Shown piece by piece: positions 1 to 64,000 of a stretch of 64,000 nt of DNA. Position 1 is the first letter of the stretch. Each line of letters opens with the position of its first letter. The notes beneath the pieces are model-generated. The model had not been told where the DNA came from and made no database searches. It was given only the letters and a program-made list of their open reading frames with translations. Origin of the DNA: Paraphysomonas bandaiensis. Its lineage: Eukaryota; Protista; Chrysophyceae. Location of the stretch: the NCBI GenBank assembly GCA_965644295.1, contig CBFFRP010000297.1, positions 186,001 to 250,000 on the forward strand, in the 5' to 3' direction. The translations under genes and the position numbers were made by a program.

Positions 1-645
1 ACACTTGTGTTCTCTCGTTGTGCTAATGAATGCTAGGCTCATGTTGTATCGAGAGATAGCAGTGTATGACTTGTGTAGGCGTTGTGTGATGGCTATATGT
101 TATACAGTTATACAGCTGCTATGTGTGTTCTCTCGTGTACAGTAGCTGAGTGAATATACGTGTAGCAGTACATTGTTATGCTACACTTGTGTTCTCTCGC
201 TGTGCTAATGAATGCTAGGCTCATGTTGTATCGAGAGATAGCAGTGTATGACGTGTGTAGGCGTTGTGTGATGGCTATATGTTATACAGTTATACAGCTG
301 CTATGTGTGTTCTCTCGTGTACAGTAGCTGAGTGAATATGCGTGTAGCAGTACATTGTTATGCTACACTTGTGTTCTCTCGTTGTGCTAATGTATGCTAG
401 GCTCATGTTGTATCGAGAGATAGCAGTGTATGACTTGTGTAGGCGTTGTGTGATGGCTATATGTTATACAGTTATACAGCTGCTATGTGTGTTCTCTCGT
501 GTACAGTAGCTGAGTGAATATACGTGTAGCAGTACATTGTTATGCTACACTTGTGTTCTCTCGTTGTGCTAATGAATGCTAGGCTCATGTTGTATCGAGA
601 GATAGCAGTGTATGACGTGTGTAGGCGTTGTGTGATGGCTATTTG
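1..645. repeat. Tandem repeat, 182-bp unit, about 3.5 copies (may extend beyond the window start); degenerate subunits continue to about 1045
   Basis: Unit start ACACTTGTGTTCTCTCG recurs at 1, 183, 365 and 547 with near-identical intervening sequence. Confidence 0.95.
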
Positions 646-1323
646 TTGAACGGAGTAGATACTCTAGTATAAGATAGGTGTAACGTGACGTGTATTGGTT
701 GTGTGATGGATATAATATGTTGCACTGAGTGAGTACTCGAGTATAAGATATGTGTGACGTGTATTGGTTGAGTGGTGGACATGTTGAACTGAGCGAATAC
801 TCGAATATAAGATATGTGTGACGTTACGTGTATTGGTTATATGTGATGCCTATATGTTGTACAGTTATTCTGCTATGTATGTTCTCTCGTTGAGCTGAGT
901 GAATACTCTAGTATGCTCAGGTTTTACCGCCGAGCGATAGTAGTGTATGGCTTATATTGGTTGAGTGATGGAAATATTGAACGTAGTGAATACTCTAGCA
1001 TAGGATTTGTGTGACGCGACGTGTATTGGTGTTTTATGATGGCTATTAGTAGTAGTATTAGGGCATTCAACGTAGTTACTGGTTAAAGGAAACGTGCTGT
1101 TGGTGTGTCCTATAGGACCTAAATATTAATAAAAATAATTATTAACACTATACTATTGCATTCAAGCACTTTTAGAACCATTCTACAACAATTCTTAAAA
1201 GTCTAGTAAAATCTACTAGAATTTCCCAAATTTCTGAAAATTTCCCACGTTTGCATATTGTTTACTTAGTATCTTATCGGAAAGCACCATGAGGATGGTG
1301 GTCTGCTATACAAGACTAACAGA

Positions 1324-3357
1324 GTGGTGATAAGGAAGGGACTTATTGTGGGATACCGGTCGTTGGTTACTGGTAACCAGGTTCAAGTGGAGGATAAAAC
1401 TCCTATTCATATTGCTGACATCAAGAAGATGACAGAGGATCTTGCGCAGAGGGTGGTTAGGGCCAGAGTTACTGACAACCGTGACGGCGGTATCAGCGGA
1501 GTGGTGCCACAGCAGTCGGAAAGTGGGCAGGTGCAGCCCCAGGCTGACTCAGCATTACCTTCGGGGGAAGGGACCCCTGCCGAGAATCATCCGCACGGCA
1601 AACGCGCAAGAACTCCAAGGACGGTAACGAATGTGTCGGTGTTAGGACAAATCCATCATTTGAGTGATGAGAGTGATGTGAGTGACCTTTTACAGGAGGC
1701 AGACTCAGTGTGGATGTCAGCGGAAGAGTCGACAGTGCCTCAGACACATCGTGAGTCCTTGGAGAGTGCCGAGCACAGGGAGTGGAGACGAGCTCGCCGT
1801 GTAGAGCGAGAGGGTTTGGCGAAGCGAGATACCATGGAGGTGACTCGTATACCGGACGGAGTCGTCCCACTGCACTCCAAGTACGTCTATGGAAAGAAGT
1901 ACGATAAGGAGGGAGAGGTCCGCCGATATAAGGCTCGTCTTGTAGCAATCGGTTGTGGACAGCAGTCGAGTGGTTGGGCGAACCATTTCGCACCTGTTGT
2001 TAAGGGGGTAACAGTGCGACTGTTAATCGCCATAGCTTTCGTGATGAACATGGTAATTCATCAACTGGATGTGTCTAACGCATTTCTATATGCAGATATA
2101 GAGGGGGATGTATATATGAAGGCAACTCCGGACTTTCAGCTGCCTGAGGGGTACTGCTTTAAGTTGAAGAAGTCGTTATACGGGCTTCGGAGTTCCCCGC
2201 GGTCGTGGTGGAAAACATTGGATAAATTCATACGATCTATGCATTTTAAACCATGTGTATTAGACCCGTGTTTTTATCAGTATAAGGGCGATGAATTGAT
2301 ATTATTAACGATATATGTGGATGATATCCTAGTGTTAGGTCGTGATGTCAACATAGTGAAGGATATTAAAGCTCAACTGTGTGCCCGGTTTGATATGAAG
2401 GATATGGGCGAGATGGAACATTTTCTGAATGTTCGAGTCACAAGAACGCCAGTGTATATTCGTCTTGACCAATCAGTATATGCGGCTAAGATCTTAGAAA
2501 AGTTTGAAAAGTATCTTGGGCCACCGCGAAAGGTACGGAAGAGTCCTCTACCGGCGGAAGCAATGGATTTAGTGGCAAAAGGGGCGCGGCATGAGCATAC
2601 CGAGGAGGAACAGCTTATAGTAGATAACTTCCCATATCGGCCGCTGATAGGTGCATTACTATATCTATCGATGAACACGAGGCCGGATATTGCCTATGCA
2701 GTGGGAGTACTGTCTCGGTTCAGTAATAAGGTGAATATTGAAGTATGCAAGCTATTAACACATGTATGGCAATATATTCGTGGTTCTATTGACAAAGGGA
2801 TTCAATATGGGAGTAGACGGTTCGACTTCCATATGTTTACTGACGCGGATTGGGCGGGAGATCAGCTCTCCAGGAAGTCCACGTCGGGGTACGTTGGGTT
2901 TGCAGCGGGAGGGCCTATAGTCTGGCAGTCCAAACTGCAGACGACAGTGGCAACGTCAAGCATGCAGTCTGAGTATCAGTGTATTTACTCGGGTCTCCAA
3001 GAAGTGCTATGGGTTCGGGGGGTGACGGGTGAGATTAAGTTGAGGCTCATCAAACCCACACCATTCTTCATCGACAGTCAGAGTGCCCAGGATTTGGCCG
3101 AAAACCCAGTGTTTCACAAGAAGTCGAAGCACATTGAGATTAAGTATCACATGGTGAGAGAGCACGTGGATCCCAATCAGTTCAATACGATTAAGTTAGT
3201 GCATGTGCATACATCGCAACAAGCAGCAGATATTTATACAAAGTCATTGGTTGGTTTATCATATATGGAGCAGAGAAAGAGAAATCTTGGAGAGAAAGTT
3301 AAGAGTTCCACTGAAGTGATTAATGAGGGACCAAGGGATAAAAGAAGGCGCAAGTAG
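1324..3357 (+). mobile_element. Ty1/Copia pol 3' part (reverse transcriptase + RNase H), 5'-truncated element
   Basis: Motifs RYKARLVA, HQLDVSNAFL, LKKSLYGLR, IYVDDIL, FTDADWAGD, KHIEIKYH, QAADIYTK; no gag, protease, integrase core or 5' LTR seen upstream. Confidence 0.95.
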
Positions 3358-3475
3358 GTACTGAGTTTTTTTAGACAGAGGTTTAGACTTAGAGATGAGT
3401 CTATTTTACTGTCAAGAATTTTTTTTTATCTCAGGCATTCAATAGCTGGGAGGCGTCATAGTACAACACTCAATT

Positions 3476-3690
3476 GAGGGGGAGTGTTGAGATCTGAAGA
3501 TTCTATATACTTGCAATTGAGTGCAGTATTATGTGAGATGCAAGGATCGAAAGATATATATGTAATTAGTACATTATATTATGTAGTATGAAACTGAAGT
3601 AGAAGTGGATGACTATACAGGATACGATCACTGAGTGTGTGGTTTGTACACTATAGTAGTAAATGAATGGTGTTGAACACATCGAACACA
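3476..3690 (+). mobile_element. Polypurine tract and probable 3' LTR of the Copia element
   Basis: GAGGGGGAG (3476-3484) directly followed by TGTTGA at 3485; the LTR end near ...CGAACACA (about 3690) is a guess. Confidence 0.6.
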
Positions 3691-4309
3691 ACTTAGGTTC
3701 TTTATCATGTAATGTTTATAATTTCATCTTATCAGTTGAGAATAGTAAACCTTAGCAAATAATGTCAACTTCTGTTAGATTGCAATATATTGTGAGCTAA
3801 AGGAAACAATATTGTTGATGGAATATTTGACCAGTCCACCAATCAATATATTTATATATTTTACAATATATTGTACAACGTATTGCAATACATTATATTG
3901 TTCCCTATCCCAGCTTTAGAGACACCTCAGTCGCTGGGGTGAATATATCGTTATTGTAAATGAAATATCATACTATTTCTAAGAAAAAATGCATTTCTTC
4001 ATTAAAAACGTACATAGTTGCTAGTACTTTGTCAGAGTCTTAAATTTAGGAGCGAATTTGTGTCACAACTCTCCTACTTTCTACATTATATATTTTCTAT
4101 AAATTTATGATTAGTCAAATGAATACGTGCCGCTTCAGCCAGCCGCAATGAGCTTAGCTTGATTAATGACTCGCAAAATTAACCCTGTTCGAATTTGCAC
4201 AAAGCTATTCCCAACAAGGCAACAATACTAAAATAACAAAGACACAAAATATATGGCATATATTTGTATATATGAATCCTTTAACATTGATACGTCACTC
4301 TGTCAGGGT

Positions 4310-5494
4310 TCAGTAATCACATTGTGTACTTAACTTACTAAGAGTTGGCTGAATTAATACAGGAGCATCGTTTCCATTTTCAGTTGCAAGGCTAGCGGGT
4401 GGGTCAAGTTCAGAGCACTCGGGGAGTATCTCGTCCGCCTTGTTGCCCTGGAGAGTATCCGTCTCACCGCTAGTCTCGCCCACATCATTTCCCTTCTCAC
4501 TGATATTGAGGGACAGTAAACCACTGAGGCATTGAGCTTGTGTGTTTTCTGTAGATGGTTGTGATGACTTGTTGTGAGTGTTGGTGGACCTTGACCGCTC
4601 TGAGCTGGCTAGGGGGTTGCGTCGTATGCTAAAAAATTCATTGGCCGTGGGCCCCGGAGATCGGTTGCCGTTATGCGGAGACTCAGGCGACAGGCGTGGA
4701 GGGGACGATGACGCGGGGCCATAGGGTGATCCATTCGTATACGCACTGTTGCCACTGTAGTCGATCTGTATGGTAGGATTAAAAGAAAAAGGGAGGGCGT
4801 GGGGATGCCTTGGATGCGGCTGATAATATGGTTGGTGTTGATACGGTTGATGTTGATACGGATATCCTTGGGGATGGGCAAACTGCATAGGTTGATGGTG
4901 GTGAAAGGCCGGGTGCTCTTCATACGATAGCAGAGAACTCGCCATTGGGCCAATACCACCGTTAGGGTCCTCCCGGATTCCATAGCGCCTGGGATATTGC
5001 TCCCTGAACCACATTCCTTGCATTACAGCAGGAGGTGGTGATGAAGAGGGTGCGCGTGGGATCGGTGGAGAGCGGGAGGGAGACCTACTTGGCGGACTTG
5101 GTATGTATTCTTCTTCAGACCATTGTGATGTGTCATCCGTATAACCAGCCATCATATCGCACACAGTTCCATAAGGGGGAAGATTTTGTTGCGCATAAAA
5201 TATAGTGTCGTATTCAAATCCTGCAGAATTTCTTCTCGTTTTCTCACTTTTTACTTCATCATTAACACAATTTTTTTCCGTACGAAGTTGCTGTTTTTGT
5301 TTCTTCGTACGCTGTGTTCTAATTCTTCCTCGTTTGGGATTACTAGTAGTGGTTCCTACTTCTGCAGAAAGAGCTTTACTAACCAGTCGTCTACTTCGAG
5401 CACTCTTCAAATTAACGTCATGCATCTTTGAAGACTTGGCAGTCCTGGTTGTTGCAGCGGATAATTGGCTCTGTGATGCTTCAGATAATGACAT
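4310..5494 (-). CDS. Hypothetical protein, basic N-terminus, Pro/Ser/Gln/His-rich and likely disordered
   Basis: 394-aa open frame, GC higher than flanks; no recognisable domain. Confidence 0.6.
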   Translation of the reverse strand: MSLSEASQSQLSAATTRTAKSSKMHDVNLKSARSRRLVSKALSAEVGTTTSNPKRGRIRTQRTKKQKQQLRTEKNCVNDEVKSEKTRRNSAGFEYDTIFYAQQNLPPYGTVCDMMAGYTDDTSQWSEEEYIPSPPSRSPSRSPPIPRAPSSSPPPAVMQGMWFREQYPRRYGIREDPNGGIGPMASSLLSYEEHPAFHHHQPMQFAHPQGYPYQHQPYQHQPYYQPHPRHPHALPFSFNPTIQIDYSGNSAYTNGSPYGPASSSPPRLSPESPHNGNRSPGPTANEFFSIRRNPLASSERSRSTNTHNKSSQPSTENTQAQCLSGLLSLNISEKGNDVGETSGETDTLQGNKADEILPECSELDPPASLATENGNDAPVLIQPTLSKLSTQCDY

Positions 5495-6002
5495 GTTTCA
5501 GGACTCCAATTGTACGTGAATATCTGAATTACTGACTCATACTACACTACATATAACCTGCTCTGGATCACTATTATCATTATGGTCTCATACACTGGCC
5601 TGTTCTCCAATGCAACTACGACACTCCAAGTCTACTATACACATACAGGAGTGTATAGCATACAGTACATGTACGTAAAATTTTATGTATATATATATAT
5701 GTATAAAACCGATATGAAAGATTTCCTACAGTGTATTCTCGGGTATAGAGTACAGAGTACTGCAGGGATTGATGTATAGTCGTACCTCTGTACGATAGAT
5801 TGTACTGCTGTAAGAGTACATATATACAGCAGTACTTCTATACCTATATTGGTGCTATAGTATGGTATAGCAGTACAGTCGTACAGTACTGTACATATAT
5901 AATCACCATATGGAATAAACGAACATTAAAAGATTAAATGCACAATAATTTATATAACTTCTACTAGTTATAGGCTCAGAGATTGGTGCTTCATTTAGCA
6001 CA

Positions 6003-7532
6003 ATGTTGCCATGGTGTCTACGTAACAAGCGGCTGATGTCAACAGCTGCTCATGTCAACTGCAGTGTATGGGAGGTATGCAGTCACTATACTCTTATCAT
6101 GCACACTGTTATATATATATATATATTATTACAGGCTGTGGCTCGAAACAGATCCATGCTTGGACAAAGAACTCTCTTAGTAGTTTCTGGTACTGGGAAT
6201 GATGAAGAGAATGAAACTAATTTACGGATGCAGTATGAACTGTCGAAGGTTGCATATACTGCATGTATACATAGTGGACTAACCATATGGTGATTATATA
6301 TATATGTATGCTTGTGCAGATTGGTATTCAAGTGGCTCTTTTTCATTGTGAGGATGACGTTCCTCGTATGGATACTATACAACATGCATACCACCTCGGT
6401 TCACGTGTTGGGGTGACAAGTATAGTCGCCCTTGGCTATGCCGGTGTGATAGATACAGCTAAATGCACCAAATATTTCCTAGAAACTAACGTATTGAAAC
6501 TGGGTGCACAATACCGCAATAAAGGTTATAAAGTACCACTTTTGGCCCTACCTACAACGTTGAGCTACACTCCTTTTCAGCCATCGGTGGGATTGCTAAA
6601 TAATGAGGCTACTCTGCTGCGACGGATGCCATCACCAACACCCGATGTAAGAGAGAAATATATTCTTGCTTAATGGTCTCACGGTGTGCAATTTTCAGCA
6701 CACACATCTGGATTACTCAATCATATCTGAATACATTGCTGCACACCCTACACTGTTGTCACTCTCAAGTGAGGAGACCTTTATGTGCTACCAGTGTGCT
6801 GCATTGGCGAAATCATTTGATCTCTTATTTGCTGCCGTATACGGAGGTATGCTCAATGGCAGCTATGACGGACGTACTACCCGGCAACTTGCTCGAAATG
6901 GCAGCTTCCCTCCCTTTGAACCCGTGTTGAACATGAGGAGAGAAGACACCAGTAATAGCAGGTGTACCAGTACTCATCAATCTATTCCCTACTAATCCCT
7001 GTACAGTGCCCTGGAGAACTTATATGCCCTCTCCAGTGCGGCCGGATCCCTGGCGACAGGTCTACAGGATGGGTGTGGTACCGATGGGAGGGCGTCATTA
7101 GTGGAAATGGTTGCCGCGCTGCACTTGTCGCCTGAGACTAGCGAACCTCTCCCTCTGAGCTGCATTCGTGTTTTTGGGAGGGTTTTAGAGCTCATTGAAG
7201 AGTACAAAACAGACATCAATATTGATCAAGTGGATGGAAATGACGATGAATGCGTTCCTCTTGCAGCCAGGGAAGCCCTAGATATTGTCTGTGCAGACCT
7301 AGCAGGTGTTTCTCGGGACGAAATTAGGGCGTACGTGGAACATGTGGTTGCGTGTCTACCAAAGAGATCTTTCCGATTAGATAAAAGCTCAGTGGCAAGG
7401 CGAATAGAAGAACTTCTTTCTGAGGAGGAAGAGGATATGAGGACAAGTGACGAAATATCATTGAAAAATATAAATGCCTTGATTGATGTTGCCCGCAGTG
7501 ATTTTTTCTCTGACTTATCGGAATCCGTTTAG
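6003..7532 (+). CDS. Spliced gene (about 5 exons): degenerate iron-containing alcohol dehydrogenase-like fold, possible mitochondrial presequence
   Basis: GT-AG joins give SIVALGYAGVIDTAK, VPLLALPTT, PDHTHLD and ALSSAAGSL in the order of Fe-ADH motifs (IIALGGGSxIDxAK, PxIAIPTT, PDxAIxD, ASxxAGMA). Confidence 0.6.
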
Positions 7533-8339
7533 TAATAATCTTTTGTAGTCTCTAAATTAAATTGAATAAATATGACGTAAGTTGTGTACAATACAAGTAT
7601 AGCATCTTCTTCGCCTTATGAGTTCCTGATACGTCATCTGGTGGAGTAAGTTGCGGAGCAAAGTATAAATAAAAAATAAGTATATTTAAGCATAAGTATT
7701 TGTGGGAATAAATTATGGAGTTGTATTGAGTATGTTATAGAAATTAAAGGAAATGAAAAGAAAATTAAAACGAAATATTCTTAACGGAATAGTTAGAAGT
7801 ATAACTGATAATGACGATCACGTATCTTCAACAGATACTCTCTCTAATTCAGTTCATGATATATTTCATTGAACATCATAACTCACATATACTATCTTAG
7901 CCTTATATAAAGATGAATCCTAATATTCTACTATTAGTTTCCTTTCATCATTTTTTCATTATTCTTTTTTAATTTTTCTATTTGTCTACTGTCTCCTGTG
8001 GTTGTTGCATTTTTCTTTCTTGCATATATGTTGAAGTATTAACTTTAAGCGTTTAAGAGTGCAATATTGACTGATTGATATTAAGGGAGATACAGTGAAA
8101 TTATAATGTTGTAGCACTGTGAGTTAAGAACCACGTCATTCACCAACATCAACATTCTGTTCTACAAATCGTATCTTTAACAGCTACTATATTTTCAGTT
8201 TCTTTGTATACTTGTAATAGCTACTCCTATAGTGTAGGCGTGTATATTCTGTATTTCATTGCTACATAGAATACAGGATAACTACTAGCGATAGGCTGTA
8301 CCAAACTTCAAGTACGGACGTAGGAGTTGGTTGTAGTTC

Positions 8340-8830
8340 AATAATCCCACTCAATGAACATATCAGAATATACTATAATGAGCAAGTCTACTTAGTGCGA
8401 TACCATAGTGTGCACATGCTGATAGTGCAGCTTCTCGGACAAGGCTTTAGTCACCACGCCTGCTGTCATCTCTGCCGTTGGCACATGATTCAGCCTGACG
8501 ATACAGTCTCCCACTTGCTCTCGAATTCAATGATACTTGATCCGAATATGCTTGGAACGCTTATGTTTTACCGGGTTCTGAGCTAGATCAATAGCACTCT
8601 TGCTATCCATATTCAAGATTGTTGGAGACGTATCTTTACTGAGTTCAAATCCACGAATTCCGAGCTCTGTCATCACCCCTCGTATCTATACAATCGGCAT
8701 TATATTTCCTAATTCCACAGATAAAGACCCTCTACGTGTGTATTCCGATGCTGATTGGGCAGGGGATCTTGGTACCTGCAGATCTACTACAGGGTATGTC
8801 GCCTATCTGTGGGGTGCTCCTTTGATTTAA
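8340..8830. mobile_element. Decayed Copia RNase H remnant with halves on opposite strands
   Basis: Minus strand about 8400-8686: IRGVMTELG...MDSKSAIDLAQNPVKHKRSKHIRIKYH*; plus strand 8687-8830: YSDADWAGD...RSTTGYV; PPT-like remnant near 8345-8355 on minus. Confidence 0.85.
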
Positions 8831-10021
8831 ATCAAAGACCCTTCGTCTAATTTACCAACATCATGAAGGCATAATGCAACATGTAGAACAAATATAATTG
8901 ATTTCGTAAATGTGTTCCACTGCACGAGTACATCAACCCCTAGTGATTCATTGCAATTTTCCCTTACAAGAAAATACATGTAACCTCATTGTAATACACG
9001 TAGCCGACACAGGTCAACATATCCCGTAGATCACTCGGTAGGTAATGTTGGGTAATTAAGTAGGCTATAAGTAGGCTACTTGATAAACTGCAGGCAACAC
9101 GACAGTCTGAATGGAGTCCAAAGTCCGTCCTACTCGAGTAACAATCCAGTGAGGCTACGATACACAATATAATGGCAATCAATCTGTGAATACATAGCTA
9201 TATACCTACATTTATGGGTGCTCAGATGCAACTGTAGTGCTTCCCGATCGTTCATGTTGAGTGTGATATGTAAAGGAGTCGTGAATAGTAAGTAGGAGGA
9301 TGAATTTTAATATGGTGAGTGATATGGTACTCCTTATACGTATATTTGATTGTATGACTCACTGTTACTGTTAGTGCTACTGTTACTCATTAATCTTCAT
9401 ATATAAGAACAGTTTGCTGTGATCTTATGGGTTCATTCATATCGTTCATGATAGATCCATTATCACTATTATTAATTGTAAGCTTTAGTTTATGCAATAC
9501 AACACTTTATATTATGCTGTTATGTGCAGTGAGATTACACTGATATCACACACCAGACCCATACTGTATGATCTTAAAGATGTGTACACTATACTCTGTA
9601 TATCTTTCCTAAAAATCATGAGTTTCCTTAGAAAAATGGTGTTTTACGTACTTTATGATACTATCCATGGCTACCATATGGAAAAACCTGTTTACAAAAC
9701 ATCCCAAAAATACAGTATCAAGTCAATAGGTACAGTGGATATAGAGCGGTACCTCAAGGGGAATACAGTGTATACAATCAACGTATTCCCTTTGACCTCA
9801 CCTCCACATCTTCTCTATATAGTCGCCAGTTTTCATTTTTGGGTATATAAGATTCTCATTCTATGAGAATATAAGCACCATATATGCATGCCGTATATGA
9901 ATGTATGTCTGTATGATATCACCGAGATGCACATAGAAGTGTATAATAACATCACTCATATATCATCTCGTGCAATTCCACATTGTCATTGTGTTTAAAA
10001 CGTGTATTGTAATTAATTCAT

Positions 10022-12414
10022 ATGTCTTCTAGTGAAGAACGTGATATGAGTGACAAGGACTCGAGATCATCCATTGATTGCAAAGTAAATGGGGAAGACT
10101 TGTCGTCCTCCAAACACATCGAGTGTCCCTATACTCCTGATCGTGCAGTTACACATATAGCAAGTACTCCAATGTCAGAGTTTCGGACATCTGCTGCTAG
10201 TATTCAAACCCCATCTGTGTTGTTTACTCCTAATAATTTGATGTGTGTATCCCCTTCCAGGTATGTCTGCAGGTGTATAGATACATTATGATATATATAT
10301 ATTTATTTATAATTATTACTATTTCAGCGAATGGCTTTCGTTTCAAAATTCGGATTCATATTTTGATATGTCTCCTTTAACGGGTGTCTCACCACGACCC
10401 TTTCCGATGACGGCGAAGCACGGAAATGTTACTGGAGAAGATGATGGCATCTTCAAACCTACACACACCAGTCAATCCGAAGAATATAGGGGGAAAGATT
10501 CGTTTTCATCTAGAGGGAGTCTGTCTCTGGAGGGTTTGCGTGGAGGTGGACTCCCACCTGCTGTTAGTCGACCTGATAGCCAGGAAAAGCAATCATCACC
10601 GAGAATCAAGAACCTCTTCAAGAATACATCGGACGGAAATAAAAGCACAATCGACAAGAAGCGTCGTAGAGCACGAGATTATTGTAGTCCAGGTGGACAG
10701 CAATCTCCAGGTGGGCGCTTTCTATGTATTATAACTGGCCTCATTGTTCGCGTTCGTATGTGATATAGGTGGTATAGAAGCCTTAACTGCAGCTGCGCGT
10801 GATTTAAGTGATGATGAATTGTTTAAACCCACTAAGGCAGCTAAGAAAAGTTCCAAGGGAGGTAAAAAAGCGGGGAGCAATCTTACCGTGCAACAGGAGC
10901 CATCCTCTCCAGTAAATAGAAATAACACAGACGTGAATGTAAAGGCGATGGAAGGCCTCTCTATACCACTTGTTGTGAAACAAATTGATCAGAACAATAG
11001 TGGCGATTCTGCAAACGCTTCGAAATCCCGTTCTATTGTTTCCGTGCATTCGAAATCTATTCCTGCTGTCGACCAAGTTATAGGCAGCCCGCAGATGCAG
11101 ACCGGTGGAGACCACCCTTCTATATCTCCAGATGTAAAGATCACCACCTGCAATTGCAAGAAGAGTCGCTGTTTGAAACTGTGCGTCCTTCAAATAAATA
11201 ACTAATTGTATGCTAATTTGAATATGCAGTTATTGCGACTGTTTCAGAGCACAACAATACTGTCAGGGTTGTCACTGCAAGAACTGTGCTAATCTGGTAT
11301 GTGCTTTTCTTTTAACCATCCTTTTCGTTAAGTATTTCACTTTGGACTTAGGAGTCCTGTGAGTCAGAGAGAATTGCTGCCAGGAATTCAATCATTGATA
11401 GAAACCCAGACGCTTTTAAGTAGGCGTCTTTGTACTCACTATGGTATTAGTTTAACGCTGTATGTAGACCGCGTATTTCACGGTATGTTGAAAATGCTAT
11501 CCTCAAGGTTGACAACCAAACTGCGGTCGGTCCGCGTGTACTGGGACAGCATCAGTCAGGCTGTCACTGCAAGAAGTCTGCGTGTTTGAAAAAGTACTGC
11601 GAATGCTTCCAGGTATGATGACTGGGAGTACTGCATGCCTAGTTAAGTAATCCACATACAGGCTGGTGTTCCATGCCTAGAAAGATGCCGTTGTGTAGAT
11701 TGTAAGAATACGGCCGATAATAACTCCCTAGGATATCAACATCCAGTGGGTACCGGAAAAGGATCTCAATTCAAAGTGCCTCCTCATTCAAGTGGGATAC
11801 AAACTGTGGTTGATCAGAGATCGGAAAAAGCATTAGACATTGTTGACAAGAACTCTGGTCCGCAGCATTCGCGGTCCTTATCTGCTGCATCCCCGACATC
11901 AACCGCAGATGATGGGGATGACAGGTTATACCTCGCCACGTTGTAATGATTGTGTTGATTATGTATTCGCAGCAAACCTATATATAATAAGTTAGAAACA
12001 CAGGCTGCCGCATATGAAATTGTCAACGCATTCTTGCGTGGACAATTTACAGTTCCAGGCTTAGAGCCAATCAAGACCCAAGTTCCTGGGGCATCTGTAC
12101 CCCAAATCATCCTTCCTAAATCAGGTTTGCGGCAATATTATCCGAATTAAGTTATAACTTGTTAACATTTGATGTAGAATCCAAATCATCTGATCATGTT
12201 CAGCAATTGATTCCTGGTAAATCAATTTTTTCATTGTCTGATTTTTTATCTAACTATTCTGACAGGAATTAAATCTTCTCTGCAAGCGTGTTTTAAAAAG
12301 AGTGACGGCGAACTATTATCAGAGAGTAAGAGTCTTTCAAGTGTACCACAGGTGCATTTTACGGGAGTGACTACAGATAGTCATAGGTCAGATATCCTTC
12401 TGAAGCCAAAGTGA
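10022..12414 (+). CDS. Tesmin/TSO1-like CRC (CXC)-domain transcription factor (LIN54/TCX family), multi-exon
   Basis: Spliced [16 protein letters not shown]...CHCKNCAN, linker RNPDAFK, second [37 protein letters not shown]; last exon ends LLKPK* at 12414. Confidence 0.9.
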
Positions 12415-13789
12415 TCAGAACATGAGGATGCAGTTGTAGTTATTGATTCCTTTTGTAATAAATGTAGCTTTGCGTAGAATTTAGTAAGTTATGTTGTCTT
12501 CATCGTTCGTGTTTGTGTATTAACTTGTAATATTATTATACGCGTTCATGAATTCCGTCTTCATTCAACCTATTGTGTATGAAGTAGGAAACTCATACAT
12601 ACAGGAAGAGATGTCACTGAAGACATCGTTTTGCCATCAAAGACCACCTAACAGACATTTGGCATGCTTTGTGATGTACTACTAATGATGAATATCATAG
12701 TGTGTAGTTTGTTATATGTAGTCTCTATCAGTGTTGAGTTTTGATGTTTGTGAGCAATTGAAACTTGCATGATAAGATATGTTGATTATAGTTTTACTCA
12801 TTGATTACTGTGAGAGTTCAAGTTCAGTTACATAAGTTATTTATTTCACCATCTAAATAATATATATAAAGTCATAGCCACCTTACCTAAATCTTGTGCT
12901 ATGTATCTATATGATGTATATATAGAGAGAAGTAGTTGCACCTTCTTTGTGCTTGTGGTGATGCACACTTAATAGGATATCAGAGTTAAGTACACTTATT
13001 CTGTTACCATATCCCATACCTGCTCCATTCTGAGCGCGTACGCGCGTACTTAGGTAGAGCCGGGTGGGTACCTAACTAATACTTGATTATAAGTCCCATA
13101 CGTTATTTGCTAGCTACCTACTGATCTTAACTATAGCTACACCATTATCACACGGTATTCAGCGCTAAATATGCAGTGAGAACCCGAGTGGGAAACCGCT
13201 GAACTAAGCAATGTGTACATAGGTAGAAGTGCGCGGTCGCAACACGCAGCAGCACCCACTAGAGGGCCGCACGTAGTGATTAGTTACGCTGTCAGTATGG
13301 GGCACCCCCCAGTCACCCATATGTACGCATACCAAACACACAAAAACAAGCAACGCATTAGTTTTTTATAGTTATGCTGGATGAGTTATAGTGGGGAGAA
13401 AACACAATTCACGTATGATTTCCACCTTTATGGACACGAAGTCCATTCAAACTCTTTGCAAGAAATCCCCAGGTTGGACAGATGAACTTACCCGCACATA
13501 TATTAAGCTTAGCCTATTCTCTCTTCTTCATTTTATTCCGTTGTATTGCCTCAAAGTCGAGGTAATACCAAAACCTGGCTTTTGATGTAAAACCTGGTGA
13601 AATTTTTGATGATGGTTGGAAAAGGGTATAACTATGCACAATAAGTAACTATGAAGATAATAACAGTATGAAAAGTATTATTCATAATATTTTTTACTAA
13701 TTTCTTCCATATTACTTCAGTTTTATAGCAATAAAAGTCACCGACTACACATATATATTACATACAGTTCACAAGTATGAACTATAACC

Positions 13790-14147
13790 ATCTCAATATA
13801 CACCACTTTACCATCTCAGAATACACCCACATACCATCTCACTATACACCCATACCATATTACTATGCATCACTATACCATCCCACTATATTATACCACT
13901 ATACCATCTGCTGTATACCACTATACCACCTAACTATACATCACTACACTATCTCACTATACACCCATATACCATCTCACACCCATATACCATCTCACTA
14001 TACACCCATACCATATTACTATGCATCACTATACCATCCCACTATATTATACCACTATACCATCTACTGTATACCACTATACCACCTAACTATACATCAC
14101 TACACTATCTCACTATACACCCATATACCATTTCACTATACACCTAC
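13790..14147. repeat. CA/TA-rich tandem repeat with a 156-bp duplicated unit
   Basis: Unit translates as a repeated 52-codon THIPSHYTPIPYYY... block, starting near 13823 and 13979. Confidence 0.85.
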
Positions 14148-14440
14148 GTATGGGACAAATCATGCGCGATGGGCAGAAACCAAACCAAAGGAAAAACCGG
14201 GCCTGATCACATAACAACGGCCTCAGCATGCGCAGACTGTGCACTCCCAATCGACAACATGGCACACATGCTTCTCACCTGCACACACCCGGACCTCACT
14301 CACATACGTGAAGATGTTCACCAAGCACACGACAACAAGTTCGACAAACTTCGCACACGCACGCTCCCCCATCCCTGGTTTCACACCGCCATAATCAAAC
14401 TAGCAAAAGCCGCATGGAATCCACACACATCCCAGGCTGA
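14140..14440 (+). mobile_element. LINE ORF2 C-terminal Cys/His fragment nested in the TIR element
   Basis: CADC...DNMAHMLLTC matches the CCHC tail of non-LTR retrotransposon ORF2; frameshifted. Confidence 0.6.
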
Positions 14441-16489
14441 ACGCAACGGGAAGAAGAATGTTGTCAACATTCGTGGCGACATATCCAACGACGACCCGGA
14501 GGCGGAGGAAGAGATACCACGAAAGTGCACGAGCAGGGTAAGTAATACTGTTCATAAAGATGGTGACGGGTTCGTATGTCGTATATATGCGGTATTACTC
14601 TGATTATTGTTGTGCGTTGTTACTATACACTGTACTAACTGCTTATGATCCTTCACCTGCTTATGATCCTCCACCTACTAGCAATGTGCCCCCAGCGGCT
14701 GTTGCCGCGTCGTTTCCGAGCATAGGTACTAATACTACTGTAAGTAGTAGTGGTAAAGATAGCTATATGCGTATGCAATGTATCCGAAATCAGGCTATTC
14801 GGTTGGAGCGTTTGCAGTCTCAAGCGAAGCAGATATAGCTATATGAGAATATGATATTACAAAACACAAGTAATAATAGCAGGGCCAACTTTTAACGCAA
14901 TAAATACTGCTAATAACAACTATACTTGCGACTTTTTCTTTATCTTTAACCTCTCAGATACAAATTACAGTAAAATAATAACTCAATACTTATATATGAA
15001 ACCTGGTGAAATTGCTTTACCAGGTTTTGGTATTACCTCGACTTTCATTCAGAGCACCCTTCCGCATATCGGGGTCATATCCATGTCCGTGTACATCGGG
15101 GATGGGTAATCGGACAGCCTGTAAGGAGTTCCCTTAAAAGGCGTGGCCGTATCACACTTGACCACGTCCGATTTCGTGGGTCGCAACTCAATGGATCTCG
15201 ACGCATTGGATTCCACCAAATCCTCCCTGTCCAGATAATCACTCGAAAAACCATGGATCTTATATCATATATATGTTACATGCATAAAAAATAAAGAACA
15301 CATACATACATTCTTTCCAATTTTTTGTAGTGTTGTTGGACCCGTAGAGGATAGACTCAGCGTTGAACTCATACGTACTTTAGCGGCAAGTGATTGTCGT
15401 TATCGAGGGTGACGACTCTCCTCGTTCGTTTCTTGGATAACACATCCACCTCTGATGTCACTCTCTTCTTCGGGGATGGGGTACGTTCCGCAGCAGACGA
15501 ACAATCATTCGATGTATTTTAACTAAACTTCAAAAACACCAACGTGGAGCCCTGGTGGTTATACCTCACTATTCGATTAGGATTAGGGTTAGGGTTAGGG
15601 TGCAATGCTGGTACTATTCATATCGTTGCTTTTGGAAAGGCAGTTGTGAAGATGCAGTTACCAGGACGGAAAATTTCAAATTAAATTATTTTTTCTTAAT
15701 GAGGAAGAAAATGAAGATGACAGTGATAACCTACTAGTCCTAGTTCAGACTGTGTGTTAACGTAGCGCAGCGTTTGATTGATGGTAACGTTTAGAAAAGT
15801 GAGCACGTCTTAACAAGTGAACCCGATAGGCAGCATGAAGCACTTACATGCCACAACCAATAAGGTTGAAAGATATTTCAGTAAAGCTAAGATTGCTATA
15901 TCAGATTTATGAATATTTTGACTCGACCTCTGTTCTGGAATTAAATAACAGCTTGTGGCAACAAGCTATGTTGGCAGCTAGTATTATATGTATTTATAGC
16001 TCTATATGTGTTCAGTGATGTTAATTGGAACATCAAGTAATAATTGCAATTATAATTTACTACAATTACTACAACACCACCAATTAGTTAACATTTAATT
16101 GGCACGCAACCCAGGTGATGTAGCTAGGATGAGCTGTGTACAGTCAATGAGTACGTTAAATATGACATTATATACTATATTATATAGATGTGGAACCCAA
16201 TACGAACCTGCGAAAATGTATGTATTTATACTAACTTGTAAATTGTTACAATAAGGGCATTCTTATACAAAACAAAACGACAGTTTCCTCTCATCTTGTC
16301 ACACAGAATTCTTGGTTTCATTGCACAAGTTTTGATTTTCATGCTTTATACCGCTGTATTGTCTATCACTTTGAGCATTTAAATTTTAAGATGATCAGCT
16401 CCGACCATAGCAGTGATGTTGATATGAGACAAGGGGACACTTTGGTGCCCCCAGGGTGGCCCATGTTTCACCCTAACTACGTTGTGACG

Positions 16490-17690
16490 CAATTGCGGAA
16501 ATTGAAGCCTGATCAATGCCCGGAGAAGAAAGCGTTCTACTCATCTTACCCAGGATTGGGATAAGATGACTCATTTGCAGCAAAATGGACCAGCTCGGTA
16601 AGGCCCTTCCCAAGCATATACAGAGGGACACTGGAGCGCTACCATGTAAATGGCTCGCCTCATGTTCCAAAGAAGCGTCAACTTGCAACTACGCCAGGAG
16701 CAATTGCTCGAAGGAACCAGAGGGCAAGAAGAGCAGCAAGGATATCAGGTGGGAGTGACAGTTCAGAAGGAAGTTCTATGTCCAACAGCTCAGAACAATC
16801 CAGTCTCGGTTCAAAGATTTACAGTGTGATGGAATCTATTCAGTCACGCACAGAGAAACTTCGTTGTGTTGAATTCATGGCATTGAATTCCACAGATGAA
16901 AACATTAGAAAGAGGGCTCATGAATACTTGTGCTTAATATCTCGGGTTTTTCTACTCCAAGTGTAAAAGAGAAGATTAGAACAACGGCTTTGACTACGAA
17001 AACTAAATAATTATAATGGCATTGTAATTTTGGATGGATGGTTCTTAAAAGGCTCACTAGTAATAAGATTTCATATGCATATGCGTTATTAATTACACTA
17101 TATTTATTCAAATTTAAATATTTTTAAAAAAAGTGAAGGTCTCCTGACACCTTCATCGTGTAGATATTCAATAGCTCTTCATCTTCATTGAAATTCCCAT
17201 TTAAGTACACCAAGCATGCGTCCCCATCGTCAATATCACATTCTGCTCGACCCACTGGCATGTCGTTATCACCACCCTCGCCCATATCTATGATGTAGTT
17301 ATGAAGTTTAGCTGTCACAGTACAAACAAGTGTCCACTTATCAATCCTGCACTGTAGAGGTACATATTACCATCTGCAACACCAAAGGAAAAGCATATAT
17401 CTGTGTAAGAACCTCCAGCAAGCCACCGCAATGAGACCGCAAGACGTGTTCTCATGGAAATCACACTACCGCTGCTGGCTTCAGCTCGTCGCCGATGTAA
17501 TTCGGTGTCGAAATCATCGCCGTAGTAGTCTATCAGTCTTTCCTGGTTTCAAGTAAAGCAAAGTATGTAACAGTGGTAAGTAAATAACTAACCTCCAATA
17601 CGTCGAAACAACGCCTTGACATTCTGAACATTCTCTTAAACTCACTTTCTGTTAATTTGTCCACTTCGTCTAATGCATACTTCTATAGCT
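16490..17690. mobile_element. PIF/Harbinger remnant: internally deleted transposase (minus) converging on a second ORF remnant (plus, about 16500-16966)
   Basis: Minus strand FKRMFRMSRRCFDVL / intron / RTRLAVSLRWLAGGSYTDICFSFGV joined directly to PLQCRIDKWTLVCTVTAKLHNYII; DDE core missing. Confidence 0.8.
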
Positions 17691-17906
17691 CCAGCGAATA
17701 GCGAAATGATTAGCGTCCAAGCAACTGCATCAGTAAAGCCGACATTCCGCGAAACTGTTAAGATAAAGACAGCTAATTCTTTCGTATCCAGCATCTTGCA
17801 ATATCTAATACAGAATGACAACCTAGAGCCCTCATATATCTATATGATATGCTGAACACTCTCATGTGGGTGGCTAAACAGACAGCTGGCGATTAAAAAA
17901 AACTTT

Positions 17907-17985
17907 TCGGTATCCTTTGTGTATTTTTGTTCAAAGATGCCTCTAATATTGAGACAACAATTATCTATATTTCTGTCAGTTTCAT
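17907..17985 (+). repeat. Dispersed repeat, copy 1 (partial); same family as 23552-23691 and 29146-29285
   Basis: Shared core AAGATGCCTCTAATATTGAGACAA. Confidence 0.85.
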
Positions 17986-18174
17986 ATAGTCCAGCGAGAC
18001 ACTCGTCAAGTCATATATATGGTAAAACCAACTACCTAGTTAGTTAGTATATATCGCTAAAGCTTGCACACCCAGTTAATGTTACACTCTCCAGTAATAT
18101 GCATTCCTCACTACATATGCCCACATGCTATAATCACAGCAAGCATTCCTTTAAGTGCACTATAGCTAACAACA

Positions 18175-19265
18175 TTACGTATCACCCGCGGTTTCATCTT
18201 TGTTCTCTGTCCACTCACGGCCGGGACCCTGGCCCGCCCTGATACCAGTACGAGGGATATTCTTGAAGTCAGGAACCTCGCCCCACTTGAAGTTACCAGT
18301 GAAAAAATCGTCTAGAGAAAGGTTTTGAACCATACGTTGCTCCCTCAATATATACCTGGTACAGTCAGTGACCGCATAATCGTTACTTTGACATAGCACA
18401 ACACACACCTGGCGAACTCGAGCACGTGCTTCTCAGGTAGATCCTCCTTTCTTTCATATAAGTGATTCCACACTACCCCACCGATCGCATTTATGATCTC
18501 TTCATCCGACTCCTTGTTTAATGCCTCGTCATACTGGAAGCACACATGGAAACAGAGTTCCTGAACCTGCCGCAAGTACTTGCTAAGCAAGAAAACAGAA
18601 ATCTTTTCCTCGTCCACCATTTTCCGTTGACAGTGCTCCCATGTTCGGTCAAAAAACATTTCCTGAATCCGGAGAGCGCGAATATCTTCATTACGGGCCA
18701 GCAGTAATCGTCTATGGCATATCCATACGTGAGTGATCAGGAGGAGCACTTTCGTTCGATAGTTAGATATCAGTTTTCCTCCTATTGAAAACCATTCAAT
18801 GTTAGGACATGCAAGTATCACAACCATAACGTACGTGTAAACCATTTAGGATCATAAGCTTGGGCTTCACTAGACATGTACAATAGTCTTGAAATTTTCA
18901 ACATGTTTGAATTCCTGAAAATGGTAAGACTGAAGTATACATACATCGCAAAACACTTACTGAAAAAATAAAGTAATCCGGTCTTTAAATATTTGCGTAT
19001 AAGTCTTCGTTGTATCATCCTGCATAACACATATCACACCATATGTATTTCTTATTAGTAATAGTGTTACATTAATATCATGTCCAGACATGTAACGTGC
19101 TGTTCTACAGAGATGCGGTTTGTCAATAGAGAACTCATTCCTTTGTCGTCTGTTATATGCAACCACTGACATAATATTTCGTTTAGATGACACAAATGTT
19201 GTCGGTATGCAAAGACATGATCTATTCCTCTTTATGGGGTGTCTCAAGAATGCACGTACGAGCAT
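18175..19265 (-). CDS. CBP3: Ubiquinol-cytochrome c reductase assembly chaperone Cbp3/UQCC1, spliced, mitochondrial presequence
   Basis: LLITHVWICHRRL, IQEMFFDRTWE, YDEAL, VWNHLY, FARYILRE...GNFKW pattern; Arg-rich N-terminus; several GT-AG introns. Confidence 0.8.
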
Positions 19266-19823
19266 ACTACTAAGACTCCTATAGGGAATATACGTATATA
19301 GAAATAAATAGAAATACTAAAGGTCTCAATTAAACAACCTTACAATGGATTATGCAAATAGATTGCTGTTATATTCTTTCTATTCAATTTAATTCCTATA
19401 GTTGCAATAGTTGATTGAATGAATGCATTACTTTAACAAGAGGGGGGGGTGTATGGGTATGTATGTACATGTACAGTGCAACAGTCAGTAGGAAAAATGC
19501 GGCTGTGAACTGGTGGAGATGATGCCCCACTCAAACTACGGTAGATATTCGTTCCAGAATACTGCTCTCTGTTTGCTGTATATACAGTACAGCAGTATAT
19601 CCCTCTATGACTGTGTACACCACAGCAGTATGACACAAAATTAGGGTATTTTAGGTATATTTTAGTTGTCCTGCAGAAATTTTTTCAAGAAATGTCCAGG
19701 AATTGAATACAGCAGTTTACATACATGTACATACAGAGTACATCGCACTGCAAGAGTATCTTTACTCACTTGAACTCTCCATACTTAATATTTCTAATTA
19801 AATTTGTTATAGTAGTTGTATCT

Positions 19824-20855
19824 ATGGTATTGAAAGCTATTGCAAATGTTGTTTTAGGCTACAAGGCCGCTAAAGTAGCCCGTAGAGCAGTGGAAAATGG
19901 AGCTACAATAGCCGCTCAAGGAGGCATCAAAGCCGCTGAAAACGCATCTAAAATATTAGCATTGGCTATCACTAAAAATGTTGGTTCGAGTTTAACGTGT
20001 TTAGACACTAACATTCAACGCTTATTGAGCAATATGGATGGTAATGTGGAAAGAATATTAGATTTTTGTAGACATGCTGATGACAATTGGAGAAATGTTG
20101 CACGAGATTTCGATAGAACGATACACAATGGAATGATAAGAATATCTGATGCAATATTTTGTGGTCTATTTTCGATTGCATTTGCATTATTTTTGGGTTT
20201 GCTACCAAATTGGCTTGATTATACTACCATGTCATCTATTCGCGATTTCATTTCTACTGTTTACAAAACAGAGATAAGCTGGATTTACGTTGTGCTATCC
20301 GTATTAATGTATCAACAGTTTTCTCGTGGATTGGAAATGCTGAGTATGCTGTATGTTGATCACGTATTGATGTACGTTGCAATTCAAGGATCGTCGATTC
20401 CATCTCCTACCACGGAGTCCCAGCCAGTGAATAATATTCCTGTGGGAACCATTCTTCCATATGTCGGTGACTTATCTGCTCGTGAATTGGCTCAGCAAGG
20501 GTACGCAATATGCAATGGTGTTTCCTTACAGGAACAGGGAATTTCCAATGCTACGTATACGAAAGCTGTTCCATCATTATGCGACGGTCGTTACCTTAAA
20601 GGATCTAGTATTGAAGATGCGTCAGTTCATGGAAGAGCTCGAGCACCAACACTTGAATTTCGTACAGAAAAATTTCACCGTGCTCCGGGCATCACTAAAA
20701 GAGTGCTTGGAAGTAGTACAGAATTTGACACTAACAGTGTTTTCACTGGACATTGGATGGATCCAGATGCTGTTGGACTCAATGCACGATGGGTGGACGA
20801 CAATCCATCAGAGCCATCTCACTATACTGTCGTTTATGTAATACGAGTGCGATGA
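19824..20855 (+). CDS. Predicted membrane protein with C-terminal phage tail-collar-like domain
   Basis: Two hydrophobic segments (IFCGLFSIAFALFLGLL; WIYVVLSVLMY), then IPVGTILPYVG...GYAICNG...VPSLCDGRYLKG...PSHYTVVYVIRVR; ORF open from 19725, in-frame ATG at 19824 preferred. Confidence 0.7.
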   Translation: MVLKAIANVVLGYKAAKVARRAVENGATIAAQGGIKAAENASKILALAITKNVGSSLTCLDTNIQRLLSNMDGNVERILDFCRHADDNWRNVARDFDRTIHNGMIRISDAIFCGLFSIAFALFLGLLPNWLDYTTMSSIRDFISTVYKTEISWIYVVLSVLMYQQFSRGLEMLSMLYVDHVLMYVAIQGSSIPSPTTESQPVNNIPVGTILPYVGDLSARELAQQGYAICNGVSLQEQGISNATYTKAVPSLCDGRYLKGSSIEDASVHGRARAPTLEFRTEKFHRAPGITKRVLGSSTEFDTNSVFTGHWMDPDAVGLNARWVDDNPSEPSHYTVVYVIRVR

Positions 20856-21089
20856 GCATAGCTCTGAAATTTCTTGCTCTAGAGTGGAATTCTTTTATGT
20901 GCTGCAAGCCAACGAAGATTAGTGGACAAAAGTTTCTTTTTCTCTTCATAATCTTGTACTACAGCAACTAACTACTAACTACCTGCTACTCTCACTGTAT
21001 GATATTTAGTGCACATAGTGAACTATCAAGGTTAATCACCAAACCTCATTTCTAATGCTTACTACTATTTCGTATATTTTGCAAAAATA

Positions 21090-21655
21090 TATATTTCGTA
21101 TACATTCAGTCTGTTGAGTTCTGCTGTATGACACGATATATATTGTGCAATTGAAGTGAGTTAATAGTTTGCAATAGATTAGACCAACAGATAACTGTAA
21201 CAGATATAGTTGCAACGGAAGTAAATTTAGTTACTGATGGATGATAATGTAAGATATATGGGAGTGACTAGTAAACACATGATTATATAGAACACATGTT
21301 CCCCAGATGTTACATGAATACGTTGCGAAATGCGAAATGTTCAGATAAATGGTTAAAATTTAAAATTAATTCTTGAAAGCATGCTGTGCGCAATAAAGCA
21401 AGATTAAGGTTGACATATAGAGCATCTCTAGATATATTATTATATATGCAACCAGTATTGCTCTATTACTCAAAGCAAACGCAGTAGGAAAGAAGAATGT
21501 AGATATACCTGACATCTGCTGACTGCTGACATCAGGATTTTTGAGTCCTTCAGGTGAACAGCCCGGATGTTTGACCTCAGCAGGTAGCCAATACCCCGGA
21601 TAACTGTTTATTTGTCAAGACCCAAAGACGTCTACACAAGTGACACTTATTAGTA
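21090..21655. repeat. Dispersed repeat family fragment (also about 24515-25110, 29937-31277, 52620-52745, 54330-54790)
   Basis: Shared blocks GACGTCTACACAAGTGACACTTATT, GGAAGTAAATTTAGTTACT and CCCGGATG. Confidence 0.7.
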
Positions 21656-21872
21656 TATATGTATATATTATACATAATATATAAACTATTTAGCCTGCAC
21701 ACATTTAGGCAGACTGCGGACGACTATTTCAACCAAAACTAAAAATTGTCGAATGTTACTTATAGAACTAAAACGAAGGAAGCTATCAGCAGCAAAATGT
21801 CTATGGAAACGCAACTCGCAAAATAAAATACCATATGTACAAAAGTAATATATAATGAGAAGCGAACACACT

Positions 21873-23071
21873 TTAATACTCTTCACGAATTCCGTCCTCG
21901 AATTCCTTTTGTTTAATGTCCCAGGTTTGTTTCACTGATATCGGAGGGGGTAGTAAGTTACCTCGACTACAGGAGTGTTAAAAAATATTTATTAAAGAGC
22001 AGATATTAGTCTCACCTTCTTTCGGACTTCAGGTCTTTGAGTACAGTGAGCTGGTGTTTTATGCTTTGATCAGACTTCGACAAGGAAGGGACGTAAGTCT
22101 GTTTCTTTATTCCAAACGCGCCCATCCATTTGCAATACTGTGCCCTGCGTTTATATGACGCAGAGAGTTCATTGATATCGCGGATAGAGGTATGTGGCTC
22201 CAGATAGGTCCGGGAAGCATGCAGCCCGGGCTTACCACCCTTCTCAGACCGCAAGAGCAAATCTGCTGCGCGTGCCCGGGCTACTTCCGCATTGCGTGCT
22301 TCATAATATCTCCTCAGCTTTCTTTTCTCCCTCTGAGCCTCTAGTGCTGCCTTGCCCAACTTTTCCTCCAAAGACACTTCCTCATCACTACCAAGCATTA
22401 GAGAACAATATTTCGCACACAGCAACTTACCCATCAACGAAGTACTGTACTCCAAATAACCTATCAAACTCTTTATAACGCTGAGCATCTTCACTCTTTG
22501 GATCACTAATCTTATCCAGAATATTTTGACGCCGATGCATATTTGCAAACTCATAGAAGGTAGTTTGCAGTTTCCCTAACTCATTCCCAGAATTCGTGCC
22601 ACTTTTGCTATCACTAGTCAACGCTGTCACAAACTCATCGAAATCAACAGTGCCACTACCATCTGCATCCATTTCAACAAATATCTGATTTATTTGCTTT
22701 GGATCTCCTAATATACTGGGACCTTTGGATCGGGCAGTAACGTAATTAATGGCCTCTTTAAACTCTTTTAAGTCTATTTCACCCCCACCGTCAAAGTCTA
22801 GACCGTCAAACATATCCCTTAGCTGAGAAGCTCTATGTGGAGAAATATGTTGTGGTTTTGAAACTGCTTGGTTTAGAGGTCGGCGTTTATTCATCCATCG
22901 AATGGAGTCTGGGGCTAATAGAGTCATATTCTTAACGGCATGCTCCTCTCCTTCTTCTGTTTTCGGGTCAACCACAACTACAACAGACTTATTTCGGCTC
23001 CTGCTTAAACCAGAGCTTGAAGCCGGTCGTAATTCAACACTTGATGAGGTACGTGATGGTGGTAGAGGCAT
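21873..23071 (-). CDS. EF-hand calcium-binding protein, 3 exons
   Basis: DFDGGGEIDLKEF and DADGSGTVDFDEF loops; GT-AG introns near 22430 and 22015; ends DGIREEY*. Confidence 0.85.
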
Positions 23072-23551
23072 TGTAGAGTGTTATATTCTATAATATATGA
23101 TAGAAGCGGTGTATACTTATAATACAATGATATAAACACGATATGAAAGAATTAAATAACCCCACAAGATACTGGAACACTGGTCATGACTTTCATGGCT
23201 TGGTTATTAATATCATACAAGAATGCAATAGATTACGGTATGTAGAGTGCTGCTCTGGACACTGAGGAACAACCAGCATCATCATATTCACGTACACATA
23301 TATGCTCTCTATATACTATACAGCCATATCTACAGGGCTGTACATATATATGCATACACAAATATAGCTCTATATGTATGTATATATGCGTTATATGTAT
23401 TCTACATTGTACACAAGGAAGAATACAGTAAAACGAAACCGTTCGGAAGTATGGCCTGCTGCTGGTGTTGTCGAATATTGACAAAGCTGGCCATATATAG
23501 TACAGTACCCTGTAGGCATACAGCAGTAGTCGATGTCCAAAAAATAGTCAT

Positions 23552-23691
23552 ATCGGCATCCTTTGTATATTTTTGTTCCAAGATGCCTCTAATATTGAGA
23601 CAATAATTATCTGTATTTTAGCCGTAGTTTTATCACAGTAATATAGAAGCTTTTTGCTTCAATATATTTCCGAATAATATGATGCTGACTG
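23552..23691 (+). repeat. Dispersed repeat, copy 2 (140 bp)
   Basis: Aligns end to end with the reverse complement of 29146-29285. Confidence 0.9.
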
Positions 23692-25187
23692 CTGATACGG
23701 TATCTTCATATGATATCCACATATACGGTATAGTGTTGTATATAATATCTAGATATCTCTCCTGGCTAGTATGGGTGGGTATAGTAGGGTTCCTCTGGCA
23801 GTATCTGGGCGTGTCCTACATGGGCAACGGGGATGAGTGGGTGGGTGACTAAATCTTAGCGTTGTATGCGTGGCTGAGCAAATATACTGGCAGGCCTATG
23901 GTGTACAGTAACGCTTTCGGCCAGAGGGCAAATAGGATGTGGGAGCAGACGGTATCTTGCATATGTATCACAAGGAGAGGTAGTCATAAATTACAACAGC
24001 AGTATTCCTCCTTCTCATGTGCCATCCATTACTGTTGCGCTTGCAGCATCACAAAATAGTTGCCAAAAGAATTCTAAAACTAGTAGTTTAACGTAATTTA
24101 CAAATACTAAAAGCGCTGAGGTCGTCAAATCATTAACAATGGCCACCATTATCATCTGATATTAAGGGTTTACTTTTTAAACGTATGATGGACAGACGTA
24201 AATTGAAGAGTCGTAGTATTTTCTGTCTACCACTCAACTACAATGATCCTGGCAAGAGATAGTGTTGAAACCTATTTAAGGTAGCAATTGTTATCACTAT
24301 CATTAGTGTATAGTAGTATAAGGTATAAGGTATATAGTACATAGTTGCATGTTATAATAACTAGTCTACAGAGAATCTTTCAATTAAAAATGGCAGCGCT
24401 TACAAGCTATATAATGCTTTACAACTACAGTAAATACGCTAAATCCTGAAACTTACAGCATTGTGTGATAATTTGTCAGCATTCCTTACGATAGAAAAGA
24501 ATGGTAGCAATATATTGCCTCTCAACAAAGTCGGACTCTTACCTTTTCGTGTGTTCTGGGAATAAGCACCGGAGAGATTTCTCCGGGAAACTAACGTGAC
24601 CGCATATATATAGTCAGCAGATAATTTTCTGTTACTCATAGCTCAATGCTTGTGTGGTACAAGGGGCACTAATAAGTGTTACTTGTGTAGGCGTCTTGGG
24701 CCCTGACGAATAAACTGGAATCTGGGCTGTTCACCACTCACCTCTTATGAACTCAAAAATCCTGAAGTCAGCAGATGTCAGGCATATCAACATTCTGGCT
24801 GGTTACTCACAGCGTTTGCTTTGAGTGATTGAGCAAAGATGGTTGCATCTTGGTGCTTGCGGTGACGGACAAGCCGCTTTTGTAGCGATAAAAAGGATAT
24901 CAAGTTAGGCACTATAATTAGTTAAATTGCAATGCTAACTTAGTTCTGGTTCTTCAACGCCTATTGCTAATTATATATTGCAACGGTAACAAAATATGTT
25001 GAGTTCTGTAGTATGATACGATATACATTGTGAAAACGAAGCGCGTTAATTGTGTGCAATAGGTGAAATTAACTCATTGGTGTAACGCGTGAATATAGAT
25101 TTACTGATGTGTGACTTTCACACATATCGGATTTCCTTTCCACTCCTCTAACATGCGACCGCCAGATACTTGGAGACTCAGCACTCT

Positions 25188-28100
25188 TCATATCGAGTTT
25201 TCTGTCCTTTCTAGCATATGTCTAACAAAAGCTTGATAATTCGATAATGTTTTTTTCGAATTACCATCATTCTTATCTTTACCCGTGGTTGATGCCACCT
25301 TCGTTTTGCGTGATGACGATTGAAGGTGCGATATGGCTTCCTCCAGCGTACAGTTCGATGTCTTTAATGCACTAGATACAGTCGTTAAGCCAACAACAGC
25401 TACAATCTAATGAAATATCTCACCGCTTTTTCCGGCCACACATTACGTAATATCCGTATGGGCCACATTTCACATATACCGGATTTCCTTTCCACTCCCC
25501 TAACATGCGACCGCCAGATTCTTGGAGACTTTCCTTCGACAAATATTCCATTGCAATTTCCGAAGTCACTTCTGAAGGCAGAATAAAGCCAGGTAGTGCA
25601 ACAGCGCGGTAACCCTCAGCTTGCACCGCGAGCGCGCCACGCGTGACACAGAGTGAAACAGGAACATTAAGTGATGGATGGGTAAATAAAACTCTTGGAA
25701 GTCCAATAAAGTCCAACACAGTGCGAAGTGGTGTCGCTTCATTTACCCATGCCGGCAATGACCCTGTTCTTCTTGACGGATCATCTTGGTTTCCTACCGT
25801 TACGAACTTTCCAAACCTGCCATTACGTATCACTATGGGCTGGCCTGTCTCTAGGCAGATTCTACGTTTGTCTCCAGAAAAAGATATTCCATTTTCTATA
25901 ATATTCCGGATAGACTCGACATTTACTTCTCGGATGTCATTTTCCATAGACCGAGGAAGTTTCCACCTCTTGGGCATGTTGTTCTCATCCATAACTGTGT
26001 TACTCTCGAATTCTAACCCTCTCTTTCCGTAGTACACTTTACCAATGCTCTTGATATCTGGTATATCGATAACATGTACATCCGAAAGGTCCTGTTCATC
26101 AAAGACAAGTGCTGCTGCAACACGCGACTTGAGGCCTAAGTTCTTCTCGCTCTCGCTTTCGTCTCCAAGAAAAAATGATGACAGGAACCGTAACTTATCT
26201 GCTTCACCCCCTTTGGAAATATTATCTAAAGCTGATTCCATCGAGGATGTGAACTCTGGTGCTACCAAATCTGGAAATAACTTAGAAATGAGAGCCGACG
26301 TAGCTATACCCCGCGCTGTAGGTAGTAAGACCCGCCCATCCATGGTCACATATCCGCGAGTCTTCAATGTGTCGAATATAGTAGCGTAGGTCGAGGGTCG
26401 TCCTATTCCAGCGAGTTCCAACTCACGAATGAAGCTAGATACGGTGTATCTCCTGGGAGGATTCGTCTCATGCTTCACGCCTCTTGCTCCGGAATGAGAA
26501 AGGACTTCCACTCCAGGGGAATCATCACACTCAGTATCAGAATCAGGTTCAACTGTACCGACAACAGCTGAGCTATCATTCACTGCGGTGGTATCATCCT
26601 GACTTGATGTTGCACAAAGCGTCAGATTTGTACCTATCTCTACATTATTAGTGACACTGGTCATCGGCTCCGAAGATTTATCAGGATAATCTACACCCAA
26701 GTCACTGACAGCAAGATAACCTCTAAACACGATTTCAGTCGAAGAAGCTTTCAACTCGACGTCGTAAATGCTGTCGTCTCCTAAAGAAAGAGGCTCATCG
26801 GATGTTGCTTTAACAGTCACAGTAGTTGTAATAGATTTACTCGGCGGCATCAGTGAAGCTATGGTTCTCTTGAGGATGAGCTCGTACATAGCCTTTTCTA
26901 ATCCTTTTAATTCTGTCTCATCAGGGAGAAGATGCGAGCCATTTATATCGCTTGGACATGCTGGGCGGATAGCCTCATGAGCCTCCTGCGAGTTTTTGGG
27001 TGTTCCTTTAGTACCAATCGCATCCACGTCAGATAACACAAATTCACTGCTAAAGTTGCGATTAATGGTATTTACAGCTGCTGACTTCGCCGGAGCACTC
27101 AAAACTGGTGAATCAGTGCGCATATACGTGATGTACCCTTCTTCATAAAGCTTACGTGCAATAAGCATTGTATGAGAAGGAGAAAGCCCAGTCTCATGAG
27201 CCTCCTGCGAGTTTTTGGGTGTTCCTTTAGTACCAATAGTATCCACGTCTGATAACACAAATTCACTGCTAAAGTTGCGATTAATGGTATTCACAGCTGC
27301 TGACTTCGCCGGAGCACTCAAAACTGGTGAATCAGTGCGCATATACGTGATGTACCCTTCTTCATAAAGCTTATGTGCAATACGCATTGTATGAGAAGGA
27401 GAAAGCCCAAGGCGTCGACTTCCCTCCTGCTGCAATGTAGACGTAATGAAGGCTGGTGGGGGGGAGCGATAGATAGTACTTCTGGTGATATTCGATACCC
27501 GGAATGACACATGTTGGCTGCACAGCCACTGAAGAGAACGTTTCGTCTACACATAGGGCATAAGAGTATGCATAAGTTCAAAACTCTTACCTTTAATTCA
27601 TCAAGTACGATACTGTTAGCCGCAAGTGTAGTTGTTTTCAGATCTCCAGATTCACTGTCAAAGTCGGTGCTTCCTGCAATGCGGCGCCCACCAAGGGACA
27701 CAACTGTGGCTTGCATACATACATCGGAAGTCGTGGAGAAAGATGCTTCGATTGAGTAGAACGTAGACGGCACAAATTTCCATCGTTTCTGTTCACGCTG
27801 TTCGAATAACACGTAAATTTTGGTGCCATGTAATATGTTACCAATACCTCAATGATAAGTTTGAGTCCGCGACTCTGGACTCTGCCAGCACTAATCCCCC
27901 TACTCAGGTATCTACAAAAAGTGATAAACCTTCCGCATTATACACCATTATACATACCTCCAGAGTACTCGTGAGACTGTAAACCCCACAAGTTTGTCCA
28001 ACACTGCCCTCGCCTCTTGGGCGTGTACGAGAGACATATCTAGCTCCCGAGGATTCGAAAATGAATCAATGATTGCACTCTTCGTAATTTCACGGAATAC

Positions 28101-28625
28101 AGCACGCTTAACTGGGACATCTGGATTCAACAATTCCTGTAGATGCCACGAAATTGCTTCGCCTTCGCGATCTTCATCAGTCGCAAGAAGAATTTGTGTG
28201 CAATTTTTCGACAAATTCTGTAGTCTCTGTAGTACTCTTTCTTTTCCATCTGGAACCGCATATATCGGCTTAAAATTATTATCAACATCTATACCAATAG
28301 ATGCTACAGTTAAATTGAGCTCAGGAATAATAGCACTCGATTTATATTTGTCGTTATGTTTCAATAGTGAACTAGACGCTATGTCTCGTATATGTCCTGC
28401 ACAAGAAACCACTCTGTAGTTATATGGGACAAGTTTCTGAATAGATACTGCTTTAGTTGGAGACTCTACAATGACAAGTATTCGATCTGTAGTGTTATAT
28501 GATGCATTTATTGATGTATTGTTTCTATGTGTGGAGTATGATGCACTGGAGTGGATGTATATACTCCTATGACATATCCATGATCGTATAGGAGTGTAAC
28601 GGTACCTACTTATATGCAATGACAT
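25188..28625 (-). CDS. topA: Bacterial-type DNA topoisomerase IA, copy 1 (5 exons; 73-aa internal duplication; frameshifted C-terminus; possibly pseudogenising)
   Basis: IVESPTKA, GHIRD, ATDEDREGEAI, SAGRVQS, GYITYMRTDS (twice), QEAHEAIRP, GIGRPSTYA; a 2-bp insertion in the last exon gives a stop at 25188. Confidence 0.85.
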
Positions 28626-29145
28626 CCTGTGTGAATATAAGGAAGTGTGATAGAGGGTTTAAGTATATAACATGCTGGTTTATAGTATGCTATGGATGGC
28701 TTTATATTATGGACGTGAATGAAGCTCATGTGGAGTTTTCACATCTATGTACACGCGCCTATAGCTGGTAGGACGTCGGGTCCCCACTAATGCCTGTTTT
28801 AAATCACAGTGTCAGTCACAGAGTGGCGATGACGTTAGAGCAAATACATCTTCAGATGTAGTATGGTTTTTTGTGAGATCCACTATAATGATCCAGCTTG
28901 ATTCATACTTTGGATCTCGAGTTCTTCATCATGTCATGTTCTGAATACTAAATTCTGAAAAATCAGTCGTCAAAAATGGCTTTTTTGGTGGATTATTAAG
29001 CAAAACTGAATTCTGAACACTAAATATAGGGATAAAATTCAGGAGTGTTCAGTATATACTGTATCACTGAATAAAAATCGAGTGACGATCCTTTTTTTTA
29101 GGATCCTATCAAAAAATAGTGCTGGATATGAATCCGAGGCCTAAA

Positions 29146-29285
29146 CAGTCAGCATGATATTTTTCGGAAGTGTATTGAAGCAAATATAGTCTATATTACT
29201 GCAGTACCAATACGGCTGGTATACAGATAATTGTTGTCTCAATATTAGAGGCATCTTGGAACAAAAATATACAAAGGAAGCCGAT
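29146..29285 (-). repeat. Dispersed repeat, copy 3 (140 bp, inverted relative to copies 1 and 2)
   Basis: Reverse complement of 23552-23691 with scattered mismatches. Confidence 0.9.
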
Positions 29286-29936
29286 GCACAATGTAGCCCG
29301 AGATTTAAGACTCTTATGCTGTTCACATGACTGTGTGTATCACATAGAACACGCACAGCCTGTCTGTTTGTAACATGTAGCTCTATAGATACTGTGCACT
29401 CATAATTGTGTATGAATTTTGTATAATAATATCATTACGTACCTATCAATCCAAAGCAAGGCGCCTACCTCAATTCTAGAGGTTGACGCCTATACAATCA
29501 TATTGGCAGCAATTCCGACATTTCAGATAGTGATGATGGTGTTAGTGATGGTAACTGAATATATATGTCCCTATATTTGACAAAATGGCCAACGAAGCGT
29601 ATGTTGGAATGCACTTTAAGAGCTGGAAAGGGTCTATCCACTGACCAGTGTTTAGAGGATGCTGGTTGGTGACTTAGGATCACAAGTAGCTGAGACATTC
29701 ACATCAATCCATCCCAGCGCTGATGGTAGTTAACTTCCTCGCTACATGGTATTCGTTTTGAAGACATAGCTCTCGATTAGCAGGACGAGGTACCGTGGTA
29801 ATTCTACTGTGCTGAGGCTAGAGGTAATATTGAGATATTGAGAGTGGCGATAGCATTCGCCACAACTATGACTTCTGATCATAAGGACCAGTTGATCAAT
29901 GATCAATTCAGTAGCTAGTTTTTGCGAAAGTAGATA

Positions 29937-31277
29937 GAAGTGAATGTCTGATTATTAGCAGTAGGCGTGTACGAGTCAGGACTAATGTAGCCACACAATA
30001 TAACTAACTAGTTCTTAACTCTGATATCCTACTATTTGGCTATTTGGCGCTACGAAAGCTGCTTGTGCGTCACCGCAAACGCCAAGGTGCAATACTGAAA
30101 GTCTTAGTATTAGCAATAGGCGTTAAAAACCTGCACCAACTTAGTAGCTAGATGAATGCTAGACAAACTAGTTAGACCTCTACTTGTAACTACTCGGTAC
30201 ACATTTTTTTATCCTACTATTTATCGCTACGGAAGCTGCTTGTGCGTCGCCGCAAGCACCAAGGTGCGACCACTTCCGTTCTGAGTTCTTAAGGTGAACA
30301 TCCCGGATGCTGGACTACAGCAGCAGCCCAATACCCCGGTTACCCTTCAGGTAGGCCCTGTCCCGGATGCCCTTGACGTAGGCTCATTCCCGGATGCCTG
30401 TTTATTCGTCAGGGCCCAAAGACGTCTACACAAGTGACACTTATTGGTGTCCCTTGTACCACACAAACATTCGGCTATGAGTGGGCAGAAGAATATCTGC
30501 TGACTATGTTTGCGGCTCACGTTAGTTTCCCAGAGAGAGTCTCTCCGGTACTCATCCCCCAGAACACCACGAAAAGGTGCGAGGCCGACTTTGTTGAGGG
30601 ACCAATGTGCAACCACTTTCACTCTCTCTGTCCTTAAGGTGAGCTGCCCGGATGCTTGACTTCAGTAGGCAGCCCAATACCACAGTTACTCTTGAGGTGG
30701 GCCCATTTCCGGATGCCTGTTCAATAGTCAAGTCCCAAAGACTTCTATACAAGAAGTGACACTTATATTGTCTCTTGTACTACACAAGGTGACGGTCATC
30801 TTACTATTTCTAAGCTTAAATCTGCATTGAAAGTGGTTTCACGTTGGTGCTTGAAATAAGATTTAAAGCTAGTCTTGGTATTTAGTAAGGATACACTTGG
30901 TATTATTAGAGATAAAGATAGTATGATAAGGCCTAATAGTACAATAGCAAGACACGTTTGAGTTGAGCGTTAGCACCACAGGTATGTGCATATCTTGTAC
31001 AGTCGCGTATCATATATAGTTTGGTAATTATTCAGTCCATTTGATATTTCATTTTATACATGTATGTGTTGTATTTACGCGTTAAGGGATATACGTAAAT
31101 CAATGAATCTTAATAGCTTGCGGTGACGCACAAGCAGCATTCGTGAATTCGTAGCGCCAAATGCCAAATAGTAAGATATCAGAGTTAAGCACATACATGT
31201 TAGTTAATTTTTTTTGCTACGTTAGTTCTGACGTTCTGACTCTTACACGCCTATTGCTAATAATCAGACATTCACTA
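29937..31277. mobile_element. Foldback-like arrangement of the dispersed repeat family, about 140-160-bp imperfect inverted arms
   Basis: GTGAATGTCTGATTATTAGCA...GCTGCTTGTGCGTCACCGCAA (about 29940-30078) is mirrored at about 31118-31277; internal CCCGGATGC repeats. Confidence 0.65.
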
Positions 31278-31610
31278 CTACTACTATGTTTCTGAGAACA
31301 GATATTCACCAGATGTGATATGAATAGTGTTGACACTATGAATTACTGGAAAAAGCGTTATGTGATTGTGTGCAACAAGTAAGGTTAAGGTTTACGTGTA
31401 GAGCTAGGTTAACTTCAGTGTAATGTCCAATTCTGTCAAAATATATTGTCCCTAGCCCGAACAAATATATTTTTACGTACCCCAGTACGACGACTTTTAA
31501 AAAAGACGTAATTATTATCGTCTCACCAGTACAGCATATTCTCTACTATTTATTGTCTCGTGTAATTCAAAAAATCACATGTAGATTTCTATATAACGAA
31601 AAACGGTAAA

Positions 31611-34600
31611 CTATTCCCCATCATCTTTAAAGGCCTCTTTTTCTTTGTCGCTAAGCAAACGCCATTCGGCTGCAGCACTCTTCATATCGAGTTTTCTATC
31701 CTTTCTAGCATGTCGAACAAAAACTTGATAATTCGTTAATTTTTTTTTCGAATTACCATCATTCTTATCTTTACCCGTGGTTGATGCCACCTTCGTTTTG
31801 CGTGATGACGATTGAAGGTGCGATATGGCTTCCTCCAGCGTACAGTTCGATGTCTTTAATGCACTAGATACAGTCGTTAAGCCAACAACAGCTACAATCT
31901 AATGAAATATCTCACCGCTTTTTCCGGCCACACATTACGTAATATCCGTATGGGCCACACTTCACATATACCGGATTTCCTTTCCACTCCCCTAACGTGC
32001 GACCGCCAGATTCTTGGAGACTTTCCTTCGACAAATATTCCATTGCAATCTCCGAAGTCACTTCTGAAGGCAGAATAAAGCCGGGTAGTGCAACAGCGCG
32101 GTAACCCTCAGCTTGAACCGCGAGCGAGCCACGCGTGACACAGAGTGAAACAGGAACATTAAGTGATGGATGGGTAAATAAAACTCTTGGAAGCCCAATA
32201 AAGTCCAACACAGTGCGAAGTGGTGTCGCTTCATTTACCCATGCCGGCAATGACCCTGTTCTTCTTGACGGATCATCTTGGTTTCCTACCGTTACGAACT
32301 TTCCAAACCTGCCATTACGTATCACTATGGGCTGGCCTGTCTCTAGGCAGTTTCCACGATTGTCTCCAGAAACAGGTATTCCATTTTCTATAATATTCTG
32401 GATAGACTCGACATTTACTTCTCGGATGTCATTTTCCATAGACTGAGGAAGTTTCCACCTCTTGGGCATGTTGTTCTCATCCATAACTGTGTTACTCTCG
32501 AATTCTAACCCTCTCTTTCCGTAGTACACTTTACCAATGCTCTTGATATCTGGTATATCGATAACATGTACATCCGAAAGGTCCTGTTCATCAAAGACAA
32601 GTGCTGCTGCAACACGCGACTTGAGGCCTAAGTTATTCTCGCTCTCGCTTTCGTCTCCAAGAAAAAATGATGACAGGAACCGTAACTTATCTGCTTCACC
32701 CCCTTTGGAAATATTATCTAAAGCTGATTCCATCGAGGATGTGAACTCTGGTGCTACCAAATCTGGAAATAACTTAGAAATGAGAGCCGACGTAGCTATA
32801 CCCCGCGCTGTAGGTAGTAAGACCCGCCCATCCATAGTCACATATCCGCGAGTCTTCAATGTGTCGAATATAGTAGCGTAGGTCGAGGGTCGTCCTATTC
32901 CAGCGAGTTCCAACTCACGAATGAAGCTAGATGCGGTGTATCTCCTGGGAGGATTCGTCTCATGCTTCACGCCTCTTGCTCCGGAATGAGAAAGGACTTC
33001 CACTCCAGGGGAATCATCACACTCAGTATCAGAATCAGGTTCAACTGTACCGACAACAGCTGAGCTATCATTCACTGCGGTGGTATCATCCCGACTTGAT
33101 GTTGCGCAAAGCGTCAGATTTGTACCTATCTCTACATTGTTAGTGACACTGGTCATCGGCTCCGAAGATTTATCAGGATAATCTACACCCAAGTCACTGA
33201 CAGCAAGATAACCTCTAAACACGATTTCAGTCGAAGAAGCTTTCAACTCGACGTCGTAAACGCTGTCGTCTCCTAAAGAAAGAGGCTCATCAGATGTTGC
33301 TTTAACAGTCACAGTAGTTGTAATAGATTTACTCGGCGGCATCAGTGAAGCTATGGTTCTCTTGAGGATGAGCTCGTACATAGCCTTTTCTAATCCTTCT
33401 AATTCTGTCTCATCAGGGAGAAGATACGAACCATCTATATCGCTGGGACATGCTGGGCGGATAGCCTCATGAGCCTCCTGCGAGTTTTTGGGTGTTCCTT
33501 TAGTACCAATAGCATCCACGTCTGATGACACAAATTCACTGCTAAAGTTGCGATTAATGGTATTCACAGCTGCTGACTTCGCCGGAGCACTCAAAACTGG
33601 TGAATCAGTGCGCATATACGTGATGTACCCTTTTTCATAAAGCTTCTGTGCAATAAGCATAGTATGAGAAGGAGAAAGCCCAAGGCGTCGACTTCCCTCC
33701 TGCTGCAAAGTAGACGTAATGAAGGCTGGTGGGGGAGAGCGAGAGATAGTACTTCTGGTGATATTCGATACCCGGAATGACGCATGTTGGCTGCACAGCC
33801 ACTGAAGAGAACGTTTCGTCTACACATAGGGCATAAGAGTATGCATAAGTTCAAAACTCTTACCTTTAATTCATCAAGTACGATACTGTTAGCCGCAAGT
33901 GTAGTTGTTTTCAGATCTCCAGATTCACTGTCAAAGTCGGTGCTTCCTGCAATGCGGCGCCCACCAAGGGACACAACTGTGGCTTGCATACATACATCGG
34001 AAGTCGTGGAGAAAGATGCTTCGATTGAGTAGAACGTAGACGGCACAAATTTCCATCGTTTCTGTTCACGCTATTCGAATAACACGTAAATTTTGGTGCC
34101 ATGTAATATGTTACCAATACCTCAACGATAAGTTTGAGTCCGCAACTCTGGACTCTACCAGCACTAAGCCCCCTATTCAGGTATCTACAAAAAGTGATAA
34201 ACCTTCCGCATTATACACCATTATACATACCTCCAGAGTACTGGTGAGACTGTAAACCCCACAAGTTTGTCCAACACTGCCCTCGCCTCTTGGGCGTGTA
34301 CGAGAGACATATCGAGCTCCCGAGGATTCGAAAAAGAATCAATGATTGCGCTCTTCGTGATTTCACGGAATACAGCACGCTTAACTGGGACATCTGGATT
34401 CAACAATTCTTGTAGATGCCACGAAATTGCTTCGCCTTCGCGATCTTCATCAGTCGCAAGAAGAATTTGTGTGCAATTTTTCGACAAATTCTGTAGTCTC
34501 TGTAGCACTCTTTCTTTTCCATCTGGAACCGCATATATCGGCTTAAAATTATTATCAACATCTATACCAATAGATGCTACAGTTAAATTGAGCTCAGGAA

Positions 34601-34898
34601 TAATAGCACTCGATTTATATTTGTCGTTATGTTTCAATAGTGAACTAGACGCTATGCCTCGTATATGTCCTGTACAAGAATCCACTGTGTAGTTATCTGG
34701 GACAAGTTTCTGAATAGATACTGCTTTAGTTGGAGACTCTACAATGACAAGTATTCGATCTGTAGTGTTATATGATGCATTTATTGATGTATTGTTTCTA
34801 TGTGTGGAGTATGATGCACTGGAGTGGATGTATATACTCCTATGACATATCCATGATCGTATAGGAGTGTAACGGTACCTACTTATATGCAATGACAT
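31611..34898 (-). CDS. topA: Bacterial-type DNA topoisomerase IA, copy 2 (5 exons, organellar-type N-terminal extension, C-terminal HMG-box-like domain)
   Basis: TOPRIM (IVESPTKA, DEDREGE), SAGRVQS, catalytic GYITYMRTDS, C-terminal GRFG/GPYG repeats; last exon KKKLTNYQVFVR...MKSAAAEWRLLSDKEKEAFKDDGE*. Confidence 0.92.
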
Positions 34899-35219
34899 TC
34901 TGTGTGAATATAAGGAAGTGTGATAGAGGGTTTAAGTATATAACATGCTGGTTTATAGTATGCTATGGATGGCTTTATATTATGGACGTGAATGAAGCTC
35001 ATGTGGACTTTTCTGTAAAATGTGGAAGGTACCGTACTCAAGCCCGCACCATAATGGTGTGGAACTATATAAGTGGTGATGATGAGTGACCAGTGGTATG
35101 TATGGTGTTGCTGGTGAGTAATAGATCCAGGGAGGTGGGTGTTGAAGGAGGAGCTCTCTCATCACAGCATGGTATCATACATACAGAACATAATAACAGC
35201 GAGAACATATCATAGTAGC

Positions 35220-37464
35220 ATGGAATCAACTACCACGGAATCAACTACCACGGAATCAACTACCACGGAATCAACTACCACGGAATCAACTACCACAGGG
35301 GGCATTAGAAAAGTCGGTGATGGGGAAACCAAAAATCGTAACTCCTCTGCGTTAGCTCAGTTTGCGAAGTACTTGGAGATGCGGTTCGACGGGAAGAAGA
35401 GGTATAAGGAACTCATAGACAGTGATATAAATGTAGAACTATTTCAATGTTTCGGTGGCTTTTTGATCGATCACGCCGTCCATGGAACAACGAAGAAGCC
35501 TTTGACCCTAGGTACTGCTTGGCAGTATTTGTCAGACACGAAGACTGCGCTGACGAAGCGATTTAAAAGAAATGAGTTATTAAGCAGCTCCAATGAGCTG
35601 TGGTACAAAGATGTGAGAGCGGCAGTATCAAAGCATATTATCAAGCGGTGTATCGCACAAGGAGTGCGTATATCAGAGAAAACAAGTCCAGTGGGGAAAG
35701 AACTAATGAAGCGCATAGGTGAATACATTATACATCGGGCATCTGATTTCTCCGGTAAGTGGACATACTTCACATATCTATGATTTACTGTATGCTAATA
35801 AACTTTATTTAGAAGTGAAGAAGTATTCATTGTACAATCTCTATTTGGTTTTCACGTTTGCTGCTGTTGGTCGGGTGTCTGAAGCAATGTTTGCTTCGTA
35901 TAATAATGCAATGTGGCACTGCGATGGATACTTAACGTTTGATTGGACAGAATTGAAGGTGGCTTCTATCAAAACAATGAACTTTTTTCCCGACTACTCT
36001 TGTCTAGAGACTTGTGTTTTCTTCGCTTATTCAATGTACTGGATGTCCTGTACTGCAGCAGATCTCAACGGTGACTTCGTCTTTCCAGATCTAGCATTGA
36101 CTACATCAAGCGCTAGTCAATTTGTTTCTAAGCTACTAAAACAAATGATCGGGAAGGTACCTGGAGTTACAAAGGAAACAACAGGCAAGGGTCTTAGAGT
36201 CGGGGCTGCAACTGACATAGCCAGTAGTCAGTCAGGCGGCATCTTCCATGCGATTATGCGTGGAGGATGGGACTTCTCCGGAGAGTGCAGCATTTTTGAG
36301 TATATCATGGGACTAGATGTCACTATTGCTGTGGGTGGAAAAATTTTAAGTGGCTACTCTAATCCCAGGAATAAGATATATCCACCCGAGTGTGTATTTA
36401 TCAACAATGGAAACCGAGAACAAGTGATGGCGTTAATCGAAACATGTTATCCACTCACTTACCCAGAATTTGGGGTTGATGGCTGTCTATTTCAATTTAA
36501 ACTCTCTGTGTTTGCTACATTCCTTATGAGGTTACCATCATTTGTTTCTAAATACACGGCACAACATGCAGTGGTTTGTAAATTCAAGCACAACATGATG
36601 CGCCACCATTTCACTTGGAATGACATAATGCAATGGAGTGCTGCGATTGAGGAGGAATGGCTTCGCCTTAATTTTGTAGACACAAGAAATGTAGACGAAA
36701 TTTACCAGGAGAATCGCATTCTTCGAGACCAAATACAACAGCTTCATAGAAAGTGTGACACCCAAACTATTGCAATAGCTGATCTGCACAAGAAATTAGA
36801 CACTGCTGTGGCTGATATTCTAGAAGGCTTGAAAAATATTCCAACGGATACCACTATACCAACTTCAGAGACTGTATCACGGATACCTACATCGCCTACA
36901 GTCTTGCCTCCGATTACTGAAGGACCTTCCAAAGGTCCATCCACTACTACGACAAATGTTTTTCAATACATGAGAGTTAACATGCAGCGCATGCCCCATA
37001 TATCCTTCATTCAATATAAAACTCTCGAAAAATTATGCTTATCAACAGTTATTATTGACTATTTTGATTATGAATTACATGAAATTGTAGGAAAGAGATA
37101 CCCTATGGTAGACAACGTCAACAAACAGAAAAAACTAAATCGAGTATTGACTAAAGGACTCGGCCTATTGTACGATGACGAGAAACGTTTTCTTGATGAG
37201 CCGAAACCCTGTATGGCAAGTCAGTCTACTTCGTACAGAGAATGGAAGAGTAATTTAAAATGCATAGCTGAAAAGGTTGAATTGCGTGTTATTGTTGATT
37301 TATTTGGTCAGGAAAATTACGACAAGTTTCACCCCAAAAAAAAAGCCTCTAAGAAATACATAAACAGTATATATGATGCAATGAGTGCACGAAGGGACAG
37401 TGATGGTAACATTATTCCAAGGACAAAGAAAAGGAAACTTCAGTCTGATGTTAGTAATCTGTAG
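35220..37464 (+). CDS. Tyrosine recombinase, 2 exons (intron 35755-35812), 728 aa from ATG 35220
   Basis: Splicing keeps frame; motifs GRVSE, KGLRVGAAT, MRGGW, SIFEY; N-terminal helical region; coiled coil after the catalytic domain. Confidence 0.88.
35222..35296 (+). repeat. 15-bp perfect tandem repeat x5 (ESTTT) at the recombinase N-terminus
   Basis: GGAATCAACTACCAC repeated five times. Confidence 0.97.
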
Positions 37465-37990
37465 AATGCCAATATATGTATTCATTTATAACCACTCCAT
37501 CAACTTTTTATAATGTACCCTTATAATTAATGATTCATTAGTAATTGGAATACATCGTATCATTATTTACAGAGCATACAACAGTATAATCAACCATTAC
37601 AGCGTTCAGCATTTTATTATTCGACACAGTCTGATGTTAGTAATCTGTAGAATGCCTATATGTATTCATTTATAACCACTCCATCAACTTTTTATAATGT
37701 ACCCTTATAATTAATGATTCATTAGTAATTGGAATACATCGTATCATTATTTACAGAGCATACAACAGTATAATCAACCATTACAGCGTGCAGCATTTTA
37801 TTATTCGACACAGTCTGATGTTAGTAATCTGTAGAATGCCTATATGTATTCATTTATAACCACTCCATCAACTTTTTATACTGTACCCTTATAATTAATG
37901 ATTCATTAGTAATTGGAATACATCGTATCATTATTTACAGAGCATACAACAGTATAATCAACCATCACAGCGTTCAGCATTTTATTATTC
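37441..37990. repeat. Tandem repeat, 184-186-bp unit x3, beginning in the last codons of the recombinase
   Basis: CAGTCTGATGTTAGTAATCTGTAG at 37441, 37627 and 37811. Confidence 0.95.
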
Positions 37991-38360
37991 CACACCGTTC
38001 AGAATTCTTATCACATACAGCCATACTGCATACCCTTACACAACATGACACATATTCACTGCAAGATGGAACAGGGGCAGCCGGGCGCTTGTGTCGCTTA
38101 GGCATCCCTCTTGCACCGGTAAGTATAAACGTCATTGCGCCTACAACAGCATAATAAACCATCACAGCCTTCAGCATTTTATTATTCCACACCGTTCAGA
38201 ATTCTTATCACATACAGCCATACTGCATACCCTTACACAACATGACACATATTCACTGCAAGATGGTACAGGGGCAGCCGGGCGCTTGTGTCGCTTAGGC
38301 ATCCCTCTTGCACCGGTAAGTATAAACGTCATTGCGCCTACAACAGCATAATAAACCATG
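37960..38360. repeat. Tandem repeat, 197-bp unit x2, inside the Crypton 3' region
   Basis: Near-identical blocks offset by 197 bp (37974 vs 38171). Confidence 0.95.
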
Positions 38361-39299
38361 ACAACATTCAGCATATCATATACCATCACACAACATAGTG
38401 CATGCATGATATACAGCCTTCTATTCCTTCAAATGTACCACTTCTCATCTCTCTACATACCTGACACTTTAAATAGGATGATGGGAGCATGATGCTCCCA
38501 CCTGGAATTCAATCATTGATATCCATATCAAATCACTTCATACCATAATATACAGCCCTTCACAGTTCCTCTCCATACAGCCTTATAAACCTCGTCCAGT
38601 AACTGCATATCTCATCTCACAGTTTCATGAAATAAGATGGTAGCAACATGTTATCACCTATCATTCAAGCACTCATTAACGTGTATCTGCTGCATATGGC
38701 TGCCTCGTCATATTACTATATACATATACTCGATGCATGTGATATGATGCACTATGCTATGATGCACTCTGCTGATTGGATCACTCGATGGGCGCACTTG
38801 CTGTGCGGCCTTTGTGTAAAAACAAGGGTGCGGGATCCCGCACCTGCGGTGCGGGCTAAATAATTTTTCACATCTATGTACACGCGCCTACAGCTGGAGT
38901 ACCATGGAGTATACATACAGTATATTCGTAGTTCTGTTGGTTCGTGTGGACGACATCTAGGCATCATATGTACTGATGGATTTTGGTGGGATAGGTAGGT
39001 ACGTGGTATAATGTACCACGTTGCTATAAGTATTATTCAGTAAGTAGGTACACAGTAGCATGTGATGAAACACACATTGCAATGTACTTAAGTACTGAAC
39101 AGTTGGTATATAGGTACAGTAGAATGTGGTACGTATCATTTGTACCTATCTAGGTACATATGTACAAAAGTGCATAGTGCATATATACAGTGTACATGTC
39201 TACAGGATATATGTATGATATATCAAACGAGCTGTGGCTGCAGTGGCTACAATAACAGAATCATAAACACCATACATCACACTAGAAGTAAACAACACT

Positions 39300-41040
39300 A
39301 TGTACCGCGTACATCAATACATAAACGGAGAGACATTTACGGGTAACGATAACAGTTACTTCACCACATATAACCCTGCAACCAATGAGCCAATAGCTGA
39401 GGTGCAACACGCCAGTCAGAGAGATGTCGATACAGCTGTCAATAGCTGCAAGAAAGGGTTTGAGATATGGTCTGCAATGACGGCTAAAGAGCGAAGTGTT
39501 ATTCTTCTTAATGCCGCACGCATATTACGGGAACGTAACTCTGAATTAGCCAGTCTAGAGGTATAGTAGTAGCTGCCGTAATCAGTCTATAGTTAGCTTT
39601 GCATGACATAACATGCATACTTGTCAGGTTCAAGACACTGGTAAACCGATATGTGAAGCTATTGCAGTTGATATATTGAGTGGAGCCGATGTGATTGAGT
39701 ATTATGCTGGTTTAGTGGTAGCGCTGCAGGGAGAACAGCAACAGCTATCGAAAGATCAGTTTTTCTACACACGGCGCGAGCCTCTCGGAGTGTGTGCCGG
39801 TTCGTTTTGCTTGTTTGTAGTGTCACACGTTGTAATCTATGAAGCAGGTATTGGGGCATGGAATTACCCCATTCAGATTGCCTGTTGGAAGTCCGCTGTT
39901 GCCCTTGCTGCAGGCAACGCAATGATATTTAAACCGTCAGAGGAAACACCTCTTTCTGCTGTAAAACTTGCTGAGGTGTGTCGTCATTGAGTATTTGTTG
40001 TCCATAATGATATTCGACCACATAGATCTACACGGAGGCGGGGGTTCCTCCTGGTGTCTTCAATGTGGTACAAGGTGACGGTCGTGTGGGGCAAATGCTC
40101 ACAACACATCCGGAAATAGCCAAGGTATATTATCTCCCCTCAGTGCCATTTGGAATTAATGGTGTCATGTGGCAGGTATCTTTCACTGGAGAGGTTGGTA
40201 CGGGTAAGAAGGTTATGTCCGCATCTGCAGGTACTTTGAAAGATATCACAATGGAGTTGGGAGGAAAGAGTCCCATGCTCGTATTCAACGATGCTGATCT
40301 CGATAGTGCCGTTAACGCCGCAATGGTGGCGAATTTCTACACACAGGGAGAGATATGTACCAACGGCACACGTGTGTTCGTGCAGCGCGGTATTTATCCA
40401 GCATTTCTAAGTACCCTGCGAGAGAAAACCCGCCAGTTGATTGTTGGCGACCCAGCTGATCCAGGGACCCACATTGGTACCTTACTGCTCTATATATACA
40501 GTTGTATATGACCTTAGATGCTTTTCCACAGGCGCATTGATTTCTCGGCAGCATATGGAGAAAGTGATGGGGTATATAGAACAAGCTCGAGCAGCTGGTG
40601 CGACTGTAGTGCTTGGTGGTGATCGGCCCATTGGTAATGGGTTGGAGAAAGGAAATTTTGTGAACCCTACCATACTCACGGACTGCACGGATGACATGCC
40701 TAATGTTAAGGAAGAAATATTTGGACCGGTAATGTCAATACTAATTTTTGATAATGAAGACGACGCAGTGCGGCGCGCTAACAACACTCACTTCGGGCTT
40801 GCCGCGGGGGTATTCACTCAGAATATTGGGAGAGCCCACCGTGTGATACATGAACTTCAAGCGGGCATTTGTTGGATAAATTCCTGGGGCGATTCTCCTG
40901 CAGAGATGCCTGTGGGAGGTTATAAGCAGTCCGGCATTGGAAGAGAAAATGGCCCAGAGACCCTACGTCATTACACTCAAACGAAGAGTGTGTTTGTTAA
41001 CCTTGCATCTTATCCAAGTGCTTTCAATGGGGTGGAGTAG
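39300..41040 (+). CDS. betB: NAD-dependent betaine aldehyde dehydrogenase (BetB-type), 6 exons
   Basis: [77 protein letters not shown]; introns 39561-39627, 39800-39847, 39976-40025, 40125-40175, 40477-40531. Confidence 0.92.
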
Positions 41041-41899
41041 TCATGACAGTATGGGTGAAATTTCCTCATTTTATTGCGGAACACTATGCGTAGTAATGGT
41101 CCTATTATGTTGAAGTATTTTGTTTCCGCATTTCTATTAATATCACCGTGGCTAATAATGTGTTTTTTCATATCTATATCGGTGTAGCAGGTATCAGGAA
41201 GTTAACGTTCAAACATTGACAAAGAACCGCCACTTTTTGTATAATCTTCAACTCTACGTATTTCGTATAGTAATATTTTCCACTACTTATAATAATGTAA
41301 CCATATTGTATATATTGTTTGCAAATTGCAAATATATTATTATATATTATATATTACCTTCTGTTGCAGCTTTAAAGGTATATATTTCCGAACAGTACAT
41401 TCAATAACTCAACTTATGACAATTATAACCTCGGGTTTATCGAACCCACCTATTGACTTACCGATCTTCAATAGAAATTTTACCCTTTTCAAGATGATAA
41501 CGTGTTTTAAGGCAATCACAGGCCATTAATTTATAATAAAGGGAAAAGTTATTCAGTTGTTTTATCTGTTATCTGTTGTGATAACGTGATAACAACGAGA
41601 TACTCTATCATCTGTACTTTGTAGCACAGACAATACTTAATACTGTATCACAGGACACGGAACACATATATTCCCGTACACCACGTAAGATATCATATAT
41701 ATTAGACTGTACATGTCACACACTATAACACCATGATACATAGTGTGTGGTGTATGGAAATGTACAATATTTTAGCAGTACATTGTAGCACACATATCAT
41801 CATCTTAAGTAACAAAGATCTAAAGTGACGTCAGTCGATAGGATCAAGAGAATTAGTCAACACATCAGCAACATTTTAATAGCACAGTACACGCTGAAA

Positions 41900-42520
41900 C
41901 TATATCACTCCCTCTCACGTCTGTTCATTTAAAATAGTTTCTCGTCCAATGTAATGTTGGAACCTCTTAAGGATTTCCACTAAATCTTCCGCCAGATATA
42001 TCATAGATGTATTATCCGCAAAAACCAGAGTGGGCTCCAACTCTCACCTCTGCACACATGCTACTCTCATCTACTCAGCAAAATCAGTAACCACAAGTAC
42101 CATCTCATACGAAACCACCAACATTACTAGCCCCACAAATAATTGAGTTTACAAACCCTGTGAACTATATATGACTATGCTTGATGCATTGAAATATTTT
42201 CCTGCTCTTCCCCTATGCTCTATGGGGTGAAATCTTTTTTACATATGCCACTGTATCGTACAACTTCAGAACACCCTTTTGATACAGCTTCTTCATAACT
42301 TTAATAGCAAAGCATGTGCTCATCAGCGCTGCTAAAAGGCTTCCAATGTATTAGCATCCAGTGAGACAATATCTTTCATTACAACCCTCCTGAACCCTTA
42401 ACAGTGCCTCCTCATATATCGTCTTTACACTATTGAGTTCTTTTATATCATTCACAATGATTCGTTCACATCCGATAGCATTAAAATTACCACCATAACA
42501 TTATAGGAGAGCAGTTACTA
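41900..42520 (-). mobile_element. Highly decayed Copia-like remnant
   Basis: Minus-strand PTLVFADNTSMIYLAE...KRFQHY resembles Copia RNase H; many stops. Confidence 0.35.
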
Positions 42521-43011
42521 CACTATGAACTAGAGTTCTCTGTTGCTGTCTAATCCTATATGTTAAATTGAAACATTAGCATTGTCTAGGAATTCCTACA
42601 TATCTAGATATGCATGCTGTTAAGATACAGTCCACTGGCTGCTGATGATATCTAGATAGCAGCTCAACTTTTTACGATTTTTCAATTCAGTTTTTACTCC
42701 AAAATCTACTATATTTCAGTCTAAAAAACTAAATATTTTGTTATTTCAGTTTAAATATCACAAGATCGTCATAAACTCTATACGATCACTCCGTTTACCC
42801 CAATAAATTCATTTTGAATATAAAAATGAAGACGTTATTGTTAAGTGTTTCTTTGTAGTTTTGAAATATCCATAAGAAATATACGCATATAGTCATTAAT
42901 AGTTTTAAATATCAAATCATAGCTTTGGAAGCATATGTATTGTATTATAATCATTGATTTCTATGAATGATACACTGTGATAGTGCCCCGGGGAAATATA
43001 AGACCACAGGA

Positions 43012-45091
43012 ATGCAAGATTTATTGCAGAGTTTAAGTGGAAATGAGATCAGAGGATGTTCAGTAGCAGACTTTTGCGGCATGAGCATTGCAATTGACGC
43101 TAGCAGTACGTACAATCTATCTCCATTAGTATTGTAGTTTGTAATATATTTTTCTATAGAGTGGCTGAGTAAAGCTGTTTATTACAGCACTGAAGAAGTC
43201 GTTGATGCCAATTTTAAAGATTATATGTTTTATGTCGATTTTTTGCTTGCACGAACTCGTAAATTTCGGGTAGCAGGTGTGGAACCTGTGATGGTATTTA
43301 ACGGGAAAAGCAATCCACTCTCGGTAGTTATTGTATCCTTGACTCGTATGTGACTAACATTTTCATTTGTAGCCACAGTCAAAACTCAAGCGAGAGGAGG
43401 TGAGTGAAGCCAGCCTGGAGCGAGGGCAAAGATTGTTGGAATGTATGAGAAGCACGGAGGATTCTGTATGTAAGGCGAAGCTTCGAAATGAGGCAATTTC
43501 GTGCTTTAAGCGGGGTCTAAAAGTGACTCACGAAATAGAGCGAAACGCAATTGCTGCATTACGGCGTGTAGGTGTCACTGTGGTAGTGGCACCGTGCGAG
43601 GCGGGGGCGCAGATGGCTCATCTCTGCCAGGCTGGTATATGCCAGGCTGCTCTTTCGGAAGATCCAGAACTCTTAGTGTATAGTGCCATTTGTGGAACTC
43701 CTTTTCCCATCCTATATCAGTTTGAGAACTCAGGCATGGTCCAGGCTGTTAGTTTGCGGACGCTGAACATTCACAAACAGAACGAAGTGTCTTCTCCGCA
43801 GAATGGTATGAAGGATTTGGTAGCTCATACAGGGTCTGGAACCGAACTGGTGTCTCTCTTTCAGCAGCATTTTTCAGGATCTGCCAACAGACGACTCTTG
43901 GTACAGATGTGTGTGCTGTCAGGATGCGAATACGCTGACGCCATGCCAGGGGTGGGAGTGAGAGAGGCGCTTGACGTATGTGTGAAGTTTAAGGATCTCC
44001 CCGATGATGTTCGATTAGTTCGAATGGTGCGTTATCTAGAAGGATTAAGAAGTGCTGGAGGAAGGATTTGCCGGACAAGGTTTTTAGAGAACGCCCTACG
44101 TGCTGAAGCCTTTTTTTACTACCACCCGATCTATGACCCCAGAACTAGACAGGTCAAAAACTTTTGTGATCCCAGAGTTATTTCCTGTTTCTCTGATGGA
44201 GACACAAACGAAGGAGTTAAAGGGAGCTCCTTACCTCCTCTTATAGATAATGCTGAGCTGGAGCGCATAGCTGATTGCGACGAACTGCTCTCTGGAGCGC
44301 CTGCTGTTGTATGTGTAGCAGATGTGTGTGAAGGTCTGTACTCATTGGTGGAGTTTACTCCAATAACACCCCAACTGCCATGGGAGAACCCCGAGCTTAG
44401 GGCTCCGGCCTATGACAGTGCAGCACTTTGTAAACATCCTCGCAATAATGTGTGGGCGGCACGTAGTAATCTGATACACTCGCTCTCCCCACATATCCCT
44501 CATAAAAATACACACATCACTGAGGAGCGTCGCTCAACCAAAGTGGAACCAGAAAATATGTTGTCGTACTCATACTCGCATTCCACAGCTCGAATGTGTA
44601 CCAGACGAATCAAACGTAGTTCTGATTGTGCAGGGGTGCTGTCACCTATTTGTGATAAGCGTCAATGCACCAGGGTTGTAGACGAAAACGAGGTATCTAC
44701 TCCCTTATCGAGTAGAGATAATAAGTTTAGTGAGAGGGAGAACATATCTCCTAAGTTTTTGGTCGAAGGGAAACCAACTTCAAGCCAAGAAAATGGCGAT
44801 GGTGAAGTCTATTGTACACCTACATTGAGCGCAAATGACTCACACCATCGTGATCAGCATGTTGAGTTCATGACACCAGATTATGCCCGTCTGGTAATGT
44901 CGGGTGCAGATTCATCACCTGTGAAAGATGTTGGATCTGCACCTCGAATATCTGAATCCCCTTCAGGTCGTAATTGTGCGAAGCGTAAGTCAGTGGATGC
45001 GGTCGCTGTGTTAGCCAACCGCGTCGGCAAAGGAAAGAAGCAGAAAACACTTATGGTTGCTTCTATAAAGTCCTACTTCGTAACCTCGTAG
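43012..45091 (+). CDS. EXO1: Exonuclease 1-like (XPG/Rad2 family), 3 or more exons, catalytic acidic residues altered
   Basis: IAIDAS, GVEPVMVFNG, VVVAPCEAGAQMAHL, SEDPELLVY, MCVLSGCEY...GVG (H3TH), C-terminal PIP-like tail (..SIKSYF); introns about 43106-43159 and 43324-43371; start uncertain. Confidence 0.8.
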
Positions 45092-45233
45092 AATGTGGGT
45101 ACTAATTTTAGGAATATGTGAGTAAACTAGCCTTGATAGAAGTGTTGACGATTGAGATTTAAAGTGTCTGTAAGTTGTTTAGTGTATTCCGTAAGACGGT
45201 GCTAGAATATTGATGAATTTGAGTAGTGTACAT

Positions 45234-45412
45234 TTTTGTCGGTGCACTCTTTGTTCATGTAATATGATATAAATACGATTCTGTTTTAAATTTGTCTCTA
45301 CAGCATCTTCTAATATACACTCTTTTGTCGGTGCACTCTTTGTTCATGTAATATGAAATAAATACGATTCTGTTTTAAATTTGTCTCTACAGCATCTTCT
45401 AATATACACTCT
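45234..45412. repeat. Tandem duplication of about 89 bp downstream of the EXO1-like gene
   Basis: TTTTGTCGGTGCACTCTTTGTTCATG...TACACTCT occurs twice in tandem. Confidence 0.9.
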
Positions 45413-46219
45413 TGTCCTTAATGAGTTGTACTTATACTGTAAAAAGTAACATACTGTCGTCTCAGCCACTCTCATCAGTCAATTTTATAAATGTGCTTCA
45501 TATTATTACAATGTAATTCTTCTTGCTATGTTGCATTGCTTCTAGAAGAGAAAGAAAATGCTAAAGTAATATTTATTCGGTTACTTTGGGTCTGATACGC
45601 AGAGGTGCAAGAAAACAAGAAGTTTTATAAGATATATTCCCCATGCTTCAGGGTCTGAGGTGTTTCTAGAATATATAGTGCTACGCAATCGCAATAAGTA
45701 GTAGAAAATCAGAAACTATATTGATGTAGGATAGCATTTTTTTAATCACCTTGAGTTGAACTCGACGTTTAGATCGTGTTTAAAAGCTCTGGTGAATAAT
45801 TATTACTGTGATTTGATATCTAGTTTGGATGAAATGCGTATGAGTTTGAGCTACAGCTCATACTTTCCAATCACCGTCGATAAACGATAAGTCCGGTCAA
45901 TAATTGCCTTTCATGTTATTCAATTGACTTGCTCCGAAGTAGTTACATATTCGGCTTTCACCTCCACACACGATACCTCTTTCACTTTCTACGATCAGAT
46001 ACATCATTGTCATGTAAATTTCATCCAATCAAGAAATAGGAATCTGTCCCAAGCGCGTCATATACAGCGGGCTCTAATGCACACTAGTCGCTTATCATGA
46101 TAATCATTAAGTAAAGGATTTCATTATTCTATAAACGCTCCAGAGCCACAGAAGGGGTAAACGGCTCGCCTGCATGTCATCAATGGCACATATTAAGGTT
46201 AAAGTCCCACATTTTTCAT

Positions 46220-46347
46220 GTATCCTGCATAGTCACTCACTTCTACTTCAGTTTCATACTACACAATATAATGTACTAATTACATATATATCTTTCGATC
46301 CTTGCATCTCACATAATACTACACTCAATTGCAAGTATATAGAATCT
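46220..46347 (+). repeat. About 125-bp direct repeat, second copy at about 48595-48718
   Basis: TCTTTCGATCCTTGCATCTCACATAATACT...CTCAATTGCAAGTATATAGAATCT in both places. Confidence 0.85.
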
Positions 46348-47130
46348 ACCTACATCATTATCATAACAGCTCGTTATCATATTATTATACACTACTATGT
46401 AATGCTCACCTCAAATGGGAAGTACACAACCATTACTTGACTTCACACATAATGACAAACTTCACGGGGACATGACAGTGTGATAACAGCTCGTCTGCGT
46501 ATAAACACAGAGCTTATTATACACTACTATGTACATAGACATGCAATGCTCTCCTCAAATGGGATGTATGCATGTATCAAGTCAAATATGAATACGTCTG
46601 GCTTCATAAGAGCTCCAAGTATCTTCGATATCTGATACAGTATGAGGGGCTGTGAGGAAGGTGTGGTCTACTATACCCTCCACTATATAACCATACAGCA
46701 ACAAACAACCACTCCAGACATTCATCTCAAAGATGAGAACAACCGCTATCTGTTCGAAGCTTGATTCCTCATTTCGATCAATGGATGCTAACCGAAACAA
46801 CGAACCACAATACTATTAATAGTAAGATATGCTCACTACATCACACTGGGCTCTGCTGAGTACTGCTATATTACATGCAACAGTACACACACTCCTATGT
46901 ACAGCAGTACAAGCACACTCATATCATGGAGGCGTTTTTCGACAAAGCGGACCAGTGCGGTCCCACTTCTTTTTTTTGTGTTGATGTTTTCGTATGGAAC
47001 ATGTGTGTAGAGCTTTGAAATTGTTGTCAAAATGACAACAATTTCTATTAAGGAGCCAAGCGCCATACACATATATATAGAGAATAAAAAGTGTGTATTA
47101 TAGTAGCGTAGACCCGTATTGTTGAGCTTG

Positions 47131-47649
47131 ATGGAAGAAACTCCGGCAAGAAGACTCGCCTTGCTGCCGGAGACCATCTCCCAGTCGGAGATGGTGACTG
47201 TATCTTTTAACACCCCACAGTTCGAGCGGCAGTTGCGTTGCTTCGACGTTCAGGACATGCGCGTGGTGCACAGCTCTGACTTTTTTGATTTTCTGTTTGA
47301 GGCGTTCCCATCCAGTAGAAATCTTGTCCATTCACGCAGCAGTGCGCGCAGCAGATTTGCGAGGCTTTTCCCGCAGCGTACTTGTAACTACATCAGAGAT
47401 GTGGACGGAGGGGGCAGCGTATTGAAGGGGGCTTTCTACCCACTAGAATCAGCAGCATATTTCATAAACACATTTAATCTTCCCGGCAATGAGAGACTTG
47501 TGTATCGACAGCTGGTGGCATTGTCTTTTCAGAATTCCCAGTGTCCAGGACTGCTGACCCTGGACACCCCCATGTGGGGCCCAATACTGTTATCGGGGCT
47601 GCATCTAGTACTTCCGATATCCCGGGTGGGCGAAGCAATACATCCATAA
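47131..47649 (+). CDS. Hypothetical single-exon protein (about 172 aa)
   Basis: GC-rich open frame in AT-rich surroundings, preceded by TACAGCAGTA at 46900. Confidence 0.55.
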   Translation: MEETPARRLALLPETISQSEMVTVSFNTPQFERQLRCFDVQDMRVVHSSDFFDFLFEAFPSSRNLVHSRSSARSRFARLFPQRTCNYIRDVDGGGSVLKGAFYPLESAAYFINTFNLPGNERLVYRQLVALSFQNSQCPGLLTLDTPMWGPILLSGLHLVLPISRVGEAIHP

Positions 47650-48884
47650 TAAATACTGGTAACATCATGGCATACATGCATGCTAATATTATGTAGAACG
47701 CATTTATGTTTACACTGTAGGTATGAATTTGTCACTATATATATGCATAGTTGTAGAACTCAACACATACATACTTATAAACAAACTCATTACATCATAT
47801 ACTGTATGCACGCTAATATGTAGTCATTCATGATATCATTGTTGTTACTATTACACTGACCACATATACATCAGATCATATTCCAAATATAAGTGGGGCT
47901 AAGCGAAAGATTGATACGGCATTCACTGCAGGTAAGAAATTATAAACAATTACCAAGTAGATAACTAGAGCTCACAACATAACACCCTACTATTATTATT
48001 AGCTACATAATATATTTTATATATCGCTCATTGCTATATACTATCGATCAACCACCATATATATTTTAATATAATATTGTTTTATGGCAATTTAGAAATT
48101 CCGAGAATTGGAAAAAAGTATGAGGCTGTGTCTGATTTAAAAAAGCAAACAAAGCACAGAATGAAGGTATGCCTTGTAGATATTATATATAGCTACGCAT
48201 GTATAGTAGTATAAATTATTTCTGTTTGAATAGACATGGGTAACGAGGCATTTCATTGACGTTGCAAAGACATTAAAAGCTGGACAGGAGGATATTCCAG
48301 GGGTTATACAATTAGGTGTGCAAGGTGTGGAGGAGAAGCTGCATGAACGTATTGTTTCCCCCCACACTATTGAACCCTCTTCGATAGTAAATGATACTGA
48401 AGATAATTCAATGGTGCTGGCCTACAGAGTAAACACAGAGCTAGCTACTGCCGCATCAAAGAGCGTGGCACAGGCCCTTCTGTCTACAGTGTCAACTACT
48501 GGAGAAATGACACAGGCTACATTGGCCGAAAGATTTAAATGCTCTATGCGTCAGGTTAAAAAAGCAAAACGACAAGCCAAGATTAACCCTAATCGTATCC
48601 TGTATAGTCACCAACTTATATTTCAGTTTCATACTACTCAATATAATGTACTAATTATATATCTTTCGATCCTTGCATCTCACATAATACTGCACTCAAT
48701 TGCAAGTATATAGAATCTTCAGATCTCAACAAGTACAAATCAAAAAAAGGTATCTGGTACAATCAAATCTAAGAAGTAAAAACAATAATATATAAATATA
48801 CGCTTAACAAACATTAAGATAAATATGTTAACATTCAATAAACAGCATCATCCATTGTTTCACCTTATTATTAAGTCCTTGTAG

Positions 48885-49436
48885 CAGGGCTAGGGAACAA
48901 TATATTGCAATACTGTTGTTAAATAGGGTTGTATCGACGGAGTATCCGTACATATGAGTATCACGTAGCACTAATCAGTAAGTAAACACATCCGTAGATT
49001 CCAGTTTTAGTATTAGTCATTAAAATCACATGATATCCAAAACCACTACTGCATTGGCGTTCAAGTGTATTGGAAGTACATACTACAAGACTCGTGCACC
49101 TGTACATAGATATTTCAATCTTTCATTTCTTAATTTTATTAGCTCACTGAAGAAACCACTACTGTCTGAACGGAGATATATTCTAACAGCATCTTTCCCA
49201 GATCTTGTCAACTCAAATTCTTCGCCTGCTTGGATTTTTTTTAATTCCATTCTCAGAATTCGGATCACTAGCAATGGAACTGTTTTCTTTAAAGCAGGTT
49301 TGGGATACCTAGCCCCGAAGTCCATCAATAAGCCGTCAAAAATGTTCCGGTCTTCATAAAGATTCACTTGACTAGAGTCTCCTGTTTGAAGTAGCTTAGA
49401 CACGCTTTCAAACTTTCTCAGGTCGTCTACAAGCAA
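48885..49436 (-). mobile_element. hAT-like transposase C-terminal remnant with terminal CAGGGCTAGGGAACAATATATTGCAATA
   Basis: FESVSKLLQ...NIFDGLL...KIQAGEEFELTRSGKDAV resembles stramenopile hAT-like transposases; related terminus in reverse at 3881-3911 and 31440-31458. Confidence 0.55.
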
Positions 49437-50582
49437 AGCTCTGGGGGCTTGTGGGGTGGTCCATACCGGTGCCTATGGTATTACAGAAAATAAAATAGGG
49501 GTACTTAATATTAAAATGTATTAAATCACATATATATATGGTAATGTAATGTTATAGAAAAAATATATTAGACACATGGTTTATAATGTACCGGAAGTCT
49601 TCTTTGCACTCTGGGGGTGATCTATGGGCGCCTGGGGTGGCACGTGGCGGTGCATGTGATAGCGGTACAATTAGAAGAAAAATATGTTTAATACGTATAT
49701 AAATGCTAAATTACGGCTTCATTAACAATGTATATATAGTCTACAATGTATCTGTCGTGTTGGTCACCCTCTGAGGGTCGTCCAACGGCTCCTGGGGGTT
49801 GCAATCTATAGGAGGCTGATATCTGTATTGTTATGACATATTACAATAATATCTTTCGATAAAATCATCTATTTCTTAGATCATACGCTGCCATAGCAAA
49901 TATACTTATGATGTATGCACTTTAATGTCTCTGTGAAGGTGGTAAATTGCTCTCGAGCTGTAAGTGATGACTGTATCTGATAATTCCATACATATATTCA
50001 GAGTCTCATCTCTTGTTCCACTGTATTGTATACCGGTATACAGCAGTATACTCATACGTGAAAATGGTGGTGATGGTGAGTGTGAGTTTGGGTGTGGTGA
50101 TGATGAGTGCCTGTTTTTTAGGTCGAGTGGGACCATCTACGGTCCTACAAGTGGAAGGCTGGTCCACTTTGTCGAAAAACGTCTCCATGTACACATCATC
50201 TCATATATATGCCCGTCCCTCAGGGACGGGGTGGCAGTACTAATTGAGGGACGGGCCCTCCCCTTCGGGGACGGCCATATCAATTTTTCGAGGATCCAAA
50301 CTCAAACTGAAAAAGCATGTCCCATTCGACAACTCTACTGTATTTTACTCAGATATGCGGTATACCCTGTGTACTACAGTGTATATGTGCTGTACAACTA
50401 CAGGACATGCTGCAGGTGTGGTTGTACTGCTGTATGTATACAGGAATGTATGTATACACAATCATCTTCCATATACAGTACTCTATAGCTACGTTCCCTC
50501 ACAGCACTGTGCCCTTAACCCATCAGTATAAACAATTACAGGCTGATACCCCCCTCATTAATCTTCAAAATCAATTCATAAA

Positions 50583-52076
50583 CATGGAAAATACTTCAAA
50601 TGATGAATCAATTGATTCTGATAGGTATGATGTACGATCTGATACACGAAGTCATATACATGGACGGTTTAATGCAATAAAAGGTAGACGTAAACCAATT
50701 AACAGTTCCTGGAATATGGATTGTGAAGACCTCATGGAAATATTATGGTATTTAGAGAATACAGTATCAGTAAATAAATCAAAGTCGAAGTTACCACGTC
50801 GTCGTCACTCATGTCCAGATGAGCATTATCAATCACCATACAGTCCGAAGGCTTATGAATGGTGGTTAACATGTTTTGGTATTGAAACGCATATAGCTCA
50901 AGCACTTATATCAGCTACTCAACCTCATCAAATTAATCAAACACATGATCGATATGCTAATATATTAACACCTAATGCTTCTGGTGTTCCTGGACATCGT
51001 CGTATGGAACTCTATCAACAACAACACAAGTATCCTGCACGACACTATAAACCATTACTAAAAAACGGACATTTTCAATGGGGAGAAAACTTTAACTTCT
51101 CATGTACTCATATATCACCAGGAGCCTCTCCAGTGCATGTCTCCGAGCAATCTCTGTCATCTTTCACCTCATCACGACCAGTGGAGCCACTCCGTTCAGT
51201 ACCACATGTGTTACAATCTATATGTCTTGATGCTAATCGATTAGAGACTGATAAATTGAAGAGTATAGTAAAGCAAATACATGTAGAAGGGGTTGAAGAG
51301 CCATCAGATGATTTTGAGAACAGTGCACAGGTATGAACATTGACTGAATGTGATATTTATTGTGATAATAGGGTGTGGTGGTGATATAGTACCAGGCACT
51401 TGGTAATGCGCTTGGAAGACATATGGAAGGTGTGGCGGATGCTACACTTGAGATGGTGTTCGAGTTTTTAGATCCTTATCTAGAGATACTAGAGTGCACC
51501 TCTACCGCACCTGCGAGTGAAGAGAAGCAAGAAGAGCGTAAGGAAACCAGTGATGCTGAGGAAGATACCAGGACCCCGAATCATTCTTCAAAAACAGGAT
51601 ATGCCGAGGATAGTGCATACTTTAGGCATAGACGGGTACCAGTAGTGGAGAAGGCTGTACGGGTGTATCGAGGTGAGGAAGCTGCAGCAAAGAGACGGAG
51701 GGTGGAACTGGCGAAAGATAAAGTTACTTGGGAGCACGTTCTGACTGCAGTGCAGTCAGTGGCCGATAGTATGATAGAGCGACCCCAGCCACAGCAGGAG
51801 CAAGAAGTGGACGGAGATGCTGAATTAGAGGAGTTAATGGAAGAAGAGCATGCAAGTGTATCCAGAAGAATTCGAAATCAACATGAAGTGTCACCTAGCC
51901 TACCCCTTCTTGAGCTCTCTCCAGCCGTCACTCAGCGCATACAATCTCGTCTTTTATCTCTTTTTGGGACGTCCAGAAACCTTCCGCGTAATCACTACAC
52001 AGCCGTTGACAGATTCGAACTCGATGCTTGTACGCCTGGTCCCCCAAGAAGTGTGGAATCTAGTAGTACCAGTTGA
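50583..52076 (+). CDS. Hypothetical protein, 2 exons (intron about 51331-51389)
   Basis: Long ORFs joined at CAG|GTATGA...ATATAG; ATG 50583 follows an AT/TAC-rich promoter-like region. Confidence 0.7.
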
Positions 52077-55075
52077 TGCTAGCGTGTTTTGATGTGGAAA
52101 CCGTTCGAGTGTATAATAAAAGGAAGCAAGCACCCCTTCTTTATTTTACTTATCAACAACTGATATAAAGAAGAATTATTTTTTAAACTTTTTGCAATGT
52201 ACATGGTTGGTATTATGCTTGTGCTTGAAATTGTAAATATTATTGAAGTAAAAGTGTTGAAATAAATTTACTCAATTAGTAGCAATATATATAGTGCTTA
52301 GTCATATAAAACATTCTGTTGAATTATTGCTGCATTGCATACATGCTACACAACTATTCAGAGTCAATTTTATATGCGACAATAGTTTGCGTTATAAGCA
52401 TTAATACATTTTGTTTTTCATATATTCTCCACAGACGCTTAATATTATAGGTTGGGAGACAGATATAAAGTAGACACTGTGATTTGGTATTGGTTTACGA
52501 TTACAAGCTGTTTACTTTATCACCCGATAGTTCACTAAACCTTCATCCTATTTTACACTCTCCTACAGGATGTATACTGATGCATATATATGAAAGTCTT
52601 ATTATTTATTATTAGCAATAGGTGTCACACTAGTCTAGAGCTAGATAGACTTCTACCTGTAACTAACTAGTACACATATTCTCATAATATCCTACAATAT
52701 AACACTACGAAAGCTGCTTGCGCGTCGCCGAAAGAACCAAGTTCTATCACTTCTGTTTTTGTATGTGAGGGAGAAGATGTTTATATGGTCGTGAGTCCTG
52801 GAAGTGCAGATAGGGTGGTTAGTCAGGTGGACGTCCCTTGGGGTAGGGCTCTGCAGGACTTTGTGAAGGCACAAGATATTGAATTAGTGAGTCTGGTGTA
52901 CCTAGCCTGAGAAATATGGGAGCGACGTCATTTCTGGAGATGGCGCGAATTGGGCCTGGGGGGAAGAGAAGTAGCTGGCGGGGACTACACAGTGGCGTTT
53001 CCCACTTGAGCAGGAATTGTGGGTGAGGTAGACGAGTGGGGTGAGCTAGAGGTCTCTTCGTTACGCCTATGTCTAGTAAGCGAAGAACAAGCGGTTTCCG
53101 TCGTGAGTTTCTACGTTTCTGACATGTTCTGGGGGAAGTGTATGTAGACCCTTTGTTGGTGTGGTAACGAAACGGTGGCTGCGGTGAAATCACTTTACCA
53201 GATTTCACGATCACACCGACTTAACGTAACGACGACTGCGGTCTTGAATCATATGTTTGGCCGCAGCGTGAAGCGGCTGGAGAAGATTGACAACTACGAC
53301 TTCTGAGTACGAAGTCCTCGCGAGTTTAAAGCTCAGTTGTATTGCACGGAAAACACATTTCCCAGCTGGGCCTCGTAATAGTTCCCATCCAGAATCGCTC
53401 AACCTGCGGTATTCCAGGATCTGCTGGGGAGTCAATTGAGTATAGCGGCCCTACTCCAAGTTGGTATTGAAAAACTGATTATTAAGAAGCGCAATCTTGT
53501 GCGTTGCCGACCTAACAACTCGCGCGACACTAATAAGCATATAACAGGCCTCTCATCTACTAGTTACTATTGCATGCATCGACAAGTGCTCAACTATGCA
53601 ACACGACTTAGTTAGCTACATGGGCATACGACGAGCTGCATGTTTAAGCCGGATCATACGCTCCTCCCCAATCTACATGTCCTAACACAAACAACTTGCG
53701 GTCGGTGTCTTCGGCATATATGTCTCCTGTATATGCGGCAGATCTTTAGGGCTCTCTACAAGAAGGTGGTGTTCACAGAAGCAGGTAGTCTGGAGGGGAG
53801 AGTAGAGTAGCTTTAGCGCCGGGTCCTCCCACGGACACGAAGCGGTCTCACTGGTGCAATTTTGCACACTGACGCATGAAACAGACATCTACCAAAATCT
53901 GTTACAAATTCAAGCTGACTCCAAAATGTCTTCCCTCCATTATGTGCACTCGTCCAGCACATGCAACCTTCTCCGCTCGGATATAAACCTACTAAAAGTA
54001 AGAAATAACATAAAAGCACACACAAATGTACCTGACACTGCTTGGAGACAGTGTCAGAGCCTTGATATAATCTCAATGACCTGGGGGTCAGGAGAAACCA
54101 AGACTAGAGGCAGTAAATGTGTGAGAATGACAGGTCTAATCACATCATATAGCAACGCAGGCTTATAACGTACCAACAATAATGCTATATATAGTAGCTC
54201 CACAATTACGAGCTACACCAACTGTATTTCATATACTAGGTATATGCTGATGCTATATACATTCATATTAATACATGGATAAGAAGTACATATTAGGAAG
54301 ATTCACAACTTGAGAAACGTCGAAGCAGAGATTGTTGCTTTCGCTTCTCTGTAAGCAATTAAAAGTTTTATTTTAAGGTAGTGAATATAGCCGTGTAAGA
54401 GTTACTACTAATGTAGCAAACCAATTTAACTAAGAAGTATTTTAAGGTAGTTCAATTATGTAAGTTGAATTAAAAAATATAGCAGTTGTAAACATACGTA
54501 AACTAGTGATAAGAAGATAGGAATAGCAGTAGTGAATGATGTTGAGTTCTGCAGTATGATGCGATAAATATTGTTTTCGAGTTAATGGTAAATATTGTAC
54601 AATAGGTGAAATCAGCTCATAGGTGTAACGGGTGAGCATAGTTACAAAGGAAGTAAATTTAGTTACTAATGTGTGAACTATGTAAGATATAGGAATGACT
54701 GGTGAACATAGGATAAACAGATGTCAATGAGAACAGATGTTACATCTAAACACCAACTACTAATGTAGTTTATTAGTTGAACACTTATCGAGAGTGATTT
54801 GTAACTATTCTTCTGGAGTAATAACTAAATTACTACATAGTTATATTATTAAATTACTTGGGTACCTTCCTAAGTTGATTTTGCGTCAAAATTTATTCTG
54901 AAGTACTTACAGTAATTAAACACTAATTAACCAGGTGACTAAAACGACTAAAACTCTCGATAATAACTAGTACGTTTTAGTAATTCACAACGACGACACC
55001 AAAACACACATCTACCATGTATTATACCACCACATACAAAAAATGTAAGTTACAAAATATATAAACATGTACAAA

Positions 55076-58000
55076 CTAGCATTTGGACTTTCTTTCTTTG
55101 CTTTGCAAAAACTCCCTTCTAGAGCTATAAGACAAAGTCAACGACGGGCTCCTTTTCTTCGTGGCTTCAATGATCTCTTCACGCTCTTTATCACTGGAGC
55201 AGTCATCGATAATGCAACGTATATACGGCATATAGCTGCTTGAGTCGTCGTCATTGAGCACCCAATCCATAACACTAGATCCATAATTAAAGCCACCTCT
55301 TTGGCCATATGAGCGAGTAAGCTTTCCGATATTTTCATAAGAGCGGGCAGCCGCTGCATCCACTGCGCCCAAGCTATTCTTTAAGACAGAATCCAATTGG
55401 GATGCTACTCCAGGGTGATCACTGCGCAGTGCATCTGAATTCCTTATTGACAGCTTGTACATGCTGAGATCAGTAGCAGCTCGAATACCCACGTAAGACA
55501 ACTCTTCTCCTCGTAAGTATTCCACTCCCATTATATCTCCTGGTTTCAGAGTTCCACATAACCTCTCTTCGCCATTTTCATGTTCGTCAATAACGTCTGC
55601 ATCTCCATCACATAACAAGTACACCCCACCACTACCACTCTCATAATTAAATACATATGCATCTTGCGGAACAAAGCATGGCTCAAAATACTTCAGAAGA
55701 GTATAGGATATGGATGGAGCAAACGGAGAAAACACATTAGGGAACTGCTCAATTACGATGCTATGGGAATGAGACGATACTAGAACCCGGATCGTATGCG
55801 GCATTCTTTCCCACATCTCTACCTCCGGATAAGCACTTCTCATCACAGTTGTGTGAGAGAAATGCTTAAGAAGTGCTGACTGCATCGCTACTGGGAAGGT
55901 TTGGTCGTTGATGTACTCCCGAATAAGCGTCGCTCTGTTTGCATGTCTTGCCGTAGCGATGTTCTCATCCTTTTCGGCCTCTGCAACTTGTGATACAAAG
56001 AACGCAACTACTAGACAGCCTATCAGCATGACGAACAACGCGTATATACGTTCTGCGTCATTCTCGGGCACAATATCACCTGTATACAACTTCAGTCGCA
56101 TTACTCAATATATTATGGCACATACCGTATCCTACGGAGGTCGATGTTGTGAATATCCAATATACAGCGGCGATATACTTTGAATACAAATCATCACTGA
56201 CCCTGGAGCGTTCCGAATCACTCCAGGTTTGACCATCGTCTCGCTTCAAAGTTAGGCGGGCCCACCCACAAGCAAAAACATGAGTGAATAGGCAAATGCC
56301 AAAAAACATTTGCAAAAACTTCATAGTCTGCGCTCGAAGATTCGAAAAGGGAACTCGTCTAACATCACCTCTTTGGGAGTATTTTAAAACTTTGAGAAGA
56401 CGCGACGCTCGCAATACTTTAACTATACGAATAACACGTACAATGCGGACTATTTTCAAAAATTTTAGTAACTGGAGACCACTTTGAGATAAAAGAAAAG
56501 AAAACGGAAAGCCTGACGCTAAATCAATAGCGAACCACCCGCGAAGGTATCGCGAGGCGATTGATCGGTGATCAGTATTGAGAGTGAAGTCAGGCTGTTC
56601 GAATGCAGTAATGAAGCCGAAGAATATGTCAACGAGAAAAATGACATCTATGAGAACATCATATATGTGCCATGCTTCGCTGTTCTTAATGTCGAACCCG
56701 ATTCTAAGTGAGGACGTGATGATAGTAAGTACCGTGCAAACCACAATCATCAAATCAAAGTCCACTTTCCAACGAGAATAAGGATTTATAATTCCCCTAC
56801 GAAGCATTTCCAAACTTGTCTCTAATTCAACGACATACTCTCTGTCGCGACTTGCCGTCTCTCCACTTGACCGCGCCACACGATACGTTGAAGGCTCGCT
56901 GCTTTTATCGGAAGCTTCATTGCTAAGTGCCAGCGAGATTGACGCCCTCGCCATCGAGGTTTCTGACCCGAAAGATCCATTCCAGGCGTCTTGTGCAGGC
57001 ACGACACTGTCATTGAGCACGACAAACGGCGCAGACAAGCTGTGGTCAGACGATGACGATACAGTGTTGACCATAAAAGACACAACACGATCGTGGTCTT
57101 CGTGCTCCTGCTTGGCGCGTTTCGACAGCAAAGGTGCAAGCCAGGGAAACTCCTTCATTGCAAGGCCAGTTGTGTCTAGCCAGAGTAGCTCTGTTACTTG
57201 TGCAGCGGAATGAGCTGCCCAATACATTTTCTCCACGTGCATTGCATTGGCAGTTCCAAAATCACCTCCTGGAGTGTGTATAGAAACCAACACTGACAAA
57301 TCTCTTTCTATATCTAGACGGTGAGTGCGATGACCATGAACCCTTCCCGAAAGAACAAAAAATACATCTACGCAGTAGTCCTCCTCGCCCACTATTACTT
57401 CCCCTGGCTCCACCAAATATGGATGACAAGTGTGCATGACCTGTGAGAGATACCTAGGGGAATTTGCCCAGAGGTTCAACTTAGTGACAGGAGAATTGAG
57501 TGACTGCATGACCTCCATTCGAAGATTCACCGGTGCAGTCATGAAACCCCTCTGTCCTCTCAGTACCGGGGCTTTAGCATAGTAATACACTACATGATCC
57601 CATAGGCGAGAGACAATGCTGCGCGGAATGCCCTTTTCACGGAGGTAAACACCTAACTCAGCCATATGAAGTCGCTTCTCCACAGCTGCTGGGGTGGTAT
57701 CTCCTGATTTCTCAAGCAACATACCCAGCACGTATCCACATATCAACGACCCCACAACCATCACCAGGGTACTGTACAGCAAGCCTGCTGAGCTGGACAG
57801 GACCACGTCGCCATAACCAACATTAAGGATGGTCGCCAGGGTCCAATGCAACGAAAGTACATACTCTGACACTAAGTTCCCGGCTGAACCACACTCGAGA
57901 TATGTGTAGGAGTCCTCGTCAGTGGCGGTTGAGCACTTGGACATGGAGAAAAAGACACAAGAAAATAAATGGGACAAAAATAAAATCATCATGAGGACCG

Positions 58001-58649
58001 ATATGAAATCATAGAGGGCTGTGGTGATATGGCCGCTAGCTTTCATATTTTTTAGCTTTCTGTTTAAATTCAAAAGACGCACCACCTTGAATATCCTCAA
58101 CAGCCTTATCATCTTTAAAATAGTCAGGTTACTGGTACTATAGTTACGAAAACCAGCGGTTAGTATAGCAGTGAAAGGAATTGTTGATATCAAATCTGGA
58201 ACGAAAGACGTACGCAGGTATCTCCGTGCAATTTTCGATCGACTCTTTATGACAGAGCCATTATCCTCGTACGTAGTGAGAAATGCCAGGATAATATCAA
58301 TAAAGAAAACCGAATCAACTCCAAGGTCCACATAAAACCATGCGCCAACGACATCAAGGTGAAAACCCAGTCGGAAGGGGACGACGATTACACTGTAAAC
58401 TACGTTCAATGCAACAAAACAATCCCATAACACTTTCAGAACACTGTCTGAATCAATTACAAAGGCCTCAGGTGAAGATTCAAGCCTCCAACTACCAGAC
58501 AGATATGATTCCCATTTAAAACGTCGTTGTGAGAAATATTTTCTCTTCCATTGATCGACTGGTACAGCCACACGATTGTCTTTCTCTTCTTCTCCTAATT
58601 GTATTGATACAAATTTTGATACAGTAAATACTGTATTATTATCACACAT
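55076..58649 (-). CDS. Cyclic-nucleotide-binding-domain K+ channel (KCNH/CNG-like) with two tandem 6TM-pore-CNBD repeats; intron 56080-56125
   Basis: Two S4 segments (KMIRLLRIFKVVRLL; KIVRIVRVIRIVKVLR), pores TILNVGYGD and TSTSVGYGD, two CNBD-like regions. Confidence 0.92.
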
Positions 58650-58978
58650 ATTTATACACAGTTAATGAAGCTACTCATATATTGATGATATATATCGAGA
58701 GGTTTATACGCAGGTACAGTACAGTAGAATAACATATTGATTACTAAGCTATGGTTCTATCAGATGAGGGTATATCAGGGGATCTCACACGAGTATGAGA
58801 ATGTATTGTTATGTGATTAGTTGGGTTGTTAGTGATCTGTGAGGTCTGATAAAGTATACTATATGCATGTTCTATATATGCCACACCATACTATACAGAT
58901 GGGTACGGTACGTGCCATACATTGATGTACTTCAGCTGCTCGCTGCTCCAGTTTTACACCCTATGATCGAGTCGATTT

Positions 58979-59103
58979 TGTGGGAATAAGTCGATCCAGC
59001 AAAAAAATCGACCTTTTTTCGTTATTTGTGAAATTTATTTGTTATCAATAAACAACATGTATCATAAAAGCCTGGATTTTTATGCTGGATCGGCATTCCC
59101 ACA
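58979..59103. mobile_element. Small MITE-like foldback
   Basis: TGTGGGAATAAGTCGATCCAGCAAAAAAATC imperfectly mirrored by GATTTTTATGCTGGATCGGCATTCCCACA. Confidence 0.55.
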
Positions 59104-59383
59104 GACGGTACAAAATATCACAGCAATAAATATCCTGTATTTTCCGGTTTTCATTTCAAGGAATTACCATACTTTTTGTAAATACAACAATAATTTTCCT
59201 CAGCATTTCCTCCTTTGAAAGCATTCATCTCGAAAACACTGTGTGCGCGAATCAAGAGTAAACGCTCCTGTCACCTCTGGGAAGCATTCAAACCGGATGA
59301 ATCTGACCGTCCATCTATGATTTGTAAGTGTGTATCATTCTAGTATAGGCGTGTTTTCTGGATTCGCTCGGCTATGAGGTAGT

Positions 59384-59780
59384 TCACAGTGTCCTCGACG
59401 GCAAGTAGAAGCTCTCCGGTTGTGACGGGTTTACTGGGACTCGAGCGCTGGGGTTTGTAGTCTTCCCAACTCCGCACTTGGTGCACTCGCCATATATTTG
59501 GCATGCCAGTCTCAGATCGCTGGAGGTCCAGGGACAACCGATGACACCTCCGTTGTGTAAGAGTCCAGCATGCAACACGACAACTCCGCGGGTACGGTTG
59601 ATCTCCTCCTGCGTTCTGGGCTGACTCGGGTCTCTTAGGACACGGTGTCGAAACGATACTCCGTATATCTGTGCAAGTTCATGGCACAAGTGGTATAACT
59701 GGTCTTGTCCAGGTGCAATCGTCAGGATAGGCTGTCGAATTCCTGATTCTTCGAAGTCAGAGTGAGGAAGTCTCTGACTT
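59384..59780 (-). mobile_element. Copia gag-pre-integrase-like remnant
   Basis: RTRGVVVLHA...NGGVIGCPWTSSDLRLACQIYGECTKCGVGK fits the H...CxxCxxGK pre-integrase pattern, with an internal deletion. Confidence 0.55.
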
Positions 59781-60430
59781 CACTATCAAAAGTAATATTA
59801 TTCCGTCTTGGTTGTTTATTCCGTTCGGCAAGACGGTGCTGCGACGCTGTTACAGAATGTTGATTCTGCACTCGGGTGCGTTATAACGTTATAACACTGT
59901 TCAAAGAAACGATAGGTACTAACATATGTTGTGTGCTATCACGATAATAGATAGAACTCTACGGTCATAGTTCGATATAAATACCTATATCTACCAACAG
60001 TGTTGGACGAAATGCTCTCGACTCGCTATTACTAACTTGACATTTTGTCGAATATATGTTTTTTTTAACTTTAGAAATTCTAAAACTGGAGGTCGTCTGC
60101 TAAAACAACAGTGGCTAATATATTGTGACATAACTGCGTCTTGAAAACTACAAGGCAAAACTTGCAGTTAACGCCTCTAACAGATATAGTTTTATAGATT
60201 TCAAGCCTTAAGTCCATAGAACTATTATTGTCCATTCAAGCAACAGAACTCTTGATAACGAATGCAAGTCCGACATGATAGGAAAATATCACTATTTAAA
60301 ATTAATGAACTATCATCACATCAGCGCTATCGAAACAAAAATTATCGAGATATCACAAACAAATCAGGACGAAAGCCATTTATTTAATAAAATGAAACAA
60401 ATCGTCATGTTTTCGTTCGTGTGCTGATAG

Positions 60431-61708
60431 TTAACTGGTATTTTGTTTCTCCTTCTTGTTTTTTCTCTCTTTAGAAGGCTTTAGGCGACTAACATCAATA
60501 GGATCTAGGAACGGCGATTTTGATCTACTATTGCTTTGTATACCACTACGTTCTGATTTGGAATGCAATTTTGGAGATCTGGGCTTCGACTTTCGTCTGG
60601 ACCGACTGCTTTTCTTTGTGCATTTGGAGAGTAGTGCAGTGCGAAGTTGACGAGACTTCGGAGATGAATGAGACTGGGGTAGAGATGTCGCTTCGGTGGA
60701 TTTCATTCCCAACAGAGTGCTATTCTTGTCATATCGGTACCCATACTGCAAGGCCATCTCATATGCCCGCTGACCGAGTTGCTTGTCTATGGACATAACG
60801 TACGGCCACGTAAATCGGTTGGCACTGTTTCCGCGTGTGTTATGGCCCGAAAGCGCCCTGTAGCACGCCATTACGTCTTCATCTCGGATATGCGGGTGTG
60901 TGCGGGAGACATCATAGCCGGCAGACTTAAGAAGGTCAATAACGTTGAAGTCCTCTACACGATGAACCGGAATGAAGCGGTACTTGTCGAGACGAGAATT
61001 CCATCCAACCCATACTTGCAATGCCATCTTCTCTGGAGGGTCAGAAAAATTGAGCCCAGGTAGAATTGACCCTATGATACGGCGGTTCTTCTGCCAATGT
61101 GGATATTCAGTTAACAAGGACCGCAGAGACGCGAGTGGGTTGCGCACTTGGTGGAAAACGTACGAGAAACGGAGACGAGAATTTCCATCCTTCCCACGGT
61201 GGCCCCAAAAATCACTGCTGCGCCGCTGAGGAGGGCCTGCTAATTCCCAGGAAACCATCCCCACATTTGTGTGGGCATGTGCGTCATTGCTGAATGGGAA
61301 GAATAATGCCGATATCAACGCCGCAATCATCGTAGTACCACTCCGTGCAGACCCCGTTATTAGTATACGAGGCAGGATATAAGAGGAGGGATTAACACCA
61401 CACGATAAAGGAGGCAATTTGTGTGTCTCATTCAGCGCAAGAAAGCAGTCACGTTTGGTCCAGTTGATATTATGATTGAATGAATTCACCACTTTGCTGA
61501 ACCCGCCGGAAGTATGGTGAGAAGAACGGCTTGTATTCTTGTATTCAGTTATATTATGACTCTCATATTGCGATTGAGAGGGAAGATAATCATTTAACAC
61601 TGTAGTGTTTACTACATTAGATTGTAGTGACGATATAGAAGTCACTTGCTTGAGAAACAGTGCTGCTGTGATGGTAATGAGCACTCCCATAGGGACACTT
61701 TTGACCAT
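60431..61708 (-). CDS. Sulfotransferase-like P-loop protein with N-terminal signal/anchor and basic tail
   Basis: 5'-PSB-like LITGSARSGTT and 3'-PB-like HQVRNPLASLRS; hydrophobic N-terminus; single exon. Confidence 0.75.
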   Translation of the reverse strand: MVKSVPMGVLITITAALFLKQVTSISSLQSNVVNTTVLNDYLPSQSQYESHNITEYKNTSRSSHHTSGGFSKVVNSFNHNINWTKRDCFLALNETHKLPPLSCGVNPSSYILPRILITGSARSGTTMIAALISALFFPFSNDAHAHTNVGMVSWELAGPPQRRSSDFWGHRGKDGNSRLRFSYVFHQVRNPLASLRSLLTEYPHWQKNRRIIGSILPGLNFSDPPEKMALQVWVGWNSRLDKYRFIPVHRVEDFNVIDLLKSAGYDVSRTHPHIRDEDVMACYRALSGHNTRGNSANRFTWPYVMSIDKQLGQRAYEMALQYGYRYDKNSTLLGMKSTEATSLPQSHSSPKSRQLRTALLSKCTKKSSRSRRKSKPRSPKLHSKSERSGIQSNSRSKSPFLDPIDVSRLKPSKERKNKKEKQNTS

Positions 61709-62287
61709 GTTAAACGTAGACTATAATATCTCTATCTGCACATTGAATACAGTCCAATAGGTCATTTATACTTCTCGTGTAGTATATAAATATATATATA
61801 CTTTAAATAAATTACTGCTGCATTATGGGCATATAGCCGCTATGTATGTATGGGATCCCATTGTACAGCATGACCATATCAATATCGCAAACTCCCTCCT
61901 ACCTATCGTACAGCAGCAGGCAAGGAACTGTTTTTGTAGTGTAAATTTTAGGAGTTTTAGACTATAAAGTTGGTATTATGGTTTTTTAAAGGGGTGTAGT
62001 GCTTTTTCTGGGGTTTTATGGAGTGAGAAACGGATCAATTGTATACACTGGAGCTCTGTATATATATGTATACACATCACACAGCACTACATACAGCAGT
62101 ACATGTCGCCATTACATGAACAAGGCATGAATTTATAGACAGCCAGGTCACTTCTACTTAACATGTGATGAATAGAGCGTATATTGACATAACTGGTACA
62201 CTATCAATCGATTGAAATCATGCCTATATAACATATATATACACACACCTGACTACAGTGACTGTTACTATAATACTTGAGTATTAA

Positions 62288-64000
62288 ATGAATGCCTTCC
62301 CTCACGAGAGTGATGTTATTCATGATAAAACACTGAAGCGAATCTTGAAATCAGTGGAACGACTTCGAGCATTAAAACCTGAGCATAGATTTGAAAAATA
62401 TGAGAAGTTGGTGCGGTATATAGCTGCCCATATGCATGATCGACAGGATGATGTATTGCTTCAAACAACTGCAGTGTGGTCACTTCTTAATTTGGTTAAA
62501 TTGGAACCACATTATGGACCAGATATAATGATAAAATCTGGAATTGCGGCTTCCATAAGTCATGTCCTCCGCCTAGATAGTACCAATGACAATACCAGAA
62601 AGTATGCGAGTGAGCTCGTGAGGCTACTATGGTGAGTGGATTTCTGTACTACGAATATTCTTTAATTTAACTCATTGTTATTTTTTAAAGCGGGAATGGG
62701 AAACCTTCAAGTGGTGATGATGGATCCGTGCATATGAGTGTTCTACAAGACGGTGGCCAGCAGCTGGAATCCATTTCACTTGGAACTGCAGACGACTCGA
62801 TATCTGACCAGCAGTCCGCGATTGCATCATTTTCGCCGTATTATATCGACGAGAAGAATGTAGAAATATTGAACGGGTTGTTTGAAGACAAGGGTATGTG
62901 GAAAGATATTAACGATAGTCACTTAGCCCTTCATCGACTTGGCACTGCTCTAGAACAGGACAGTGTCGATGGTGACAGCCGAACCGTTCATTCGTCTCTA
63001 ACCGACTTTTGGGATACTATGAACAGGCGGTATAATTATCCTAGTGCTCGTTCTGGTATGGGATCCAGAGCGCGCACACAGTCATCTCAAAATTCTGAGG
63101 ATCCATGGGGACATGAGCGCGAGGCCTGGGTACATACCGGGACAGGGACATCTCTCACTCGCACTAGACTCGAGGAAGCGAGACAACATGGGCGCAGGGT
63201 AGAAAAATCTCCTACACACCATACCCGCGGTAGAACGACCTCTGGAACATATCATTCTGCTACTGGACCGCAAATGCGTCGAAAACGTTTTGTATTAACT
63301 GATAGCCTTCCAACCAACGGCAAGCGCAAGCCTGCGGAGGCTGTGGTTCCTGATCATATGGCCAGATTGGACCCTCTCTCTATGAATGTTACCACAGCCC
63401 TACGTTCAGTTGTGAACCAAAAGCGACAACAAGATGATGGGACTGAATCTGAGGATATCTCTATTCTAATAGATGCTAGATCGAAGAACAGGATAGATTC
63501 CCATATTGTGGAAGACTATGACGGAGCGGGTAGCGAAAATCAATTCTTCACTCGACAAGGGGCAGATGGCGTCGACAAAACTAGAATACGAGCTGAAAAG
63601 CTGACCGATATGGAGTTTTTAAGAAATTTTTTTGTTGCAAAGGCGACCTTGGCAGATTCCCAGAACCTGATTTCGCGAATGCAGGTAAGCTGGTTTATAC
63701 TTGTCACGCATGCACGTAACAATATATGTACAGGACATACTGGAGCTCATGGATCGTGATGACACCGGTTATGTATCGTGGAAGTGTTTTTCGCGTGTTT
63801 TGGTATCTCTTGCACCGAAGCATTTGTTACGTGCCGATGTAACGAGTTTCCTGGATGCCCAGGTGGACGATGAAAATGACCTCATTGACTACAAAGAGTT
63901 TGCAATATCTGGCAAAGTAATGATCATCGAGAGAAAGGAGGGTGTCAAGGAGGTACTAGCAAGAAGCTGGTACTCGCGGCAGAAGGGAAGTAGAGCTCTG
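62288..64000 (+). CDS. Partial spliced gene with N-terminal ARM-like helices and EF-hand-like motifs; runs off the window end
   Basis: LQTTAVWSLLNL...ASELVRLL; after the intron at about 63685-63733, MDRDDTGYVSW and DDENDLIDYKEF. Confidence 0.7.

Follow-up and report, generated by a model that had tools for sequence, protein, structure and literature searches.

A CryptonS-like tyrosine recombinase transposon with base-resolved ends and an empty counterpart of its target site beside duplicated topoisomerase genes

Genomic context

The window analysed here is a stretch of 64,000 nucleotides which carries two copies of a host gene for a bacterial-type topoisomerase IA (topA) and, upstream of copy 2, an insert encoding a recombinase (Table 1). 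The host is probably a marine eukaryote belonging to the stramenopiles; the stretch or part of it is present in 20 listed runs from 11 studies, several of them marine. The insert sits in the divergent spacer between topA and a betaine-aldehyde-dehydrogenase-like gene (39300-41040), with the likely start of topA copy 2 lying 111 bp from the left core of the element. TopA copy 1 ends 28 bp past the empty core and lacks the 3' end that is kept in copy 2. Copy 2 also has a short extra 3' coding stretch (31611-31862) resembling an HMG-box helix which is absent in copy 1. Patchy inverted repeats (24521-24974 and 29929-30598, 70-87% identical) bracket copy 1, and because of them this copy may be the cargo of a pack-type element instead of a plain tandem duplication. 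A scan of the window with bacterial promoter models, the host being a eukaryote, gave matches at chance level.

Table 1. Positions of the element, its parts and the topA genes in the window
Feature	Position	Strand	Remarks
topA copy 1, derived duplicate	25179..28768	-	219-bp internal duplication; 3' end truncated
Empty TTTTC site, upstream region of topA copy 1	28736..28740	+	Joint in all four runs
topA copy 2, host bacterial-type topoisomerase IA gene	31611..34898	-	Complete 3' end
Left 5-bp core TTTTC	35009..35013	+	Same 5-mer at four other left junctions
Element body between cores	35014..38864	+	Sequence; depth jumps at boundaries
Left subterminal box AGCCCGCACC	35041..35050	+	Inverted copy of 38848-38857
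Recombinase exon 1	35220..35754	+	ESTTT x5 repeat, then helical core-binding domain
58-nt GT-AG intron	35755..35812	+	Absent from contigs L001 and L002
Recombinase exon 2	35813..37464	+	Catalytic domain, conserved helical region to ~residue 485, coiled coil, family-specific tail
Catalytic residue codons	R199 35872, K227 35956, K304 36187, R307 36196, W331 36268, Y342 36301
3' tandem arrays, 184 bp x3 then 197 bp x2.2	37441..38374	+	Non-coding; no match in Rfam search
Right subterminal cluster, three GGTGCGGG/CCCGCACC boxes	38827..38857	+
Right 5-bp core TTTTC	38865..38869	+	X6 right-end contig; X1 alternative flanks

Ends of the element and the empty site

Comparison of the window with itself shows that an insert of 3,856 bp (35014-38869) splits a TTTTC sequence, leaving one TTTTC at 35009-35013 and another at 38865-38869. 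When 35014-38869 is removed in silico, the remaining sequence is collinear with 28600-28768, and the filled and empty sites differ by exactly the element plus one core. The left flanks are homologous over 1,551 bp (27190-28740 and 33463-35013, 98.0% identity). The right flanks match at 27 of 28 bases (38870-38897 and 28741-28768; the runner-up within the window matches at 18 of 28), and this arm of the empty site is short because the topA duplication stops there. The joint 35008 to 38865 that marks an empty site is present in all four runs examined, twice in X12, and contig depth jumps at both element boundaries in four runs. The split TTTTC upstream of topA copy 2 and the empty site at copy 1, as described in the first-pass annotation, are thus confirmed by coordinates and collinearity. 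The empty site is real, but that annotation left out both the mere 28 bp of homology on the right and a difference in the base 5' of the core, which is G at 28735 (copy 1) and C at 35008 (copy 2). In both X12 contigs that cross the empty joint the core is preceded by 31 bases, so that the branch falls at 35008. From this geometry, with both sites empty, the paralogues appear to differ at this position even when the element is absent, and the G/C difference was rejected as an insertion footprint. In a comparison of filled and empty sites by itself, a recombination core and a duplicated fixed target look alike.

Four further left flanks were read from near-identical copies in public assemblies (L001/2, L006, L007/8 and L030). 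Every one of them meets the element at TTTTC, preceded by T, A, C or G. TTTTC is therefore found in 5/5 fully read left junctions with all four bases occurring at -1; its frequency in the window is 0.0017 per position. As the -1 base varies, conservation on the left side is confined to exactly the 5 bp of the core. In run X6 the shared contig at the right end terminates at 38869, and X1 shows other flanking sequences beyond that point. The base-resolved ends and 5-bp core claimed in the first-pass annotation, which had proposed collecting other copies with their flanks, thus recur at independent sites. Left-end contigs in X1 and X6 begin at 35012, so the middle base of TTTTC is different in at least one copy. 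Provided that the loose letters lie directly at the junction, this variant could tentatively be read as TTGTC, which would parallel the centre-degenerate CAYCG of the Chlamydomonas element discussed below.

The element ends have neither a terminal inverted repeat (5/30 matches between them) nor long direct repeats, and the insert contains no reverse transcriptase (RT) and no further long ORF; downstream of the gene no stop-free run exceeds 108 codons. The annotated absence of RT and long terminal inverted repeats is accordingly borne out. A 10-bp subterminal inverted box is asymmetrically placed, with a probability of ~0.001-0.002 for such a match between the terminal 60-mers. The 8-mer GGTGCGGG/CCCGCACC has three copies close to the right end, one close to the left end (35043) and no others in the window; the GGTGCGGG boxes are candidate accessory binding sites. 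The reconstructed circle junction is not visibly flanked by symmetric arms like those of lox.

Some minor features were seen around the junctions. The left junction CTGTAAA (35013-35019) is identical at 6/7 positions to CTGTAAG, the terminal repeat of the diatom element CryptonS-1_PTri, possibly by chance. ATGT lies at most 8 bases upstream of the core in 3/5 sites (35001-35004, L006 and L007) with variable spacing against a background of 5.6%, and the target in the window is framed by ATGTG/CACAT; viewed post hoc, a weak target preference is possible. The left-end DNA pattern had no match in metagenome and viral contigs. The 16 matches to the right-end pattern were discarded as chance 17-mers in unrelated surroundings.

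Recombinase

The recombinase coding sequence (35220-35754 joined to 35813-37464) specifies 728 amino acids with zero internal stops. Exactly the predicted 58-nt intron is missing from two JGI contigs, L001 and L002. For this reason they are taken to be RNA-derived, which would mean that at least one sample contains spliced transcripts of the gene. Both spliced contigs start 116 bases upstream of the element, in the host flank (contig positions 1-116), which suggests that transcripts at this locus read through from a promoter nearby. The copy number of the 15-bp coding repeat that specifies ESTTT (35222-35296) differs among family members.

Pfam, NCBIfam and PDB sequence searches with the 728-aa protein gave no match, and its identification is by structure alone. 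A word-based homologue search recovered near-identical proteins only, and an exhaustive search recovered 371 relatives at E <=0.001, nearly all of them 25-40% identical. A structure model built on 97 relatives (pLDDT 93.7) is most similar to Flp and Cre (Cre Z 16.4 over 262 residues); the matches after Cre are Flp, Ndc10, XerH and phage integrases. The first-pass annotation had predicted an uninterrupted, spliced tyrosine recombinase and had made this reading depend on the fold; the stop-free ORF, the two contigs lacking the intron and the Cre/Flp fold all agree with it. The columns of R199, K227, R307, W331 (W/H) and Y342 are 92-100% conserved in the 97 relatives. The His position of the HxxR motif is occupied by Lys304, in a column that is Thr, His or Lys across the relatives. 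Type IB topoisomerases have Lys at the equivalent position and so, by analogy, Lys304 need not inactivate the protein; the recombinase is probably catalytically active despite this substitution. For residues 345-485 there are matches in 60 or more of the fetched proteins, and this region is conserved across the family, unlike the tail beyond residue 560. A tree of unnamed relatives did not resolve the branching at its base.

For the distant relatives on L003-L005 and L026-L029, one boundary each could be read and no clear terminal repeat was seen. On L003 (880-3688; freshwater or other metagenome contigs), the relative adjoins a Gypsy-type RT gene, and its right boundary is visible and its left boundary is not.

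Copy number and strain differences

Copy number was estimated from the strain-labelled runs X1 (organism A, which may be the sample that the window comes from) and X12 (organism D). In X1, depth is 36.8 over the unique flank, 593-685 over the recombinase core and 1,951 over the 5' part, or ~16-19x and ~53x the flank. These ratios are rough, depth not being equal to copy number, and correspond to roughly 16-19 full-core copies in organism A and about 50 copies with ends, including deletion derivatives. Family contigs in X1 are identical to the window copy over 468, 851 and 341 nt. The family is dispersed: four other flanks were read directly, there are loose ends at both boundaries, and depth is high. 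Deletion derivatives that have lost the recombinase part keep both element ends. One, skipping 35792-37097, is abundant in X1 and X6, and another, skipping ~35990-37202, is found in X12 and in L006, L030 and L031.

In X12 the family is present at ~3x and its copies are defective, 36056-36607 having no coverage at 90% likeness. Two X12 contigs cross the empty joint, and one of these (6.4 kb) continues through the whole copy-2 downstream flank; because it spans the joint into this flank, both paralogous topA sites are empty in organism D. The copy-2 site is filled in X1 and X3, since the flank contig begins inside the element. The family is therefore multi-copy and strain-variable, in keeping with the recent element that was first proposed. 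In a defective copy on L007 (254-299 and 985-1029) a 10-bp deletion has removed the left GC box. The same copy is interrupted at 35878 by foreign sequence seen also in X6 and X12.

Classification and related systems

The element is a Crypton: the recombinase is its sole mobilising enzyme, its short terminal direct repeat matches the target, and it is dispersed in multiple copies. Of the R-H-R-Y residues of Cryptons, R199, R307 and Y342 are present (with K227 and W331), and Lys304 stands at the His position. Placement by features and Atlas neighbours makes membership of the CryptonS class likely. The Atlas clusters closest to the protein consist of oomycete and diatom sequences that have no Pfam family (TM 0.82-0.84; feature score 0.98), and the cluster of one recombinase relative includes Skeletonema japonicum. 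Because these nearest relatives lack GCR1_C, the element is termed CryptonS-like. CryptonS elements, whose hosts are oomycetes and Phaeodactylum, encode a recombinase without GCR1_C but with a conserved C-terminal region, and have 5-6-bp terminal repeats (Kojima and Jurka 2011, PMC3212892). The present element shares a single recombinase gene without GCR1_C, a conserved region C-terminal to the catalytic domain (residues 345-485), a 5-bp terminal direct repeat, non-autonomous derivatives and a length inside the listed 2.5-5.9 kb. It differs in its core, TTTTC, which is absent from the cores listed for CryptonS (TATGG in most, TTACTG, TAATG and CTGTAAG; PMC3212892), and the relatives found are just ~25-37% identical in the catalytic domain.

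Other classes were rejected. CryptonF was excluded because the C-terminal GCR1_C domain is absent in a Pfam search. CryptonA and CryptonI (DUF3504-type, with neither a C-terminal domain nor terminal repeats) were excluded by the lack of a Pfam match and the presence of terminal TTTTC repeats. DIRS and Ngaro elements were excluded because there is no RT/RNase H and there are no inverted or split direct repeats. A Starship (DUF3435 captain plus cargo in a giant element) was excluded because there is no DUF3435 match and the element is small. Starships move by a tyrosine recombinase, have short direct repeats arising through target homology and leave footprint-free empty sites (PMC10104507), and their circle has been demonstrated (bioRxiv 10.64898/2026.09.21.753150). 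The present element resembles them in its tyrosine recombinase, its short direct repeats matching the target and its footprint-free empty sites, but has no DUF3435 match, carries no cargo, is 3.9 kb in length and, to judge by its relatives, is not fungal.

The closest parallel in behaviour is CryptonF-1_cRei of Chlamydomonas, an active element reported in 2023 to excise cleanly and to have a 5-bp core that its target matches (PMC9977147). Both have a fixed 5-bp core identical to the target, precise empty sites, a rise in copy number and gene-proximal insertion. The Chlamydomonas element differs in its class (CryptonF) and its target (CACCG/CAYCG; PMC9977147), and its movement was seen in mutation-accumulation lines, whereas activity here is deduced from strain differences alone. 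The recombinase shares the fold and the order of catalytic residues of Cre and Flp (Cre Z 16.4, 262 residues). It differs in being 12-15% identical to them, in having Lys for His at HxxR and in its ~380 extra C-terminal residues, and the core of the element is not flanked by symmetric 13-bp arms.

Proposed model

The favoured interpretation, with a probability of about 0.9, is that the topA duplication came first and that an autonomous CryptonS-like DNA transposon then inserted into the spacer separating copy 2 from the aldehyde dehydrogenase gene. The proposed model is as follows. A Cre-like tyrosine recombinase would recombine the two cores, giving an excised circle with one TTTTC and the right end joined to the left. 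The single TTTTC of this presumed circular intermediate would recombine with a genomic TTTTC, so that either end of the inserted element carries a core. The products at the start and finish of this route are both observed. A single precise insertion into copy 2, made in the A lineage while the family was expanding, accounts for the pattern, and the deletion derivatives would be moved in trans. No end-to-start joint of a circle was found in the contigs of four runs, contig sets being prone to drop rare molecules.

The first-pass annotation had left open whether the element inserted into copy 2 or excised precisely from copy 1. Insertion after the duplication is favoured, and is far more parsimonious, because both sites are empty in organism D and copy 1 is a truncated derivative; excision from copy 1 is disfavoured. 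Clean excisions of Cryptons are documented (PMC9977147), and an excised site would be indistinguishable from one that was never filled, but presence of the element before the duplication would require at least two independent clean losses, one from copy 1 and one, in organism D, from copy 2. Divergence between the paralogues is 2%, yet the element cannot be told from the consensus of its family, which is expanded in A and scarce in D. An early presence followed by excision is accordingly improbable.

Filled and empty sites would also look alike if TTTTC were a true target-site duplication made by a fixed-target DDE transposase supplied in trans, with the recombinase only a passenger or resolvase. 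A Crypton-Mariner composite moved by a DDE enzyme, MarCry-1_FO, is indeed known. The present element, however, has neither terminal inverted repeats nor a second ORF, and its recombinase-deleted derivatives have the same ends, as expected for non-autonomous Cryptons (CryptonS-N families), so that this origin is very improbable. The short right-flank homology (28 bp) could be taken to mean that copy 1 is a microhomology deletion or an assembly artefact and not a real empty site. Against this, the 35008 to 38865 joint recurs across the runs and independent copies stop at the same bases; the empty copy-2 allele in X12 refutes it for practical purposes, and its probability is negligible. Precise insertion of the Crypton into topA copy 2 accordingly remains the preferred account.

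Significance

Clean excision together with a 5-bp core that matches the target is not a new mechanism, as it has already been seen in the active Chlamydomonas Crypton (PMC9977147). What is new is a Crypton family with an unlisted core whose target, empty site and ends are defined to the nucleotide. The ends of Cryptons are usually hard to define, and here they are base-resolved with a fixed core. The family also offers a single locus in both the filled and the empty state, naturally occurring mini-elements, and strains that have or have not undergone a burst, and so makes the Crypton mechanism cheap to test. A circular intermediate was proposed for Cryptons in 2003 and is still called hypothesised in the literature, an incomplete search of which revealed no demonstration of a Crypton circle. 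The family could still be transposing in cultured organism A strains, which we consider somewhat short of an even chance, and would then be the first CryptonS-type element caught active. A still-active family with ~17 intact copies and defined ends would allow direct detection of a Crypton circle and would provide a one-protein eukaryotic integrase with a 5-bp target. Located in the divergent spacer so near the likely start of the complete topA, the element may alter host gene expression.

Other genes and repeats in the window

Further host genes in the window encode an XPG/Exo1-like nuclease (43400-45091) and a cyclic-nucleotide-gated ion channel (56076-58649). The first part of the window (1-3357) contains a Copia-type RT ORF (RVT_2, 1324-3357) preceded by a 182-bp tandem array. 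A dispersed repeat of 130-145 bp is found three times (3485-3628, 46220-46347 and 48592-48731; 91-96% identical), and its copies are probably the ends of another transposon.
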